DNA of 64,000 nt, taken from Actinomycetes bacterium (lineage in GTDB: Bacteria; Actinomycetota; Actinomycetes; Propionibacteriales; Nocardioidaceae). The notes under the pieces were generated by a model. That model made no database searches, was not told the origin of the DNA, and saw only the letters and a program-made list of their open reading frames with translations. This document shows positions 1-64,000 of this stretch, one piece after another; position 1 is the stretch's first letter, and every line of letters starts with the position of its first letter. Made by a program: the position numbers and the translations under genes. Where the stretch lies: the NCBI GenBank assembly GCA_023460975.1, contig JAEWOG010000090.1:47670-111669 (forward strand), in the 5' to 3' direction.

Positions 1-486
1 CGGTTCGGCGCCCGTCGCGTCATGTACTGGACCTTCGCCGTCATGCTCGCGGTGACCGGCATCCTGATGATGCCCAACGGTCACATCGTGATCGCCCACG
101 CCGACGGGACCACCACCGAACACCTCGCCTACAGCCTGGCGCTGGTCCCCTTCGTCGTCCTGGTCTTCGTGCTGGGGTGCGCCATGGGCGTGGGCAAGGC
201 CGCCGTCTACAAGCACATTCCTGAGTACTTCCCCGACAACGTCGGATCCGTGGGCGGCCTGGTGGGCATGCTCGGCGGCCTGGGCGGGTTCTTCCTGCCA
301 CCGCTGTTCGCCTACACCAAGGCGTGGTCCGGATTCCCCTCGAGCACCTTCTTCGTGCTCTTCATCCTCACCGCGATCTGCGCGATCTGGATGCACTGGA
401 CGGTCGTGCACATGTTGCACAACGAGTCGCCCGAACTGGCTCGCCACTTGGAGAGCCCAGCCCAGCCTGAGGAGGCACACGCATGA
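1..486 (+). CDS. narK: NarK-type nitrate/nitrite MFS transporter, C-terminal part (5' end lies outside the window)
   Basis: Frame 1 is open from base 1 (RFGARRVMYW..., an MFS loop-like motif) and continues into ORF 22..486. It has hydrophobic TM segments and a GGLVGMLGGLGGF stretch. Its stop overlaps the next narK start (ATGA at 483-486). Confidence 0.75.
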   Translation, partial: RFGARRVMYWTFAVMLAVTGILMMPNGHIVIAHADGTTTEHLAYSLALVPFVVLVFVLGCAMGVGKAAVYKHIPEYFPDNVGSVGGLVGMLGGLGGFFLPPLFAYTKAWSGFPSSTFFVLFILTAICAIWMHWTVVHMLHNESPELARHLESPAQPEEAHA

Positions 487-1880
487 GCAGTTCAGCACCC
501 GCTCGCAGCGGCGGGGAGTGGTTGGAGTCCTGGGACCCCGAGAACGAGGCAACCTGGAACTCCTCGCTCGCCTGGCGCACCCTGTGGATCACGACGTTCG
601 CCCTGACCCTCGCGTTCGTCGCGTGGTTCCTGCCCAGCGCCATCATCCCGAAGCTGAACGCGCTCGGGTACACGTTCAGCACGAGCCAGCTCTACTGGAT
701 GGCGGCGATGCCCGGTCTGGCGGCCGGACTCTTCCGGCTGGTGTGGATGGTGCTCCCGCCGATCCTGGGCACGCGGAAGATGGTCGCTCTCACGAGCCTG
801 TTGCTCATCCTCTCGACACTGGGATGGGGAGTCCGCGTCACCGAGCCCACGGCCCCGTACTGGGAGCTCATGGTGCTGGCCTTCCTGGCCGGTATCGGTG
901 GCGGCGCCTTCTCCGGGTTCATGCCGAGCACCTCGTACTTCTTCCCGAAGTCGAAGCAGGGCACCGCGCTCGGACTCCAGGCCGGACTCGGCAACTTCGG
1001 TGTCTCCCTGGTCCAGCTCCTCACCCCGTACCTGATCGGCTTCTCGTTCTTGGGCATCCTGGGCGGCAGCCAGATGATGGCCGTCACGGGCAAGGAGCCC
1101 ACTGAGGTCTGGTTCCAGAACGCAGCGTTCATCTGGATCCCGCTCATGATCGTGGCCGCGCTGCTCGCGTGGACGATGCTCAAGTCGGTGCCGATCAAGG
1201 CCAACATCCGCCAGCAGTTCGACATCTTCTCCAACCAGGACACCTGGTGGATGACGCTGCTCTACATCATGACGTTCGGGACCTTCGCCGGACTGTCGGC
1301 CCAGTTCGGGCTCCTGATGAACAACCTGTACGGCAGCGGCAACCCCGACATCGTCGAGGGCGCTGGGGCGACGGCCACGCTGCTGGTCTCCGGCTACGAC
1401 GTGCCCGACCCGGTGAAGTTCGTCTTCCTCGGGCCTCTGGTCGGGGCGGCCGCACGAGTCGTCTTCTCGCCGCTGACCGACCGCATGGGCGGGGCCATCT
1501 GGACGCTGATCTCCGGCATCGGCCTGATCTTCGCGATCGCCTTCACGATCCCGGCGCTCACCCCCGACACCTCCTCGGCCGCCGCGCTGGACAGCGACTT
1601 CTCGCAGTTCTTGTGGGGCATGCTGGCGATCTTCCTGTTCTCCGGGATCGGCAACGCCTCCACCTTCAAGCAGATGCCGATGATCTTCGAACGGCGCCAG
1701 GCTGGCGGCGTGATCGGGTGGACGGCGGCCATCGCTGCCTTCGGTCCGTTCTTCTTCGGCGTCGGCATCAGCACGGTGGGCGCGACCGGCTTCTACGCGG
1801 TGGGCATCGCGTGGGCTCTCATGTGCGTGGTCATCACGTGGATGCGCTACGCCCGCAAGGGCGCGCCGAAGCCCAGTTGA
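483..1880 (+). CDS. narK: NarK-type nitrate/nitrite transporter (MFS), second tandem copy
   Basis: 465-aa polytopic protein. Its N-terminus (WDPENEATWNSSLAWRTLWITTFALTLAFVAWF) and overall pattern are typical of NarK/NasA-family porters. It is translationally coupled to the upstream narK fragment. Confidence 0.85.
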   Translation: MSSSAPARSGGEWLESWDPENEATWNSSLAWRTLWITTFALTLAFVAWFLPSAIIPKLNALGYTFSTSQLYWMAAMPGLAAGLFRLVWMVLPPILGTRKMVALTSLLLILSTLGWGVRVTEPTAPYWELMVLAFLAGIGGGAFSGFMPSTSYFFPKSKQGTALGLQAGLGNFGVSLVQLLTPYLIGFSFLGILGGSQMMAVTGKEPTEVWFQNAAFIWIPLMIVAALLAWTMLKSVPIKANIRQQFDIFSNQDTWWMTLLYIMTFGTFAGLSAQFGLLMNNLYGSGNPDIVEGAGATATLLVSGYDVPDPVKFVFLGPLVGAAARVVFSPLTDRMGGAIWTLISGIGLIFAIAFTIPALTPDTSSAAALDSDFSQFLWGMLAIFLFSGIGNASTFKQMPMIFERRQAGGVIGWTAAIAAFGPFFFGVGISTVGATGFYAVGIAWALMCVVITWMRYARKGAPKPS

Positions 1881-1890
1881 TCGGCCCTCA

Positions 1891-1930
1891 CACAACATCG
1901 GCCCCGGGATGTCCCGGGGCCGATGTTGTG
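1891..1930. terminator. Perfect 18-bp stem / 4-nt loop hairpin between convergent genes (probable bidirectional terminator)
   Basis: cacaacatcggccccggg-atgt-cccggggccgatgttgtg lies 11 nt after the narK stop and before the stop of the minus-strand hemerythrin gene. Confidence 0.7.
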
Positions 1931-1987
1931 TGGCCGGTGGCGAGGTGGCCGATGCGTGGAGTCATGTGGACTCGCTGGCGACCCGCC

Positions 1988-2749
1988 TCAGTCGCGCGTC
2001 AGCAGCAGTCGCCAGGCTTCGGGGCCGCTCTCGAGATACTCGACAGCAAAGGCGCCGTGGTGGCGATCGGCGATCTGGGCCAGCAGCGGGAGCGGGTCGT
2101 GCGGTGCCACGAGCTCGAGTCCGGTGCCCGGACCCACCGCGTCGAGCGCCCCGAAGACCGTGGCGTGTCGAATCGCGTGGGGCACCGTGCGCACATCGAG
2201 CACGAGCCGTTCCTCGTCGCCTCCGCCGCAGCCGCAGGTGTGCCCCGACCCGCAGCCGCCCTCCGGCTCGCCGCCGAGGATCTCGTGCATGCCGTCGAGG
2301 AGCTCGGCGACGGACACCTCAGGGCTGGCGGCCAGCAGCGGAAGGATGAGGTCGTTCTCCTTGGCCAGGTGGCTGGCGAAGATCTCCCACAGCGCCTGGG
2401 CGTCCGTGGCTGCCGCCACGGGGTCGAGCGTGGCGGAGATCTGCTCGACGAGCCGCGTGATGACGGCGTGCTCGGCGACCATCGCCTCCACGAGCAACCG
2501 TCCCTCGGGCAACGCCGCCGCGGCCGGGTACAGGGTCCGCTCCTCCCCCAGCGCGTGCGGGACGAGCTCGCTGGTGCACCACGCCGCGAGTCGGTCCACC
2601 GCGGCGCCGGCCGGCGCGTGGGCCTTGGCTGCGTTGACGACCGCGTCGACGTGCATCTTCAGGGTGCCGGCCATCTCGGCGTGGTGGCTCTCCACAGCCT
2701 CGACCGCGCGGGCGTCGGCTTCGCCGGAGGCGATGAGCAGGTCGGTCAT
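1988..2749 (-). CDS. Hemerythrin-like (HHE cation-binding) domain fused to a DUF2249-like C-terminal domain
   Basis: Internal ATG at 2749 (MTDLLIASGE...) of ORF 1988..3028; the upstream part of that ORF overlaps the divergent regulator. His/Glu-rich helical N-terminal part (HHAEM, EHAVI, ASHLAKEN), then a Cys/His/Gly linker (GGCGSGHTCGCGGG), then LVLDVRTVPHAIRHATVFGALD...LVAPHDPLPLL, which resembles DUF2249. Confidence 0.7.
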   Translation of the reverse strand: MTDLLIASGEADARAVEAVESHHAEMAGTLKMHVDAVVNAAKAHAPAGAAVDRLAAWCTSELVPHALGEERTLYPAAAALPEGRLLVEAMVAEHAVITRLVEQISATLDPVAAATDAQALWEIFASHLAKENDLILPLLAASPEVSVAELLDGMHEILGGEPEGGCGSGHTCGCGGGDEERLVLDVRTVPHAIRHATVFGALDAVGPGTGLELVAPHDPLPLLAQIADRHHGAFAVEYLESGPEAWRLLLTRD

Positions 2750-2810
2750 TGGGTCACTCTCCTTGCTTTTGAAGTTGGACTCTCCTCGGCATTTAACTAC
2801 ACTGGTTTCC

Positions 2811-3560
2811 GTGAAAACTAATCCCGCGGGGACGCGACCTGGGTACGGCCCCAGAGCTGGCCGCGGCAGCGCCGCCCAGCCCCTCTCAGCGGCGCGCGAG
2901 GCCGTTCTCACACTCCTTCGGGAGCAGGCCGAGCCCGTGCGTCTGGACGCGCTCGCCCAGGCCAGCGGGCTGCACCCCAACACCCTGCGCGAGCACCTCG
3001 ACGGCCTGATCCGGCGCGGCCTGGTCACCCGCGAGCAACCGGCCGTACGGGGCCGCGGACGACCCGCGTGGCTCTATCGCGCGACCTCGGACGACGTGGC
3101 CTCGACCCCTGAGTACGCAGGCCTCGCCTCGGCGCTGGCCGCCACGCTGGCGCGGACGAGTCCCGAGCCGGACCGCGTCGCGGATCTCGCGGGACGCGAC
3201 TGGGGAGCTCAACTCGCGGCCGAGAGGGGCGCTCGCGGCGACTCCTCCGGCCAGGACGCGCGACGCGCCGTGGTCGACCTGCTGGACGAACTCGGCTTCG
3301 ACCCGACCTCAACCGACGATCACACCCGGGTGCGCCTGCGCGCCTGCCCCCTTCTCGACGCGGCCCAGCAGTACCCCGAGGTCGTGTGCGCCGTGCACCG
3401 CGGCCTGGCCAGCGGAGCTCTGGACACCTACGCGCGCGAGCCTCACCACGACGTGAGCCTTCTCCCCTTTGCCGAGCCCGGCGCCTGCGTCCTCGATCTG
3501 ACGTCCCTGTCAGCAGCGCCGGACGACCTCACCGACGGCTCGGGCGGGGAACGACGATGA
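2811..3560 (+). CDS. Winged-helix (ArsR/SufR-like) transcriptional regulator with a three-Cys C-terminal domain
   Basis: In-frame GTG at 2811 within ORF 1923..3560, divergent from the hemerythrin gene. wHTH segment LDALAQASGLHPNTLREHLDGLIRRGLVTRE...GRGRPAWLY. The C-terminal part carries C-X13-C-X32-C. Confidence 0.65.
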   Translation: MKTNPAGTRPGYGPRAGRGSAAQPLSAAREAVLTLLREQAEPVRLDALAQASGLHPNTLREHLDGLIRRGLVTREQPAVRGRGRPAWLYRATSDDVASTPEYAGLASALAATLARTSPEPDRVADLAGRDWGAQLAAERGARGDSSGQDARRAVVDLLDELGFDPTSTDDHTRVRLRACPLLDAAQQYPEVVCAVHRGLASGALDTYAREPHHDVSLLPFAEPGACVLDLTSLSAAPDDLTDGSGGERR

Positions 3561-4732
3561 CCGCTGCTCCCCAGGCCACCAGTCCCCAGACCAGCGCGGC
3601 CGACACCACCACTCCAGCCCCGGCGCCCTCCCAGGCACGATCGGAGCGCTCGAGCGGGGCCGGTTTCAGGCTGGTGTTCCTCGTGCCGGGTGCGGTCGCG
3701 CTCCTCGCCGGCCTCGACGCCGCGCTCCTCCTGCTCGGCCTGTGGGCCCCCATCCGCAGCGATCGCCTGCCCGAGGTGCACGGCATCGTCATGGTCCTCG
3801 GCTTCGTCGGCACCCTGATCAGCCTTGAACGCGCCATCGCGCTGGGACGTCTGTGGGGCTATCTCGCGCCAGCCGGACTCGGCGCGGGTGCCCTCCTTCT
3901 CGTCTCGCCCGCTCCCGTGGCCGTCGGGCACACCGCCCTCGTGGTCGGGGCCGCGGCTCTCACCGCGGTCTACGTACCCCTGTGGCGGCGGCAGCGCGAC
4001 GACGCGGTCCTGGTCCAGGCGATGGGTGCCGCGCTCGCCACCGGCGCTGCCGCGATCCTCGCCGCAGGCGCGGCCGTCCCTGATGTCCTGGGCTGGCTCG
4101 TGGGGTTCGTGGTGCTCACGATCGCCGGGGAGCGCCTCGAGTTGGCGCGGATCTCGATGGGCGCCCAGGCCCCGGCGACCCTCGTGGCACTCGCCGCACT
4201 GCTCGTCGCCGGCGTCGTCGCCCTGCTCCTGTGGCCCGCCGTCGGTGCGGCGTTCCTGGGGCTCGCACTCGCGCTCCTGACGGGTTGGTTGGCCCTGCAC
4301 GACGTCGCGCGGGTGACGATTCGCTCGACGGGCCTGCCGCGCTACATGGCCGTGTGCATGATGCTCGCCTACGCCTGGCTGGGCGTCGCAGCAGCCATCT
4401 GGTTGGTCAGCGGTCCGGTGCACGAGGGCCCTGCGTACGACGCCCTGCTCCACGCGGTCTTCCTCGGCTTCACCGTCTCCATGGTCATGGCCCACGCGCC
4501 CGTGATCCTGCCCGCTGTGCTGCGCCGTCCCTTGCCCTACCACCCACTCCTCTTCGTGCCAGTGGGTCTGCTGCACGCCTCCCTGGTCCTGCGGATCTGG
4601 ATCGGAGACGGCCTGGGTCATCCCGACGCCGTCACGCTCGGCGGCGTGCTCAACATCGTCTCGGTGCTCACCTTCATCGTTCTGGCGGCGGCCTCGGCCA
4701 CCGGTCTTCTGTCACCCCGGAGGAACCCCTGA
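3557..4732 (+). CDS. Polytopic membrane protein of unknown function (possibly NnrS-like)
   Basis: The ATG at 3557 overlaps the regulator stop (ATGA). About 10 hydrophobic segments follow a Thr/Pro/Ala-rich N-terminus. Conserved-looking His residues sit in TM segments (VHGIVMVLGF, LHAVFLGFTVSMVMAHAP). Its stop overlaps the nirK start (TGATG at 4730-4734). Confidence 0.6.
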   Translation: MTAAPQATSPQTSAADTTTPAPAPSQARSERSSGAGFRLVFLVPGAVALLAGLDAALLLLGLWAPIRSDRLPEVHGIVMVLGFVGTLISLERAIALGRLWGYLAPAGLGAGALLLVSPAPVAVGHTALVVGAAALTAVYVPLWRRQRDDAVLVQAMGAALATGAAAILAAGAAVPDVLGWLVGFVVLTIAGERLELARISMGAQAPATLVALAALLVAGVVALLLWPAVGAAFLGLALALLTGWLALHDVARVTIRSTGLPRYMAVCMMLAYAWLGVAAAIWLVSGPVHEGPAYDALLHAVFLGFTVSMVMAHAPVILPAVLRRPLPYHPLLFVPVGLLHASLVLRIWIGDGLGHPDAVTLGGVLNIVSVLTFIVLAAASATGLLSPRRNP

Positions 4733-7389
4733 TGCGCAGCAACCCCGGCCCACGCTCTGGTGACCAACTCCAGCGGCGGCGCGGCTTCTGGCCCGCCCGA
4801 GACATCCCGGCCGCGCTGTGGCTGGGTTCGGCGATCGTGGTCGCGCTCGTGCACCCGTGGGTTCCGCTCCCCCGCTGGCTGATGCTCCACCTGCTCCTGC
4901 TGGGAGCCGTGACGCACTCGATCCTCGTGTGGAGCCGGCACTTCGCCGAGGCGCTGCTGCACCTGCCCAACGGGGACCGCGTGATCGAGACGCGTCGCCT
5001 CCTGCTGCACAACGCTGGCGTCCTCGGCGTGATCGGTGGCCAGCTCAGCGGCACCTGGACCCTCACCCTCCTCGGCGCCGCCGCCGTCGTCGGCGCGGTC
5101 ACCTGGCACGCCGCAGACCTGTTGCGCGGCATGCGGCGGGCCCTGCCGGGACGCTTCGCAGGGACGGTCCGGCACTACGTCGCGGCCGCATGCTTCCTCC
5201 CGGTCGGAGCGACCCTGGGCGTCCTGCTCGCCCGGTCCCCCGGCGATCCATGGCACACCCGCATGCTCCTGTCCCACATCAGCATCAACCTGCTCGGGTG
5301 GGTGGGACTGAGCGTCGTGGGCACTCTCGTCACGCTGTGGCCCACCATGCTCCGCACCCGGATCGCGCCCGATGCGGAGGCCACCTCCGCACGCGCTCTT
5401 CCCGTGCTCGTGGGCTCCGTGGCGCTCACGGCGACGCTCGCCCTGGTCGGGCCGCCGCGGCTGGTGGCTGTGGGTCTGGCCGGCTACCTGCTCGGCCTGC
5501 TGCTCGCGGCACAGCCGCTCGTGCACATCGCGCGACGTACGCCCCCGACCGCCTTCGCGCCCCTCTCGGTGGGCGCCTCCTACGTCTGGCTGGTGGGATC
5601 CCTGGCGGCTCTGACGTACGGCACTGCCACCGCCGACTCCTGGCCCGAGGTGGCCTCCTCGCTGGGGTGGCTGGTGCCCTTCTTCGCGGTGGGCTTCGGT
5701 GCTCAGGTGCTCCTGGGTGCCCTGAGCCACCTGCTGCCGGTGTCGCTGGGAGGTGGCGCACGTCCCGTACGAGCGGCTGAGCGTGCCATCAACTCCGCAG
5801 CATCGCTGCGAGTGACGACGACCAACGCAGCCCTGCTCGTGTGCGCACTCCCGGTCCCCAGCCTCGTACGAGTGCTGGCATCGGTGGTGGTCCTCGTCAG
5901 CCTCGGCAGCGCCATCGCCTTGCTCGGCGTGGGCATACGTGCGTCCTGGTCGGTCCAGCGCCAGCCCCGCGAGGACCGTCCTCGCGAGGCCGCGGCGCCC
6001 CGTGCCAGCGCCGGCTTGGCGGGCGCCGGCGTCGCCCTGGTGGCGCTCACGGTCGCCTTCGGCGTCGCCCTGGACCCGGGCGCGGCCCTGCGCGGCACCT
6101 CTGCATCCGCCGGTGTCGAGCCGACCGGCCACACGACCACGGTCGAGGTCGTCGCCAAGGACATGCGCTTCACGCCGGACGTGATCGAGGTCCCCGCGGG
6201 TGATCGGCTCGTGGTCGTGGTCGTCAACGCCGACGCATCGGACGTGCACGACCTCGCCCTGGACGACGGCACCCGCACCGGACGCCTTTCGCCCGGCGAG
6301 AGCGAGCAGATCGAGGTCGACGTGGTGGGGCGCGATCTGGCGGGCTGGTGCACCGTGGCGGGCCACCGCCAGATGGGCATGACCCTGGACGTACGGGTTC
6401 TCGGCGGCGCCACGACGGCCCTGGCCGGAGGCGGCAGCGACCTCGACTCCGAGGCCGGGCACGCCGGCCACACCATGCACGGGGACGCCCAGGGCGCGAC
6501 CGAGGAGGCCGACGCGGCCGACGATCTCGACTTCATGGCTTCCCCCGAGGACGGGTTCCGTGCACGGGACGCAGCGTTGCCCCCACTGGGGTCGACCACG
6601 GTTCATCGGCGCACCCTGACGGTGACGGAGGTCGAGCGCGAGGTCGCGCCCGGCGTGACCCAGCGGCTGTGGACCTTCGGCGGCGAAGCCCCGGGCCCGA
6701 CGCTGCACGGACGCGTGGGAGACGTCTTCGAGATCACCCTGGTCAACGACGGGACCATCGGCCACTCCATCGACTTCCATGCGGGAGCCCTGGCACCGGA
6801 TCGCCCCATGCGCACGATCGCGCCCGGCGCCTCGCTCACCTACCGGTTCACCGCGCAGCGTGCGGGGATCTGGATGTATCACTGCTCGTCGATGCCGATG
6901 TCCAGCCACATCGCCAACGGCATGTTCGGCGCCGTGGTGATCGAGCCTGAGGACCTCCCGCCGGTGGATCGTTCGTACGTCCTGGTCCAGTCCGAGTTCT
7001 ACCTCGGAGCGCCCGGCGGCGAGGTGGACGCGCAGAAGGTCGCCGAGGAGCGGCCCGACGCGGTGGTGTTCAACGGGTACGCCAACCAGTACGTCCACGA
7101 CCCGATCCGCGCGCGGGTGGGTGAGCGGGTGCGCTTCTGGGTGCTCGACGCCGGCCCCAACCGTCCGACCTCCTTCCACATCGTCGGCGGCCAGTTCGAC
7201 ACCATGTGGTTCGAGGGCGCCTACCACCTGCGGCGCGGCAGCGGCGGCGCCCAGGCGCTGGGCCTGCAGGCCGCTCAGGGGGGATTCGTCGAGCTGAGTT
7301 TTCCCGAGGCGGGCAACTACCCCCTGGTCTCGCACCTGATGGTCGATGCCGAGCGCGGCGCCAAGGGGATCGTGGCCGTCACCGAGTGA
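4732..7389 (+). CDS. nirK: Copper-containing nitrite reductase NirK with an N-terminal polytopic membrane domain and an internal cupredoxin domain
   Basis: ATG at 4732 inside ORF 4231..7389. Roughly aa 1-430 is multi-TM. The cupredoxin module lies at about nt 6131-6405 (HDL...CTVAGHRQMGM). The NirK core lies at about nt 6603-7386, with type-1/type-2 Cu ligand motifs HSIDFH, YHCSSMPMSSHIANGM and FHIVGG. Confidence 0.85.
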   Translation: MRSNPGPRSGDQLQRRRGFWPARDIPAALWLGSAIVVALVHPWVPLPRWLMLHLLLLGAVTHSILVWSRHFAEALLHLPNGDRVIETRRLLLHNAGVLGVIGGQLSGTWTLTLLGAAAVVGAVTWHAADLLRGMRRALPGRFAGTVRHYVAAACFLPVGATLGVLLARSPGDPWHTRMLLSHISINLLGWVGLSVVGTLVTLWPTMLRTRIAPDAEATSARALPVLVGSVALTATLALVGPPRLVAVGLAGYLLGLLLAAQPLVHIARRTPPTAFAPLSVGASYVWLVGSLAALTYGTATADSWPEVASSLGWLVPFFAVGFGAQVLLGALSHLLPVSLGGGARPVRAAERAINSAASLRVTTTNAALLVCALPVPSLVRVLASVVVLVSLGSAIALLGVGIRASWSVQRQPREDRPREAAAPRASAGLAGAGVALVALTVAFGVALDPGAALRGTSASAGVEPTGHTTTVEVVAKDMRFTPDVIEVPAGDRLVVVVVNADASDVHDLALDDGTRTGRLSPGESEQIEVDVVGRDLAGWCTVAGHRQMGMTLDVRVLGGATTALAGGGSDLDSEAGHAGHTMHGDAQGATEEADAADDLDFMASPEDGFRARDAALPPLGSTTVHRRTLTVTEVEREVAPGVTQRLWTFGGEAPGPTLHGRVGDVFEITLVNDGTIGHSIDFHAGALAPDRPMRTIAPGASLTYRFTAQRAGIWMYHCSSMPMSSHIANGMFGAVVIEPEDLPPVDRSYVLVQSEFYLGAPGGEVDAQKVAEERPDAVVFNGYANQYVHDPIRARVGERVRFWVLDAGPNRPTSFHIVGGQFDTMWFEGAYHLRRGSGGAQALGLQAAQGGFVELSFPEAGNYPLVSHLMVDAERGAKGIVAVTE

Positions 7390-7462
7390 GATGGCCCCCG
7401 GTGCCGAGTCGGCGCGAGGGTGCAGTAATGTTCACCGCGCTGTCCGGCTCGGCCGGGCGCAT

Positions 7463-7536
<74 letters not shown>

Positions 7537-7538
<2 letters not shown>

Positions 7539-7564
7539 TCTCCACCAGGAGCATCTCCACCAGG
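7537..7564 (+). repeat. 13-bp direct repeat (catctccaccagg, two copies, period 15) starting in the tRNA CCA end
   Basis: Copies at 7537-7549 and 7552-7564, read directly from the sequence. Confidence 0.6.
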
Positions 7565-7580
7565 GTCTGGGGGCGCGTTC

Positions 7581-10500
7581 TCAGCGCTGCCGACTCAGCA
7601 CCCACCGGTGCAGCCTTCGCCCCAGCCGACGCAGTTCGGGCGCGGTTCCTTCGGTGACCAGCGCTGCGTGGCCCATCCCGCGTGCTGCCAGCGACTGCGC
7701 GTACGCGCCCGGGTCGAGCGGGATCGGTTCGCCGCCGACCTCGGCCCTGGCCACGTCACGCACTTCGAGGACGGGCAGCAGCACCGGGATCACCAGCACC
7801 AGCGTGAGCGCGAACAGCACGGAGCCCACCAGGGCGACCCGGTGCCACCACTGCGCGTGCACGTCGAACGGATCCAGCAGGAGGACCAGCGCCAGGGCCA
7901 CGTACCCCGCCCCGTACACGATCGACCACCCCAGCACCACGCCCCGGCGATGGGTGAGCGACTGGAGACGCCACTCGATCGTGGTCTCCCCGTCCGGGCC
8001 TGCGGTCGTGATCGGCGCCAGTCGACGCATGGCGTTGCCGGCCCACCAGGCCAGCGCCGTCCCTGCTGCCAGCACTGCCACACAGACGCCGATCACAGTG
8101 GCCCACCGCAGGAGGCCCGCGACCGGCCACGCACGGAACTGCCCCACCCAGTCCACCTCCATGCACGCCACCACGACCGCGGCCACAGCCACGACACCAC
8201 CCAGCAGCAGGAGGAAGGGAGCCACGACAGCCGCGAGCGCCTGGGCCCAGCGCACCCCGGCGCGCCGCCCGCGCGGCACCTGGCGGACATCGGCCAACCG
8301 GTCGAGGGTCCACCACACCGACCCGTGTTCTGGGCCGATGCTGCCGAGCAGGACGAGGACGCCAGCCAGTGCCAGCACCACCAGCAAAGTGGTGCTGCCG
8401 CGCGCGGCAGCCTCGTCCTCCCACGTACGGGCCCGAATGACCGAGTAGGTCAGCAGCGGCAGGACCGGCGAGAGCAGGACGACGCCGTGCAGCAGGGACG
8501 AGGTGCGCAGAGCCGCCCACCCGAACGCGACCAGCACCGCGCTGGCCCCCATCGCCGCAGCGGGGGCGGAGAACGACTCCGGCAGGGCACCGAAGAGGGA
8601 CAGCGCCAGCAGGCTGGCTCCCACCGCCAGACCCAGCAACGACAATGAGCGGCCCACGCTCGAGCGCGCGGTCAACCCCATGACGACCCAGTACGGCAGG
8701 AGCAGGGCGCCTCGTGCGGCGCGGGTGAACCCGGAGAGCAGTTTCAGGCCCGAGGCCGGGCTCGCGAGCACGCTCGCGCCCACGGTCGCCGCGGTGGTCG
8801 CCGTACGGATCGTCAGGTCACCGCGGCTCTCCTCCCCCAGCGACTCCCTCCCGATGCCGGCGGCGTCGAACGCCTCCAACGCCCGGCGTCGCTCCGCGGG
8901 CACGAGGCTCGCGCCGTCTCGGCCCGCCTCCTCCAACCGCTCCAACAGCGACTCCTGCGCGGCGAGGAACACCTCTCCGTGCGAGCGCAGGTATCCGCCC
9001 TCGACATGGTCGGTGCGCACCGCGGCCGCGAGCACCGGCAACTCCTCGACCACCACCTGCTCATGCACCGCCGTGGCGAACAGGTCCGTGAGCGCCTCGA
9101 AGGCCGCCGGGAGTTGGCCGTCCTCCACCCGCGGGTCGAACACCTGCGCAAGCTCCTCGACGGCCTGTTCGCTCAGCCTGCTCAGGTCCTCTCCCGGCTC
9201 CCCGAACAGCGCGCCCAGCAACTCCTCCACGGTCTCCTGCGCCAGCTGATGCGCGGGACCAGACCCGAGGTAGCCGCTGTTGCGTGCCGCACGCCGCACT
9301 CGCGCGGGCTGCAGCACCGTGCGACACAGCACCGTCGCAGCGTCGACACGGCCCCAGGTCCAGTCGTTGGCGCGCCACGAGCGCTTGAGGAAGCCCCCGA
9401 AGCGGTGCAGGGACCACCCGCCCAGCTTCTCGTCGGCCGTGCGACTGTGGCGCGCGAACGCGTTGCGGGTCTGCGCCGAGAGTTGGACGAGCTCGACCGG
9501 GACGCTCGCACCGCTCGCTGCCTCGTCGCCGAGCACACTGGCCACGACTTCGAGGTGGAGCAGCCGCGACAGCACGGTGGCGGTGTCCAGGTCGGGTCCC
9601 AGACCGAGACCGTTGAACCAGTGATGCACGTGGCTGGCCGACTCCGGCCCCGAGCGCAGCGTCACCGACGACTCCGTACGCGGCCCCGCCGCCGCGACCG
9701 CTGAGACGACCTCGCCGGCAACCGCGGCCGCCAGTAGGCCCAACTGGCGGCCGACGGCGCCACCGGTCTCGGGAGCGGCCACCGTGAACCCTTCGACGGC
9801 CGCCGCGACGCTCACGAGGCGGCGCTCCACGCCCACCGCGACCTGGGCGCCGCGCTGGAACGCCGACTCCTCGTCGTCCGGATGTGCGCGGCGGCGACGA
9901 TCGCGTTCGGAGTCGGCCACCTTCGCGATCGCTGCGCGCACCCCGCTCCATGCGGTCTGTCCCGTCATCACGTAGTCGAACCACGCCAGGCGCAGGGTCC
10001 AGTACGTGCGCGTGGGGGCCAACGACCCGATCACGAGGTCGTCGCCGTCCCCCAGGTCCGTGCTCCACGCCTGGTCGACCTGGTGCCGGGTCGCCTCAAT
10101 GGAGTCACGCAGGTCGAACACGCGTCCGCGTGCTGCCGCGATCCTCGCGTAGTCCGCATCCATCGTGGCCGTGCTGGCCACGAGCTGCCGCAGCAGTTCG
10201 CACGCAGCCTCCGTGATGGCCAGCGCTCCGTGGACTCCCCACTCCCAGCCACTCCCGTGGGCCGTGTCCGGCTCGGAGGGTGCGTACGGCAGTGTTCCGT
10301 GGCTGCGCAGCCAGTCCTGCTGGGCAGCATCGGCTTCGCCGCGCACCCGCTCGACGCTCCACCCTGAGCCCAACGGGTCACTCGCCCCGGTGCTCGCGGC
10401 CCCCGCCGCGCGTGCGGAGAGGTCCCGGGCCGCACGCCACATCCGCAGTCGCTGGTAGTGCGGTGCCAGCTGGCCGGCCAGCGTCGCCAGGGCCGTCGGG

Positions 10501-11669
10501 GAGGTGTCGGCGAGGATGTCGCTGCGCGTGGCACGCCGACCGGCTGCCTTGCGGTTGTGCTCCCCGATCTCCTCCACGAACGTGCGAGCGCCCTGCCCCG
10601 TCAGGGCGCCGACGAGGTCCAGGACGGCGCCAGCCACCGTAGGTGGTTCCTCGGGGCGCGCAGCAGGCACCTCTCCCGGGGAAGGAGCGTGGGGGTAGAC
10701 CAGGAGCATCACCCGGCGCACCGGCCCGAGCGCCGGCATGGCTTCGACCGCCCGCAGGGCCGACACGGTGGGCGTGTTGGCCAGCACGCCACCGTCGACC
10801 ACGTACCGCGACGCCTCCACGCCGGGCACCAGCGTTCCCCAGTTCTCCACGACTCCCGCCATGTCCGGGCGCCCCTGGGCGGCGAGCTCGGAGCTCACCG
10901 GCACGAAGGCAGGCTCGAAGGCGATCGGGAAGCTCGCGGTCGCGCGCGCAGCCAGGGCGAGTTCCTCCACGGTGCTGGCCAGCCGGGTCGGGCCGAAGGC
11001 ATCCAAGCTCGCCGCCGTCCGGGGCATGCGCCGCCACCGGAACCTGCCCGCGTGCACCGTCTGCGGCAACAGCTCGCCCGTCGAGTCGCGCGCGATGCTC
11101 TGGTTGCCGCCCAGGACCGTGCACGTGATCGTCAGGTCCATCGGCGCGCGCTCGGGATCGACGGCCCCGTCGGCGGCCGCGAGCGTACGCATGGCCTCGC
11201 GGAGCGCAGGGAGGAAGTACTCATCACCCTGCAGCAAGGATCGCGGGTCGCCCTGGAAGGGCGAGCGCAAGAGCGCCTCCAACCGGCCGCGGCCGATCCA
11301 CAGGTCCCGCAGGATGCCCGGGTCGGCCTCCCGGGTGACCTGGGTCAGGGCGAGCGCGGCTCCGTTGATGCCCCCGGCCGACGTCCCCGCGATCACGTCG
11401 GCGCGCGCGGTGCCCCCGACCAACTCCAGCGCCACTGCGTACGGGTCGGGCCGGCTGGAGGGGCCCGATCGCTCACGTGCCTTGGTGAGGCGGTCCAACT
11501 CCCGGACCGTGCCACCCATCCAGACCGCCAGCGAGACCCCGCCGTTCAGGACCACCCCGAACCGGATCTCCTCCGGCGGCAACGACGCGCCTCGTACTGA
11601 GGTGAGAAGACCGACCACCGAGATCACCCCCTCCATCGAGGGTAGGCCGCGGCACACCGCCCTGGGCAC
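7581..11669 (-). CDS. Giant patatin-like phospholipase family protein (patatin N-terminal domain, DUF3376-like middle region, multi-TM C-terminal domain)
   Basis: Oxyanion-hole-like GVVLNGGVSLAVWMGG, nucleophile elbow GTSAGG and catalytic-Asp motif VVDGGVLANTP. The segment LGGWSLHRFGGFLKRSWRANDWTWGRVDAA resembles DUF3376. The last ~400 aa contain about 8-10 hydrophobic helices. The start is uncertain (GTG 11669 or ATG 11636). Confidence 0.8.
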   Translation of the reverse strand: MPRAVCRGLPSMEGVISVVGLLTSVRGASLPPEEIRFGVVLNGGVSLAVWMGGTVRELDRLTKARERSGPSSRPDPYAVALELVGGTARADVIAGTSAGGINGAALALTQVTREADPGILRDLWIGRGRLEALLRSPFQGDPRSLLQGDEYFLPALREAMRTLAAADGAVDPERAPMDLTITCTVLGGNQSIARDSTGELLPQTVHAGRFRWRRMPRTAASLDAFGPTRLASTVEELALAARATASFPIAFEPAFVPVSSELAAQGRPDMAGVVENWGTLVPGVEASRYVVDGGVLANTPTVSALRAVEAMPALGPVRRVMLLVYPHAPSPGEVPAARPEEPPTVAGAVLDLVGALTGQGARTFVEEIGEHNRKAAGRRATRSDILADTSPTALATLAGQLAPHYQRLRMWRAARDLSARAAGAASTGASDPLGSGWSVERVRGEADAAQQDWLRSHGTLPYAPSEPDTAHGSGWEWGVHGALAITEAACELLRQLVASTATMDADYARIAAARGRVFDLRDSIEATRHQVDQAWSTDLGDGDDLVIGSLAPTRTYWTLRLAWFDYVMTGQTAWSGVRAAIAKVADSERDRRRRAHPDDEESAFQRGAQVAVGVERRLVSVAAAVEGFTVAAPETGGAVGRQLGLLAAAVAGEVVSAVAAAGPRTESSVTLRSGPESASHVHHWFNGLGLGPDLDTATVLSRLLHLEVVASVLGDEAASGASVPVELVQLSAQTRNAFARHSRTADEKLGGWSLHRFGGFLKRSWRANDWTWGRVDAATVLCRTVLQPARVRRAARNSGYLGSGPAHQLAQETVEELLGALFGEPGEDLSRLSEQAVEELAQVFDPRVEDGQLPAAFEALTDLFATAVHEQVVVEELPVLAAAVRTDHVEGGYLRSHGEVFLAAQESLLERLEEAGRDGASLVPAERRRALEAFDAAGIGRESLGEESRGDLTIRTATTAATVGASVLASPASGLKLLSGFTRAARGALLLPYWVVMGLTARSSVGRSLSLLGLAVGASLLALSLFGALPESFSAPAAAMGASAVLVAFGWAALRTSSLLHGVVLLSPVLPLLTYSVIRARTWEDEAAARGSTTLLVVLALAGVLVLLGSIGPEHGSVWWTLDRLADVRQVPRGRRAGVRWAQALAAVVAPFLLLLGGVVAVAAVVVACMEVDWVGQFRAWPVAGLLRWATVIGVCVAVLAAGTALAWWAGNAMRRLAPITTAGPDGETTIEWRLQSLTHRRGVVLGWSIVYGAGYVALALVLLLDPFDVHAQWWHRVALVGSVLFALTLVLVIPVLLPVLEVRDVARAEVGGEPIPLDPGAYAQSLAARGMGHAALVTEGTAPELRRLGRRLHRWVLSRQR

Positions 11670-11731
11670 CCCTGCACGAGGATGCCCCAGCCTCCCGCCT
11701 CAGGCGGGGTGACGTGGACCAGACCGCCGGA

Positions 11732-12826
11732 TCAGTCCTCGGCGTCGGTGGCGCTCAACTCCTCGTGGGTCCCGGGCCTGGGCGCCCACGGGAGTTCCTT
11801 GGTGGGACGCACCACGATCAGGCGGTCACCGCGCGCCAACAGCGAGACGACCGGGTCGTAGTAGCGATAGGTCTTCTCGTCGCGGACCACCGCGATGACC
11901 TGGTCGGCCAGCCGCTGCGGCTGCTGCCCGACCTCGCTGACCAGCAGGTCGCGCTCGGCCACCTCGAGGCCGTCGCCATAGGTCAGCAGGTCCTCCATCA
12001 CCGAGCCGAGCATCGGGGACATCGAGGCCAGCCCGAGCAGTCGTCCCACCGCGTCGGACGAGGTCACCACCGAGTTGGCCCCCGACTGCTTCATCAGTGG
12101 CGCGTTGTCCTGCTCGCGGACCGCGACGCTGATCCAGGCATCCGGGTTCACCTGCCGGGCGGTCAGCGTCACCATCACGTTGGAGTCGTCGCGGTTGGTG
12201 GTGATGAGGATGTGGGTGGCCTTGTCCGCGCCGGCCTGCATCAGGACGTCGCGGCGAGTGGCGTCACCACGTACGACCGCGAAGCCGTCACGGTTGGCGT
12301 CCTCGAGGCCCGCTGTGCCGTTCTCGACGACGACGATGGAGCGCGGGTCCTCACCGTTGTTGATGAGGGTGTCGATGGCGCTGCGGCCCTTGGTGCCGTA
12401 GCCGACGACGACGACGTGGTTGTCCATGTTCTTCCTCCACCGGGCAACCCGGAACATCTCGCGGCCCTGGGTGGCCAGCACCTCGAGCGTGGTGCCGATC
12501 AGCAGGACCAGGAACCCGATTCGGGCAGGCGTGATGATGAATGCGTTGATCAGGCGGGCCGAGTCGCTGTACGGCGTGATGTCGCCGTAGCCGGTGGTCG
12601 AGAGCGTGACGGTGGTGTAGTAGATCGCGTCCACCAGGTCCACCCGCCCGGTCGGGTCGTTGTTGTCGACATACCCCGCGCGGTCGAACCACACGAGGAG
12701 CACTGTCCCGACCAGGATCGCGGCGGCCGCGAGGACCCGCCGCCCCAACTCCCACCACGGCGACCGTTGACGGGCCGGGAGGGAGACCCACGAACCCTCT
12801 GGTCCACCGGTTGACTTCGAAGCCAC
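11732..12826 (-). CDS. Potassium channel protein with a TrkA-N/RCK regulatory domain
   Basis: Selectivity filter TVTLSTTGYGD between two TM helices, followed by a Rossmann-like HVVVVGYGTKGRS (TrkA-N) and a TrkA-C-like tail. GTG start at 12826. Confidence 0.85.
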   Translation of the reverse strand: MASKSTGGPEGSWVSLPARQRSPWWELGRRVLAAAAILVGTVLLVWFDRAGYVDNNDPTGRVDLVDAIYYTTVTLSTTGYGDITPYSDSARLINAFIITPARIGFLVLLIGTTLEVLATQGREMFRVARWRKNMDNHVVVVGYGTKGRSAIDTLINNGEDPRSIVVVENGTAGLEDANRDGFAVVRGDATRRDVLMQAGADKATHILITTNRDDSNVMVTLTARQVNPDAWISVAVREQDNAPLMKQSGANSVVTSSDAVGRLLGLASMSPMLGSVMEDLLTYGDGLEVAERDLLVSEVGQQPQRLADQVIAVVRDEKTYRYYDPVVSLLARGDRLIVVRPTKELPWAPRPGTHEELSATDAED

Positions 12827-12828
12827 GG

Positions 12829-13788
12829 TCAGGAGTCTTTCACGCGCATGCGCTCCCGCACGCGCAGGAGCAACTCAGAACGTGCGCGAGTCGTGCTCGA
12901 CTGCGGATAGACGGTGTCGAACGCGGCGTTGACTGCGGCGCCGATGAGCACCGCGATGGCGAGCAGGTAGAGCCACAGCAGCACCGCGATCGGCGCGGCC
13001 AGCGGCCCGAAGACCGTACGGGACTCCGACGCGGTGACGGTGAGGATCCACCGCAGTATCGCGGATCCCAGCACCCAGCTGACCAGCGAGAAGACCGCGC
13101 CAGGGAGGTTGAACGTCCACTTCGTCCGTACGGGGACCGACACGTGGTAGAGCGTCGCGAGGAAGCACACGCACAGCACCACGACCGCGGGCCAGTAGAA
13201 GACCATCAGGAAGTCGAGGCGCTCCGGCAGCCACCTGCGCACCAACTGGGGGCCCGCCACCACGAGCGGGATCGACACCATGCCCGTCCCCATGGCCAGC
13301 AGATAGAGGACGAACGACAGCGCCCGCGTGGCCACGATCCCGCGGTGGCCACCGAGGCCGTGCATGATCGTGATGGTGTCGACGAAGACGTTGAGCGCAC
13401 GCGAGCCCGACCACAGCGCCAGCACGAATCCGAGCGAGACCACATCGCCGCGGCCACCGCGCAGGACCGTGTCGATGGTGGGGGCGATGACCGTCTCCAC
13501 CGCCTTGTCGGTCAGGGCCTGACTCGCCAGATCGAGGACGGCCTGCTTCACCTCGGCGATCTGGGAGGGCGTGAAGCGTGCCGTGAAGAAGCCGATGGCT
13601 CCCGCCATGCCGAACACCAGCGGGGGCACCGACAGGATGGCGAAGAACGCCGCCTCCGCCGCCAGCCCGGTGACTCGGTAGCGCAGGCACGTCGACACGG
13701 TCGCGACGATGATGCGCCACAGGGCTGCACGCAGGGTGTCGAGTCGGCGCAGCAGGGCGCGCCCCAGACCCGCCACACTCCCCGCCAT
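12829..13788 (-). CDS. YihY/BrkB-family membrane protein
   Basis: YRVTGLAAEAAFFAILSVPPLVF and GSRALNVFVDTITIMHG motifs with six hydrophobic helices. The start is uncertain: ATG 13788 chosen, with alternatives at 13833 and 13860 that would overlap the divergent aidB-like start. Confidence 0.7.
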   Translation of the reverse strand: MAGSVAGLGRALLRRLDTLRAALWRIIVATVSTCLRYRVTGLAAEAAFFAILSVPPLVFGMAGAIGFFTARFTPSQIAEVKQAVLDLASQALTDKAVETVIAPTIDTVLRGGRGDVVSLGFVLALWSGSRALNVFVDTITIMHGLGGHRGIVATRALSFVLYLLAMGTGMVSIPLVVAGPQLVRRWLPERLDFLMVFYWPAVVVLCVCFLATLYHVSVPVRTKWTFNLPGAVFSLVSWVLGSAILRWILTVTASESRTVFGPLAAPIAVLLWLYLLAIAVLIGAAVNAAFDTVYPQSSTTRARSELLLRVRERMRVKDS

Positions 13789-13831
13789 GCGCCCACCGTA
13801 GGGGATCGGTTCCCCGGCTACGGTTGCCCCC

Positions 13832-15484
13832 ATGGACGTCAGCCTCCGCGCCACCAGCAATCAGGCACCCCCGCTCGAAGGGCACAACCTCGTCACCGGC
13901 GACGCCGCCCTCAGTGAGGCGGTGCTGCGCCACGGGGATGCGTCCGTGCTGGCTGACCTCGAGGCGCTCGGGGCTGAGGCTGGCACCGCCGAGGCACGCG
14001 AGCACGGCCTGCTCGCCAACGAGTTCCACCCGGAGTTGACCCCGTACAGCCGCCACGGCGAGCGCATCGACGAGGTCCGCTTCCACCCGTCGTGGCACTG
14101 GCTGATGGACCGTGCGGTGACCCACGGTCTGCAGGCCGCACCCTGGGAGCAACAGTCGGGCGGCGCCGAGCACGCCCATCTGCGCCGGGCTGCCGGCTTC
14201 TTCGCGTGGTCGCAGACCGAGCCCGGCCACGGCTGCCCCATCTCCATGACGTACGCGGCGGTGCCCGCGCTGCGCGCCGACGCGGCCATCGCGAAGGACT
14301 GGGTCCCCCAGCTCGCGGCGCGCCACTACGACCCGGGCGTGCGTTCGCGTACGGAGAAGGTCGGCGTGCTCGCGGGCATGGGCATGACGGAGAAGCAGGG
14401 CGGTTCCGACGTCCGCTCCAACGTCACACGCGCGGTCCCGACCGGCGAGGACGGCTGGTACACGCTGCACGGACACAAGTGGTTCACGTCTGCTCCGATG
14501 AACGACGTCTTCCTCGTGCTCGCCCAGGCGCCGGGCGGCGTGACGTGCTTCGTCCTCCCCCGCGTGCTGCCGGACGGCACCCGCAACCAGCTGGACGTCG
14601 TACGTCTCAAGGACAAGTTGGGCAACCGCTCCAACGCGTCCAGCGAACTCGAGTTCGACGGCACCCTGGTCCAGCGGCTCGGCGACGAGGGTCGGGGGGT
14701 GCGCACCATCATCGAGATGGTCGCCGCCACGCGACTGGACTGCGTGATCGGCTCGGCGTCACTGATGCGGCGCGCGCTGGCCGAGGCGTCGTGGCACGTC
14801 GCGCACCGCTCGGCGTTCGGCGGCCTGCTCATCGACAAGCCGCTCATGCAGAACGTGGTGGCCGACCTCGCCGTCGAGTCGGAGGCCGCGACGGCGATCG
14901 CGATGCGGCTCGCGGCTGCGGTCGACGCTCCCCATGACCCGCACGAGGCCGCTCTGCGCCGCATCGCCCTGCCGTTGGCGAAGTTCTGGGTCTGCAAGCG
15001 GACGCCGGCGATGGTCGCCGAGGCGCTGGAGTGCCTGGGTGGCAACGGCTACGTCGAGGAGTCCGGGCTGCCTCTCCTCTTCCGCGAGTCCCCGCTCAAC
15101 TCCGTGTGGGAGGGCTCCGGCAACGTCAACGCCCTCGACGTCCTCCGCGCACTGGGCCGTGAGCCCGAGGTGCTGCAGGCGTGGATCACCGAGGTCGGCC
15201 TGGCCCGCGGCGGCGACTCCCGCCTCGACCGCGCCGTCGACGACACCCTGGCCCTGCTCGGCGACGTCGCCGGTGGTGGGCCCGAGGCGGAGGGCGCCGC
15301 CCGGCGCCTGGCCGGATCGATGGCTGCCTGTCTGCAGGGCTCGCTGCTGGTGCGTCACGCCCCCGGGGAGGTCGCCGACGCCTTCTGCTCCTCACGCCTG
15401 GGCGGCTCGTACGGCGGCACCTTCGGCACCCTGGCCACCTCGGGGCTGCGCACGATCGTGGACCGGACGCTCCCGGTCGCCTGA
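13832..15484 (+). CDS. AidB-like acyl-CoA dehydrogenase family protein
   Basis: 550 aa. N-terminus TSNQAPPLEGHNLVTGDAALSEAV...HPSWHWLM is typical of AidB-type ACADs. TEKQGGSDV and LGGNGYVEE are ACAD core motifs. Confidence 0.85.
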   Translation: MDVSLRATSNQAPPLEGHNLVTGDAALSEAVLRHGDASVLADLEALGAEAGTAEAREHGLLANEFHPELTPYSRHGERIDEVRFHPSWHWLMDRAVTHGLQAAPWEQQSGGAEHAHLRRAAGFFAWSQTEPGHGCPISMTYAAVPALRADAAIAKDWVPQLAARHYDPGVRSRTEKVGVLAGMGMTEKQGGSDVRSNVTRAVPTGEDGWYTLHGHKWFTSAPMNDVFLVLAQAPGGVTCFVLPRVLPDGTRNQLDVVRLKDKLGNRSNASSELEFDGTLVQRLGDEGRGVRTIIEMVAATRLDCVIGSASLMRRALAEASWHVAHRSAFGGLLIDKPLMQNVVADLAVESEAATAIAMRLAAAVDAPHDPHEAALRRIALPLAKFWVCKRTPAMVAEALECLGGNGYVEESGLPLLFRESPLNSVWEGSGNVNALDVLRALGREPEVLQAWITEVGLARGGDSRLDRAVDDTLALLGDVAGGGPEAEGAARRLAGSMAACLQGSLLVRHAPGEVADAFCSSRLGGSYGGTFGTLATSGLRTIVDRTLPVA

Positions 15485-15486
15485 GT

Positions 15487-15740
15487 CCCGCCGGTCGAGC
15501 TGCCATCGCCGGTCGAGCTTGTCGAGACCCGGTTTCGACAGGCTCAACCAGCGCCCCCGCCGGTCGAGCTGCCATCGCCGGTCGAGCTTGTCGAGACCCG
15601 GTTTCGACAGGCTCAACCAGCGGTGGGCGGTTTCGACAAGCTCAACCAGCGACGATCGGTTTCGACAGGCTCAACCAGCGGTGGGCGGTTTCGACAGGCT
15701 CAACCTGCGACCCCGCCGGTTTCACGGACCTCGGTTTCGG
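15487..15740. repeat. Non-coding tandem/inverted repeat array: 2 x 69-bp units followed by 3 x 29-bp units, sharing the 19-mer ggtttcgaca(g/a)gctcaacc
   Basis: Direct 19-mer copies at 15531, 15600, 15629, 15658 and 15687. Inverted imperfect copies (ggtcgagcttgtcgagacc) at 15511 and 15580 form about 19-bp hairpins with the adjacent direct copy. A degenerate copy lies near 15718. Confidence 0.9.
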
Positions 15741-15814
15741 CAACCCGCTCCCCCGGCCGCTGTCCGGGCCTAGTGTGGTTCGCACGGTCGGGGGACCGCA
15801 TGGGAGGGGTGTCC

Positions 15815-16132
15815 ATGTCTGGACGGGGTACGAGCACGCTGTTCACGGTGGGAACGTTGCTTCGGCGTGCCCAGGACAAGGGCATCTCGGTGCGCGCTCT
15901 CATCGACGGCGTGTGGGTCGAGGGGGTCCCGGTGGCTGCGGACTCGATGGGCGTGATCCTCGACGCGACGCAGGGGCAGGTGCTGGTCCGCATGGACCTC
16001 ATCTCGGCCGTGGCGTTCGCGCGGGACGCGCTCGAGGAACCCGTCGCGACCCCGCCCCACCACGAGGACGAGATCGTGTGGGCCCAACCGTCCGGCCAGG
16101 GCACCCACGAACTGCGCGCCCTGGACCACTGA
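15815..16132 (+). CDS. Hypothetical small protein (105 aa)
   Basis: The ATG at 15815 is preceded by GGGAGGGG (15803-15810). It lies within ORF 15623..16132, whose 5' part is repeat DNA. No recognisable motif. Confidence 0.4.
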   Translation: MSGRGTSTLFTVGTLLRRAQDKGISVRALIDGVWVEGVPVAADSMGVILDATQGQVLVRMDLISAVAFARDALEEPVATPPHHEDEIVWAQPSGQGTHELRALDH

Positions 16133-16139
16133 CTCCGGC

Positions 16140-17777
16140 TCAGCCCAACGCGGCGGAGACGACCTCGCGCGCCTGTGACTGCACCTGCGCGAGGTGGTCG
16201 GGCCCCGCGAACGACTCGGCGTAGATCTTGTAGACGTCCTCTGTCCCGCTCGGGCGGGCGGCGAACCACGCGTTCTGCGTGACGACCTTGAGGCCGCCGA
16301 TCCCGGCCCCGTTGCCAGGAGCTGCGGTGAGTTTGCTGAGGATCGCCTCGCCCGCCAGTTCGTCCGCCGTGACGTCCTGCGGTGTCAGGGCGCTCAGGCG
16401 CGCCTTCTGCTCACGGTCGGCCGGGGCGTCGATGCGGGCGTACGCCGGCGCTCCGTGCCGTTCGGTCAACTCCGCGTAGCGCTCGCTGGGGGTGCGACCC
16501 GATGTCGCCGTGATCTCGGCCGCCAGCAGGGCCAGCACGAGTCCGTCCTTGTCGGTGGTCCACGTCGACCCGTCGCGCCGCAGCAGCGACGCGCCCGCCG
16601 ACTCCTCGCCGCCGAACCCGATCGAGCCGTCGAGCAGCCCCGGCACGAACCACTTGAAGCCGACGGGCACCTCGACCAGGTCGCGGCCCAGGTCCGCGAC
16701 GACCCGGTCGATCATGGACGACGACACCAGCGTCTTGCCGACCCCGGCGTCCGGGCGCCAGCCCGGCCGGGCGCCGCCGTACAGGTGGTCGATGGCGACG
16801 GCGAGGTAGTGGTTGGGGTTCATCAGTCCGCCGTCGGGCGTGACGATGCCGTGCCGGTCCGCGTCGGCGTCGTTGCCCGTCGCGAGGTCGTACGTCCCCC
16901 GCTGCGCCACCAACGAGGCCATGGCCGATGGCGAGGAGCAGTCCATGCGGATCTTGCCGTCGGCGTCGAGCGTCATGAAGCGCCACGTCGGGTCCACGAG
17001 CGGGTTGACCACCGTGAGGTCAAGGCGGTGGGTCTCGGCGATCGCGCCCCAGTAGTCGACGCTGGCGCCGCCCATCGGGTCGGCGCCGATGCGCAGTCCC
17101 GCCTCGCGCACCCGGTCGAGATCGACCACCGTGGGCAGGTCGGCCACATAGGTGGCGAGGAAGTCGTACGAACCCACCTGCGTGCGCGCCCGCGCGAAGG
17201 GGATGCGCTGCACGCCTCGAAGCCCAGAGGCGATCAGTTCGTTCGCCCGCGCCGCGATGATGCTCGTCGCGTCGGTGTCCGCGGGGCCCCCGTGGGGCGG
17301 GTTGTACTTGAAGCCGCCGTCACGAGGCGGGTTGTGCGACGGCGTGACGACGATGCCGTCGGCCAACCCCGTCGTACGCCCCCGGTTGGCGCCGAGGATC
17401 GCGTGGGACACGGCCGGGGTCGGCGTCCAGCCGCCGCGGGCGTCAACGCGCACGTCGACGCCGTTGCCCACCAGGACCTCGACAGCCGTGGTCCACGCGG
17501 GCTCGGACAGCGCGTGGGTGTCGCGGCCGAGGAACAGCGGCCCGTCGATGCCCTGGCTGGCGCGGTACTCGCAGATGGCCTGGGTCGTCGCGAGGATGTG
17601 GTGCTCGTTGAAGGCGACGTCGAGCGAGGAGCCGCGGTGCCCGCTGGTGCCGAAGGCCACGCGCTGCGCCACCTCGGCGGGATCCGGCTGCAGGGCGTAG
17701 TAGGCCGTCACCACCGCCGCGACATCGATCAGGTCGGTGGGCAGGGCCGTGGTTCCGGCTCTCTCAGCAGCGCTCAT
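16140..17777 (-). CDS. pgm: Phosphoglucomutase (alpha-D-glucose phosphate-specific)
   Basis: 545 aa with [10 protein letters not shown], the phosphoserine loop [26 protein letters not shown], and a GEESAG sugar-binding loop. Confidence 0.9.
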
Positions 17778-17802
17778 GGCGCCATTGTGTCGTGTCGTCG
17801 CA

Positions 17803-17833
17803 GGCGCGAGCGCAGGAGTCCTGCGCCCGCGCC
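17803..17833 (-). terminator. GC-rich stem-loop downstream of glyA
   Basis: ggcgcgagcgcagga / tcctgcgcccgcgcc arms (one mismatch), 11 nt after the glyA stop. There is no clear U-tract. Confidence 0.45.
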
Positions 17834-17843
17834 GAGACGAACC

Positions 17844-19280
17844 TCAGGCGAGCTCGAGGCCCGGGTAGAGCGGGTGCTTGTCGAGGAGCTCGGCCGACGC
17901 GGCCTTGGTGCGCTCGGCGACGCCGTCGGCGAGCACGTACGACGCCTTCGAGGGGCCGCCGGCCTTCGTGGTGCCGGCCTCGGTGTTGCTCAGCACGTCG
18001 ACGATGAGCTCGGCGACCTTGTCGAACTCGTCGTGCCCGAAGCCGCGCGTGGTGAGGGCGGGCGTGCCGAGGCGGACGCCAGAGGTGTACCAGGCGCCAT
18101 TCGGGTCCGAGGGCACCGAGTTGCGGTTGGTGACGACGCCGGCGTCGAGCAGCGCCGACTCGGCCTGACGCCCGGTGAGGCCGAACGAGCTCACGTCGAG
18201 CAGCACGATGTGGTTGTCCGTGCCGCCGGTGACGAGGTTGGCCCCGCGCTTGAGGAAGCCGTCGGCCAGCGAGTGCGCGTTGTCGGCGACCTGCTGGGCG
18301 TACGTCTGGAAGGACTCCGTGCGCGCCTCGGCGAAGGCCACGGCCTTGGCCGCCATCACGTGGGAGAGCGGGCCACCCAGCACCATCGGGCAGCCGCGGT
18401 CGACGCTGGGGGCGTACTCCTCGGTGGCGAGGATGAAGCCGCCCCGCGGGCCGCGCAGGGACTTGTGCGAGGTGCTCGTGACCACGTGCGCGTAGGGAAC
18501 CGGGTCCTCCTCGCCCGTGAAGACCTTGCCGGCCACCAACCCGGCGAAGTGCGCCATGTCGACCATCAGGGTGGCGCCGACCTCGTCGGCGATCTCACGC
18601 ATCTTGGCGAAGTTCACGCGCCGCGGGTACGCGGAGTAGCCGGCGACCAGGATGAGCGGCTTGAACTCCTTGGCCTTGGCCCGCAGGGCGTCGTAGTCGA
18701 GCAGGCCGGTCTCGGGGTCGGTGCCGTACTGGTTCTGGTGGAACATCTTGCCGGAGATGTTGGGGCGGAAGCCGTGGGTCAGGTGACCGCCCGCGTCCAG
18801 GCTCATGCCGAGCAGACGCTGGTTGCCGAGCTCGGCGCGCAGCTTCTCCCAGTCGGCCTCGGTGAGCTCGTTCATGTTCTTGACGCCAGCGTTCTCCAGC
18901 CACGGGCCCTCGACGCGGTGCGCCAGGATCGCCCAGTACGCGGTGAGGTTGGCGTCGATGCCGGAGTGGGGCTGCACGTAGGCGTACTCGGCGCCGAAGA
19001 GCTCCTTGGCGTGCTCAGCCGCGAGCGACTCGACCGTGTCGACGTTCTGGCACCCGGCGTAGAAGCGGTGGCCGACGGTGCCCTCGGCGTACTTGTCGGA
19101 GAACCAGGTTCCCATCGTCATGAGCACGGCGGGCGAGGCGTAGTTTTCCGAGGCGATCAGCTTGAGCGAAGCACGCTGGTCGGCGAGCTCCGCGCGGGTG
19201 GCCTCGGCGACCCGGGGCTCGACGGAGGCAATGACCTCGAGGGCCTGGCTGTACGCGCTGCTGATCAGGGAGTCGCTCAT
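17844..19280 (-). CDS. glyA: Serine hydroxymethyltransferase
   Basis: [20 protein letters not shown], and the PLP-lysine motif [15 protein letters not shown]. At 478 aa it carries a C-terminal extension of about 45 aa relative to typical GlyA. Confidence 0.95.
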
Positions 19281-19606
19281 GTGCCCATGCTAGGGCGCTC
19301 CCCCGCTGCGCGCGGCCCTTGGCCCACCGCCCGCCCAGCCCATCGGTGTGACGTACGCCGCACCGCCGACCCGGGTCACGCGGGAGCCCCCAGTCCCGTG
19401 TCTCACATTACGAACAGCGATCTCACATTCTGAAGATGGCGCTTTACGGGAGGGTGTCCACCCGTTGAGACTTCTTGACATGGTCACCGCTGCAACTCAC
19501 ACGTACCTCGTGGTCCGACGTCACGTCGACCTCATGCGTACGCGCAGCATGATCTGTTGGCGCTCCTGATCCCACTTCTCCCCTCCGAGCCGCACCCGCG
19601 GCACCA

Positions 19607-21328
19607 GTGACAAGGACCAGATCAGTCGTGAGCGACACCACCACCGCAGCGCGCCCCGCCCGTCGCAAGAAGGGCGAGGGCCAGTGGGCCCTCGGCTACA
19701 CCGAGCCCCTCAACAAGAACGAGCAGTCCAAGAAGGACGACAACCCGCTCAACGTCGAGGCGCGCATCGTCAACATCTACTCCAAGCGCGGTTTTGACTC
19801 GATCGACCCCGCTGACCTGCGCGGTCGCTTCCGCTGGATGGGCCTCTACACCCAGCGCGCCGAAGGCTTCGACGGCGGCAAGACCGCCACCGTGCCCGAG
19901 GAAGAGCTCGACGCGCGCTACTTCATGATGCGCGTGCGCTCGGACGGCGTGCTCCTCACCAGCGAGGCCCTGCGCGCCCTGGGCAGCGTCTCGGTCGACT
20001 TCGCACGCAACACCGCCGACGTCACCGACCGCTGCAACATCCAGTACCACTGGATCCGCATCGAGGACGTCCCCGCCATCTGGGAGCGCCTCGGCGCAGC
20101 CGGCCTGAGCACCCTCGAGGCGTGCGGCGACTCCCCTCGCCCCTTCCTCGGCTCCCCCGTGGCCGGCGTCGCCAAGGACGAGATCATCGACGGCTCCTCG
20201 GCCCTCGAGGAGATCAAGCGTCGCTACATCGGCAACCCCGACTTCTCGAACTTCCCGCGCAAGTTCAAGACCGCGCTGACCGGACACCCCAGCCACGACG
20301 TGGCGCCCGAGGCCAACGACGTGGCGTTCGTCGGGACGGTGCACCCCGAGCTCGGCCCCGGCTTCGACCTGTGGGTCGGCGGCGGCCTGTCGACCAACCC
20401 GCACCTGGCCGCCAAGCTCGGTGTGTGGATCGCCCTCGAGGACGTCGCCGACGTCTGGGAGGGCGTTGCCTCGATCTTCCGCGACTACGGCTACCGCCGG
20501 CTCCGCTCGCGCGCACGCCTGAAGTTCCTGGTCGCCGACTGGGGCAAGGAGAAGTTCCGCGAGGTGCTGGAGACCGAGTACCTCAAGCGCACCCTGGTCG
20601 ACTGCGACTCCCCCGTGACGCCTGAGCGCCAGGGCGACCACATCGGCGTCCACGAGCAGCGCGACGGCAACTTCTACGTCGGCGTCGCACCCGTCGTGGG
20701 ACGCATCGACGGGGAGGCCTTGCTGGCCCTCGCCGACGTCGTCGAGCGCCACGGCGCCGCGGGAGCGCGCCTGACCGCGTACCAGAAGCTCGTCGTGCTC
20801 GGCGTCCCGCCGCAGAGCACGGACGCGATCGTGGCCGACCTCGCCGCCATCGGCCTCGAGGCGAACCCCAGCCCCTGGCGTCGCGCCACCATGGCGTGCA
20901 CGGGCATCGAGTTCTGCAAGCTGGCGATCGTCGACACCAAGGAGCGAGCGCGCTCACTCGTCGCCGAGCTCGAGCGCCGCTTCCCCGATCTGGACGTCCC
21001 GATCTCGATCAACGTCAACGGGTGCCCCAACTCGTGCGCCCGTACGCAGGTCGCCGACATCGGCCTGAAGGGCCAGCTCGTCATGGGCGAGGACGGCCAG
21101 CAGGTCGAGGGCTTCCAGGTCCACCTCGGCGGTGCGCTCGGCCTGAACGCCAACTTCGGTCGCAAGCTCCGCGCGCACAAGGTCACCTCCGCCGGCCTCG
21201 ACGACTACGTCACCAACGTCGTCCACGCCTTCCTCGCCGACCGGGCGCAGGGCGAGTCGTTCGCGACGTGGGCGGCGCGTGCCAGCGACGACCAGCTGCG
21301 CGGCGAGAAGCAGCTCGAGGTGGTCTGA
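19607..21328 (+). CDS. sirA: Ferredoxin-dependent sulfite reductase (nitrite/sulfite reductase family, SirA/NirA-like)
   Basis: N-terminus NKNEQSKKDDNPLNV...RFRWMGLYTQR and the siroheme/4Fe-4S Cys clusters (ACTGIEFCKLA, NGCPNSCAR). The start may be GTG 19607 or GTG 19628. Confidence 0.9.
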   Translation: MTRTRSVVSDTTTAARPARRKKGEGQWALGYTEPLNKNEQSKKDDNPLNVEARIVNIYSKRGFDSIDPADLRGRFRWMGLYTQRAEGFDGGKTATVPEEELDARYFMMRVRSDGVLLTSEALRALGSVSVDFARNTADVTDRCNIQYHWIRIEDVPAIWERLGAAGLSTLEACGDSPRPFLGSPVAGVAKDEIIDGSSALEEIKRRYIGNPDFSNFPRKFKTALTGHPSHDVAPEANDVAFVGTVHPELGPGFDLWVGGGLSTNPHLAAKLGVWIALEDVADVWEGVASIFRDYGYRRLRSRARLKFLVADWGKEKFREVLETEYLKRTLVDCDSPVTPERQGDHIGVHEQRDGNFYVGVAPVVGRIDGEALLALADVVERHGAAGARLTAYQKLVVLGVPPQSTDAIVADLAAIGLEANPSPWRRATMACTGIEFCKLAIVDTKERARSLVAELERRFPDLDVPISINVNGCPNSCARTQVADIGLKGQLVMGEDGQQVEGFQVHLGGALGLNANFGRKLRAHKVTSAGLDDYVTNVVHAFLADRAQGESFATWAARASDDQLRGEKQLEVV

Positions 21329-21331
21329 GCG

Positions 21332-21526
21332 ATGTCCGCCCGTGCCACCCCGAACCACTGCCCGTACTGCGCAGAGACCGACCTGCGTCCGTACGAGGTC
21401 GTGGATGCCGACGGCGAGGTCACCTCGCCCCACGGCTCGTGGGAGTGCCGGTCCTGCCTGCGCGCCTTCGCGTTGTCCATGATCGGGCTCGTGACGCCCT
21501 ACGCCGACCGGGAGGTGACCCCATGA
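21332..21526 (+). CDS. Small CxxC...CxxC zinc-ribbon-like protein (64 aa) embedded in the sulfur-assimilation operon
   Basis: CPYC at aa 10-13 and CRSC at aa 39-42. It starts 1 nt after the sirA stop codon and its stop overlaps the cysH start (ATGA at 21523-21526). Confidence 0.6.
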   Translation: MSARATPNHCPYCAETDLRPYEVVDADGEVTSPHGSWECRSCLRAFALSMIGLVTPYADREVTP

Positions 21527-22269
21527 CCGCCGCCACCACGCGCGCTGCCCGGGCCTTCCGCGGCACCCACACCGAGGGTCGCTCGTCCGAGGAGCTGCGT
21601 GAGCTCGTCTCCCACGTGGGCGCCGAGCTCGAGCTCGCCCCTGCGGAGCACATCATCGAGTGGGCGGTCGCGACCTTCGGCGAGCGGTTCTGCATCACCT
21701 CCTCGATGGGTGACGCCGTCCTGGCCCACCTCGCACAGAAGGTGGCGCCGGGCATCGACGTGGTCTTCCTCGACACCGGCTACCACTTCCCCGAGACCAT
21801 CGGCACCCGCGACGCGGTGGCGGCGACGTTGGACGTCAACCTCATCACCATCACACCGAAGCAGAGCGTGGCCGAGCAGGACGCGACGCATGGCCCCGAC
21901 CTGTTCCGTACCAATCCCGACCTGTGCTGCAAGTTGCGCAAGGTCGAGCCCCTGGCCACCTCGCTGGCGCAGTACGACGCGTGGGCCACCGGCCTGCGAC
22001 GCGCCGAGACCCGCAACCGGGTGATCGCACCGGTGATCGGGTGGGACGCACGCAAGTCCAAGGTCAAGGTGTCCCCCATCGCCCGCTGGAGCGATGAGCA
22101 GGTGGAGCGCTACATCGCGGACAACAACGTCCTCGTCAACCTGCTGGCCTACGACGGCTACCCGAGCATCGGCTGCGCGCCATGCACGCGCCGCGTGGCC
22201 CCCGGTGACGACCCGCGCAGCGGCCGCTGGGCCGGCACGGGCAAGACCGAGTGCGGGATCCACGTATGA
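21523..22269 (+). CDS. cysH: Adenosine 5'-phosphosulfate / PAPS reductase (Fe-S type CysH)
   Basis: ATG at 21523 inside ORF 20896..22269. VVFLDTGYHFPET PP-loop region, CC...CxxC cluster signature (PDLCCKLRK, SIGCAPCT), and C-terminal ECGIH. Confidence 0.9.
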   Translation: MTAATTRAARAFRGTHTEGRSSEELRELVSHVGAELELAPAEHIIEWAVATFGERFCITSSMGDAVLAHLAQKVAPGIDVVFLDTGYHFPETIGTRDAVAATLDVNLITITPKQSVAEQDATHGPDLFRTNPDLCCKLRKVEPLATSLAQYDAWATGLRRAETRNRVIAPVIGWDARKSKVKVSPIARWSDEQVERYIADNNVLVNLLAYDGYPSIGCAPCTRRVAPGDDPRSGRWAGTGKTECGIHV

Positions 22270-22354
22270 GTCCCGTCCACACCACGCTTCCCCTTCACCG
22301 CGACAACGACGTCGTGCTCCACCCCACATCCCGCATCCGAGGGAGGAACACCTG

Positions 22355-23098
22355 ATGGCTGCACCTGCACTGGTGGCACTGGCACACGGGAGCCGCGACC
22401 CGCGCTCCGCCGAGACGGTCAAGGCGCTCGTCGACGAGGTCAAGAAGCTGCGTGGCGACCTCAAGATCGAGACCGCATTCCTGGAGTTGTCGCGTCCGTC
22501 GTTCACCACGGTCGTGGACCGCCTCGTCCGGCACGGGCACGAGGAGATCGTCGTCGTTCCGTTGCTGCTGAGCGAGGCCTACCACGCCAAGGTCGACGTC
22601 CCGGCGGCCATCGCCGAGATGTCCGCGCGGCACCCGGGCCTGAAGATCCGCGCGAGCCGCATCCTGGGCATGGAGACCGCTTTCCTCGAGGTGCTCGACC
22701 TGCGCATGCGCGAGGCACTCAAGGCCGCGCGCGTCCGCGAGCTCGACGCCCTCGTGCTGGCCGCCGCCGGCTCCTCCGACCCGCTGGCCAACCAGGCGGT
22801 CGCCCGCATTGCGCGCACATGGGGCACCCGGCACAAGTTGCCCGTGACCGCCGCGTTCGCGTCGTCGGCTCCGCCCGCCACGGGCGAGGCAGTCCGCGCG
22901 TTCCGGGCCGAGGGTCGCCGCCACATCGCGGTGGCGTCCTTCTTCCTCGCCCCGGGCCTGTTGCCGGACCGAGCCGCCGAGCTGGCGCTCGAGGCGGGCG
23001 CGATCGCCGTCTCCGAGCCCCTGGGCGCGCACCCCGAGGTCGCGCGTGCCGTCCTCGCTCGGTACGCCGTCGGCGCCGTCGAACTCGTCCCCGTCTGA
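22355..23098 (+). CDS. sirB: Sirohydrochlorin ferrochelatase (CbiX/SirB family)
   Basis: The ATG at 22355 is preceded by GAGGGAGGA. The protein is a tandem CbiX-like half-domain structure (LVALAHGSRDP..., LVLAAAGSSDP...). Its position after sirA-cysH matches the arrangement known in mycobacteria. Confidence 0.8.
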   Translation: MAAPALVALAHGSRDPRSAETVKALVDEVKKLRGDLKIETAFLELSRPSFTTVVDRLVRHGHEEIVVVPLLLSEAYHAKVDVPAAIAEMSARHPGLKIRASRILGMETAFLEVLDLRMREALKAARVRELDALVLAAAGSSDPLANQAVARIARTWGTRHKLPVTAAFASSAPPATGEAVRAFRAEGRRHIAVASFFLAPGLLPDRAAELALEAGAIAVSEPLGAHPEVARAVLARYAVGAVELVPV

Positions 23099-23130
23099 GG
23101 CTGCTGCCCCGGCTGAGGGGCCGGTGCTCC

Positions 23131-23511
23131 TCAGCCGACGAGCGCGTCCAGCAGGCCAGCAAGCGTGTCAGCCGGGTCGAGCGTGATCCCGCCGTGGACG
23201 GGGCCCGGCTGGATCACGGTCGACTTCGGCGCCTTCAGGAACCCGAACCGCTGACTCAGCGGGTGCCTCGCCGCGGCACCACCGCGTTCGTCCCCGGCGC
23301 ACACGCCCTCGACGAACGTCAGGGTCGACTCCACCCGCTCGAGGTCCACGGCAGGGGCGAAGGCCGTCAACCGAGCGCGGTCGATGCGCCACGCCGCCTG
23401 CAGGAAGTCGAGCTCCTGGCAGTACACGACAACTCCGACGTTGAGGAACTCCTCGCGGTCCGGCCGCGGGACGCAGCGCAGCACTGCGTACTGGTAGGCC
23501 AGCTCGCTCAT
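23131..23511 (-). CDS. DUF3037-like protein
   Basis: N-terminus YQYAVLRCVPRPDREEFLNVGVVVYC matches my recollection of the DUF3037 signature. Its start overlaps the upstream kinase-like gene stop (ATGA at 23508-23511). Confidence 0.7.
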   Translation of the reverse strand: MSELAYQYAVLRCVPRPDREEFLNVGVVVYCQELDFLQAAWRIDRARLTAFAPAVDLERVESTLTFVEGVCAGDERGGAAARHPLSQRFGFLKAPKSTVIQPGPVHGGITLDPADTLAGLLDALVG

Positions 23512-24272
23512 CGTGCATCTCCCGGCAGCCAGGCGCGCGAGTCCAGTCGAGCTGCGAGGAACTCGACGTACGCGGCACGCAGTTGCTCAGGCGACTCCGC
23601 TCCGCTCACGCCCTCCAACCACGCGTCGGGCACCTGTGCCAGCACCTCGACGAACACCTCACGCGACAGGAGTGCCGCGATCTCCTCCTGGTGATCCCTC
23701 AGCACCCCCACCCGATCGACCAGCACATGATCGGAGACGTCCCACGGTTGCTGCGCGAACCGGGCAGGGTCCGTGATGCCACGCGTCCACGCGTGGTGGA
23801 AGTAGAGCGAGGCACCGTGGTCGATCACCCACACGTCGCCATGCCACACCAGCATGTTCGGGTTGCGCCACGAACGATCCACGTTGGCAGTGAAGGCATC
23901 CAGCCACAGGATGCGGGCGGCCTCCGCGTCACTGGTCGTCTGGTCACCGTCGTAGGAGAAGGCGCCGGGAAGGAAGTCCACCCCCAGGTTGAGACCCACG
24001 CTGGCGCTGAGCAGGTCCTGGACCTCCTCATCGGCTTCGTAGCGCGCGATCTTGGCATCGAGGTCCAGCACCACGAGATCCGGCGTACGCAGCCCCAGCC
24101 GTCGCGCAAGGCCAGACACGATCACCTCGGCAACCAGCACCTTGGGCCCTTGCCCGGCACGGTGGAACTTGCACACGTACGTGCCCAGGTCGGCTGCCTC
24201 GACGATGCCGGGCAGGCTGCCGCCCTCGCGCAGGGGCGTGACGTACCGCGTGACCGCGGTCGAGGGCATCAT
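23508..24272 (-). CDS. HipA-like (HipA-family kinase fold) protein, the usual partner of DUF3037
   Basis: ATG at 24272 (MMPSTAV...) inside ORF 23508..24491. It has a catalytic-loop-like NVDRSWRNPNMLV followed by VIDHGASL. Its start overlaps the PPK2 stop (ATGA at 24269-24272). Confidence 0.6.
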   Translation of the reverse strand: MMPSTAVTRYVTPLREGGSLPGIVEAADLGTYVCKFHRAGQGPKVLVAEVIVSGLARRLGLRTPDLVVLDLDAKIARYEADEEVQDLLSASVGLNLGVDFLPGAFSYDGDQTTSDAEAARILWLDAFTANVDRSWRNPNMLVWHGDVWVIDHGASLYFHHAWTRGITDPARFAQQPWDVSDHVLVDRVGVLRDHQEEIAALLSREVFVEVLAQVPDAWLEGVSGAESPEQLRAAYVEFLAARLDSRAWLPGDAR

Positions 24273-25114
24273 GCGATCGGGTCCTCGGTCGAGAGTCGGT
24301 GTGTGGCTGCGGCGACGTCGAAGTCGGCCACCGGCCAGGACAGGTCCATGCCGCGCAGGGCCTCGACCAGGAGGTGGGCCACGGCCAGATTGCGGTACCA
24401 CTTGCGGTCCGAGGGAACCACGAACCACGGTGCGGCATCGGTGTGGCACCGCTCGAGCGCGATCTCGTACGCCTGCCGGTACGCCGGCCACAGCGCCCGC
24501 TCATCGAGGTCACCGGTGTTGAACTTCCAGTGCTTGGCCGGGTTGGCCAGGCGCTCGAGCAGGCGCTTGCGCTGAACGCCGGGGCTGATGTGAAGCATGC
24601 ACTTGATGACATGCACGTCATCGGCCACCAGGGCGGCCTCGAAGTCGTTGATGGCCCCGTACCGTCGCTCGATCTCCTCGGGCGGCGCAAACGCACGCAC
24701 GCGCTGGATGAGGACGTCCTCGTAGTGGGAACGGTCGAACACGCCCACGTAGCCCGCCTCGGGAAGACCGCGCTCGATCCGCCACAGGAAATCGTGGCTG
24801 CGTTCCTCCTCCGTCGGCGCCTTGAACGAGGTGATCCGGACTCCCTGGGGATCAATGAGGCCCACGGCGTGGCGCAGCACGCCTCCCTTGCCCGAGGTGT
24901 CCATCCCCTGGAGCACCAGGAGAATGCGTCGCCGCGATCCCGCGGTGCGCGCGGCCCACAGTCGCTCCTGCAGATCAGCCAGCTCGACGCCCACCGCGGC
25001 CAAGGCCGCCTCGCCCTCCTTCTTGGAGCCGGAGAAACCCGGGGTGGCATCCGTCGCAAGCGCCGTGAGATCCACGGGGCCCTCGGGCACCCGCAGCGCA
25101 TCGGTGAACGTCAT
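24269..25114 (-). CDS. ppk2: Polyphosphate kinase 2 (PPK2) family protein
   Basis: Walker A GMDTSGKGG, FDRSHYEDV, the lid region, and WYRN near the C-terminus. ATG at 25114 (MTFTDALRVP...); an alternative ATG lies at 25159. Confidence 0.85.
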   Translation of the reverse strand: MTFTDALRVPEGPVDLTALATDATPGFSGSKKEGEAALAAVGVELADLQERLWAARTAGSRRRILLVLQGMDTSGKGGVLRHAVGLIDPQGVRITSFKAPTEEERSHDFLWRIERGLPEAGYVGVFDRSHYEDVLIQRVRAFAPPEEIERRYGAINDFEAALVADDVHVIKCMLHISPGVQRKRLLERLANPAKHWKFNTGDLDERALWPAYRQAYEIALERCHTDAAPWFVVPSDRKWYRNLAVAHLLVEALRGMDLSWPVADFDVAAATHRLSTEDPIA

Positions 25115-25158
25115 GGCGCCATCATTCCCCACCGCCTCACCGTCTGCAGCGCATGCCA

Positions 25159-25875
25159 TCACGTGCCGAGCACGCCGGGGAGGTCGATGCTGTGGCCCAC
25201 CACGGTGATGCTCACTCCGGATGAGGTCGGCTCGTCGAACCACATGCCCTCGGTGAACCCCACCTTGCGCAGGAGACGCCGCGAAGCGAGGTTTCGATGA
25301 TCGGGGGCAGCAAAGGCGGTCGCCACACCGACCCGCGTGCTGGACAGGGAGCACAGCCAGGACCACAGCATGCGGGTTCCGAAACCACGCCCCACGAACG
25401 CCGGTTCACCCACCAGGTAGTCGACCCCCACCGCGTCCGGAACTCCGGTGAGGACTGCGTACTCGGGATGGTCCGACATCAGGTAGTCCTGAATGAACCC
25501 GACCGAACGCCCTCGCCACTCTGCGATCCACAGGTGGGTGGCGCTCTGCGGGCCCAGGTCCGGGCCGTAGTGCGCCGTCAGCCCGTCCAGATCGTCGGGG
25601 TCCTCAGACCACCATCTCGCGACAGCAGCCGTGTTGCGCCAGCGCGTCATGGTGGCCAGGTCACCGGACTCCATCGGGCGCAGCCGGACCGGATCAGCGG
25701 CAGCGCCGTGGATGAACAGACTCGGTTCACCTGACAGATCCACCGCGTCGAGATCGTGGGGTCGTACGCGGGCAAGGCGTGCCGCGGCCTCGAGCACGGG
25801 CTCGCCGGGGGCAACGGCCCCCTCCAGCCAGGCTCCGTCCACGTTCACCCGCACCGAGCGGCTGTGCACCGACAT
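25159..25875 (-). CDS. GNAT-family N-acetyltransferase (Acetyltransf_8 / AAC(6')-IucB-like)
   Basis: ATG at 25875 inside ORF 25159..26238. IAEWRGRSVGFIQDY, VGEPAFVGRGFGTRML (acetyl-CoA P-loop-like) and APDHRNLASRRLLRKVGF. An internal start at MESGDL is possible. Confidence 0.7.
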   Translation of the reverse strand: MSVHSRSVRVNVDGAWLEGAVAPGEPVLEAAARLARVRPHDLDAVDLSGEPSLFIHGAAADPVRLRPMESGDLATMTRWRNTAAVARWWSEDPDDLDGLTAHYGPDLGPQSATHLWIAEWRGRSVGFIQDYLMSDHPEYAVLTGVPDAVGVDYLVGEPAFVGRGFGTRMLWSWLCSLSSTRVGVATAFAAPDHRNLASRRLLRKVGFTEGMWFDEPTSSGVSITVVGHSIDLPGVLGT

Positions 25876-25885
25876 CTCGGTGAGG

Positions 25886-26635
25886 CTAGTCGAGGAGCCC
25901 CTCGTCGGCATCGCCTTCGGCCGCCTCCACCCCGGCTGAGTCCAACTCCGAGCGGACCACGGCGAAGGCCAGGCCGGATCCATATCCCTTGCGGGCAAGC
26001 ATCCCGGCCAACCGCCGGGTGGCAACTGTGCGGTCCAGGTTGCGCACGGAGCGCAGCTTCTTGCGCACCAGTTGGCGCGCAGCGGCCTCCTCGTCAGCCG
26101 GGTCGATCTCCGAGAGAGCCTCCTTGGCGACCTCATCATCGACGCCCTTGCGGCGCAGTTCCTGGGCCAGCGCTCGCCGCGCCAACCCCTTGCCGGGCTG
26201 GCGCGACGCGATCCACGCCTGGGCGAAGGCAGCGTCATCGATGAGGCCGACCTCGGTGAAGCGATCGAGGAGTTGTCGCGCCAGGTCCTCGGGTACGTCC
26301 TTCTTGGCCAGCTTGTCGGCCAACTCCTTGCGCGTGCACGCCCGACCAGTCAAGGCATCGAGCAGGATCTTGCGTGCCACTGCCTCCGGATCCGCCGGCG
26401 GGCTCAGCGCGGCGGTGTCCTCGGGAGGAGGGGAACCGGCGCCCGCACGTGAGCGCCGACGACCCCCGGGTGATCCCGCCGCGCGGGAGCCGCCAGAACG
26501 ACGACCTCCCGCCGATTGCCCCCGCGTCCGCGGCGCCTCGGGGTCAGGCGTGGGTCGGTCGTCGCCGACCCACGCCTGCACTCCCAGCGCGACGTCGCCC
26601 AGCCAGGCCGGGGCGGGACGCGGATCAGAAGTCAT
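25886..26635 (-). CDS. recX: Recombination regulator RecX
   Basis: ATG at 26635 overlaps the 3' end of recA by 11 nt, as in mycobacteria. It has three-helix repeat modules ([26 protein letters not shown]..., [13 protein letters not shown]..., [12 protein letters not shown]). Confidence 0.85.
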
Positions 26636-27674
26636 TGACCCCGATGGGCTCGTCCGACAGATCGTTCGGACCGTCCATCGTCGGCACAACGCCCAGCTTC
26701 TCGAGGATCTTCTTCTCGAGCTCGTTGGCCAGATCCGGGTTGTCGCGCAAGAAGCCGCGGGCGTTCTCCTTGCCCTGCCCCAGCTGATCGCCCTCGTAGG
26801 TGTACCAAGCACCCGCCTTGCGGATGAGACCCGCCTCGACGCCTACGTCGATCAGGCCTCCCTCGCGGCTGATGCCCTTGCCGTACATGATGTCGAACTC
26901 AGCCTGCTTGAACGGCGGAGCGACCTTGTTCTTGACGACCTTGACGCGGGTGCGGTTGCCGACCATGTCGGTGCCGTCCTTGAGCGTCTCGATGCGGCGC
27001 ACGTCGAGACGCACGGACGAGTAGAACTTGAGCGCACGACCACCGGTCGTGGTCTCGGGCGAGCCGAACATCACGCCGATCTTCTCGCGCAGCTGGTTGA
27101 TGAAGATGGCGGTTGTGCCCGCGTTGTTGAGCGCACCCGTCATCTTGCGCAGGGCCTGGCTCATCAGGCGGGCCTGGAGACCGACGTGGCTGTCCCCCAT
27201 CTCCCCTTCGATCTCGGCGCGGGGCACGAGCGCGGCGACGGAGTCGATGACGATCAGGTCCAGGGCTCCTGGGCGGATCAGCATGTCGGCGATCTCGAGG
27301 GCCTGCTCACCCGAGTCGGGCTGCGAAACCAGGAGCGCGTCGGTGTCGACTCCGAGAGCCTTGGCGTACTCGGGGTCGAGCGCGTGCTCAGCGTCGATGA
27401 AGGCGACGATGCCGCCGGCGGCCTGTGCGCTGGCGACCGCGTGGAGCGCGACCGTCGTCTTTCCGGAGGACTCCGGGCCGTAGATCTCCACCACACGACC
27501 CCGCGGCAGGCCACCCAGCCCCAGCGCGACGTCGAGGGCGATCGAACCGGTCGGGATCACCTCGAGGGGCGCGCGCGTCTCGTCGCCCAAGCGCATGACC
27601 GAACCCTTGCCGAACGACTTCTCGATGCTGGCGAGTGCGGCATCCAGTGCCTTCTCGCGGTCTCCACCTGCCAT
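26625..27674 (-). CDS. recA: Recombinase RecA (no intein)
   Basis: Canonical sequence throughout: [13 protein letters not shown]-like N-terminus, Walker [49 protein letters not shown]. Confidence 0.98.
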
Positions 27675-27716
27675 GTGCGTCTCCTTGCTCCTCGTGGTGA
27701 TCCAGGTACATCGGCG

Positions 27717-27739
27717 ACGCTAGAGCGGCCCACTGACAA
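27717..27739 (-). promoter_or_regulatory. RecA-NDp (PafBC-type) DNA-damage promoter motif upstream of recA
   Basis: The minus strand reads TTGTCAGTG-GGCCGCTC-TAGCGT, matching the published mycobacterial consensus tTGTCRgtg-N8-TAnnnT. Its -10 end lies about 43 nt upstream of the recA ATG, and an AAGGAG RBS follows. Confidence 0.7.
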
Positions 27740-27807
27740 TCCCTGATCAGGATGTCGATCTGTGGAGAACGCCGGACTGCGTCGTACCTGTGGACAGGAG
27801 CCTATCC

Positions 27808-27821
27808 CGAACACTTGTTCG
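27808..27821. promoter_or_regulatory. LexA SOS box (Cheo-box type)
   Basis: CGAAC-ACTT-GTTCG within tcCCGAACACTTGTTCGAtc, compared with the actinobacterial consensus TCGAAC-N4-GTTCGA. It lies 134-147 nt upstream of recA. Confidence 0.75.
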
Positions 27822-27862
27822 ATCAGTGCTGGGGCTCGCGGCGTGTCGCAACCGAGCCAGAA

Positions 27863-29125
27863 TCAGCGCGAGTGACGCCAGATGACCGTCCCGCACGCAG
27901 CCACGCCGAGGGCGAAGACGGCCGAGACCAGCGCCAGACCGGCGTAGGAGTACTGGGCGACCACGACGCCCGAGATGGCACCACCAGCCGCCGCGGTGAG
28001 GCCCATCACGGTGTCCGAGACGCCCTGGACGTCGGTGCGTACGGCCAGGGGTGCCCGATCCGCGATCGTCGCCGCACAGGCCAGGGTCACCAGCGACCAC
28101 CCGACCCCGAGCAGGAACAACCCCGACGTGATGTGCCACGAGTGGCCCTCGGGCGAGTTCCCGGCCAGCAGCAGGGCCACCAAGAGCACGACCGCGCCCG
28201 CCATCACCACGGGGGCGCGACCGATGCGGTCGGCGACCCAACCGAAGACGGGCGAGAAGGCGTACATCCCCAGCACGTGCAGCGAGATCACCAGGCCGAT
28301 CACCTTCAGCTCGGAGCCGCCGTGCTCCATGTGCAGGGGCGTCATGATCATCACGGCGACCATCACCGCGTGCGCCAATGCCTGTCCGAGGACAGCGGCG
28401 CCCAGGGCACGCTGCTCAACGAAGGCGCGCAGGGCCCGGCTCAGCGTTGTCCCGGGCAACTCGACGCTGGAGTGCTCCGGATCATGCGCTGCTGCCACGC
28501 TCTGGGCCGTCAGCAGCGGATCGGGCCGCATCAGGAACCACACCACCAGACACGCCACCGCCATCACCACGCCCGAGAGCAGGAACGGACCCGTCAGCTC
28601 GGGCAGGTTGAGTCGTACGGCGAGCGCACCCGAGGGCCCCGACAGGTTCGGCCCCAGCACGGCACCCAGCGTCGTCGCCCACACCACCACCGACAGGTCG
28701 CGCGCTCGCGTGCTGGGCGGGGCGAGGTCGGTGGCCGCGTAGCGGGCAGCGGCGTTGGCCGCGGTGGTGCCGCCCAGCAGCAGCGCACTCACGACGAGCA
28801 GCGGCATCGAGCCGAGGACTCCTGCCACGACGGATCCCAGCGCCCCCAGTGCTCCCGCAAGCAGGCCGCTCACCTGGCCGATTCGACGCCCGCGCCGCGC
28901 CATGACGCGTGCCATGAGGTACGACGCCAGCGATGCACCCAGCACCTGAGCCGTCTGTACGAGTCCGGCCAAGGTCTCCGAGCCCGAGATGTCGCGAGCC
29001 AGCAGCGATGCCGTCGAGACGCCGACGGTGATGCCGATCGCGCCCACCACTTGCGCGAGCGCGAGGACCCCGACGGTCCTGCGTTGGATCCGGACGAGAT
29101 CGACAGCCCCAGCGGCCTCGTTCAC
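27863..29125 (-). CDS. MFS transporter
   Basis: 420 aa with 12 predicted hydrophobic helices and the MFS loop motif MARRGRRIG. Its start overlaps the DUF3046 gene stop. Confidence 0.8.
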   Translation of the reverse strand: MNEAAGAVDLVRIQRRTVGVLALAQVVGAIGITVGVSTASLLARDISGSETLAGLVQTAQVLGASLASYLMARVMARRGRRIGQVSGLLAGALGALGSVVAGVLGSMPLLVVSALLLGGTTAANAAARYAATDLAPPSTRARDLSVVVWATTLGAVLGPNLSGPSGALAVRLNLPELTGPFLLSGVVMAVACLVVWFLMRPDPLLTAQSVAAAHDPEHSSVELPGTTLSRALRAFVEQRALGAAVLGQALAHAVMVAVMIMTPLHMEHGGSELKVIGLVISLHVLGMYAFSPVFGWVADRIGRAPVVMAGAVVLLVALLLAGNSPEGHSWHITSGLFLLGVGWSLVTLACAATIADRAPLAVRTDVQGVSDTVMGLTAAAGGAISGVVVAQYSYAGLALVSAVFALGVAACGTVIWRHSR

Positions 29126-29316
29126 CGCTGGTTCTCCGGGAGCTCAAGAACGGCGTGGACAGCTGCCCAGACCTCCTTGGGCGCGACTCCTGCGGCCAGC
29201 GCCTCATTGACCGTACGCGAGCCCAGGGCCCCGATGACGGTCAACTCAGCCCAACTCGTCGCGTACGCGCTGCCCAGCGCCACGTCCATCCGCGCCCAGA
29301 ACTCGGTGTGCCTCAC
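29122..29316 (-). CDS. DUF3046-like small protein (recA-neighbourhood protein)
   Basis: 64 aa, MRHTEFWARMDVALG...SWAELTVIGALGSRTVNEAL. This family is characteristically found just upstream of recA in actinobacteria (an Rv2738c-like position). Confidence 0.65.
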   Translation of the reverse strand: MRHTEFWARMDVALGSAYATSWAELTVIGALGSRTVNEALAAGVAPKEVWAAVHAVLELPENQR

Positions 29317-29900
29317 CCCTGGACCGCCGCGCCCTGGTCGCCCGCCCAGCCGATGTCGTGCACGTGGTGGATGACATCGTGGAGGTGGTAGCGCCCCAGC
29401 GTGAGGACGGTGAAGGCCGAGCCGTTCGAACGCAGCCCCGTCCGCTCGTACTGCTCCGGCCCGACCGACGCGTACGCGCGCGCCACGGCCTCGGCTGCGT
29501 CGCTCAACTCACGCGCCACGACAACGGGATCCTGCGCGGAGTAGTCGTCGGCGAGCGCGGTGGCGTCCTGGTCCCAGTTGGCGAAGGTGGGGCAGTCGTG
29601 CGCGAGCATGCCAGCGAGCCGCTCCGCAAAGATCCTGTGCACGTCACGCACGTGGCAGGCGTACTCGAGCACCGACCACACCCCCGGCGCAGGCCGGGTG
29701 GCGGCCTGCGGGGAGGCCAGCGCGGCAACCCACCGCGGCGTCGAGTCGTTGATCAGTCCCGCAAGGTCAGGCACTTCGATGGTGGCGGCGGCGAACCCGC
29801 ACTCGGTGCATGGGCGCTCCAGCACCCAGGTCCAGTCCTTGGTGTCGGGCTCGGGCTGCGTCAGATCCACCCGCACATCCAACCACCGCCGCGCCGCCAA
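29313..29900 (-). CDS. DinB/MDMPI-like four-helix-bundle metal-binding protein
   Basis: EYACHVRDVHRIF and a C-terminal HLHDVIHHVHDI (His triad pattern), plus a CTEC near the N-terminus. Its stop overlaps the DUF3046 gene start. Confidence 0.6.
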   Translation of the reverse strand: MAARRWLDVRVDLTQPEPDTKDWTWVLERPCTECGFAAATIEVPDLAGLINDSTPRWVAALASPQAATRPAPGVWSVLEYACHVRDVHRIFAERLAGMLAHDCPTFANWDQDATALADDYSAQDPVVVARELSDAAEAVARAYASVGPEQYERTGLRSNGSAFTVLTLGRYHLHDVIHHVHDIGWAGDQGAAVQG

Positions 29901-29946
29901 CCCGCACCGCGCCTCAGCACCTCGCCCGTGACGAGCGGTGGACCCC

Positions 29947-31380
29947 TCAGGGGCGTTGGACGAGGTAGGTCGTCGTGCTCTCCACGTCGCCGCCCAGGAA
30001 CCCGTCCGCGCGCATCCGCTCGATCAGGTCCTGAAGCGAGCCGTCGGCCGACTCGTCGACTGCTCCCCCGCCCGAGACGTAGTGCGCCATCGAGTGGTTG
30101 CCCGCAATGTCGCGGGTGCCCTCGTCGAAGACGACGGTGACGCGACCCGGCTGGTCGGGGTTGCGCGCGCCGTCGAGCAGAGGCACGGCATCCCCCCGGT
30201 TCTCCAGGTGCAGGGCGTGGACGTCGTCAGGGAGCTGCGCCACCTGGGCCGTGGGCGACCCTGCTGTCACCACATGGCGCACCGTGAACTCCTGGCGGAA
30301 CTGGGGGTCAGCCGCCAGCGCGGCCGCCTCCATGCCGCCCTGGGAGTGTCCGACGAGCATGACCTGTTGCCCCCCGAGCCCGGCGTCCCGCATGGCCTGC
30401 GTGATTCCCTCGCCGTAGGAGGAGTCCAACCCACCGAGCACCTGATAGTTGGTGAGCATGTCGCGCGCGGAGCGGCCGCCCTCGGGGACAGGCGACATGT
30501 CATCGGTCCCCGGCAGGTAGACGATGTGGCGTCGCTCGCCATCCACGACGACTGTCTCGACCCTGATGGCACCCCTCATCGAGGGGTCGTCCGCGTCCAG
30601 GGCATTCGCAGCCGCGAGGCGCTCCATCAGCTCGCGTACGGTCGTGGCGCCGGCTTCCGCCCCGCTGGAACCCAGGCGCGTGACCTCCACGTCGGCCCGG
30701 TTGCCGAAGAGGTGGGCGAGCAGGCGCGCGGCATCTCCCGTCGTGGCCGAGCCGATCGGCCCGTCCCCTGAGTTGAGCCACCCCACGTTGCCCGGGACGA
30801 GACCGTCCACGAGGCCACCTCCAGCATTGGTGAGGTGCTCGACGAGCTCGGGGTGGTGGAGGACCACGTCGCCGAGCAGTTCCTCCAGTCGTGCGGCCGC
30901 CGCGTCTCGCTGGTCCGGACTCAGGCGTGCCCACAGACTCGCTCCTGCGAGCCCCAGCGCAAGCGGCACCACTGCGCCGGGCGGGGCCACGCCGGGAATC
31001 GGGGTCACCAGCAGCGATCCCAGGGCGTGGTCGAGGGCCTCGATGGCCGCTGCGGCCACGGCGTCGCTGGCCCGGAAGGCGTCCACGGTCGCCGAGATGA
31101 GCAGACCGTCGGCCGCCAGTCCCAGCGCACGCGGCACCAGGCCGTCCGCGCCCGTCGTGGCACCCAGCACGGCTTGCTCCGCACGTTGGAAGGTCGCGGG
31201 GCTCAGCACCGAGGACTCCATGAGGTCCGGGTCGAGCATCACAGCGGGCCCCAGTCGCGCCAGCGCAACGAAGGACTCCGACTCCGTGGCGTACGCCGCC
31301 GCGAGGGCGCTCATCTGGGCGTACCCAGCCACCACCCCGTGGCTGCCGCCCGTCACCGAGTCAATGGGCGGTGTGCTCAT
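29947..31380 (-). CDS. Protein with an Ala/Leu-rich helical N-terminal half and a C-terminal lipase-type alpha/beta-hydrolase domain
   Basis: ATG at 31380 (MSTPPIDS...) inside ORF 29947..31461; it overlaps the upstream gene stop (ATGA). Nucleophile elbow VMLVGHSQGGMEAAALA lies at about nt 30335-30360. Candidate acid and His residues are in ENRGDAVP and AGNHSMAHY. Confidence 0.65.
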   Translation of the reverse strand: MSTPPIDSVTGGSHGVVAGYAQMSALAAAYATESESFVALARLGPAVMLDPDLMESSVLSPATFQRAEQAVLGATTGADGLVPRALGLAADGLLISATVDAFRASDAVAAAAIEALDHALGSLLVTPIPGVAPPGAVVPLALGLAGASLWARLSPDQRDAAAARLEELLGDVVLHHPELVEHLTNAGGGLVDGLVPGNVGWLNSGDGPIGSATTGDAARLLAHLFGNRADVEVTRLGSSGAEAGATTVRELMERLAAANALDADDPSMRGAIRVETVVVDGERRHIVYLPGTDDMSPVPEGGRSARDMLTNYQVLGGLDSSYGEGITQAMRDAGLGGQQVMLVGHSQGGMEAAALAADPQFRQEFTVRHVVTAGSPTAQVAQLPDDVHALHLENRGDAVPLLDGARNPDQPGRVTVVFDEGTRDIAGNHSMAHYVSGGGAVDESADGSLQDLIERMRADGFLGGDVESTTTYLVQRP

Positions 31381-32255
31381 CGTGCCCCCGCCGGGGTCAG
31401 CAGAGCGAGGTGGCCGGCCAAGTCGGTGGGCCGGCAGCGGGTCAGCCGCACCGCCCGCCATCCGTCACGTACGGCCGGCTCCACGCAGCGCCACCCGTCC
31501 GGCAGGAGCACCCACTCCACGTCGCCGTACGCGACGTCCTCGCCCCGCCGGAGCACCCTGCGGGCGTGCAATCGTCCCACGGAAGCGCTCGCCAGAAGGA
31601 ACAACCACCGCGCCGCCACGAGCGCACCCACGACATCGAGCGCGGCCGCGCTGGGGCCACCAAGAACCGACTCGGCGCCGTCGCGGGCCAGCTCGTCGAT
31701 GAGGTGGGGCTGCCCGACTTCCACGGACCATCCGGCAGCCAACAGACACTCCCAGCCGACCTCGATGACGTCGGGGAGCGCCGCCACCTCGGCTGGCACC
31801 GACTGCTGCGCAGGAACCAGTGCGGCTCGCGTCAGCTCCATCCACCATCGCTGGGCTGGCAGCACGGCCCACTCGGTCGTGCAACCGTCAGCGCTCGAGG
31901 CAGCAACCACGGTGTCGCCGCCCAGGCGTTGCCGCGACGTGACCCGCGTCATCCGACCGCCCTGGCGCGCCAGCACCTCCACCTCCACCGCCTCGGCTGC
32001 CCCGTGCCACACCGACATCGCCTCGGCGGCCCCCGACGACAGCTGTCCGTCGACCATGAGCCCGAGCTCAGCCAGGGCGTCGTCCACCACCGAGGGCTGC
32101 GGCGCCTCGTCGGTGCAGGCATCGAGCCGCTCGGTCCAGTGCTGCCCCGTGGTTGCCGTCTCCCCCGCGCCTGTCGGCGGCACCGGGATGCCGGCGAGCT
32201 CATACAGGCGTTGCAGCTGCGCGGAGTCGAGCTGCACGCGCGTCACCCCACTCAT
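31377..32255 (-). CDS. Hypothetical protein, possibly an EspG-like chaperone
   Basis: ATG at 32255 (MSGVTRVQLDSAQLQRLYELAGIPVPP...) overlaps the upstream stop (ATGA). Its size (292 aa), its N-terminal ...L..L...LG.P.P pattern and its position between a WxG protein and a helical-N-terminus effector recall EspG. The product call is low confidence. Confidence 0.5.
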   Translation of the reverse strand: MSGVTRVQLDSAQLQRLYELAGIPVPPTGAGETATTGQHWTERLDACTDEAPQPSVVDDALAELGLMVDGQLSSGAAEAMSVWHGAAEAVEVEVLARQGGRMTRVTSRQRLGGDTVVAASSADGCTTEWAVLPAQRWWMELTRAALVPAQQSVPAEVAALPDVIEVGWECLLAAGWSVEVGQPHLIDELARDGAESVLGGPSAAALDVVGALVAARWLFLLASASVGRLHARRVLRRGEDVAYGDVEWVLLPDGWRCVEPAVRDGWRAVRLTRCRPTDLAGHLALLTPAGAR

Positions 32256-32704
32256 CGACGCGCCTGGGAGAGCGTGTCCGCAAAATCCAGCCAGTCGCGA
32301 TGCCCCGCCGGTGGTTCGCTGAAAGATGCCCACCATTCATCCGCACGCTCCGCACTCACCCCCACCGCCGCGACCAGACCCTCCGCCACGGCGGCCAACC
32401 GCGTCCTTGCGTCCGCCACGAGGCATCGGACTCGACGAGTGATCTCCTCGATGAGCTCCTTGAGGTCGTCCACGGCGTCCGCATGCGCGTGCAGGGTTGC
32501 GGCCGCCGCCTCGTGGGCGTCGGCGGTGCGCGCCAAGGCCCCGGCCCGCTGCCTCATCCGGTCCTGCATGGCGAGGGCGGCCCGCCCTTGCCACAGCACC
32601 TCCGCAGAGCTGCGCAGGAGCGCGTCGGCTCGCCTCCTGATCTCGTTGGCCTGGTCTGCGAGTCGTCGGGCGTGGGCCCTGATGACCGTGGTGTCTCCAT
32701 ACAT
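32252..32704 (-). CDS. Small all-helical WxG-motif protein (WXG100-like / T7SS-signal-like)
   Basis: ATG at 32704 (MYGDTTVIRAHARRLADQANEIRRRADALLRSSAEVLWQGRAALAMQDRM...) gives 150 aa. The WQG motif lies at nt 32585-32593 between predicted helices. A GGGGG RBS-like run lies upstream. Confidence 0.55.
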   Translation of the reverse strand: MYGDTTVIRAHARRLADQANEIRRRADALLRSSAEVLWQGRAALAMQDRMRQRAGALARTADAHEAAAATLHAHADAVDDLKELIEEITRRVRCLVADARTRLAAVAEGLVAAVGVSAERADEWWASFSEPPAGHRDWLDFADTLSQARR

Positions 32705-32868
32705 GGATGTGCCCCCGTCTGTGCTGTCGCCGTCCTTGGTGTCGCCGTCTGTGGCGTTGTCGTCCGATGCTCGCGAACCTCGCGTTGCCTGAGACGGGTC
32801 ACGAAGACTCTGTGGATGAGTGGGCGGGCCGCATCGGCTTGTGGACGGTTTCTGGCTTGCTCGTGCGG

Positions 32869-32890
32869 TGTCAGTGCCATCCGCAAGGAT
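32869..32890 (+). promoter_or_regulatory. RecA-NDp-like promoter motif positioned to give a leaderless lhr transcript
   Basis: gTGTCAGTG (32869-32876), N8 ccatccgc, then AAGGAT (32885-32890). The lhr GTG at 32897 lies 7 nt after the -10-like hexamer. The hexamer has one mismatch (A for T) to TAnnnT. Confidence 0.5.
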
Positions 32891-32896
32891 GGGCCT

Positions 32897-35800
32897 GTGA
32901 ACGCACTCGGCGACTTCCACTCCTCCACGCGTGAGTGGTTCTCTGCTGCCTTCGCCGACCCCACGCCGGCTCAGTCGGGGGCGTGGGGCGCCATCTCGTC
33001 GGGCCACCACACGCTCGTGGTCGCGCCCACCGGCAGCGGCAAGACCCTGAGCGCCTTCCTGTGGTCCCTCGACCGCCTGTTGCACCGCCCCTCCCCCCAG
33101 GAGCGCACGCACAGGACGCGGGTTCTCTACGTCTCGCCCCTCAAGGCACTGGCGGTCGATGTCGAGCGCAACCTGCGCGCTCCGCTCGTCGGCATCCGCG
33201 CCACCGCCGAGCGACTCGGCGAGAGTGTCACCGACGTGGCAGTCGGCATCCGCTCGGGCGACACCTCGCCCGCCGACCGCAGGCGCTTGACCACCTCGCC
33301 GCCGGACATCCTCATCACCACACCCGAGTCCCTCTTCCTCATGCTGACCAGCCGGGCGCGCGAGCAGCTCGCGGGAGTGGAGACCGTGATCCTCGACGAG
33401 GTGCACGCCGTCGCCGGGACCAAGCGTGGCGCACACCTCGCCCTGAGCCTCGAGCGGCTCGATGCCCTGCTCTCCTCACCGGCCCAGCGCATCGGGCTCA
33501 GCGCCACCGTCCGCCCGCTCGACGAGGTGGCGCGGTTCCTCGGCGGCCCTCACGACGTCCGCACCGTGGTCCCCACCTCGACCAAGTCCTGGCACCTCAC
33601 CGCCGAGGTCCCCGTGCAGGACATGACCACGCCCGCGGAGTACGACGACGACGGCGATCCACGAGCCGCCCGGTCCATGTGGCCCCACGTCGAGGAGCGG
33701 GTCGTCGATCTCATCCAGGCGCACCGATCCACCATCGTCTTCGCCAACTCCAGACGCCTCGCCGAGCGTGTCACCGCCCGCCTCAACGAGATCGCCGCCG
33801 AGCGGGAAGGCGAAGCGATCGCCCATGAGGGGGCGGTTCCGGCGCTGGTTCCCGGTCAGTCCGGCGCCTCGGCGGGCGCCTCCACGGTCTTGGCGCGGGC
33901 ACATCACGGGTCCGTCTCCAAGGAGCAGCGCGCAGCGGTCGAGGACGACCTCAAGGCAGGTCGCCTGCCCGCCGTCGTGGCCACCAGCAGCCTCGAGCTC
34001 GGCATCGACATGGGGGCAGTCGACCTCGTCGTCCAGATCGCGAGCCCGCCCAGCGTCGCCAGCGCTCTGCAACGAGTGGGCCGCGCCGGACACCAGGTGG
34101 GCGAGACGAGCAACGGGGTGCTGTTCCCGACACATCGCGCTGACCTGATCCCGACGGCGGTCGCGCTCGAGCGCATGCGCAGCGGCCAGATCGAGCAGCT
34201 CCGCGTCCCTGCCAACCCGCTCGACGTCCTCGCCCAGCAGATCGTCGCGGCCACGGCCATGGACACCTGGCAGGTCGATGAGTTGTACGCCCTCGTCATC
34301 AGGACCGCCTCCTTCTCGCGGTTGCCGCGCAGCGCGTTCGACGCGACCCTCGACCTGCTGGCCGGGCGCTACCCCAGCGACGAGTTCGCCGAGTTGCGCC
34401 CCCGCCTCGTGTGGGACCGTGTCGCGGGCACCATTGCCGGACGTCCGGGTGCTCAGCGGCTGGCTGTGACCAGCGGGGGCACCATCCCCGACCGCGGACT
34501 GTTCGGCGTCTTCCTCGTCGGCGAGGGCACCGGCCGCCGCGTGGGCGAGCTGGACGAGGAGATGGTGTACGAGTCACGTGTCGGTGACGTGTTCGCGCTC
34601 GGATCCACCAGTTGGCGCATCGAGGACATCACCCACGACCGGGTGCTGGTGACGCCCGCGCCAGGGGTGCCCGGGCGTCTCCCGTTCTGGAAGGGCGACA
34701 CGCTCGGACGCCCGTACGAGCTCGGCGCGGCGATCGGCGCCTTCACCCGCGAAGTCGCGGCTTTGCCGCCAGCGGCAGCGCGCACCCGTGCCGAGGAGGT
34801 CGGATTCGACGCGTGGGCCGCGGAGAACCTCGCCGCCTACCTCGAGGAGCAGCGGGAGGCCACGGCCACCCTGCCGCACGACCGTCAGATCCTGGTCGAG
34901 CGCTTCCGCGACGAGTTGGGCGACTGGCGGCTGGTCATCCACTCTCCCTTCGGGACGCCGGTGCACGCTCCCTGGGCCTTGGCGATCAACGCCCGCCTTC
35001 GTGAGCGGCTGGGGGTGGACGGCGCTGCCGTGGCCTCGGACGACGGCATCGTCGTACGCATCCCCGACACCGACGCGGAGCCACCGACGGCGGACCTGGT
35101 GGTGTTCGAGCCGGACGAGATCGACAGCATCGTCTCGGCTGAGGTCACCGGCAGCGCCCTGTTCGCGTCCCGGTTTCGCGAGTGCGCCGCCCGTGCCCTC
35201 CTGCTTCCACGCCGCGACCCCGGCCGCCGCAGCCCGCTGTGGCAGCAGCGGCAGCGGGCCTCGCAACTGCTGGAGGTGGCATCCGCCTACCCGTCGTTCC
35301 CGATCATCCTCGAAGCAGTGCGCGAGTGCCTGCAGGACGTCTACGACCTCCCCGGTCTGGTCGACCTCATGCGCCGGGTCGAGAGCCGGACGGTCGACGT
35401 GGTCGACATCGAGACTCCGCGGCCCTCCCCCTTCGCCGCCAACCTGCTGTTCGGCTACGTCGCGCAGTTCGTCTACGAGGGCGACTCCCCCATCGCCGAA
35501 CGACGGGCCGCGGCGCTGAGTCTGGATCAGGGGCTGCTGGCCGAGCTGCTGGGACGCGCCGAGCTGCGCGAGCTGCTGGACCCCGAGGTGCTCGCGGAGG
35601 TGGAGGCCGAGGTCCAGCGCCTGGCTCCGCGGCGGCGCGCGCGCAGCGCCGAGGGCATCGTCGACCTGATCCGCCTGCTCGGCCCACTGTCGACCGACGA
35701 GGTGGCGGCACGCTCCGCCGTGGACGACGTCGAGGCGGTGCTGACCGACCTTGCCCACGCCCGCCGTTGCGTGCAGGTGCGGGTCGCGGGCGAGGAGCGT

Positions 35801-37375
35801 TGGGCGGTGATCGAGGATGTGGCTCGGTTGCGGGACGGCCTCGGTGTCCCCGTCCCCGCGGGCACTCCGGTCGACTTCACCGATCCGGTCGCCGACCCCG
35901 TGGGAGATCTGGTCCAGAGGTACGCCCGGACGCACGGGCCCTTCACCGTGGCCGATGTGGCGCAGCGGCTGGGGCTGGGGGTCGCGATCGTACGGTCGAC
36001 GCTCCACCGGCTCGCGGCGCGAGGCAGGGTGATCGACGGCGAGTTCCGTCCCGCCGGCTCGGGCGAGGAGTGGTGTGACGCCGAGGTCCTGCGGATGCTG
36101 CGCCGCCGGTCGCTGGCCCGGCTGCGCCAGGAGATCGAGCCCGTCCCGCCCGAGGCGCTGGGCAGGTTCCTGCCTGCATGGCAGCACGTGGGCGGGCGTC
36201 TGCGCGGCGTCGACGGCGTCCTGCGCGCCGTCGAGCAGCTGGGCGGCGCGGTCGTGCCCGCCAGCGCGCTGGAGTCGTGGGTGCTCCCTGCACGGGTGCG
36301 CGACTACCAACCAGGCATGCTCGACGAACTCACCGTCGCGGGCGAGGTGCTGTGGGCTGGCCACGGCGCGTTGCCGGGGACGGACGGCTCCATCTCCCTC
36401 CACCTTGCGGACCACGCGCACCTCACCTTGCCCCTCCCCGAGCCCGTCGAGGCCGACACGCAGGCCCACGCGCTGCTGGATCTGCTCTCGCCGGGCGGCG
36501 CTTGGTTCTTCAGGGGTCTGGCTGACTCCCTGGGCTCGACCGACGACGCCGCCCTCTCCGCCCAGATCTGGGACCTCGTCTGGGCCGGCCATCTGACCAA
36601 CGACACGATCGCGCCGCTCCGAGCCATGGTCCGTTCCGGCCGCGCCACCCACCGCTCACGCCGCCCACCCCCGCGGACCGGACGGATGCCGGCGCGCTCC
36701 GGGCCTCCCGAGACCGCCGGGCGCTGGTCCTTGCTGCCCGAGCCCGAGCGCGATGCCACCCTCCGCGCCCACGCCCAAGCAGAGCGCCTGCTCGACAGGC
36801 ACGGGGTCGTGACCCGGGGCGCTGTGGTCGCCGAGCGCACGCCGGGCGGCTTTGCCGCGGCGTACAAGACGCTCGCCGCGTTCGAGGACGCCGGCCGGGT
36901 CCGCCGCGGCTACTTCGTCGCGGGCCTGGGAGCCGCACAGTTCGCGACCCCGGGGTCGGTCGACCGCGTACGGACGTTTGCCGAGCCCCGCGCGGAGGTG
37001 TCAGCTGTGTGCCTGGCAGCGACCGATCCCGCAAATCCGTACGGAGCAGCGTTGCCGTGGCCGGAGCCGCCCTCGGGGCATCGTCCGGGGCGCAAGGCCG
37101 GAGGCGTCGTCGCGTTGGTCGAGGGCGAGTTGGTGCTCTATGTCGAGCGGGGCGGGCGCACGATGCTCACGTGGTCGGACGACCCTGGTCTCCTCGCAGC
37201 AGCCATGAGTGCCGTGGCTGAGCAGCACGCGCGCGGCAATGCCGAGGACATCACCGTCGAGAAGGCGAACGGAGAGCCCCTGCTCGGGAGCGGCCCCACG
37301 GCGCTGCGCGAGGCGCTGTCCGCTGCGGGATTCGTCGCGACCCCCAGAGGGTTGCGACTGCGCGCTCGCGGGTAG
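32897..37375 (+). CDS. lhr: ATP-dependent DNA helicase Lhr (long form, about 1490 aa)
   Basis: GTG at 32897 (VNALGDFHSSTREWFSAAFADPTPAQ...) aligns with the start of mycobacterial Lhr. Motif I APTGSGKT, DEVH, SATV, HHGSVSKEQR. The long C-terminal domain is typical of Lhr. An alternative ATG lies at 32816. Confidence 0.9.
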   Translation: MNALGDFHSSTREWFSAAFADPTPAQSGAWGAISSGHHTLVVAPTGSGKTLSAFLWSLDRLLHRPSPQERTHRTRVLYVSPLKALAVDVERNLRAPLVGIRATAERLGESVTDVAVGIRSGDTSPADRRRLTTSPPDILITTPESLFLMLTSRAREQLAGVETVILDEVHAVAGTKRGAHLALSLERLDALLSSPAQRIGLSATVRPLDEVARFLGGPHDVRTVVPTSTKSWHLTAEVPVQDMTTPAEYDDDGDPRAARSMWPHVEERVVDLIQAHRSTIVFANSRRLAERVTARLNEIAAEREGEAIAHEGAVPALVPGQSGASAGASTVLARAHHGSVSKEQRAAVEDDLKAGRLPAVVATSSLELGIDMGAVDLVVQIASPPSVASALQRVGRAGHQVGETSNGVLFPTHRADLIPTAVALERMRSGQIEQLRVPANPLDVLAQQIVAATAMDTWQVDELYALVIRTASFSRLPRSAFDATLDLLAGRYPSDEFAELRPRLVWDRVAGTIAGRPGAQRLAVTSGGTIPDRGLFGVFLVGEGTGRRVGELDEEMVYESRVGDVFALGSTSWRIEDITHDRVLVTPAPGVPGRLPFWKGDTLGRPYELGAAIGAFTREVAALPPAAARTRAEEVGFDAWAAENLAAYLEEQREATATLPHDRQILVERFRDELGDWRLVIHSPFGTPVHAPWALAINARLRERLGVDGAAVASDDGIVVRIPDTDAEPPTADLVVFEPDEIDSIVSAEVTGSALFASRFRECAARALLLPRRDPGRRSPLWQQRQRASQLLEVASAYPSFPIILEAVRECLQDVYDLPGLVDLMRRVESRTVDVVDIETPRPSPFAANLLFGYVAQFVYEGDSPIAERRAAALSLDQGLLAELLGRAELRELLDPEVLAEVEAEVQRLAPRRRARSAEGIVDLIRLLGPLSTDEVAARSAVDDVEAVLTDLAHARRCVQVRVAGEERWAVIEDVARLRDGLGVPVPAGTPVDFTDPVADPVGDLVQRYARTHGPFTVADVAQRLGLGVAIVRSTLHRLAARGRVIDGEFRPAGSGEEWCDAEVLRMLRRRSLARLRQEIEPVPPEALGRFLPAWQHVGGRLRGVDGVLRAVEQLGGAVVPASALESWVLPARVRDYQPGMLDELTVAGEVLWAGHGALPGTDGSISLHLADHAHLTLPLPEPVEADTQAHALLDLLSPGGAWFFRGLADSLGSTDDAALSAQIWDLVWAGHLTNDTIAPLRAMVRSGRATHRSRRPPPRTGRMPARSGPPETAGRWSLLPEPERDATLRAHAQAERLLDRHGVVTRGAVVAERTPGGFAAAYKTLAAFEDAGRVRRGYFVAGLGAAQFATPGSVDRVRTFAEPRAEVSAVCLAATDPANPYGAALPWPEPPSGHRPGRKAGGVVALVEGELVLYVERGGRTMLTWSDDPGLLAAAMSAVAEQHARGNAEDITVEKANGEPLLGSGPTALREALSAAGFVATPRGLRLRARG

Positions 37376-37385
37376 ACCGGTGGCC

Positions 37386-37703
37386 TCAGGCCGCCGAGGC
37401 CACGACCTCGCCGCTGGGGCGCACGCTGGAGATCGGCGTCGCGGCGGCTGCCACCCGGCCCACCAGGGCCTCTTCGTGGGCCACGGCGTCGGAGACGTCG
37501 CGCAGCACCTGCGACAGGGGAAGGTCCATGGCGCCGCACAGCGAGGCCAGCAGCTCCGAGGACGCCTCCTTCTGGCCGCGCTCGATCTCGGAGATGTAGC
37601 CGAGGCTGACGCGGGCGTCAGCGGAGAGCTCACGCAGCGTCAGGCCGCGCTCCACGCGGGCTGCGCGCAGCACCTCGCCGAGTGTGCGACGAAACAGCAC
37701 CAT
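37386..37703 (-). CDS. clgR: XRE-family HTH regulator ClgR
   Basis: GEVLRAARVERGLTLRELSADARVSLGYISEIERGQKEASSELLASLCGAMDLPLS closely parallels mycobacterial and Streptomyces ClgR. The position near cinA and pgsA is conserved. Confidence 0.8.
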   Translation of the reverse strand: MVLFRRTLGEVLRAARVERGLTLRELSADARVSLGYISEIERGQKEASSELLASLCGAMDLPLSQVLRDVSDAVAHEEALVGRVAAAATPISSVRPSGEVVASAA

Positions 37704-37757
37704 GCGGGTCCTCCTCTGTGCGAGCCAACGGGGCCAGTGCCACCGGTGAGCCCAACG

Positions 37758-38240
37758 CTACCGGAGACCCCCTTGTTCCCGTGGCAGCATCTCCCCGATG
37801 AGCGCCAGCGCGGCGTCGACGGCGCCCTGCTGCACGGCTGCGCGATCCCCTGGCAGATCGAGCTGGCGGGTCGCCTCGCCGCTGGGTCCCGCCACCGCGA
37901 GGTGTACACGCCCCACCGGCTTGCCCTCCTGCTGCTCGGGTCCCGCGACGCCCGTCGTACTGACGCCGTACGAGGCGCCGAGCAACGTTCGTACGCCACG
38001 AGCCATGGCCACCGCGCACTCGGCGGACACCGCGCCGACGCCGTCGACGACGTCGCGCGGCACGCCCAGGACGGCCACCTTGACCTCGGTCGCGTACGAG
38101 ACCACTCCTCCGAGGTAGGCCGCCGATGCCCCGGGAACCGCGGTCACAGCCGCAGCCAATTGGCCGCCTGTGAGGGACTCGGCGGTGGCGAGCGAGACGC
38201 CTGCTGCGCGCATGGTCCCGATCAACTGGGCGGCATCCAT
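37758..38240 (-). CDS. cinA: CinA C-terminal domain protein (nicotinamide-nucleotide amidohydrolase PncC-like)
   Basis: ATG at 38240 (MDAAQLIGTMRAAGVSLATAESLTGGQLAAA...). AESLTGG, YLGGVVSYA and STTGVAGP motifs. Confidence 0.8.
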   Translation of the reverse strand: MDAAQLIGTMRAAGVSLATAESLTGGQLAAAVTAVPGASAAYLGGVVSYATEVKVAVLGVPRDVVDGVGAVSAECAVAMARGVRTLLGASYGVSTTGVAGPEQQEGKPVGRVHLAVAGPSGEATRQLDLPGDRAAVQQGAVDAALALIGEMLPREQGGLR

Positions 38241-38270
38241 GCGCGCACCGTAGCAGCGCCCGCGCACACG

Positions 38271-38309
38271 CATCAGGGCCCGGGAGTGAGTCACTCCCGG
38301 GCCCTGATG
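38271..38309 (-). terminator. Perfect 39-bp palindrome (19-bp arms) downstream of the 5'-nucleotidase gene
   Basis: catcagggcccgggagtga-g-tcactcccgggccctgatg, 15 nt after the stop at 38324 and 31 nt upstream of the cinA start. Confidence 0.7.
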
Positions 38310-38323
38310 GTCACGCTGATGGG

Positions 38324-40606
38324 TCAGCGGCGCTGCACGCGCAGCTGGTACACCTTCTTGTGCGGGCGGTACTGGGGGTTGCCCAAGTACTTGACCCGAA
38401 CGGTGCGCACACCGGGCTTCACGAAGCGCGGCAGGAAGAACTTCGCCTTCGAGCGCTTCGTCCCAGCGATCTTCTGCAGCACCGCGACGTAGCGCTTGCC
38501 TGCGACGCGGATCTGGACCTTGCCCTTCACGACGCCGCCGTTGCGCGCGGTCATGATGACGCGCACCCGCGGACGGGTCACCTTGGCCCGGATCTTCTTC
38601 GGGAAGGCGTCGACGCGAGTCACCTTGGCGCGGATGCGCTTGACCTCACGCGTGATGGTGGTGTTGGAGGGCTGGGCCACCAGTTCGACGGCCTGACCGC
38701 CCGGCACCTCGAACTTGACGTTCGCGGCGCCGTTGCGCACGGGCACGGTCTTGATCACCTTGCGCTTGCCGTTGCGCACCCGAACCACCTGGACAGACGT
38801 GTTCGCGGGCGAGCCCTTCGAGGTCAGGTCGAGGCCAGTGACCTTCGCCTTGACCTTCTCCCCCGCCGTCTGCAGGCGGTCAGCAATGTTGGTGACGACG
38901 GTCTGCTGGCGGGCGAAGTCGGGGCCGACCGGGTGACCCTGGAGGTACCCGACCCACACTTCACGGTCCACAAGACCAGTGTCGTGTGCCGTCCCGAGCT
39001 TGAACGAGGCAAAGTTGTCGCCACCCGTGGCGAGGAACGAGAAGGTGGAGACCTTGTACGTCTTCGTCTCGATCAGCCACTCGTCGTTGATCCGCACCGA
39101 GGTGATGCGCTTGCCCTGGGCCTGGGACGGGTCCTGGGTGACTTCGACGTTGTCGGACAGGCCGAGGTGCAGGTAGGGGCGGTCCGCACCTGCGGGCTGC
39201 CACTGCTCCTCGAGCACGGCCTTGATCTGCGCACCGGTCATGTCGACCGTCCACACGTTGTTGACGAACGGCAGGACGTTGTTCGCCTCCGCGTACGTGA
39301 TGACGCCATCGGTGTCGGCCGGGTTCGTGGCCGGGTTGCCGGCGTACGACAGGTCAGCGCGCAGGCCGCCCGGATTGACGATGCCGATGTCGGGCTTGCC
39401 AGCGGTGGCCGGCAGGCCGTCACGCAGCGCGTTCGCCACGAGATCACCGAGCGTCGACTCGGCGCCACGGTCCTCGATCGGCTTCCCGTCGGGGGCAGTG
39501 CCCTTGTAGGCACGCGTGATGTCGGCGGTGAGGCGCCCGACCGGCTGGTTGCCGATCTCCTTGGCCTTGGCCAGCGCGGCCGTGACGATGTCGTCGACCT
39601 TCTTGACCGTTTCGTTGGTCAGGTCCGCCGCGTCCGCCGCCTTGTGGTTCGCGGCCGTGTACGTGACGACCTCGCCGGTGTCCGGGTCAACGTTGAGCGT
39701 GACCTGGCCGACGTTGGCCGCGTACTGACCGGTCTGGAGGATCGGCCGGGTCTTGCCCGGAACTCCGGGAACCGGCGCGTCCCATGCGTACACCTGGTGG
39801 GTGTGACCGTTGAAGATCGCGTCGACGTGGCTGTCGAGGTTCGCCATGCGCTGGAACTCGCCCGCCTTGGCGACCTCAGCGGCATAGCTCGAACCCGCGC
39901 CCTGCTCGGCGCCCGCGTGGAACGTGGCGACGATGACGTCTGCCTCCCCGTTGGCGTCGTTGCCGTCGCTCAACTGGCCTGCCACGCGGTTCACTGCAGC
40001 CACGGGGTCACCGAAGTCGAGATCGGCAATGCCGTTCGGCGACACCAGCGTGGGCACCTCCTCGGTCACGGCCCCCACGACCGCCACCTTGAGAGTGCCG
40101 ACGTCATAGCTGGCGTACTCCGGCAGGACGGGATTCTGGGTGCCCTTGGCGTACACGTTCGCGCCCAGGTAGTCCCACGTCGCGTTCGTCTTGCCCTTGA
40201 TCACGCGGTCGCGCAGATCCGCCCAGCCCTGGTCGAACTCGTGGTTGCCCACCGCAGAGGCGTTCAGTCCCAGCGTGTTGAGGACGTCGATGGTCGGCTG
40301 GTCAGCCGCCGAGGCCGAGGCGAACTCCGAGGCGCCGATGAGGTCACCGGCACCCACCACGAGGTTCGCGGCAGCTGTCGGGCTCTTGAGCGACTCGAGC
40401 GTCGTGGCCCACTTGGACGTGTTGGTGTTGATCCGGCCGTGGAAGTCGTTGATGCCGATCAGGTTGATGGCGATCGGGTCCGCGGCATGCGCCGGCGCAG
40501 CCACCGTCGCCGTCGCCACGACGGCCAAGGGAGCTGCGATCAGGCTGGCGGCGGTGGCCGCCGAGACCAGATGTCGAACTCTGTTTCCGGGATTGGTCAC
40601 GAGCAA
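38324..40606 (-). CDS. Secreted bifunctional metallophosphatase / 5'-nucleotidase with basic Ig-like C-terminal domains
   Basis: Signal-peptide-like N-terminus ending APAHAADP. GINDFHGRI, GAGDLIGAS and GNHEFD metallophosphoesterase motifs, then a 5'-nucleotidase C-terminal domain (GGLRADL...). About 160 aa of Lys/Arg-rich beta-strand-like tail follows. The start is TTG 40606 or GTG 40600. Confidence 0.85.
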   Translation of the reverse strand: MLVTNPGNRVRHLVSAATAASLIAAPLAVVATATVAAPAHAADPIAINLIGINDFHGRINTNTSKWATTLESLKSPTAAANLVVGAGDLIGASEFASASAADQPTIDVLNTLGLNASAVGNHEFDQGWADLRDRVIKGKTNATWDYLGANVYAKGTQNPVLPEYASYDVGTLKVAVVGAVTEEVPTLVSPNGIADLDFGDPVAAVNRVAGQLSDGNDANGEADVIVATFHAGAEQGAGSSYAAEVAKAGEFQRMANLDSHVDAIFNGHTHQVYAWDAPVPGVPGKTRPILQTGQYAANVGQVTLNVDPDTGEVVTYTAANHKAADAADLTNETVKKVDDIVTAALAKAKEIGNQPVGRLTADITRAYKGTAPDGKPIEDRGAESTLGDLVANALRDGLPATAGKPDIGIVNPGGLRADLSYAGNPATNPADTDGVITYAEANNVLPFVNNVWTVDMTGAQIKAVLEEQWQPAGADRPYLHLGLSDNVEVTQDPSQAQGKRITSVRINDEWLIETKTYKVSTFSFLATGGDNFASFKLGTAHDTGLVDREVWVGYLQGHPVGPDFARQQTVVTNIADRLQTAGEKVKAKVTGLDLTSKGSPANTSVQVVRVRNGKRKVIKTVPVRNGAANVKFEVPGGQAVELVAQPSNTTITREVKRIRAKVTRVDAFPKKIRAKVTRPRVRVIMTARNGGVVKGKVQIRVAGKRYVAVLQKIAGTKRSKAKFFLPRFVKPGVRTVRVKYLGNPQYRPHKKVYQLRVQRR

Positions 40607-40747
40607 TACCCCTCACGTGTCTTTTCGGGTGATGTCTCACCCGACCCCGCGGTATGGACCATTCGGGTCAGGTGATCCAGACCACCATAACCAGAGATAC
40701 CGGTGTGACGCGTGGTGAGGGGGTGGTGCGCGCGTACCCCAAGTGGG

Positions 40748-41380
40748 TCAGGCGCGAGTGGCCGAGCGCTGGCGCCACACGTCGCGGAAGAACTCGTACC
40801 CCGACCACAGCGTCATCACGACAGCGCCTGCGAGAGCTGCCTGGCCGACGTAGAACAGACCCTCGCCGATCACGCCCCACGCGTCGAAGTTGCCGCCATG
40901 GGCATTGCCGTGCGGCAGCGGCCACAGCAACAGGCCCAGGGCCACGGCTTGCAGCGTCGTCTTGATCTTGCCGCTGGCCGCCGCCGGGATCACGACGTGC
41001 TTGAGCACCGAGAGGCGCAGCAGGGTGACACTCCACTCGCGCAGCAGCACGACGATGGTGACCCACCACCAGATGTCCCCCACGATGGAGAGCCCGATGA
41101 AGGCCATCCCCGTGATCGCCTTGTCCGCGATGGGGTCCGCGATCTTGCCGAAGTCGGTCACCAGGTTGTGCTTGCGCGCCAGATCGCCGTCGATCTTGTC
41201 GGTGATCATCGCGACGGCGAAGATCGCGAACGCGATCCAGCGCCAAGTGACAGAGTCGCCGCCGTCCTGCAGCAGCGCCCACCCGAACACCGGCACCATG
41301 AAGATGCGCAGCGTCGTGAGCATGTTGGGCACGTTCCAGTTCGAGGGCTTGGCCTCGTGGTCCTGCAGCGGCTCCGTCAT
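40748..41380 (-). CDS. pgsA: CDP-diacylglycerol--glycerol-3-phosphate 3-phosphatidyltransferase
   Basis: CDP-alcohol phosphotransferase motif DKIDGDLARKHNLVTDFGKIADPIADK, with an N-terminus NVPNMLTTLRI. Confidence 0.9.
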   Translation of the reverse strand: MTEPLQDHEAKPSNWNVPNMLTTLRIFMVPVFGWALLQDGGDSVTWRWIAFAIFAVAMITDKIDGDLARKHNLVTDFGKIADPIADKAITGMAFIGLSIVGDIWWWVTIVVLLREWSVTLLRLSVLKHVVIPAAASGKIKTTLQAVALGLLLWPLPHGNAHGGNFDAWGVIGEGLFYVGQAALAGAVVMTLWSGYEFFRDVWRQRSATRA

Positions 41381-42858
41381 CAGTGAGCTCCCTCGACTCG
41401 CGCGATCAGGTCGACCCCGTCGGTGTCGACCACCACGGCCCGGACGAGATCTCCGACGGCCGCCTGCGGAGCATCCTCCAGCATCGTGGTTCCGTCCACT
41501 TCAGGACCCTGGTGGGCGGCGCGCCCTTCGACCTCGTCGTCCTCGACGGACTCGACCAGCACCTCGACGACCTCGCCGATGCGTTCCTCGGCGCGCTGGG
41601 CGTTGAGCTCCTCGACCAGAGCACTCAGGCGCTCGGTGCGGACACGAATCTCGTCCTCGTCGAGCTTGAGGGCATCGTCGAAGGCGGCGGCTTCGGTGCC
41701 GTCCTCGTCGGAGTAGCCGAACACGCCCGTGACATCCATGCGGGCCTGGGTGAGGAAGTCACACAGCGTCTCGAAGTCATCCTCCGTCTCGCCCGGGAAC
41801 CCGACGATCACGTTGGAACGCACCCCCGCCTGCGGCGCCAGCTCCCGAATCCGCTCAAGCAGCGCCAGGAAGCTCTCGGGGTCTCCGAAGCGACGCATGC
41901 GCCGCAGCACCGAGGCGGACGCGTGCTGGAAGGACAGGTCGAAGTACGGCACCACGCCCGGCGTGGTGGCGATCGCCTCGAGCAGACCGGGGCGCGTCTC
42001 GGCGGGCTGGAGGTAGGACACCCGCACGCGCTCGATCCCGTCGATCGAGGCCAGTTCGGGAAGCATCGTCTCGAGGAGGCGCAGGTCCCCCAGGTCCTTG
42101 CCGTACGAGGTCGAGTTCTCCGAGACGAGGAACAACTCCTTGACGCCCTCCCCGGCCAGCCAGCGGGCCTCCGCGACGACGTCGGAGGGGCGGCGACTGA
42201 CGAACGAGCCACGGAATGCCGGGATCGCGCAGAACGAGCAGCGACGATCGCAGCCGCTCGCCAGCTTGAGGGGGGCCATCGGCCCGGAGTCGAGTCGGCG
42301 GCGTACGGTCCGCGGGCCGGACTGGGGCGCGCCCTGACCGATCTCATCGGTGGCCGCGGGCTCAACGGCGTGGCCCGGCACCGAGATGGTGGACGCATCG
42401 CGCTCGGCGGGCGTGATCGGCAGCAGCCGGCGCCGGTCCGAGGGAGTGTGCGGGTGGTGCGGCTGGCCGGCCACGATCGAGCGCAGCCGCTCCGCGATGT
42501 CCGGGTAGTCGTCGAAGCCCAGCACGGCGTCGGCCTCGGGCAGCGACTCGGCGAGATCCTTGCCGTACCGCTCGGCGAGACAGCCGACAGCGACGACGGC
42601 CTGGGTGCGGCCCTGCGTCTTGAGGTCGGCGGCCTCCAGGAGGGTGTCGACGGAGTCCTTCTTGGCGGACTCGACGAACCCGCAGGTGTTCACCACGACG
42701 GTGTCGGCCTGGTCAGGGTCGGCCACCAGCCTGAACCCTCCGGCCTCCAGTCGGCCGGCCAACTCCTCGGAATCCACCTCGTTGCGGGCACATCCGAGGG
42801 TCACCATGGCCACGCTCAGCAAGGAGCTGGCCTCGTCTGCTTGTGTGTGAGTGGTCAT
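41380..42858 (-). CDS. rimO: Ribosomal protein S12 methylthiotransferase RimO (radical SAM MTTase)
   Basis: ATG at 42858. N-terminal MTTase cluster region [13 protein letters not shown]...NTCGF, radical-SAM CDRRCSFC, and a C-terminal TRAM domain. Its stop overlaps the pgsA start by 1 nt. Confidence 0.85.
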
Positions 42859-42917
42859 CGCACAAGCGAGTATGCCGCCTCGGCGCGGGAACGAGCGCAC
42901 CCACGAATGCCGCGAGG

Positions 42918-42952
42918 GCCGGTGGTGAGCAGCGTCACTGCTCTCCACCGGC
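42918..42952 (-). terminator. Stem-loop downstream of the RodZ-like gene
   Basis: gccggtggtgagcag-cgtca-ctgctctccaccggc (15-bp arms, one mismatch), about 50 nt after the stop at 43002. Confidence 0.5.
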
Positions 42953-43001
42953 CCCCATCACGGGCTCGTCACGCGGACGCATGCCCCGCGGTGCGTACGC
43001 C

Positions 43002-44936
43002 TCAGCGGACGACGAAGGTCGCCTGGCCACTCACACCGGGCTCCCCGACCGCGGATGCCTCACCACCGGCGAGGGCCACGGTGACGGAGCCGTCGCTGGA
43101 CTGCACCCGCACCGGAGGCGACGCCTTGAGGCTGTGCGACTCCCCGGCCGCGAGGCTGCCCTTGTAGACGATTTCGCCGGCGCCGTCGCGTACGACCACG
43201 TGGGCGCCACCGGTGGCCGCCACCACGTCGACACTGACGGGGTCGGCGGGCGCAGCCGCGGACCCGTTGGGCCCGCCCGACCCGTTCAGGACGGGAGTGG
43301 CGGGGCGCAGGTCGGCCGGACTGTCCATGACGAGCCGGACGATCGACCAGCACAGGACCACAGCCATCACGACTGCGACGAGGACGGACCAGTTCGGGCC
43401 CCCTCGAGTGCTCCGGATCGACCCGTTGACCCCGGTGGCGAGCTCGGCCTCGAACACACGCCGGGGGTTGATCGGCGCGTGCGCGTAGCGCTGGTCGTAC
43501 GTCGCCAGCAACTGCTCGCCGTCAACCCCCAGGACGCGGGCCAACGTGCGCAGATGACCGCGTGCGTAGAAGTCGCCACCGCAGGGCTCGAAGTCGTCGA
43601 CCTCGATGGAGGAGATCACGTGCGAACGGATTCGGGTGCGCTCGGCCAGCGCATCGACACTCAGGCCGAGGCGCGTACGTGCCGCCGCCAGTTCCGGCCC
43701 GATGACGGGGTCCTGGGCCGGCGCGACCTCGAAGTCGTCAAGGACCAACGGCTCGACGGCGTCTCCGGGGCGTGCGATCGGGCGCACCCGGTCGCCCCAC
43801 GCCTGGGTCTCCTCGACCAGATCGACGTGGCCGGGACTGCGCAGCGAGCGGCCCACCAGCGGGCTCGCATCGATGTCGTCCTCGGGCAGGTCGATCGTGA
43901 TCTCGTGCCGGCGCGCGCTGGTGAGCGCTCGGACGGGACTCGGCGCCCCCTGCTCGCGTGGCTCGTGAGCACCCTCGTCGCCGGAAAGCCCACCGACGTG
44001 CCACTCACGGGTCGCGTCGGGATCCTCATCGAGGGCCTCGTGCAGGTCGTCGGTGGCGAGGTCGGCGTCAGCCTCCCTCGTTCCGGCAGCCTCCTCGAGT
44101 CGCACGAGCCAGTGCGCGAGCCGGGCGCGCGCCGGGGCGTACCACGGGGCGCGCCCCTCGGCGGACTGACCTGCCTGCTCCTCCTGCGTGTCCTGCTGGT
44201 CCGCACGCTTCTCGTGGCCGTGGTCCTCGTGGCCCGACTGCACAGACTCGGCGGCCTGGGTGGACTTGGTGTCGGACTCAGGGGCGGACGGAACCTCCAG
44301 CACGGCAGTCGGCTCGACGTCGTCCGTGGACGACTCGTGGGTGGGCTCGATCTCCACCACCCGCGACGCATCGGGGGCGAGCCGGGCCAGCGCCTGACCG
44401 AGGTCGTCCCCAGCGCCGCGCAGCGTGGTCGTCACCCCCAGCGGCACAGCGAGGCCCGCACCGTGCAGCCGGCGCGAGAGGCGTACGTGGCGGCGCGCAG
44501 AGGCATCGAGTTCGGACTCGAAGCGTTCCTCGTTGTGCGGGACCACCACGAGGCGGGGGTCGGACCACGGCGAGCGGCGACGCTCGTGCTCGACGTGGTG
44601 CACGGCTCCCCACACCAGTCCGTGCCACGCGCGGCCCAGGCGGATGCGTACGCCGTGCTCGTCGGCGACCAGCAGCGGCGTGCGGGCGTCGACCAGAGCG
44701 ATCAGCCAGGCAGTGGCCAGCACCCCCAGACCCACGGCCAGCGCCCAGTCCCAGACGCTGCCCGACTGCGCGGCGCGTGCCAGGTAGGCGATCGCGACCC
44801 CAGCGCTCACCACACCGAGAGCGCCGGAGACGACCGGGTTGCGGCGCACCTCCACCGGCTCGGGAGCCAGCTCCAGCACGGTCGGCCCCTGATCCGGCGT
44901 CTGTTCGACCGTCAGTTCCTCTGCAGCACCCATCAC
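43002..44936 (-). CDS. RodZ-like HTH (XRE) membrane protein with a DUF4115-like C-terminus and an extra membrane-anchored N-terminal domain
   Basis: Central [31 protein letters not shown] (RodZ-type HTH), a single TM helix ([18 protein letters not shown]), and a C-terminal beta-rich [20 protein letters not shown]. The N-terminal 200 aa has 2 TM helices plus a PH-like segment. Its start overlaps the ftsK stop. Confidence 0.7.
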
Positions 44937-47545
44937 GCTCCCCCTTCCAACGTGGCGATCACCGAGTCGAGTTCGTCTGGCTTGACCAGCACGTCACGAG
45001 CCTTGGAACCCTCGCTGGGGCCCACGACCCCGCGACTTTCCATGATGTCCATCAGTCGTCCCGCCTTGGCGAAGCCGACCCGCAGCTTGCGCTGCAGCAT
45101 CGACGTCGACCCGAACTGGGTCGACACCACGAGCTCGATGGCCTGGACGACCAGGTCGAGGTCGTCACCGATGTCGTCGTCGAGGTCGCGCTTGGACGCC
45201 GCGGGCGCCGTGACCTCCTCGACGTAGGTGGGCTCCAACTGCTCCTTGCACGCAGCCACGACCTGGGCGATCTCGCCCTCGCCGACCCATGACCCCTGGA
45301 CGCGGATCGGCTTGGACGCCCCCATCGGCAGGAACAGGCCGTCACCCTGACCCACCAGCTTCTCGGCGCCGGGCTGGTCGAGGATGACTCGGCTGTCGGC
45401 GAGCGAGCTGGTGGCGAACGCCAGTCGCGAGGGCACGTTGGCCTTGATCAGACCGGTCACCACGTCCACCGACGGACGCTGCGTCGCGAGCACCAGGTGG
45501 ATGCCGGCCGCGCGGGCCAGCTGCGTGATGCGCACGACCGCGTCCTCGACGTCGCGCGGGGCGACCATCATGAGGTCCGCGAGCTCGTCGACGACGACCA
45601 GCAGGTACGGGTACGGCGACAGCACCCGCTCGCTGCCCGGCGGCACCTCGACGGTCCCGGCACGCACGGCCTTGTTGAAGTCGTCGACGTGACGGAACCC
45701 GAAGTTGGCCAGGTCGTCGTAGCGCATGTCCATCTCGCGCACGACCCACTGCAGGGCCTCGGCAGCCTTCTTGGGGTTGGTGATGATCGGGGTGATCAGG
45801 TGCGGGATGCCCTCGTACGCGTTGAGCTCCACGCGCTTGGGGTCGACCATGATCATGCGGACCTCGTCGGGCGTCGAGCGCATCAGCAGCGACGTGATCA
45901 TCGAGTTGATGAACGACGACTTTCCGGAGCCCGTCGCGCCGGCCACCAGCAGGTGCGGCATCTTCGCCAGGTTGGCGACCACGAAGCCGCCCTCGACGTC
46001 CTTGCCGACACCCGTGACCATCGGGTGGTGGTTGTTGCGCGCCACCGGGGAGCGCAACACGTCACCCAGGGTCACGATCTCCTTGTCGACGTTGGGGATC
46101 TCGACGCCGACCGCGGACTTGCCCGGGATCGGCGACAGGATCCGCACGTCGGCGGAGGCGACCGCGTAGGCGATGTTCTTCTGGATGTTGGTGATCTTCT
46201 CGACCTTCACACCCGGCCCGAGCTCGACCTCGTAGCGCGTCACGGTCGGGCCGCGCGTGTATCCGGTGACCGCCGCGTCGATGTTGAACTCGTCGAGCAC
46301 CTGGGTGAGTCGGTCGACCACGTTGTCGCTGGCGGCCGACTTGGGCTTGTGGGGCGAACCCGCCTTGAGCACGTCGCTGCCGGGCAGTGAGTAGGTGACA
46401 TCACCGGAGAGGGCCAGCTGCTCCACGCGCTGCGGAAGGTCGGCGTGCGGCGGAGGAACCAGGTCCTCGGGGGCCGCGGACGCCGAGTCCTGCGCCGGTG
46501 GCGTGATCTCGGTCGGGGCGTCCGCGAACAGGTCGATGCCGACGTCGCCGGTGTCCTCAGCGGCCGAGTCTGCGTCGAGCTCCATCGCCACGTCGAGGGC
46601 GTCGCGCTTGCGACCGCGTCGCTTCTTCGGCTCCTCGGCCACGAGCGCGGAGTCGTACGCCGGGTCTCCGAGATCGGGGTCCAGCTCGCCCGAACGGCGC
46701 CGGCGAGTGGCACCCTCCTCATCCTCGGCCGGCGCCCGGCCGGTCACGGAGTCGGTGAGCGCATGCAGCTTGGCGGGAATCTGGTAGAGCGGCGTCGCCG
46801 TGATGATCAGGACACCGAAGAACGACAGGAGCCCCAGCAGCGGCACGACCACGTACGGCGTGCGGAACAGGTCGAGAAGCAGGCTCGAGACCATGTAGCC
46901 CACCGCTCCCCCGGCATCGCGCAGCGCAGTGGTGTCCCCCGGCGTCGGCTGAGGGCTGCCGTTGGCCACGTGAACGATCCCCAGCAGCCCGAGGCCGAAG
47001 GCGCCCCAGCCGATGAGTTGACGTCCGAGGGGACCGTTGTGGATCGGGTCCCGCATCGTCCGCCATCCGGCGTAGACGAGGAAGAGCGGCACGAGCCACC
47101 CCACCTTGCCCACGACGCCCTGGCTCACCTGGCGCATGAACTCCATGACACCGCCGGGCAACTGCCACCAGACCGCACCGGCCACGACCACCGCGAGGCC
47201 GATGAGCAGCAGACCGGCCCCGTCGCGGCGGTGCTCCGGGTCGAGGTCACGCGCCGAGCGACCGATGGATCGCACGAGCGACCCCACACCGTGGGCGAAC
47301 CCCATCCACGCAGTCACGAGCAGCCGCCCCAGCGCGGTGAACAGGCGCGAGACCGGGCCGGGCCCGTTGCGCACTGCTCGGGGCGCGGGACGGTTCGCCG
47401 GGCGCTTGGCCGGCGTTCGTGAGGAGGAACGGGTGCTGGTACTCCGCGATCGGGTGCTCGAACTCTTCGATCCACCTCGCGAGGAGGTGGACTTGGACGT
47501 GTTCGAACTCCGCGACCTCGGCGGGGAAGACGTACGGGTCGCCAT
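44933..47545 (-). CDS. ftsK: DNA translocase FtsK
   Basis: Four N-terminal TM helices, a Pro/Asp-rich linker, a single motor domain (Walker [16 protein letters not shown]), and a C-terminal gamma winged helix ([24 protein letters not shown]). Confidence 0.95.
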
Positions 47546-47700
47546 GGTCTCGACCCTAAGGGAGAGTCACACCAGCCCCACGGACCACACGCGAGCGTGT
47601 CGCAGAGACCTCCACGACGGCAATAGATTCTCCGGAGGGTGTTCCCAACAGCCGAATGTTCTCCCTAAGGTGAACCAGATCACCTCCAATTCGGGCGGAG

Positions 47701-50700
47701 GTGGAACTCTTGGGAGACAGTGTGAAGAACCTCAGCAGAGGACTCGCGCTCGCTGTGATCGGAGCCGGCCTCGCTGCCGTCCCGTTCGCGGCGGTGCCCG
47801 CGTCCGCGGCCCCTTCGACACCGGACGGTCGGGCTGCGATGTCCGCCGCCGCCGAAGGCAAGGTCGATTTCGCAACCAACCCGGCCACTGGCCGAGTGGC
47901 ATTCGCCCGCGCCAGGGCCGGCGGCGACCTCATGTCGGCGCAGCAGGCGCAGGGCCGATCCGGCGCGATCACGAAGTCGCGTACCTATCTGGACCGCTTC
48001 GCGGGCAACTTCGGCGCACGCGCTGGCGAACTGCGCCAGTCCGAGGTGTTCGCCGACGACACCGGCTGGACCGTCACGTACACGCAGACCTTCCAGGGCG
48101 TGCCCGTCTTCGGGGCCGAGCTCAAGGCGCACGTCGACCGCGACGGCGACCTCACCTCGGTCAACGGCTACGCGGCACCGGGGCTGAACCTGTCGGTCAC
48201 CCCGCGCGTCACGAAGGCTGAGGCCAGCACGCGCGCGTTGGGCGCCGTGAAGGCCAAGCCCGCCGGATACGAGGACGGCCTGCCCGCGGCAGCGAAGAGG
48301 GGTCTGGAGGTCCGCTCCGCCGACCTCACCGTCTACCGCATGGGCTCCACCCGCGGCATCACCGGCGAGGCCAAGCTCGCCTGGGCCGTGGAGGTGTGGA
48401 ACAAGTCGACGATCCGCGAGTTCCTGATCCTCGACGCCGCGACGGGCAAGCCGCTCAACCGCTGGTCGATGATGGCTCACGCACTCGACCGCGAGCTGTA
48501 CGAGGCCTACCGCGACGACAACGGCACCCCGGACAACCCGGACGATGACTTCGTCGGCGGCCTCGACACCCCGGTGTGGAGCGAAGGCGATGCGTTCCCG
48601 GGCCAGCTCGACGAGGACCAGCAGAACGAGGTCCTCGCCACCGGCGAGTCGTACTGGATGTTCAAGAACACCTTCGGCTACGACTCGTGGGACGGTGCCG
48701 GCACCACGATGATCACCGTCAACAACGACCCGCGCATCGCGTGCCCGAACGCCAACTGGAACGGCGTCACGACCAACTACTGCTCCGGCGTCACCGGCGA
48801 CGACACCGTGGCGCACGAGTGGGGCCACGCCTACACCGAGTCGACCTCCGGCCTGATCTACCAGTGGCAGGCGGGTGCGATGAACGAGGCTTACTCCGAC
48901 ATCTGGGGTGAGACCGTCGACATGCTCAACAGCCGTCACAACGAGGGAGGCGAGACGGAGGCGGCGCCGGTGTACCGCACCCCGGGGGCCTGCTCAGTCG
49001 ACCAGCCCGCCCCGTACGACCTAACGGTCTCGATCACGGCACCGGCAGAGATCGCCGGCGAGTGCAACGCGGCCACCGGATTCGGCCCGGACTTGCCCAA
49101 CGGTGAGATCACGGCAGAGGTCATCGTCGCCACCGACGACGCGGCGAGCGGCAGCACGACCGACGGCTGCACGCCGTTCACCAACGCTGCGGCGATCGCG
49201 AACAAGTGGGCCTATGTAGACCGGGGCGCCTGCTCCTTCCAGGACAAGGCGGACAACGCCACCGCCGCCGGAGCCCAGGGCCTGATCGTCGGCAACAACA
49301 CCGGCACCGCGCCTCCCGGCATGGCGGGCGACGGCACGATCTACACGCTCGGCGTGAGCATGGCCGACGGCACCCGGATCAAGTCCGTGGACGGTCCCAC
49401 CACCATGTCGATCCTGCGTGACGAGTCGCGCTACACCGACGACACCTACCGCTGGCTTTCCGGCGAGTCGGACCCCGCGTTCGGTGGCGCCATCCGCGAC
49501 CTGTGGAACCCGAACTGCTACGGCGACCCGGGCAAGGTGTCCGACGCTGAATACCACTGCGGCGCCGACGACTCCGGCGGTGTCCACACCAACTCCGGTG
49601 TGGTCAACCGTGCGTTCGCCATGCTGGTGGACGGCATGGACGGGCAGGGCACGGGCATCGGCCTCGACAAGGCTGCCAACCTGTTCTGGCACACCCAGGT
49701 CAACTACCTGACGCCGACGTCGTACTTCCCCGACCTGGCCAACGGCCTCGAGGCCAGCTGCCAGCAGCTGACGGGCGTGGACATCAACAAGGTCACCCTC
49801 GGCAACCCGTCCGAGGCGGATGGCTCCGACGGGGCTGCGGTGCCGGAGACCATCTCCGGCGGCCTGACCGCGGCAGACTGCGGCAAGCTCGCCGACGTCA
49901 TCGCCGACGTCGAGCTGCGCATGGACCCGACCGAGCAGTGCGAGTGGGTGCCGCTGCTGGCGCCCGGTGCTCCCGGCCTGGACTGCGGGACGGGGACCGA
50001 GGAGTCGGTCTCCTACTCGGAGGACTTCGAGGACGGTCTGGACGGGTGGACCCAGGACGAGGAGCTCGGCTTCGACTTCTCCGAGGGAATCGCTTGGGAG
50101 CCATCCACGGCGGCACCCGGCGGCCACGCGGGTGGGGTGGCCTTTGGCCCCGACCCGGTCGCGGGCGTGTGTGGTGACGTCGGTGACCTGACGAGTCGCA
50201 ACGGACTCATCAGCCCGGCCATCACGGTGCCGTCCGGCACCTCGGCGCGCATGCAGTTCGACCACTACGTGGCCACCGAGGCCACGTGGGACGGTGGCAA
50301 CGTCAAGATCGCGGTCAACGGCGGCGACTTCGAGCTCGTTCCCGCCTCGGCGTTCCTCCACAACGCCCCCGCCGGAACGATGGACCCCGACTCCGGTCCC
50401 ATGGGCGGCCAGCCCGCGTGGACCGGATCCGACGGCGGAGAGATGACGGGCTCGTGGGGCACCAGCGTGATCGATCTGGCTGCTGCGGGAGCCAACGCCG
50501 GAGACTCCATCCAGGTGCGCTTCGACATGGCGCGCGACGGCTGCAACGGACTCGACGGCTGGTACGTCGACAACGTCAAGGTCTCCTCGTGCACCGACGT
50601 CGTGGCAGACGTGGCCACCAAGACCACCGCTGTCCACGTTCCGGAGCCGTCCACGTACGGCACCACGTCGAAGGTGGAGGTGACCGTCGCCCGTGATGGT

Positions 50701-51207
50701 TCCTCCGGCGCTGCACCGACCGGTGTGGTCGAGCTCGTCGATTCGACGGGGGCGAAGGTCGCCACCGGGACGCTGGCGAATGGCAAGGCCACCTTGGTCC
50801 TGCCGGCAACGCTGCCAGTGGGCGCACACGCGATGACCGCCAAGTACCTGGGTGGCAACGGCTTCGCCGCCAGCCAGGTGGCACTGACCGTGACCGTGAC
50901 GGCCCCGGGCGAGGAGATCACCTCCACGACGAAGGTGAAGATCACGCCGAAGGCACCCAAGGCCCACAAGAAGTTCAAGATCAAGGTGAAGGTCAAGGCC
51001 TCCGACGGCTCCAAGCTCACCGAGGGCACGGTCGTCGTCCGCATCGACGGAAAGGTCGTCGGCAAGGGCACGGTCAAGAACGGCAAGCTCACCATCACCC
51101 TCAAGAAGGGGCTGAAGGCGGGCAAGCACAAGCTCGTGGCGAAGTACAAGGGGACCTCGACGGTCCAAGGCAGCAAGGCCACGATGAAGTTCAAGGTCCG
51201 TCGCTGA
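47701..51207 (+). CDS. Secreted M4 (thermolysin-family) metalloprotease with propeptide, inserted PA domain and C-terminal Ig-like domains
   Basis: Signal peptide ...AVPASAAP. Zinc motif VAHEWGHAYTE plus the third ligand region GAMNEAYSDIWGE. PA-like insert (WAYVDRGACSFQDKADNATAAGAQGLIV). Two Ig-like repeats, the last Lys-rich and ending KFKVRR. The start is GTG 47701, TTG 47710 or GTG 47722. Confidence 0.85.
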   Translation: MELLGDSVKNLSRGLALAVIGAGLAAVPFAAVPASAAPSTPDGRAAMSAAAEGKVDFATNPATGRVAFARARAGGDLMSAQQAQGRSGAITKSRTYLDRFAGNFGARAGELRQSEVFADDTGWTVTYTQTFQGVPVFGAELKAHVDRDGDLTSVNGYAAPGLNLSVTPRVTKAEASTRALGAVKAKPAGYEDGLPAAAKRGLEVRSADLTVYRMGSTRGITGEAKLAWAVEVWNKSTIREFLILDAATGKPLNRWSMMAHALDRELYEAYRDDNGTPDNPDDDFVGGLDTPVWSEGDAFPGQLDEDQQNEVLATGESYWMFKNTFGYDSWDGAGTTMITVNNDPRIACPNANWNGVTTNYCSGVTGDDTVAHEWGHAYTESTSGLIYQWQAGAMNEAYSDIWGETVDMLNSRHNEGGETEAAPVYRTPGACSVDQPAPYDLTVSITAPAEIAGECNAATGFGPDLPNGEITAEVIVATDDAASGSTTDGCTPFTNAAAIANKWAYVDRGACSFQDKADNATAAGAQGLIVGNNTGTAPPGMAGDGTIYTLGVSMADGTRIKSVDGPTTMSILRDESRYTDDTYRWLSGESDPAFGGAIRDLWNPNCYGDPGKVSDAEYHCGADDSGGVHTNSGVVNRAFAMLVDGMDGQGTGIGLDKAANLFWHTQVNYLTPTSYFPDLANGLEASCQQLTGVDINKVTLGNPSEADGSDGAAVPETISGGLTAADCGKLADVIADVELRMDPTEQCEWVPLLAPGAPGLDCGTGTEESVSYSEDFEDGLDGWTQDEELGFDFSEGIAWEPSTAAPGGHAGGVAFGPDPVAGVCGDVGDLTSRNGLISPAITVPSGTSARMQFDHYVATEATWDGGNVKIAVNGGDFELVPASAFLHNAPAGTMDPDSGPMGGQPAWTGSDGGEMTGSWGTSVIDLAAAGANAGDSIQVRFDMARDGCNGLDGWYVDNVKVSSCTDVVADVATKTTAVHVPEPSTYGTTSKVEVTVARDGSSGAAPTGVVELVDSTGAKVATGTLANGKATLVLPATLPVGAHAMTAKYLGGNGFAASQVALTVTVTAPGEEITSTTKVKITPKAPKAHKKFKIKVKVKASDGSKLTEGTVVVRIDGKVVGKGTVKNGKLTITLKKGLKAGKHKLVAKYKGTSTVQGSKATMKFKVRR

Positions 51208-51225
51208 CGGATCCCGCACAGGTAC

Positions 51226-51254
51226 GGCGCCCCTCCACGATTCGGAGGGGCGCC
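51226..51254 (+). terminator. Intrinsic terminator-like hairpin after the M4 protease gene
   Basis: ggcgcccctcc-acgattc-ggaggggcgcc followed by gtcctgtttcgg (a weak T-run), 19 nt after the stop. Confidence 0.65.
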
Positions 51255-51403
51255 GTCCTGTTTCGGCATAGGGCCCTTTGAAGGACCATGTGCCCGAACA
51301 GATGGGGCCTTCAAGCCCTGCCAACGCGATCCGGCGTCGTCGTACCGTGCCAGAGTGCCCGCTGTAGGTAGGGGGCCAGTCACGACTTCCTGGAAGGATC
51401 CAC

Positions 51404-52840
51404 ATGGACGTCCTCGAGATTGCGCGATGGCAATTCGGCATCACGACGGTCTACCACTTCTTGTTCGTGCCGATCACCATCGGCCTCTCGCTCCTCATCG
51501 CGATCCTGCAGACGATGTGGTTGCGCTCGAAGAACCCCGACTACCTGAGACTCACGAAGTTCTTCGGGAAGTTGTTCCTCATCAACTTCGCCCTCGGCCT
51601 GGTGACGGGCATCGTGCAGGAGTTCCAGTTCGGCATGAACTGGTCTGACTACTCCCGATTCGTGGGCGACATCTTCGGCGCACCGCTGGCCATCGAGGCG
51701 CTGCTCGCGTTCTTCCTCGAGTCCACCTTCATCGGGCTGTGGATCTTCGGTTGGGACAAGCTCCCCCGCACCCTGCACGCCGCCTGCATGTGGATCGTGC
51801 ACCTCGGCACGCTGGCCTCGTCGTGGTTCATCCTCGCGGCGAACTCCTGGATGCAGCACCCGGTCGGATACACCTACAACGCCGAATCAGGTCGCGCAGA
51901 GCTCACCGACTTCGCGGCGGTGATGTTCAACAAGGTCCAGTTGGTGACGTTCCCGCACGTCGTGCTGGCTGCGTACATGACCGCTGGCGCCTTCGTCCTC
52001 GGCATCTGCGCCTACCTGTACGTCAAGCGCGCCGACGACCGTGACATGTACCGCCGTGGCATTCGCTTCGGCGCCGTCGTCGCGCTCATCGCGGGCCTCG
52101 GTGTCGCCATCACGGGCGACTTCCAGGGCAAGATCATGACCGAGGTCCAGCCCATGAAGATGGCGGCTGCCGAGGGGTTGTACGAGACCACCACGACTGC
52201 GCCCTTCTCGGTGCTCACCATCGGGCGGCTGGACGGGTCAGAGGCCACGCCGATCATCGAGATCCACGGGCTGCTGTCCTTCCTGGGCACCGGCTCCTTC
52301 AACGGCGAGGTGCAAGGCATCAACGAGCTCCGTGAGCAGTACCAGGAGCAGTTCGGCAGCGACCCAGGCGCGCGCTACTACTCGGCGGGCGACTTCACGC
52401 CCAACATCCCGGTGACGTACTGGTCCTTCCGGTTCATGATCGGACTCGGGATGCTCGTCGCGGCAGGAGCCGCACTGATCCTCTACCTCACCCGCAAGGG
52501 CCGGGTCCCGACATCGAAGTGGTTCGCCAGGTTCGGCATCGCGATGCCGTTCGCGGCAGTGTTCGCCAGCTCGTTCGGGTGGATCTTCACCGAGATGGGC
52601 CGCCAGCCCTGGGTCGTGTTCGGCCTGATGACGACCGAGCACGGGGTCTCCCCCGGCGTGAGCGTCGCCGAGGCCTGGATCGGGGTCATCACGTTCACCC
52701 TGCTCTACGGCGTCCTCGCCGTGATCGAGATGGGTCTGATCATCAAGTACGTCAAGCGCGGCGCGGACCCGTACGAGGAGCCGCCCAGCGTCCCCCTGGG
52801 GGGCGTTGACGACGACAAGCCCATGGCATTCGCCTACTGA
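51404..52840 (+). CDS. cydA: Cytochrome bd ubiquinol oxidase subunit I
   Basis: MDVLEIARWQFGITTVYHFLFVPITIGL (heme b558 His region), the Q-loop, GRQPW motif. A GGAAGGA RBS lies upstream. Confidence 0.95.
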   Translation: MDVLEIARWQFGITTVYHFLFVPITIGLSLLIAILQTMWLRSKNPDYLRLTKFFGKLFLINFALGLVTGIVQEFQFGMNWSDYSRFVGDIFGAPLAIEALLAFFLESTFIGLWIFGWDKLPRTLHAACMWIVHLGTLASSWFILAANSWMQHPVGYTYNAESGRAELTDFAAVMFNKVQLVTFPHVVLAAYMTAGAFVLGICAYLYVKRADDRDMYRRGIRFGAVVALIAGLGVAITGDFQGKIMTEVQPMKMAAAEGLYETTTTAPFSVLTIGRLDGSEATPIIEIHGLLSFLGTGSFNGEVQGINELREQYQEQFGSDPGARYYSAGDFTPNIPVTYWSFRFMIGLGMLVAAGAALILYLTRKGRVPTSKWFARFGIAMPFAAVFASSFGWIFTEMGRQPWVVFGLMTTEHGVSPGVSVAEAWIGVITFTLLYGVLAVIEMGLIIKYVKRGADPYEEPPSVPLGGVDDDKPMAFAY

Positions 52841-52858
52841 TCGCCGAGGAGCACAGCT

Positions 52859-53917
52859 ATGGAACTCACCACCGTCTGGTTCGCCCTCGTCGCGATCCTG
52901 TGGATCGGATACTTCTGCCTCGAGGGCTTCGACTTCGGCGTCGGCATGCTGCTGCCGATCCTCTCCAAGAACGAGAAGGAGAAGCGCGTCCTCTACAACA
53001 CCATCGGCCCCGTCTGGGACGGCAACGAGGTGTGGGTGCTCACTGCTGGCGGCGCGATCTTCGCGGCCTTCCCGCTGTGGTACGCCACCCTGTTCAGCGG
53101 GTTCTTCATCCCGCTGCTGCTGATCCTCGTGGCGCTGATCGTGCGCAACCTCGCCTTCGACTACCGCGGCAAGAAGGACAGTGACTCGTGGCGTCGCGGC
53201 TGGGACATGGCCGCCATCTTCGGGTCGTACGTCCCCGCGCTGCTGTGGGGCGTGGCCTTCGCCAACATCGTCGCCGGCACCAAGATCGAGCCGTTGCCCG
53301 GCAACCCGGCCGAGGCCCGCTTCTTCGAGTACACGGGCTTCCCCGTCCTGGACCTGCTCAACCCCTTGGGCATCCTCGGCGGTCTGGTGACCCTGACCCT
53401 CTTCATGACGCACGGCGCGATGTTCATCGCCCTCAAGACCGACGGCGACATCCGGCACCGTGCCCGCGCCTTCTCCGTCAAGGTGGGCCTGGTCGCCGCG
53501 GTCCTGGCGGTCGCGTTCATGACGTGGATGCAGATCGAGACCGGATCCGTCGGTTCGGGTGTCGCCTTCGTCGCGGCCGCCGTGGCCCTGGTCGGCGGGC
53601 TGTTCGCGGCCAAGGCGGGGCGCGAAGGTCTGGCCTTCATCGGCACGTTCCTCACCATCGGGTTGGCGGTTGCCGGGCTCTTCCTGGCGCTCTTCCCCGA
53701 CGTGATGCCCTCCTCGATCGATCCCGCGTTCTCCCTTACCGCCGAGAACGCAGCGTCCACCGCGTACACGCTCAAGCTGATGACCGTCGTCGCGCTGGTG
53801 TTCACGCCGATCGTGCTCATCTACCAGGCGTGGAGCTACTGGATCTTCCGCAAGCGGATCTCCGTGCACCACATCCCGGACCCGGTCGCCGAACCGGTCG
53901 CCGGTCCCGCCGCGTGA
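52859..53917 (+). CDS. cydB: Cytochrome bd ubiquinol oxidase subunit II
   Basis: N-terminus LTTVWFALVAILWIGYFCLEGFDFGVGML and WDGNEVWL-like VWDGNEVWVL. Confidence 0.9.
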   Translation: MELTTVWFALVAILWIGYFCLEGFDFGVGMLLPILSKNEKEKRVLYNTIGPVWDGNEVWVLTAGGAIFAAFPLWYATLFSGFFIPLLLILVALIVRNLAFDYRGKKDSDSWRRGWDMAAIFGSYVPALLWGVAFANIVAGTKIEPLPGNPAEARFFEYTGFPVLDLLNPLGILGGLVTLTLFMTHGAMFIALKTDGDIRHRARAFSVKVGLVAAVLAVAFMTWMQIETGSVGSGVAFVAAAVALVGGLFAAKAGREGLAFIGTFLTIGLAVAGLFLALFPDVMPSSIDPAFSLTAENAASTAYTLKLMTVVALVFTPIVLIYQAWSYWIFRKRISVHHIPDPVAEPVAGPAA

Positions 53918-56900
53918 GGCCTCTCGACGGACGCGTCCTCGGCCACCTGAGTCCCGCTCGCGGGGCCCTGGTGGCCGTGGTCGCGTCGGGGATCACCAGC
54001 GGGCTGCTGACCATCGCCCAGGCCTTCCTCCTCGCCTCGCTGGTGGTCCGCCTGGTGGCGGATCCGACCCGCACGGACTGGCACCCCTTGGCCCTCGCCC
54101 TCGTGCTGGTCGTGACGGGGCGGGCCGGGTGCTCCTACATCAGTGACACCTGCGCCGTACGCGCGGCGGGGCAGGTCTCGACGAGGCTGCGCGAGCGCCT
54201 CCTCAGCGCTGCAGAACGTCTTCCGGAGGCCGAGCGCCCGGCCACCGCGGACCTCACGGTCCTGGCCACGCGCGGCGTGGCCGCAGTCGAGCCGTACGTG
54301 ACGCGCTACCTGCCGGCACTGGTGCCGGCGGTGGTCCTGCCAGTGGCCACGATCGTGGCCATCTGGTCGCAGGACTGGATCGCCGGCCTCATCGTCGTCG
54401 CGACCTTGCCCCTCGTCCCGCTCTTCGCGGCATTGATCGGGATGGCCACCCAGGAGCGCGCCCAGAAGCAGTGGCGCGAGATGGAGACGCTGTCGGGTCA
54501 CTTCCTGGACGTGGTCACGGGACTGCCGACGCTCGTGTCGCACCGGCGTGCCCGCGCCCAGGTCGACACCATCAGGGCCGTCACCCACCGTTACCGCCGC
54601 GCCACGGTGGACACACTCAAGATCGCCTTCGCCTCGTCCACCGTCCTGGAGTTGATCGCCACGCTGTCCGTCGCCCTGGTCGCGGTGGCGGTCGGTCTGA
54701 GGCTGGCCTCCGGCTCGGTCGAGTTCCAGATCGCCCTCACCGTCCTGCTGCTCGCGCCCGAGGCCTACTGGCCGCTGCGGCGCGTCGGAGCCGAGTTCCA
54801 CGCGGCCGCCGAGGGCACGGCTGCCCTGGCCGAGGCTGACGACCTGCTCGACCGGGCCGCCGGCGCCCAGGCGCCGGGCACGCGCGTACCCGACACCGTG
54901 GCCCTTGCCCTGCACGACCTGGAGGTCGGGTACGCCGGATCCCCCAGCCTCATCTCGCCACTACGGGTCGCCCTCCCCTCGACGGGGCTGCTGGCCCTGA
55001 CCGGGCCCTCCGGGTGCGGCAAGTCCACCCTGCTGGCGACCCTGCGGGGAACGCTCGCGCCCGCTGGCGGCCACGTGAGCGTGGGCGGCGTGGCGCTGGG
55101 CGACGTCGACCCCGCCTGGTGGCGCGCGCAGGTCGCGTGGGCTCCCCAACGCCCCTGGCTCGTCGCGGGATCAGTGGCCGACAACGTACGCCTCGCGCGG
55201 CCGGAAGCAGACGACGCTGAGGTGCTTGACGCGCTCGGGCGCGTGGGACTGCGCGAGTTCGTACTCGCCCTGCCCGGCGGGCTCAACGCTCCCCTCGGAG
55301 AGGACGGCGCGGGCCTCTCGGCGGGACAGCGCGCGCGCGTCGGCCTGGCGCGCGTCGTCCTGGCCCAGCGGCCGGTGGTGATCCTCGATGAGCCCACGGC
55401 CCACCTGGACGCCGACACCGAGTCGGTGCTGCTCACCACCCTGAGGCAACTGGCGCTCGACTCCCTCATCATCACCGTCGCCCACCGTCCGGCCCTCGTG
55501 GAGGCGGCCGATCTGGTCATCTCCCTCTCCCCCGCCCCGGGGGACGAGCCCGAGTCCGCGCCCGAGCGCATCGTCGTCCCCACCACCGCTCCGCCGACCC
55601 CGCTCGCCGCTGAGGCCTCGGACGCCTCCCCGGGGCACCGGTGGGGGCTGGGAAGCGCCACCCTGCTCGGCGCGCTGTCGGTGGCGTCAGGGGTCGCTCT
55701 GACCGCGACGGCCGGCTGGCTCATCACCCGCGCCTCCGAGCACCCGCCCGTCCTGCACCTCATGGTCGCCATCGTGGGGGTGCGGATGTTCGGTCTGGCC
55801 AGGCCCGCCCTGCGGCACGCGGAGCGCGTCATCAGCCACGACAGCGTCCTGCGCACACTCGCTGAGCGACGGGCGCAGGTCTTCGCGGCGCTCGTGCCCC
55901 TCGTCCCCGGTCGCCTCGGGCCGCGCCGCGGCGACCTGCTGACCAGCGTCGTCGATGACGTCGACGCCCTGCTCGATTCCCAGTTGCGCGTGAGGCAACC
56001 GCTCGTGACCGGACTGATCGTCGGCGCGGGCGCTGCCGTGTTCGCAGCCTTCCTCAACCCCGGCGCGGGGATGGTCGTCGCTGGCGTTGCCCTTGCTGGC
56101 CCGGCCGCGTTCTGGCTCGCGCGCACGTCCACCGGTCGGGCGGAGACCCGTCTGGTGACGGCACGCGCCGAACTCTCGGTCGGCGTGGAGGCGTACAGCG
56201 ACGGATTGGGCGAGCTGCAGCAGTGGGATCGGACCGCGCACGCCCTGCGGGAGATCGACCGGGCAGCCGAGGAGGCCACCCGCTCGTCTGCTCGAGCCGT
56301 TCGGGGAACGGCCGCCGGTCGAGCGCTCACGCAGGTCGCGGCGGGTCTCGGCATCGCCGCCATGGCCGCCGTGGCAGCGGGGCCCGTGACGAGTGAGAAC
56401 CTCGCTCTGCTGCTGCTCCTCCCCCTCGCCCTGGTCGACGCCAGCTCCCCGATGGCGGATGCGGGAGCACTCTCGGTGCGGACGGCTGCCGCACGGGCGC
56501 GACTGGAGGCGCTGGAGCAACTCTCGCCAGCGGTGAGCGACCCCGCCGACCCCCAGAGGTTGACCGCGGACCGCACGCTCACCCTCGACCGCGTGAGCGC
56601 CGCGTGGGACGAACGGTTGGCACTGGCCCCGCTCGACTGCGAGGTACGCCCCGGCGCCACGCTGGGCGTGGTGGGCGAAAGTGGCTCGGGCAAGTCGACC
56701 TTGGCCGCAGTCCTGGCTCGACACATCGACCCACGGGCCGGCACGTACTCGATCGGCGCGGTGCAGGCCCGCGACGTCCCGCTCGACGAGGTCCGCACCA
56801 CCGTGTGCCTGGTCGACGACGACCCGCACGTGTTCTCCTCCACGCTGGCCCAGAACGTACGGCTGGCGCGCCCCGACGCTGACGACGCCGCCGTCGCCGC

Positions 56901-57255
56901 GGCGCTCGAAGATGCCCGGCTCGCGGGGTGGGTGGCGGGCCTGCCCGACGGGATTCACACCTTCGTCGGTGCGGGGCACCGCGCCGTGTCCGGCGGGGAG
57001 CGGGCCCGCATCGCCCTGGCCAGAGCGCTGCTGGCGGCCCCCGACGTCCTGGTCCTCGACGAGCCGACCGCCCACCTCGACACCGCGACCGCGACCGCGC
57101 TCACCGCTGACCTGCTCTCCGCGGCCGCCGCCCAGGGGCGCACGGTCGTGTGGATCACGCACACGAGCGTCGGGCTCGACCGGATGGACCGGGTGCTGAC
57201 GCTGCGAGCCCCGGGGCTCAGTGCTGAGCCGACTCCGAGCGCCGCGGGAGTCTGA
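53914..57255 (+). CDS. cydDC: Fused thiol-reductant ABC exporter CydD-CydC (two TMD-NBD halves in one 1113-aa polypeptide)
   Basis: GTG at 53914 overlaps the cydB stop (GTGA). The first half has Walker A GPSGCGKST, LSAGQRARV and ILDEPTAHLD. A Pro/Ala linker follows. The second half has GESGSGKST, VSGGERARI and VLDEPTAHLD. There is no in-frame stop between the halves. Confidence 0.85.
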   Translation: MRPLDGRVLGHLSPARGALVAVVASGITSGLLTIAQAFLLASLVVRLVADPTRTDWHPLALALVLVVTGRAGCSYISDTCAVRAAGQVSTRLRERLLSAAERLPEAERPATADLTVLATRGVAAVEPYVTRYLPALVPAVVLPVATIVAIWSQDWIAGLIVVATLPLVPLFAALIGMATQERAQKQWREMETLSGHFLDVVTGLPTLVSHRRARAQVDTIRAVTHRYRRATVDTLKIAFASSTVLELIATLSVALVAVAVGLRLASGSVEFQIALTVLLLAPEAYWPLRRVGAEFHAAAEGTAALAEADDLLDRAAGAQAPGTRVPDTVALALHDLEVGYAGSPSLISPLRVALPSTGLLALTGPSGCGKSTLLATLRGTLAPAGGHVSVGGVALGDVDPAWWRAQVAWAPQRPWLVAGSVADNVRLARPEADDAEVLDALGRVGLREFVLALPGGLNAPLGEDGAGLSAGQRARVGLARVVLAQRPVVILDEPTAHLDADTESVLLTTLRQLALDSLIITVAHRPALVEAADLVISLSPAPGDEPESAPERIVVPTTAPPTPLAAEASDASPGHRWGLGSATLLGALSVASGVALTATAGWLITRASEHPPVLHLMVAIVGVRMFGLARPALRHAERVISHDSVLRTLAERRAQVFAALVPLVPGRLGPRRGDLLTSVVDDVDALLDSQLRVRQPLVTGLIVGAGAAVFAAFLNPGAGMVVAGVALAGPAAFWLARTSTGRAETRLVTARAELSVGVEAYSDGLGELQQWDRTAHALREIDRAAEEATRSSARAVRGTAAGRALTQVAAGLGIAAMAAVAAGPVTSENLALLLLLPLALVDASSPMADAGALSVRTAAARARLEALEQLSPAVSDPADPQRLTADRTLTLDRVSAAWDERLALAPLDCEVRPGATLGVVGESGSGKSTLAAVLARHIDPRAGTYSIGAVQARDVPLDEVRTTVCLVDDDPHVFSSTLAQNVRLARPDADDAAVAAALEDARLAGWVAGLPDGIHTFVGAGHRAVSGGERARIALARALLAAPDVLVLDEPTAHLDTATATALTADLLSAAAAQGRTVVWITHTSVGLDRMDRVLTLRAPGLSAEPTPSAAGV

Positions 57256-58993
57256 AGGTGAAGGCGCTGCCGGCGCCCAGTTCGGAGTCGAGTTCGATGC
57301 GCCCGCCGTGGGCGGTCGCGATCCGCTGGGAGATCGCCAGCCCCAGCCCGGTGCCGGGGATCGACAGGGCGTCGGTGTTGGTCGAGCGGTGGAACGGCGA
57401 GAAGATGTGCGCCCGGTCGAACTCCGAGATGCCAATCCCCGTGTCGAGCACAGCCACCCACACGCTCTCGGCGTCCTGGCCCACGCTGAGCGCGACCTTC
57501 CCGCCGCTGGGTGTGTACTTCACGGCGTTGTCGACGAGATTGTCGACCACGGTCCCGAGCTCCTCCGGGTCGCCGAACACGTACACGGGACCACCTGGGT
57601 CGGCGAACTCCAGCGAGACCCCCGCCAGTTCGGCCCGCACCTCCAGCAGGCTGAGGCTGGTCTCCGCGAGCTCGACCAGGTCCACGCTGTGCCGTACGGC
57701 GTCGCGCTTGGAGTGGACGCGCGAGTAGTTGAGCAGGTTGCCCACCAACTGGTCGAGGCGGCGGGTGTTGCGCATGATCGCGCCGACCGAGGAGGCGTCC
57801 GGGTACTTGTCCTGGAGCATCTCTGCGTGCCCCATGATCGCCGTCAACGGCGTCTTCAACTCATGGCTGATCGTGGCCATCATCTCGCTGCGGTAGCGCG
57901 CGAGCTCACGCATCTCGGTGACCAGGCGCTGCTCGGCCTCCAGCATCCGCGCCCGGTGGACCACGTTGCCCACCTCGCGCGTCACCTCACGCAGCACGAA
58001 CTGCTCGACGCCGCTCAGCGGGCCGCGGCTGTGACTGAACGCGATCGCGAGATAGCCGATCAGCCTCCCGCCGGCATTCACTCGCGCCACCAGCATCCGC
58101 TCGCCGCGCACCGTGCGCAGCACGCTCTGGAGCGCCTCCCAACTCTCCGGGAGAGTCTCGGAGGAGGTGTCGTGGACGGTCACCTCGCTGGGCCGCTGCG
58201 GGGCATCGGGGCGGCTCAAGTCCGTGCGCAGATCGAGGATGTCGTCCTCGGGCGACAGCGGCCTCGGGAAGCCGGCCACGTGCTCGGGGCCGGACACGCT
58301 GTCGCCGAACAGGCGGATCCACACCTGCCGCGCGCGCAGACCCTGCACGATCGCCTCCACCGCGACCGCGAGGATCTGATCGATCGCGCCGGCGCTGCCC
58401 GCCCGAGCGATCTGGCTCATCATGTCGCCCAGTCGCAGCCGTACGGTCAACTGCTCGCGCTGCTGCGCGTTCGACAGGGCCAGACCGGCCTGCACGACGA
58501 ACATCTCCAGCAGTTCGCGGTCCGCCTTCCCCGGGATCCGACCGCCCGCGGGCAGGTCGACCGCCATGTTCCCCAGCAGTTCGCCCGTGGCGGCATACAG
58601 CGGCGCGTACAACGCGTCCTCGGGGTGCCACGCCTGGTCGTCGTCGATCTCGGGGATGTCGGGGATCCATGCCGCGCGGCGGCGCGCGTCCGACATGCGC
58701 CCGTGCGGCACGAAGCGCAGGATCCCCCACTTGTCGGCCTGACGGAACTCATCGAGGATCTGGTCCGCCGGCGTCCTGCGTCCCAGGATCTGGGTGCGCA
58801 CCTCCTGGGGTCCGGCGACGTTCGACATCACCAGGGTGGAGCCCTCGAGTCGGGCAATCGCCGCCACCCCGTAGCCGAGCACGTCGACGACGCCGTTGAC
58901 GATCTCCTCCAGGACGTCTGCGGTGTCCGTCGAGGAGTTCACCCGGCGCATCAGCTCCGAAAGGTGGCGTACTGCCCGTGCGCTGTCCGGCAT
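57218..58993 (-). CDS. Cytoplasmic GAF-GAF sensor histidine kinase (no adjacent response regulator)
   Basis: ATG at 58993 (MPDSARAV...). Two GAF-like regions, HisKA H-box ISHELKTPLTAI, and HATPase N/G boxes (DNAVKYTP, DTGIGI, GTGLGLAI). Its 3' end overlaps the convergent cydDC by 38 nt. Confidence 0.8.
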   Translation of the reverse strand: MPDSARAVRHLSELMRRVNSSTDTADVLEEIVNGVVDVLGYGVAAIARLEGSTLVMSNVAGPQEVRTQILGRRTPADQILDEFRQADKWGILRFVPHGRMSDARRRAAWIPDIPEIDDDQAWHPEDALYAPLYAATGELLGNMAVDLPAGGRIPGKADRELLEMFVVQAGLALSNAQQREQLTVRLRLGDMMSQIARAGSAGAIDQILAVAVEAIVQGLRARQVWIRLFGDSVSGPEHVAGFPRPLSPEDDILDLRTDLSRPDAPQRPSEVTVHDTSSETLPESWEALQSVLRTVRGERMLVARVNAGGRLIGYLAIAFSHSRGPLSGVEQFVLREVTREVGNVVHRARMLEAEQRLVTEMRELARYRSEMMATISHELKTPLTAIMGHAEMLQDKYPDASSVGAIMRNTRRLDQLVGNLLNYSRVHSKRDAVRHSVDLVELAETSLSLLEVRAELAGVSLEFADPGGPVYVFGDPEELGTVVDNLVDNAVKYTPSGGKVALSVGQDAESVWVAVLDTGIGISEFDRAHIFSPFHRSTNTDALSIPGTGLGLAISQRIATAHGGRIELDSELGAGSAFTFRLPRRSESAQH

Positions 58994-59032
58994 GTGCTCC
59001 CCCGTACGTCGTCCACGGCACGCGACCGCTCC

Positions 59033-59057
59033 CGTGGGGAGTCTAGGACTCCCCACG
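59033..59057 (-). terminator. Stem-loop downstream of rnj
   Basis: cgtggggagtc-tag-gactccccacg (11-bp perfect arms), 41 nt after the rnj stop. No U-tract. Confidence 0.4.
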
Positions 59058-59097
59058 TCCTCGCGTCGCGCACGACGGCGAAGCGTACGGGTCGAGC

Positions 59098-60783
59098 TCA
59101 GGCCTCGATGACCACCGGGATGATCATCGGGCGGCGGCGGTGGGCGCGGTTGACCCAGCGCCCCACGACGCGTCGCACGGTCTGCTGGAGCTGGTAGGCG
59201 TCGTCGACGCCCTCGGAGACCGCGGCGTTGAGGGCATCCACGATGGGCTGACGGATCTCGTCGAAGGTCGCCTCGTCCTCCGCAAAGCCGCGGGCCTGGA
59301 TCTCCGGGCCGCTGACAACCTTGCCCGTGTTGGAGTCGACGACCACGATGACGGAGATGAAGCCCTCCTCGCCCAGGATGCGGCGATCCTTCAGCGATGC
59401 CTCGGTGATGTCGCCGATCGTCGTGCCGTCCACGAACACGTAACCGCACTCGACCTTGCCGACGATGCGCGCGACCCCGTCGATCAGGTCCACCACGACG
59501 CCGTCCTCGGCAATGACGACGTTGTCCACGCCCGTACGGCGCGCCAGCTCGCCGTTGGCGAGCATGTGGCGGATCTCGCCGTGCACCGGCAGCACGTTGC
59601 GCGGCTTGACGATGTTGTAGCAGTAGAGCAGCTCACCGGCGCTCGCGTGACCGCTGACGTGCACCAGGGCGTTGCCCTTGTGGACCACCTTCGCGCCCCA
59701 ACGGGACAGGCCGTTGATCACGCGGTAGACGGCGTTCTCGTTGCCGGGGATCAGCGAGCTGGCGAGGACGACGGTGTCGCCCTCCTCGATGTGCACGAAG
59801 TTGTGGTTGCGCTGCGCAATGCGGCTCAGCGCCGACAACGGCTCGCCCTGGGAGCCCGTCGAGATCAGGACCTGACGCTCGGGGGCGAGGGTGGCCAACT
59901 CCTTGGCGTCGACGATGAGGCCACCGGGCACGTTGAGGTAACCCAGATCGCGCGCGATCGCCATGTTGCGCACCATCGAACGCCCGACATAGGCGACCTT
60001 GCGGCCGTGCTCCTCGGCGGCGTCCAGGATCTGCTGGACCCGGTGCACGTGCGAGGCGAAGCACGCCACGATGAGACGGCCCTCTGACTTCGCGAACACC
60101 CGGTCGATGACGGGGGTGATGTCGGCCTCGGGCGTGGTGAACCCGGGGACCTCCGCGTTGGTGGAGTCGGTGAGGAACAGGTCCACCCCCTCCTCGCCCA
60201 GCCGGGCGAACGCGCGAAGGTCGGTGATGCGGCCGTCCAGGGGCAGCTGGTCCATCTTGAAGTCGCCGGTGTGCAGGACCATGCCGGCGCCCGTACGGAT
60301 CGCCACGGCCAACGCGTCCGGGATGGAGTGGTTGACCGCCACGAACTCCAGCTCGAAGGGGCCAAAGGACATCACGTCGCCCTCGCGCACGACGTGGTGC
60401 ACGGTCTCGCGCAGGCGGTGCTCGCGCAGCTTGGCGCCGAGCAGGGCCAGCGTCAGCTCCGAGCCCACCAGAGGGATGTCCTCGCGCTCGCGCAGGAGGT
60501 ACGGAGTCGCGCCGATGTGGTCCTCGTGACCGTGCGTCAGCACGAGGGCCTCGACCTGGTCGAGCCGGTCCCGGATCGCCTCGAAGTCGGGCAGGATCAG
60601 GTCCACGCCAGGGTGGTGGTCCTCGGGGAACAGGACGCCGCAGTCGACGATGAGCAGACGGTCGTCGTACTCGAAGACCGTCATGTTGCGGCCCACCTCG
60701 CCGAGGCCGCCGAGCGGAATGACGCGAAGGCCTCCCTCGGGCAGGGGACCGGGTGCGCTCAACTCGGGGTGAGGATGGCTCAA
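59098..60783 (-). CDS. rnj: Ribonuclease J
   Basis: Metallo-beta-lactamase/beta-CASP. LRVIPLGGLGEVGRNM, LTHGHEDHIG, and a C-terminal domain. Confidence 0.95.
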   Translation of the reverse strand: MSHPHPELSAPGPLPEGGLRVIPLGGLGEVGRNMTVFEYDDRLLIVDCGVLFPEDHHPGVDLILPDFEAIRDRLDQVEALVLTHGHEDHIGATPYLLREREDIPLVGSELTLALLGAKLREHRLRETVHHVVREGDVMSFGPFELEFVAVNHSIPDALAVAIRTGAGMVLHTGDFKMDQLPLDGRITDLRAFARLGEEGVDLFLTDSTNAEVPGFTTPEADITPVIDRVFAKSEGRLIVACFASHVHRVQQILDAAEEHGRKVAYVGRSMVRNMAIARDLGYLNVPGGLIVDAKELATLAPERQVLISTGSQGEPLSALSRIAQRNHNFVHIEEGDTVVLASSLIPGNENAVYRVINGLSRWGAKVVHKGNALVHVSGHASAGELLYCYNIVKPRNVLPVHGEIRHMLANGELARRTGVDNVVIAEDGVVVDLIDGVARIVGKVECGYVFVDGTTIGDITEASLKDRRILGEEGFISVIVVVDSNTGKVVSGPEIQARGFAEDEATFDEIRQPIVDALNAAVSEGVDDAYQLQQTVRRVVGRWVNRAHRRRPMIIPVVIEA

Positions 60784-60814
60784 GGGAGGTTCTCGCCTTT
60801 CGACGCGGAGGTGG

Positions 60815-61735
60815 TCAGAGCAGGCCGGCGGCGACCAGCCCGGAACGCAGGGCGGCGACCTCGTCGTCGTCCAGGCTCACGAGCGGACCGCGCACGGTGC
60901 GGTTGTCGAGCACGCCCAGCATCTGCAGGGCGGCCTTGGCAGTGGTGGCGCCGTAGTTGGGCACGCCCATCATGGCGTCGATGGCGGGCACGAGCGACAG
61001 GTGGATGCGCAGCGCCTCCTCGCGATCGCCCGTCAGGTAGGCGTCGATCATCGCGGCCAACTGGCGCGAGGCGACGTGGGCGACGACCGACACGAGACCC
61101 ACCCCGCCGTAGGCCAGGTAGCCCAGGGTTGCCTCGTCGTCGCCGCTGTAGACGGCGTAGCCCATCTGGCTCAGGCGTGCGCTGCGATCGATCTGGCCCG
61201 TGGCGTCCTTGATCGCGACGACGTGGTCGTAGGCGCGCATGGCGGCGTACGTCTCAAGCTCGATGATGGTGGCGGTCCGGCCGGGGACGTCGTACAGCAT
61301 CACCGGAAGGTCGGTGGCCTCGGCGACCTGACGGAAGTGATGCAGCGCGCCGGCCTGGCCGGGCTTGTTGTAGTACGGCGTCACCAGCAGCGCGCCGTGC
61401 ACGCCGATCTTGGCGGCCTGCTCGGCGAGCTCGACCGAGTGCGACGTCGAGTTGGTGCCGACACCTGCGATGACGGTGGCGCGATCACCCACGGCGTCCA
61501 TGACCGCGCGCAGGATGTCGCCGTCCTCGGGGACCGTCGTCGTCGGGGACTCCCCTGTCGTCCCGCTCACCACGACTCCGTCGCACCCGTTGTCGACGAG
61601 GTGCGAGGCGATCGCAGCGGTGCCGTCGAGGTCGACGGAACCGTCAGCGTGGAAGGCCGTCGCCATCGCCGTCAGCAGGCGACCAAAAGGAGCAGGAGAA
61701 CTCATGGGGGCAAGCCTAACGCCGTGGCCGCTCAC
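60815..61735 (-). CDS. dapA: 4-hydroxy-tetrahydrodipicolinate synthase
   Basis: FGRLLTAMATAF...GVVVSGTTGESPT, YYNKP, and the catalytic Lys region VVAIKDATG. The start is GTG 61735 (overlapping the upstream stop) or ATG 61705. Confidence 0.9.
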   Translation of the reverse strand: MSGHGVRLAPMSSPAPFGRLLTAMATAFHADGSVDLDGTAAIASHLVDNGCDGVVVSGTTGESPTTTVPEDGDILRAVMDAVGDRATVIAGVGTNSTSHSVELAEQAAKIGVHGALLVTPYYNKPGQAGALHHFRQVAEATDLPVMLYDVPGRTATIIELETYAAMRAYDHVVAIKDATGQIDRSARLSQMGYAVYSGDDEATLGYLAYGGVGLVSVVAHVASRQLAAMIDAYLTGDREEALRIHLSLVPAIDAMMGVPNYGATTAKAALQMLGVLDNRTVRGPLVSLDDDEVAALRSGLVAAGLL

Positions 61736-62655
61736 ACCTGAGGGGTGACTCGCTGCGCGATCAGCTCGAGGTGGTCGAGGTCGCTCAGGTCGAGCACCTG
61801 GAGGTAGATCCGCTCGGCTCCTGCGGCTGCGTACGCGCGGATCTTGTCGGCCACCTCGTCGGGCGTTCCGGCAAGCCCGTTGAGGCGCAACTCGTCCTTG
61901 TCGCGCCCGATCGCGGCGGCCCTGCGCTCGATCTGGGCCTCATCCTCACCACAGCACACGACCAGGGCGTTGGACCACGTCATGGAGGCGGGGTCCCGGT
62001 CGATCGCCTCGCAGGCGGCGCTGACGCGCGCGAACTGGGCCGTGGTGGTCCCCAGGTCGACGAACGGCAGGTTGAACTCGTCGGCGTGCTGCGCGGCCAG
62101 CGCGGGCGTACGGCGCTTGCCGAGGCCGCCGATCAGCACCGGCGGCTTGGCCTGCGTCGGCTTGGGAAGCGCCGGGCTGTCGCTGAGCTGGTAGTGCTCG
62201 CCGGCGAAGTCGTACGTCTGCCCCTCGGGGGTGGCCCACAGGCCGGTGACGATCTCGAGCTGCTCGGCATAGCGGTCGAACCGCCCAGCCGTGTCGGGGA
62301 AGGGGATCCCGTACGCGGTGTGCTCCTGGGTGAACCAGCCCGCACCAAGGCCGAGTTCGACGCGCCCGCCGCTCATCTGGTCTACCTGCGCGACCTGGAT
62401 GGCGAGCACGCCCGGGTGGCGGAAGGTCGCCGAGGTCATGAGCGTGCCGAGACGGATGGTGGAGGTGTCGCGCGCCAGGCCCGCCAGCGTGGTCCACGCG
62501 TCGGTGGGGCCGGGCAAGCCGTCGCCGCCCATGGTGAGGTAGTGGTCGGAGCGGAAGAAGGCCCCGAAGCCGAGTTCCTCGGCCTTGCGCGCCACCGCGA
62601 GGAGGTCGTCGTAGGTGGCGCCCTGCTGGGGCTCGGTGAAGATGCGCAACTCCAT
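61732..62655 (-). CDS. LLM-class (luciferase-like) F420-dependent oxidoreductase
   Basis: ATG at 62655 (MELRIFTEPQQGATYDDLL...). FRSDHY, LGTLMTSATFRHPG and VELGLGAGW are typical of the TIGR03560-like LLM subgroup. Confidence 0.8.
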   Translation of the reverse strand: MELRIFTEPQQGATYDDLLAVARKAEELGFGAFFRSDHYLTMGGDGLPGPTDAWTTLAGLARDTSTIRLGTLMTSATFRHPGVLAIQVAQVDQMSGGRVELGLGAGWFTQEHTAYGIPFPDTAGRFDRYAEQLEIVTGLWATPEGQTYDFAGEHYQLSDSPALPKPTQAKPPVLIGGLGKRRTPALAAQHADEFNLPFVDLGTTTAQFARVSAACEAIDRDPASMTWSNALVVCCGEDEAQIERRAAAIGRDKDELRLNGLAGTPDEVADKIRAYAAAGAERIYLQVLDLSDLDHLELIAQRVTPQV

Positions 62656-62737
62656 GGCTCCACCTTGACACGCACGGGTGCGGGCACAACGTCCGGGGAC
62701 GTCGGGACGAGTTCGCCGTGCGCCTAGGCTGGATGGC

Positions 62738-64000
62738 GTGGAGATCTCCCTGACGCACGACTTCGCCGACTCGCTTCCCGAGCTCGCGCTCCCGGCCACT
62801 GCGGCGCCGGCACGGGAGCCACGCCTTGTCGTCCTCAACACCGACCTGGCCACCTCGCTCGGCTTCGACGTCGACTTCCTGCGCACCGACGCCGGGGTCC
62901 GGTTCCTGCTGGGCCATGCGCTCGGCGAGGAGGCACGGCCCGTGGCGCAGGTCTACGCCGGACACCAGTTCGGGGGGTTCGTTCCGCGCCTGGGCGACGG
63001 ACGCGCCCTGCTGCTCGGCGAGGTCGAGGGCCCGGACGGACTGCGCGACCTGCACCTCAAGGGGTCGGGGCCGACGCCGCTGTCGCGCGGCGGGGACGGA
63101 CTCGCGGCCCTGGGCCCGATGCTGCGGGAGTTCCTCATCAGCGAGGCCATGCATGCGCTCTCCATCCCCACCACGCGCTCGCTCGCGGTGATCGCGACCG
63201 GCGAGGAGGTCTACCGCGAGGACGGCGTCCTCCCGGGCGCCGTGCTCGTACGGGTGGCCGACTCCCACCTGCGCGTCGGGTCGTTCCAGTACGCCCGCGC
63301 GGCCGACGACCTGGCCCTGCTGAGCAAGGTGACGGCCTACGCGATCGCCCGGCACGACCCCGACCTGCTCACGGCGCCGAACCCGGCGCTCGACTTCTAC
63401 TCCCGCGTCGTCGCGCGCCAGGCGAGCCTGGTGGCCAAGTGGCTCTCCGTGGGTTTCGTGCACGGCGTGATGAACACCGACAACATGACGATCTCCGGGG
63501 AGACGATCGACTACGGCCCATGTGCCTTCCTCGACGCCTACTCCCCCGCCGCCGTTTTCAGCTCGATCGACACCGGCGGCCGCTACGCCTTCGGTCAGCA
63601 GCCGGTGATGGCGCAGTGGAACCTGGCCCGCCTCGCCGAGTCCCTGCTGCCGCTGTTCGCCGAGGACGAGGAGCAGGCCGTCACGCTGGGTTCGGCCGCG
63701 CTGGAGGGATACGTGGGCGTCTTCAACGGTGCGTGGCTGCGCGAGATGGCGGCCAAGCTCGGCGTCGACGCTGCGGCCGAAGGGCTCCAGCAGCTGGTCA
63801 TCGACCTGCACGGGCTGCTCGAAGCCAGCGGAGTGGACCACACGCAGTTCTACCGGGCGCTGGCCCGAGTCGCGCGCGGCGAGGCGGACTCCCCCTTCGA
63901 ACTGGTCGCCCCCACCGACGCCGCTGACGCTGATGCCGTGCGGGGCTGGCTGACGCGCTGGAAGGGTCTGTCGCCCGACGCCGCGGCCATGGACGAGGTC
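62738..64000 (+). CDS. selO: Protein adenylyltransferase SelO (YdiU/UPF0061), 3' end outside the window
   Basis: This ORF is absent from the supplied track because it runs off the window. GTG at 62738; the frame is open for 421 codons to base 64000. AQVYAGHQFGGFVPRLGDGRALLLGE, LKGSGPTPLSRGGDG, REFLISEAMHALSIPTTRSL and HGVMNTDNMTISGETIDYGPCAF are SelO pseudokinase signatures. Confidence 0.85.
   Translation, partial: MEISLTHDFADSLPELALPATAAPAREPRLVVLNTDLATSLGFDVDFLRTDAGVRFLLGHALGEEARPVAQVYAGHQFGGFVPRLGDGRALLLGEVEGPDGLRDLHLKGSGPTPLSRGGDGLAALGPMLREFLISEAMHALSIPTTRSLAVIATGEEVYREDGVLPGAVLVRVADSHLRVGSFQYARAADDLALLSKVTAYAIARHDPDLLTAPNPALDFYSRVVARQASLVAKWLSVGFVHGVMNTDNMTISGETIDYGPCAFLDAYSPAAVFSSIDTGGRYAFGQQPVMAQWNLARLAESLLPLFAEDEEQAVTLGSAALEGYVGVFNGAWLREMAAKLGVDAAAEGLQQLVIDLHGLLEASGVDHTQFYRALARVARGEADSPFELVAPTDAADADAVRGWLTRWKGLSPDAAAMDEV

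Follow-up and report, generated by a model that had tools for sequence, protein, structure and literature searches.

A predicted type VII secretion substrate cassette encoding a WXG-type protein, an EspG-fold protein and a PGAP1-like hydrolase in Nocardioidaceae

Organization, position and conservation of the cassette

Three minus-strand genes, designated g1, g2 and g3, are arranged head to tail in the window, the whole 64-kb stretch of DNA that was analysed (Table 1). Since the junction sequences read cgtcgATGAgtggg at 32252-32255 and cacgATGAgcaca at 31377-31380, both junctions are 4-bp overlaps. An earlier note on this DNA had described three minus-strand genes joined by ATGA overlaps, and the ORFs and junction sequences bore this out. 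Its further claim of stoichiometric co-expression was kept in part: the overlaps support translational coupling and co-expression, but an overlap alone does not prove stoichiometric expression. The three ORFs were confirmed to be real genes rather than chance reading frames. In all three frames the N-termini of homologs coincide with the predicted starts, independent gene calls on other assemblies gave the same products of 150, 292 and 477 aa, and N. alpinus carries the same cassette architecture with the same 4-bp overlaps.

Table 1. Coordinates of the cassette genes, their main features and the adjacent intergenic region
Feature	Position	Strand	Description
g1	32252..32704	minus	150 aa, start MYGDT; predicted WXG100/T7SS_signal-like helical partner
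g1 WQG motif	residues 38-40, 32585-32593	minus	W38-x-G40
g1 C-terminal tail, conserved			F-x-PP-x-GH-x-DWL
g1/g2 junction	32252..32255	minus	ATGA stop/start overlap, sequence cgtcgATGAgtggg
g2	31377..32255	minus	292 aa; EspG-fold, predicted cassette-specific T7SS chaperone
g2/g3 junction	31377..31380	minus	ATGA stop/start overlap, sequence cacgATGAgcaca
g3	29947..31380	minus	477 aa, two-part; predicted secreted effector
g3 residues 1-228	30697..31380	minus	short N-terminal strand, then helices, with long ones at 81-125 and 137-175
g3 residues 121-165	30886..31020	minus	hydrophobic stretch rich in Pro and Gly, located between the two longest helices
g3 residues 229-477	29950..30696	minus	PGAP1-like/lipase-class alpha/beta hydrolase domain
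g3 GHSQGG nucleophile elbow	residues 344-349, 30334-30351	minus	Ser346
g3 oxyanion strand		minus	VYLPGTDD, in the hydrolase domain
g1/lhr divergent intergenic region	32705..32880	.	15-nt-period direct repeats at 32709-32765

The divergent region between g1 and lhr presumably holds the promoter and leader of the cassette; neither a sigma-70-like site nor a LexA box was found in it. At the other end, the g3 stop at 29947 is directly adjoined by a DinB_2 gene starting at 29900. The order lhr-cassette-DinB-DUF3046-MFS-recA is retained in other species, and this shared lhr-to-recA position indicates that the location is old and stable. The neighbourhood is of the housekeeping type and vertically inherited. 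In the orthologous recA-linked loci, a lipoprotein gene coupled by 4 bp follows g3 in 15 of about 21 cases, and most of these loci have an ABC transporter in addition to the lipoprotein gene after g3; both are missing in the window. The lipoprotein is a candidate immunity or inhibitor protein. A search of the window with the lipoprotein profile gave no match, in agreement with the initial impression that the stretch holds no obvious immunity gene.

Linkage was surveyed in 79 genome loci of Nocardioidaceae-like genomes, with one locus per species genome. A g1 homolog was present on the same strand, at most 1.4 kb upstream, for each of the 99 evaluable g3 homologs, and the g1-g3 linkage is thus obligate across these relatives. 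A g2 gene lies between g1 and g3 in 78 of the 99 cassettes. It is absent from 18, in which g1 abuts g3, mostly by the same 4-bp overlap. With these counts, the concern that the triad might not be conserved as a unit fell away.

Predicted products of the three genes

The g1 product shows a central W-x-G turn between two helices. It is not a simple hairpin of about 100 aa, as it has 150 aa, an extra third-helix region and a Pro-rich conserved tail. In the window protein no curated Pfam or NCBIfam threshold was reached: T7SS_signal (PF21725) scored 21.7 bits against a threshold of 27 (E 2e-4, aligned to positions 70-146 of the 241-position profile), PF06013 15.4 against 27.3, and NCBIfam WXG100_ESAT6 (TIGR03930) 19.6 against 44.85 (E 7.6e-4). 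Among 50 homologs, however, 45 matched PF21725 at E<0.01 (best 2.1e-7) and 21 carry a precomputed match to it; WXG100 was matched by 14, WXG100_2 by seven and EspA_EspE by nine, and NCBI annotates one homolog as a "WXG100 family type VII secretion target". Residues W38, G40, P131, G134, W138 and L139 are invariant in these 50 sequences. A local hhalign comparison of the g1 profile with canonical Esx profiles was weak (E 0.017) and placed the WxG in register. Matches of g1 to PPE occurred only at E values of 3.8e-4 or above. At the level of sequence, these comparisons support g1 as a distant helical protein of the WXG100/T7SS_signal type, as had been proposed, though the window protein itself stays below the thresholds.

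No Pfam or NCBIfam match was obtained for g2 itself. Its AF2 model (pLDDT 79.3, pTM 0.73), built on a 4-sequence alignment and with one of five models confident, consists of two alpha+beta4+alpha half-domains and so shows the two quasi-symmetric alpha/beta half-domains that define the EspG fold. In a Foldseek search of the PDB the top 18 matches were all EspG1, EspG3 or EspG5 (E 2e-11 to 1.5e-7, TM 0.45-0.69, probability 1.0), with a TM of 0.1 for the next match, and EspG3 and EspG5, including chains from PE-PPE-EspG complexes, could be superposed on the model. The only Pfam family found among 54 profile-linked remote homologs was EspG (PF14011), matched by 11 of them with a best E of 9.7e-10; window g2 did not match it. 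The g2 family profile hit EspG3 only, and weakly, among PDB sequences. The EspG likeness first noticed in g2 is upheld by the structural matches and the remote homologs, and we predict from the model that g2 is an EspG-type chaperone of the cassette. EspG genes normally lie inside ESX loci, whereas g2 lies inside a substrate cassette, in a window without an ecc gene.

Alternatively, g2 might not be an export chaperone but might act in the cytoplasm to inhibit the g3 hydrolase or confer immunity to it. It evolves faster than g1 and g3 (36-45% identity among relatives against 53-66% for g3), as immunity proteins often do, it is translationally coupled immediately upstream of g3, and the window offers no other immunity candidate. 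But the fold is specifically that of EspG, its remote relatives are Pfam EspG members, and a separate lipoprotein candidate exists in the orthologous loci. Moreover, 18 of 99 cassettes have a catalytically intact g3 and no g2, and catalytically dead second-copy paralogs of g3 keep a g2 of their own. An immunity function for g2 therefore appears very improbable to us.

For g3 we found 365 homologs, nearly all from Nocardioides, which are full length and 40-66% identical, the closest at 66%. The AF2 model (pLDDT 86.4, pTM 0.84) is helical to about residue 225, with helices spanning residues 16-225 and one of them 45 residues long, and continues as an alpha/beta hydrolase. The N-terminal part had no Pfam match in 35 members, no PDB sequence match with a 52-sequence profile and no similarity to g1, and no canonical YxxxD/E motif was found by eye. 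In the Pfam and PDB sequence searches it showed no match to PPE (PF00823), LXG or another T7SS-substrate family, and the PE/PPE or LXG likeness suggested in the earlier note is, as a specific homology of the g3 N-terminus, unsupported by the Pfam, PDB-profile and g1 comparisons. In the model g3 appears as a compact single unit, with a strand before the helices, which would differ from the free rod typical of LXG and PPE proteins.

Between the two longest helices, the Pro/Gly-rich segment has low pLDDT at residues 127-145. Its maximum Kyte-Doolittle value over 19 residues is 1.58, at residue 140, compared with a family median of 1.7 (range 1.07-2.22). The segment is a candidate for a chaperone-shielded tip or for a membrane-interacting segment. 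Its hydrophobicity did not differ with the presence of g2. Cassettes without g2 keep the hydrophobic segment, so that binding of g2 at this site is unsupported by correlation.

If the segment formed a transmembrane helix or hairpin, g3 would be a membrane-anchored or intracellular hydrolase acting at the producer's own membrane, with g1 and g2 as assembly or regulatory partners and no T7SS involved. The hydrophobic stretch is family-wide and reaches 2.2, the two-part AF2 fold is compact, the neighbourhood is housekeeping and vertically inherited, and the window has no immunity gene, all of which would suit an enzyme of this kind. In the window protein, however, the segment is rich in Pro and Gly and its value is marginal for a transmembrane helix. 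In addition, paralogous cassettes cluster beside eccC, and neither the EspG fold nor T7SS_signal/WXG-type proteins have so far been known other than as T7SS components (PMC11217815). We consider a membrane-anchored enzyme unlikely.

The C-terminal half of g3 exceeded the gathering cutoff of PGAP1 (PF07819) with 26.5 bits against 24.3, in a match that covers residues 326-398 only. All 35 homologs examined matched PGAP1 and Abhydrolase_1, 13 matched Lipase_3 and seven, weakly, Abhydrolase_8. Residues S346, D397, D403 and H429 are invariant in the 35, the triad Ser346, Asp397 and His429 is intact in the window protein, and Ser and His are retained in 73 of 73 first-copy family members. Foldseek gave weak matches to phospholipase A1 2yij (E 1.8e-3), LipA, MGL and the T6SS lipase effector 9cys (E 0.015). 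The combination of a helical N-terminal half with a lipase-type hydrolase, read initially from the sequence, agrees with the AF2 fold and the PGAP1 score. The sequence matches support a serine alpha/beta hydrolase of the PGAP1/class-3-lipase type, and under the proposed mechanism the enzyme would most likely work outside the cytoplasm as a lipase, phospholipase or esterase.

Link to type VII secretion

A gene search of the 64-kb window found no ecc, mycP, esx or other T7SS core gene, which confirmed the absence of EccC, EccD and mycosin reported at first inspection. In relatives, paralogous cassettes occur 4-8 kb downstream of an eccC gene of 1326 aa (NCBIfam EccCa 958 bits, EccCb 876 bits). 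Flanking this eccC are genes for EccD, EccB (150.5 bits against a cutoff of 154) and a mycosin (below cutoff, with E 2e-43), together with two WXG100 genes (EsxA/B). The eccC-linked tandem loci combine a catalytically intact g3 copy with a catalytically dead second-copy paralog that retains its own g2. Because relatives have a T7SSa locus with adjoining paralogous cassettes, "orphan" refers to position and not to the system. The term "orphan T7SS substrate set" used in the earlier note therefore holds for a location away from the machinery but not for a cassette without a system. We infer that a T7SS is present in the source genome.

The cassette could also be a stranded remnant, descended from a T7SS substrate set that is no longer exported because the T7SS was lost or the cassette uncoupled from it, and now either decaying or forming a cytoplasmic or membrane-associated hydrolase complex. 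This would be consistent with 64 kb free of ecc, mycP and esx genes, with the absence of the lipoprotein gene and ABC transporter of the orthologs where DinB_2 directly follows g3, and with a nearest g3 relative of only 66% identity. Against this, the three ORFs are intact and keep the invariant Ser, Asp, His and WxG residues as well as the 4-bp couplings, and the lhr-to-recA location has been stable across species. Relatives of EccC are also common in metagenome contigs, where an EccC query gave 537 confirmed stretches of close relatives among those scanned. A remnant thus seems to us improbable.

Proposed function and relation to known systems

We favour, with a probability of about 70%, the reading that the cassette encodes a T7SSa hydrolase effector, its partner and a dedicated EspG-like chaperone in one operon. 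The effector would be g3, with the hydrolase at the C-terminus and the long helices in the N-terminal 225 residues. The g1 protein would pair with these helices to form a helical bundle recognised by the T7SS ATPases, and its conserved C-terminal tail would be the likely docking signal. In the cytoplasm g2 would keep the complex soluble and export-competent, probably by covering g3 residues 121-165, just as the hydrophobic tip of a PPE protein is covered by EspG. An EccC encoded elsewhere in the genome would then receive the complex. A physical complex of g1, g2 and g3, its binding surfaces, its export and the substrate of the enzyme are predictions of this reading. The shielding of a hydrophobic substrate tip by EspG is itself established (PMC11217815; PMC12478183).

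A close comparison is with the Eat/Tap loci, the first antibacterial T7SSa toxin loci, described only in 2026. These are ESX-4-dependent toxins of Mycobacteriales and other Actinomycetota; their commonest payload is reported to be an alpha/beta hydrolase, and a lipoprotein gene after the toxin to be the pattern of those acting extracellularly (Benedict et al. 2026, PMC13444075). The cassette is alike in having a small helical partner gene upstream (g1, in 99 of 99), an elongated helical N-terminal region followed by a C-terminal enzyme domain in a protein of 400-1000 aa, loci scattered at discrete sites away from the ESX locus and, in the orthologous loci, a downstream lipoprotein gene such as follows toxins with extracellular targets. 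It differs in having one partner gene instead of two and a built-in EspG-fold gene, which the available text does not describe for Eat loci (PMC13444075). In addition, the window copy lacks a downstream immunity candidate, and within the genus its payload is conserved and not polymorphic.

In mycobacteria, LipY is an example of a PE/PPE protein with a lipase domain, and in PE-PPE pairs the WxG is located on PPE. In the cassette it lies on the small partner g1 and not on the larger protein, and no similarity to PPE could be detected at the N-terminus of g3. The general composition is nevertheless that of PE-PPE-EspG systems, in which a small helical partner and a larger helical protein, possibly with an enzyme domain, are accompanied by an EspG chaperone that directs the PE-PPE complex to its ESX system (PMC11217815; PMC12478183).

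T7SS_signal (PF21725) is usually N-terminal in actinobacterial DUF1023/Abhydrolase_8 proteins, whereas here the signal-like g1 and the hydrolase g3 are separate genes with the EspG gene between them. A helical targeting domain and small WXG-like partners are also found in the S. aureus nuclease toxin EsaD, which has the EspG-fold chaperone EsaE, and in the LXG-Lap complexes of T7SSb. That lipases are exported by T7SS systems is evident from the reverse lipase TslA, whose helical domain, however, is C-terminal, unlike that of g3. EsaD, the LXG-Lap complexes and TslA belong to Bacillota T7SSb and have cognate immunity genes, and g3 has no LXG Pfam match. Russell et al. reportedly described in 2013 T6SS phospholipase effectors of the Tle4 type, with a PGAP1-like domain and periplasmic Tli lipoproteins as immunity proteins. 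They resemble g3 as exported PGAP1-like GxSxG hydrolases with an adjoining immunity lipoprotein (here in the orthologous loci), but belong to another secretion system and another phylum, and the sole link is the weak match to 9cys.

By analogy with Eat/Tap, the effector could be an antibacterial toxin, with the lipoprotein of the orthologs as immunity protein; it could also be a conserved exo-enzyme for the producer's own envelope or for lipid scavenging. The missing immunity candidate in the window and the conserved, non-polymorphic hydrolase make it a poor fit with a classical antibacterial toxin, and a recA-linked copy that is vertically inherited, non-polymorphic and here without immunity gene would point to a physiological role of T7SSa. 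The Nocardioidaceae host has no mycolate envelope, a further difference from Eat/Tap. A broader proposal, which we offer as tentative and rather doubtful, is that EspG reaches beyond PE/PPE proteins and mycolate bacteria, such that in Nocardioidaceae a cassette-encoded EspG would accompany a PGAP1-like lipase or phospholipase that has a WXG-type partner and a hydrophobic, possibly membrane-inserting segment. T7SSa would then serve envelope-lipid remodelling or scavenging and not warfare, and in the eccC-linked tandem loci the active enzyme would come with a catalytically dead paralog that is itself secreted.

The cassette adds a credible further case to a kind of system described only recently; it does not represent a novel kind, and it does not overturn current understanding. 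In annotation, the name T7SS substrate set could be given to three proteins now called "hypothetical" or "PGAP1-like". The biology of T7SSa outside mycobacteria is thinly explored, and this clean, widely conserved Nocardioides family, with partner, EspG-fold chaperone and hydrolase effector in one operon, offers a simple system in which to ask whether EspG serves substrates other than PE/PPE and what it recognises there, and whether the lipases exported by T7SS in soil actinobacteria are weapons or housekeeping enzymes.

Proteins of the cassette

The cassette comprises three minus-strand genes: g1 (WXG-type, putative partner), g2 (EspG-like, putative chaperone) and g3 (lipase-type hydrolase). 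The ORF calls reproduced the three reading frames and the two ATGA overlaps described in the earlier note, and the motifs lie where they had been placed, WQG at residues 38-40 of g1 and GHSQGG at residues 344-349 of g3. Gene calls made independently on further assemblies of this organism arrive at the same three products, and the third-position GC of g2 and g3 (0.84-0.86) is like that of the neighbouring genes. The overlaps argue for translational coupling, but the stoichiometric expression that had also been read into them exceeds what a sequence can show.

A direct repeat immediately precedes the start codon of g1 (32704); its units, read on the coding strand (ACAGACGGCGACACC-like), are similar to the first 15 nt of g1 (ATGTATGGAGACACC). 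This array could be a slippage duplication of the g1 start region or a regulatory array. SOS control of the cassette through the divergent lhr promoter was rejected, as the sole good LexA-box-like site is located upstream of recA and none was found between g1 and lhr. A promoter and terminator scan gave nothing informative.

The scores of g1 itself were sub-threshold with Pfam T7SS_signal (PF21725; E 2e-4, 21.7 bits, cutoff 27), Pfam WXG100 (E 0.023, 15.4 bits, cutoff 27.3) and NCBIfam WXG100_ESAT6 (E 7.6e-4, 19.6 bits, cutoff 44.85). At the level of the family (50 homologs detected, nearly all of them in Nocardioides), however, T7SS_signal was matched by 45 proteins (best E 2.1e-7), WXG100 by 14, PPE by 11, EspA_EspE by 9 and WXG100_2 by 7. 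PF21725 is a precomputed assignment on 21 of the 50, one of which is named WXG100 family type VII secretion target at NCBI. W38-x-G40 is invariant in the alignment, and a MYGDT start and a Pro-rich tail (F-x-PP-x-GH-x-DWL) are conserved. When the g1 profile was compared locally with profiles of canonical EsxA/B proteins from eccC loci of the Nocardioides type, the WxG came out in register, with a weak E of 0.017. Because its own scores are sub-threshold while its family matches and its WxG falls in register at a weak E, g1 is probably a distant WXG100/T7SS_signal-type protein and not a canonical 100-residue Esx protein; the WXG likeness first proposed holds for the family and not for the scores of the window protein.

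No Pfam or NCBIfam model matched g2, and a word-seeded search recovered only three relatives. An AlphaFold2 model from a 4-sequence alignment (pLDDT 79.3, pTM 0.73; four of the five models were poor, pLDDT 50-62) showed two alike halves, each formed by a helix, a four-strand sheet and a helix. Its best 18 Foldseek matches in the PDB were all EspG1, EspG3 or EspG5 chains (E 2e-11 to 1.5e-7, probability 1.0, TM-score up to 0.69), and the match that followed had a TM-score of ~0.1. Searching 1.84 billion representative proteins with a profile yielded 189 relatives; Pfam ESX-1_EspG was matched by 11 of the 54 near-full-length ones (best E 9.7e-10), with no other family matched. Among PDB sequences the family profile touched only EspG3, weakly. 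Since the PDB matches of the model are joined by independent sequence evidence from remote relatives, g2 is predicted to be a divergent EspG-fold protein, in agreement with the EspG type proposed for it before.

The 365 homologs of g3, nearly all from Nocardioides, are full length and show 40-66% identity. Its AlphaFold2 model (35 sequences; pLDDT 86.4, pTM 0.84) begins with a short strand (residues 6-11), is helical to about residue 225, with a 45-residue helix (81-125) and helices at 137-175, and ends in an alpha/beta-hydrolase domain. Between the two longest helices, residues 121-165 form a low-confidence, Pro/Gly-rich, hydrophobic segment with a Kyte-Doolittle maximum of 1.58 (family median 1.7, up to 2.2). 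The hydrolase half exceeds the PGAP1 gathering score (26.5 vs 24.3), all 35 aligned homologs matched PGAP1 and Abhydrolase_1 (Lipase_3, 13; Abhydrolase_8, 7), and Ser346, Asp397, Asp403 and His429 are invariant among them. Foldseek with the whole model returned weak, generic alpha/beta-hydrolase neighbours only (phospholipase A1 2yij at E 1.8e-3, Bacillus LipA, monoacylglycerol lipase, RedJ thioesterase and a T6SS lipase effector), and phmmer against the PDB gave no match. Thus, the helical front and the GHSQGG hydrolase of the original description stand, but a detectable PPE or LXG domain does not: with no Pfam match, no PDB sequence match to a 52-sequence profile and no similarity to g1, membership of the helical half in PE/PPE or LXG was ruled out, and its likeness to them would be one of functional analogy.

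Features of the window and of related loci (L numbers, relative loci retrieved for comparison, in their own coordinates)
Feature	Position	Strand	Description
g1	32252-32704	minus	ORF, 150 aa
g2	31377-32255	minus	ORF, 292 aa
g3	29947-31380	minus	ORF, 477 aa
ATGA, g1 stop/g2 start	32252-32255
ATGA, g2 stop/g3 start	31377-31380
Direct repeat	32709-32765		27 nt, three overlapping copies, 15 nt spacing
recA	26625-27674	minus
LexA-box-like palindrome	27807-27822		CCGAACACTTGTTCGA
Patatin/DUF3376 protein	7581-11669	minus	1362 aa
FtsK-like ORF	44933-47566		878 aa
M4 metalloprotease	47674-51207	plus	1177 aa
Lipoprotein gene, orthologous loci	L011:11422-12273, L008:11422-11889, L014:11445-12281, L009:11443-11883
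Gene adjoining eccC, divergent	L090:8535-9917, L103:8517-9905	minus	~460 aa
Gene set between eccC and cassettes	L042:4708-7120, L063:5472-7208, L103:14188-16635		not classical T7SS genes
Second-cassette hydrolase paralogs	L024:11541-14225, L030:14053-15624, L041:12664-14070, L063:12374-14377		also in 22 other loci

Conservation of the cassette and a fourth gene

A scan for g3 loci with one genome per species gave 79 loci; the named ones belong to Nocardioides, Nocardioidaceae or Propionibacteriales and the remainder are uncultured Actinomycetota MAGs. Linkage was counted by profile searches of the ORFs of these loci, in which 99 g3 homologs were evaluable. All 99 have g1 upstream within 1.4 kb and on the same strand; g2 lies between both genes in 78, g1 directly abuts g3 in 18, mostly with a 4-bp overlap, and a gap of 550-930 bp without a g2 match precedes g3 in the other 3. 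The conservation as a unit thus extends to the g1-g3 pair in every case and to the full triad in 78, which argues for g1 and g3 as an obligate pair with g2 as a frequent, dispensable third member. Among the 18 cassettes that lack g2, about 8 adjoin a cassette that contains it.

The orthologous group of the window copy (51-55% identity) shares its neighbourhood, in the order lhr, cassette, DinB_2, DUF3046, MFS transporter and recA, the housekeeping recA/lhr setting already pointed out. The position of the cassette at recA is old and not a recent insertion. By its RecA protein, which shares a 90% cluster with Nocardioides spp., the window belongs with Nocardioides. No second cassette was found elsewhere in the window.

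A lipoprotein gene comes after g3, usually overlapping it by 4 bp, in 15 of about 21 recA-linked orthologous loci, and an ABC transporter comes next. The product of this fourth gene, a candidate for an immunity protein, an inhibitor or a foldase, has a signal peptide, a lipobox Cys and a ~110-aa domain in one or two copies (motif GCGxC...SPTN...VWRS...WGPRP), to which Pfam assigned no family. The window has neither gene (g3 stop at 29947, DinB_2 start at 29900), and the lipoprotein profile, run against all 64 kb in search of a relocated copy, matched nothing, consistent with the initial remark that no obvious immunity gene is present. The lipoprotein of the orthologous loci speaks for g3 as a protein that could be an antibacterial toxin, as do the T6SS Tle4 phospholipases, which are PGAP1-type. 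Alternatively, g3 could be a conserved physiological exo-enzyme, a role favoured by vertical inheritance, by a non-polymorphic payload and by the loss of the lipoprotein, with the catalytic triad intact, from the window as well as from at least six retrieved orthologous loci.

Benedict et al. 2026 (PMC13444075) describe 'Eat' toxin loci of the actinobacterial type VII secretion system (T7SSa) in Mycobacteriales and other Actinomycetota. In these loci the effector has a C-terminal enzyme domain, most commonly an alpha/beta hydrolase, behind an elongated, helical N-terminus; one or two small genes for Tap partners precede it, and an immunity protein, which is a lipoprotein if the target is extracellular, is encoded after it (PMC13444075). 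The four-gene ancestral form of the cassette fits this description and has in addition an EspG-fold gene, of which there is no mention for Eat loci in the text consulted.

Type VII secretion genes near related cassettes

No ecc, mycP or esx gene was detected among the large ORFs scanned in the 64-kb window (the patatin/DUF3376 protein, the M4 protease and ordinary housekeeping genes), and for these ORFs the earlier note was correct in seeing no secretion core gene. The 1362-aa ORF was ruled out as EccC by its N-terminal patatin-like phospholipase domain and DUF3376; the window thereby has another large lipid hydrolase, unrelated to the cassette. The thermolysin-type (M4) metalloprotease carries FTP propeptide, PA, MAM-like and Big_3_5 domains. 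The 878-aa ORF, FtsK-like by size and position only, is a candidate ordinary FtsK.

In many of the more distant loci (~40% identity), a gene of 1326-1344 aa whose product contains three FtsK/SpoIIIE domains is followed a few kb downstream by one or two cassettes. With this type of EccC protein as query 80 metagenome loci were fetched, and cassettes lie 4-8 kb downstream of eccC in nine of the 80, counted over all of them irrespective of how far each reaches downstream. The eccC-linked loci encode a fused EccCa and EccCb (NCBIfam 958 and 876 bits) and, upstream and divergent, EccD (106 bits, cutoff 95), EccB (150.5 bits, cutoff 154), a mycosin (E 2e-43, below cutoff) and two WXG100 proteins (above cutoff). 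This gene set beside the cassettes argues that the clade has a complete T7SSa to which paralogs of the window cassette are physically linked. A literature search found no paper on Nocardioides T7SS.

The ~460-aa gene adjoining eccC has an N-terminus like the ubiquitin-like start of EccD and no NCBIfam match, and its product could represent a divergent, second EccD-like component of T7SSa loci of the Nocardioides type. A recurring gene set between eccC and the cassettes includes a HerA-like ATPase (HerA_C, E 1e-185), a VapB-like 97-aa protein and a LytR_C protein, all confirmed by Pfam, and a roughly 500-aa putative membrane protein, judged by sequence alone. In the eccC-linked tandem loci the hydrolase paralog of the second cassette retains a g1 and a g2 of its own and has no nucleophile Ser (26/26; GSAQG, GLAQG or GGGPG replace GHSQG), with His lost in 24 of the 26; both residues are kept in 73/73 first-copy hydrolases. 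The second-cassette paralog looks like a secreted pseudo-enzyme.

Proposed export and standing of the cassette

In T7SS substrates, a large protein and its small partners assemble into helical bundles. EspG attaches to the hydrophobic tip of PE-PPE pairs, shields it and targets the pairs to their own secretion system, and EsaE of S. aureus, of EspG fold, serves the EsaD toxin (PMC11217815; PMC12478183). In the model proposed here, g1 would pair with the long helices of g3, and g2 would hold the complex in solution, plausibly because it covers the hydrophobic segment at residues 121-165. EccC would export the substrate complex, and the PGAP1-like serine hydrolase, once outside the cytoplasm, would act on a lipid or an ester as its substrate. 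We give a probability of about 0.7 to the cassette being a T7SS substrate set. Cassettes without g2 keep the hydrophobic segment (median hydropathy 1.68 vs 1.71), so that the test for a correlation was negative and neither supports nor refutes the proposed g2 binding site. This result is one weak point of the export model; the others are a g3 N-terminus without a recognisable T7SS-substrate signature, the compact g3 predicted by AlphaFold2 and the lack of a visible T7SS in the 64-kb window.

The cassette is a well-supported, uncharacterised example of an already known kind of system, a T7SS effector with helical partner and chaperone, of which Eat/Tap loci, PE-PPE-EspG and EsaD-EsaE are other cases. 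It is distinctive in the absence of the immunity candidate from the window, in the second cassette of the eccC-linked tandem loci, with its hydrolase paralog devoid of the nucleophile Ser, in encoding the EspG-fold gene inside the cassette and in being kept genus-wide at the recA locus.
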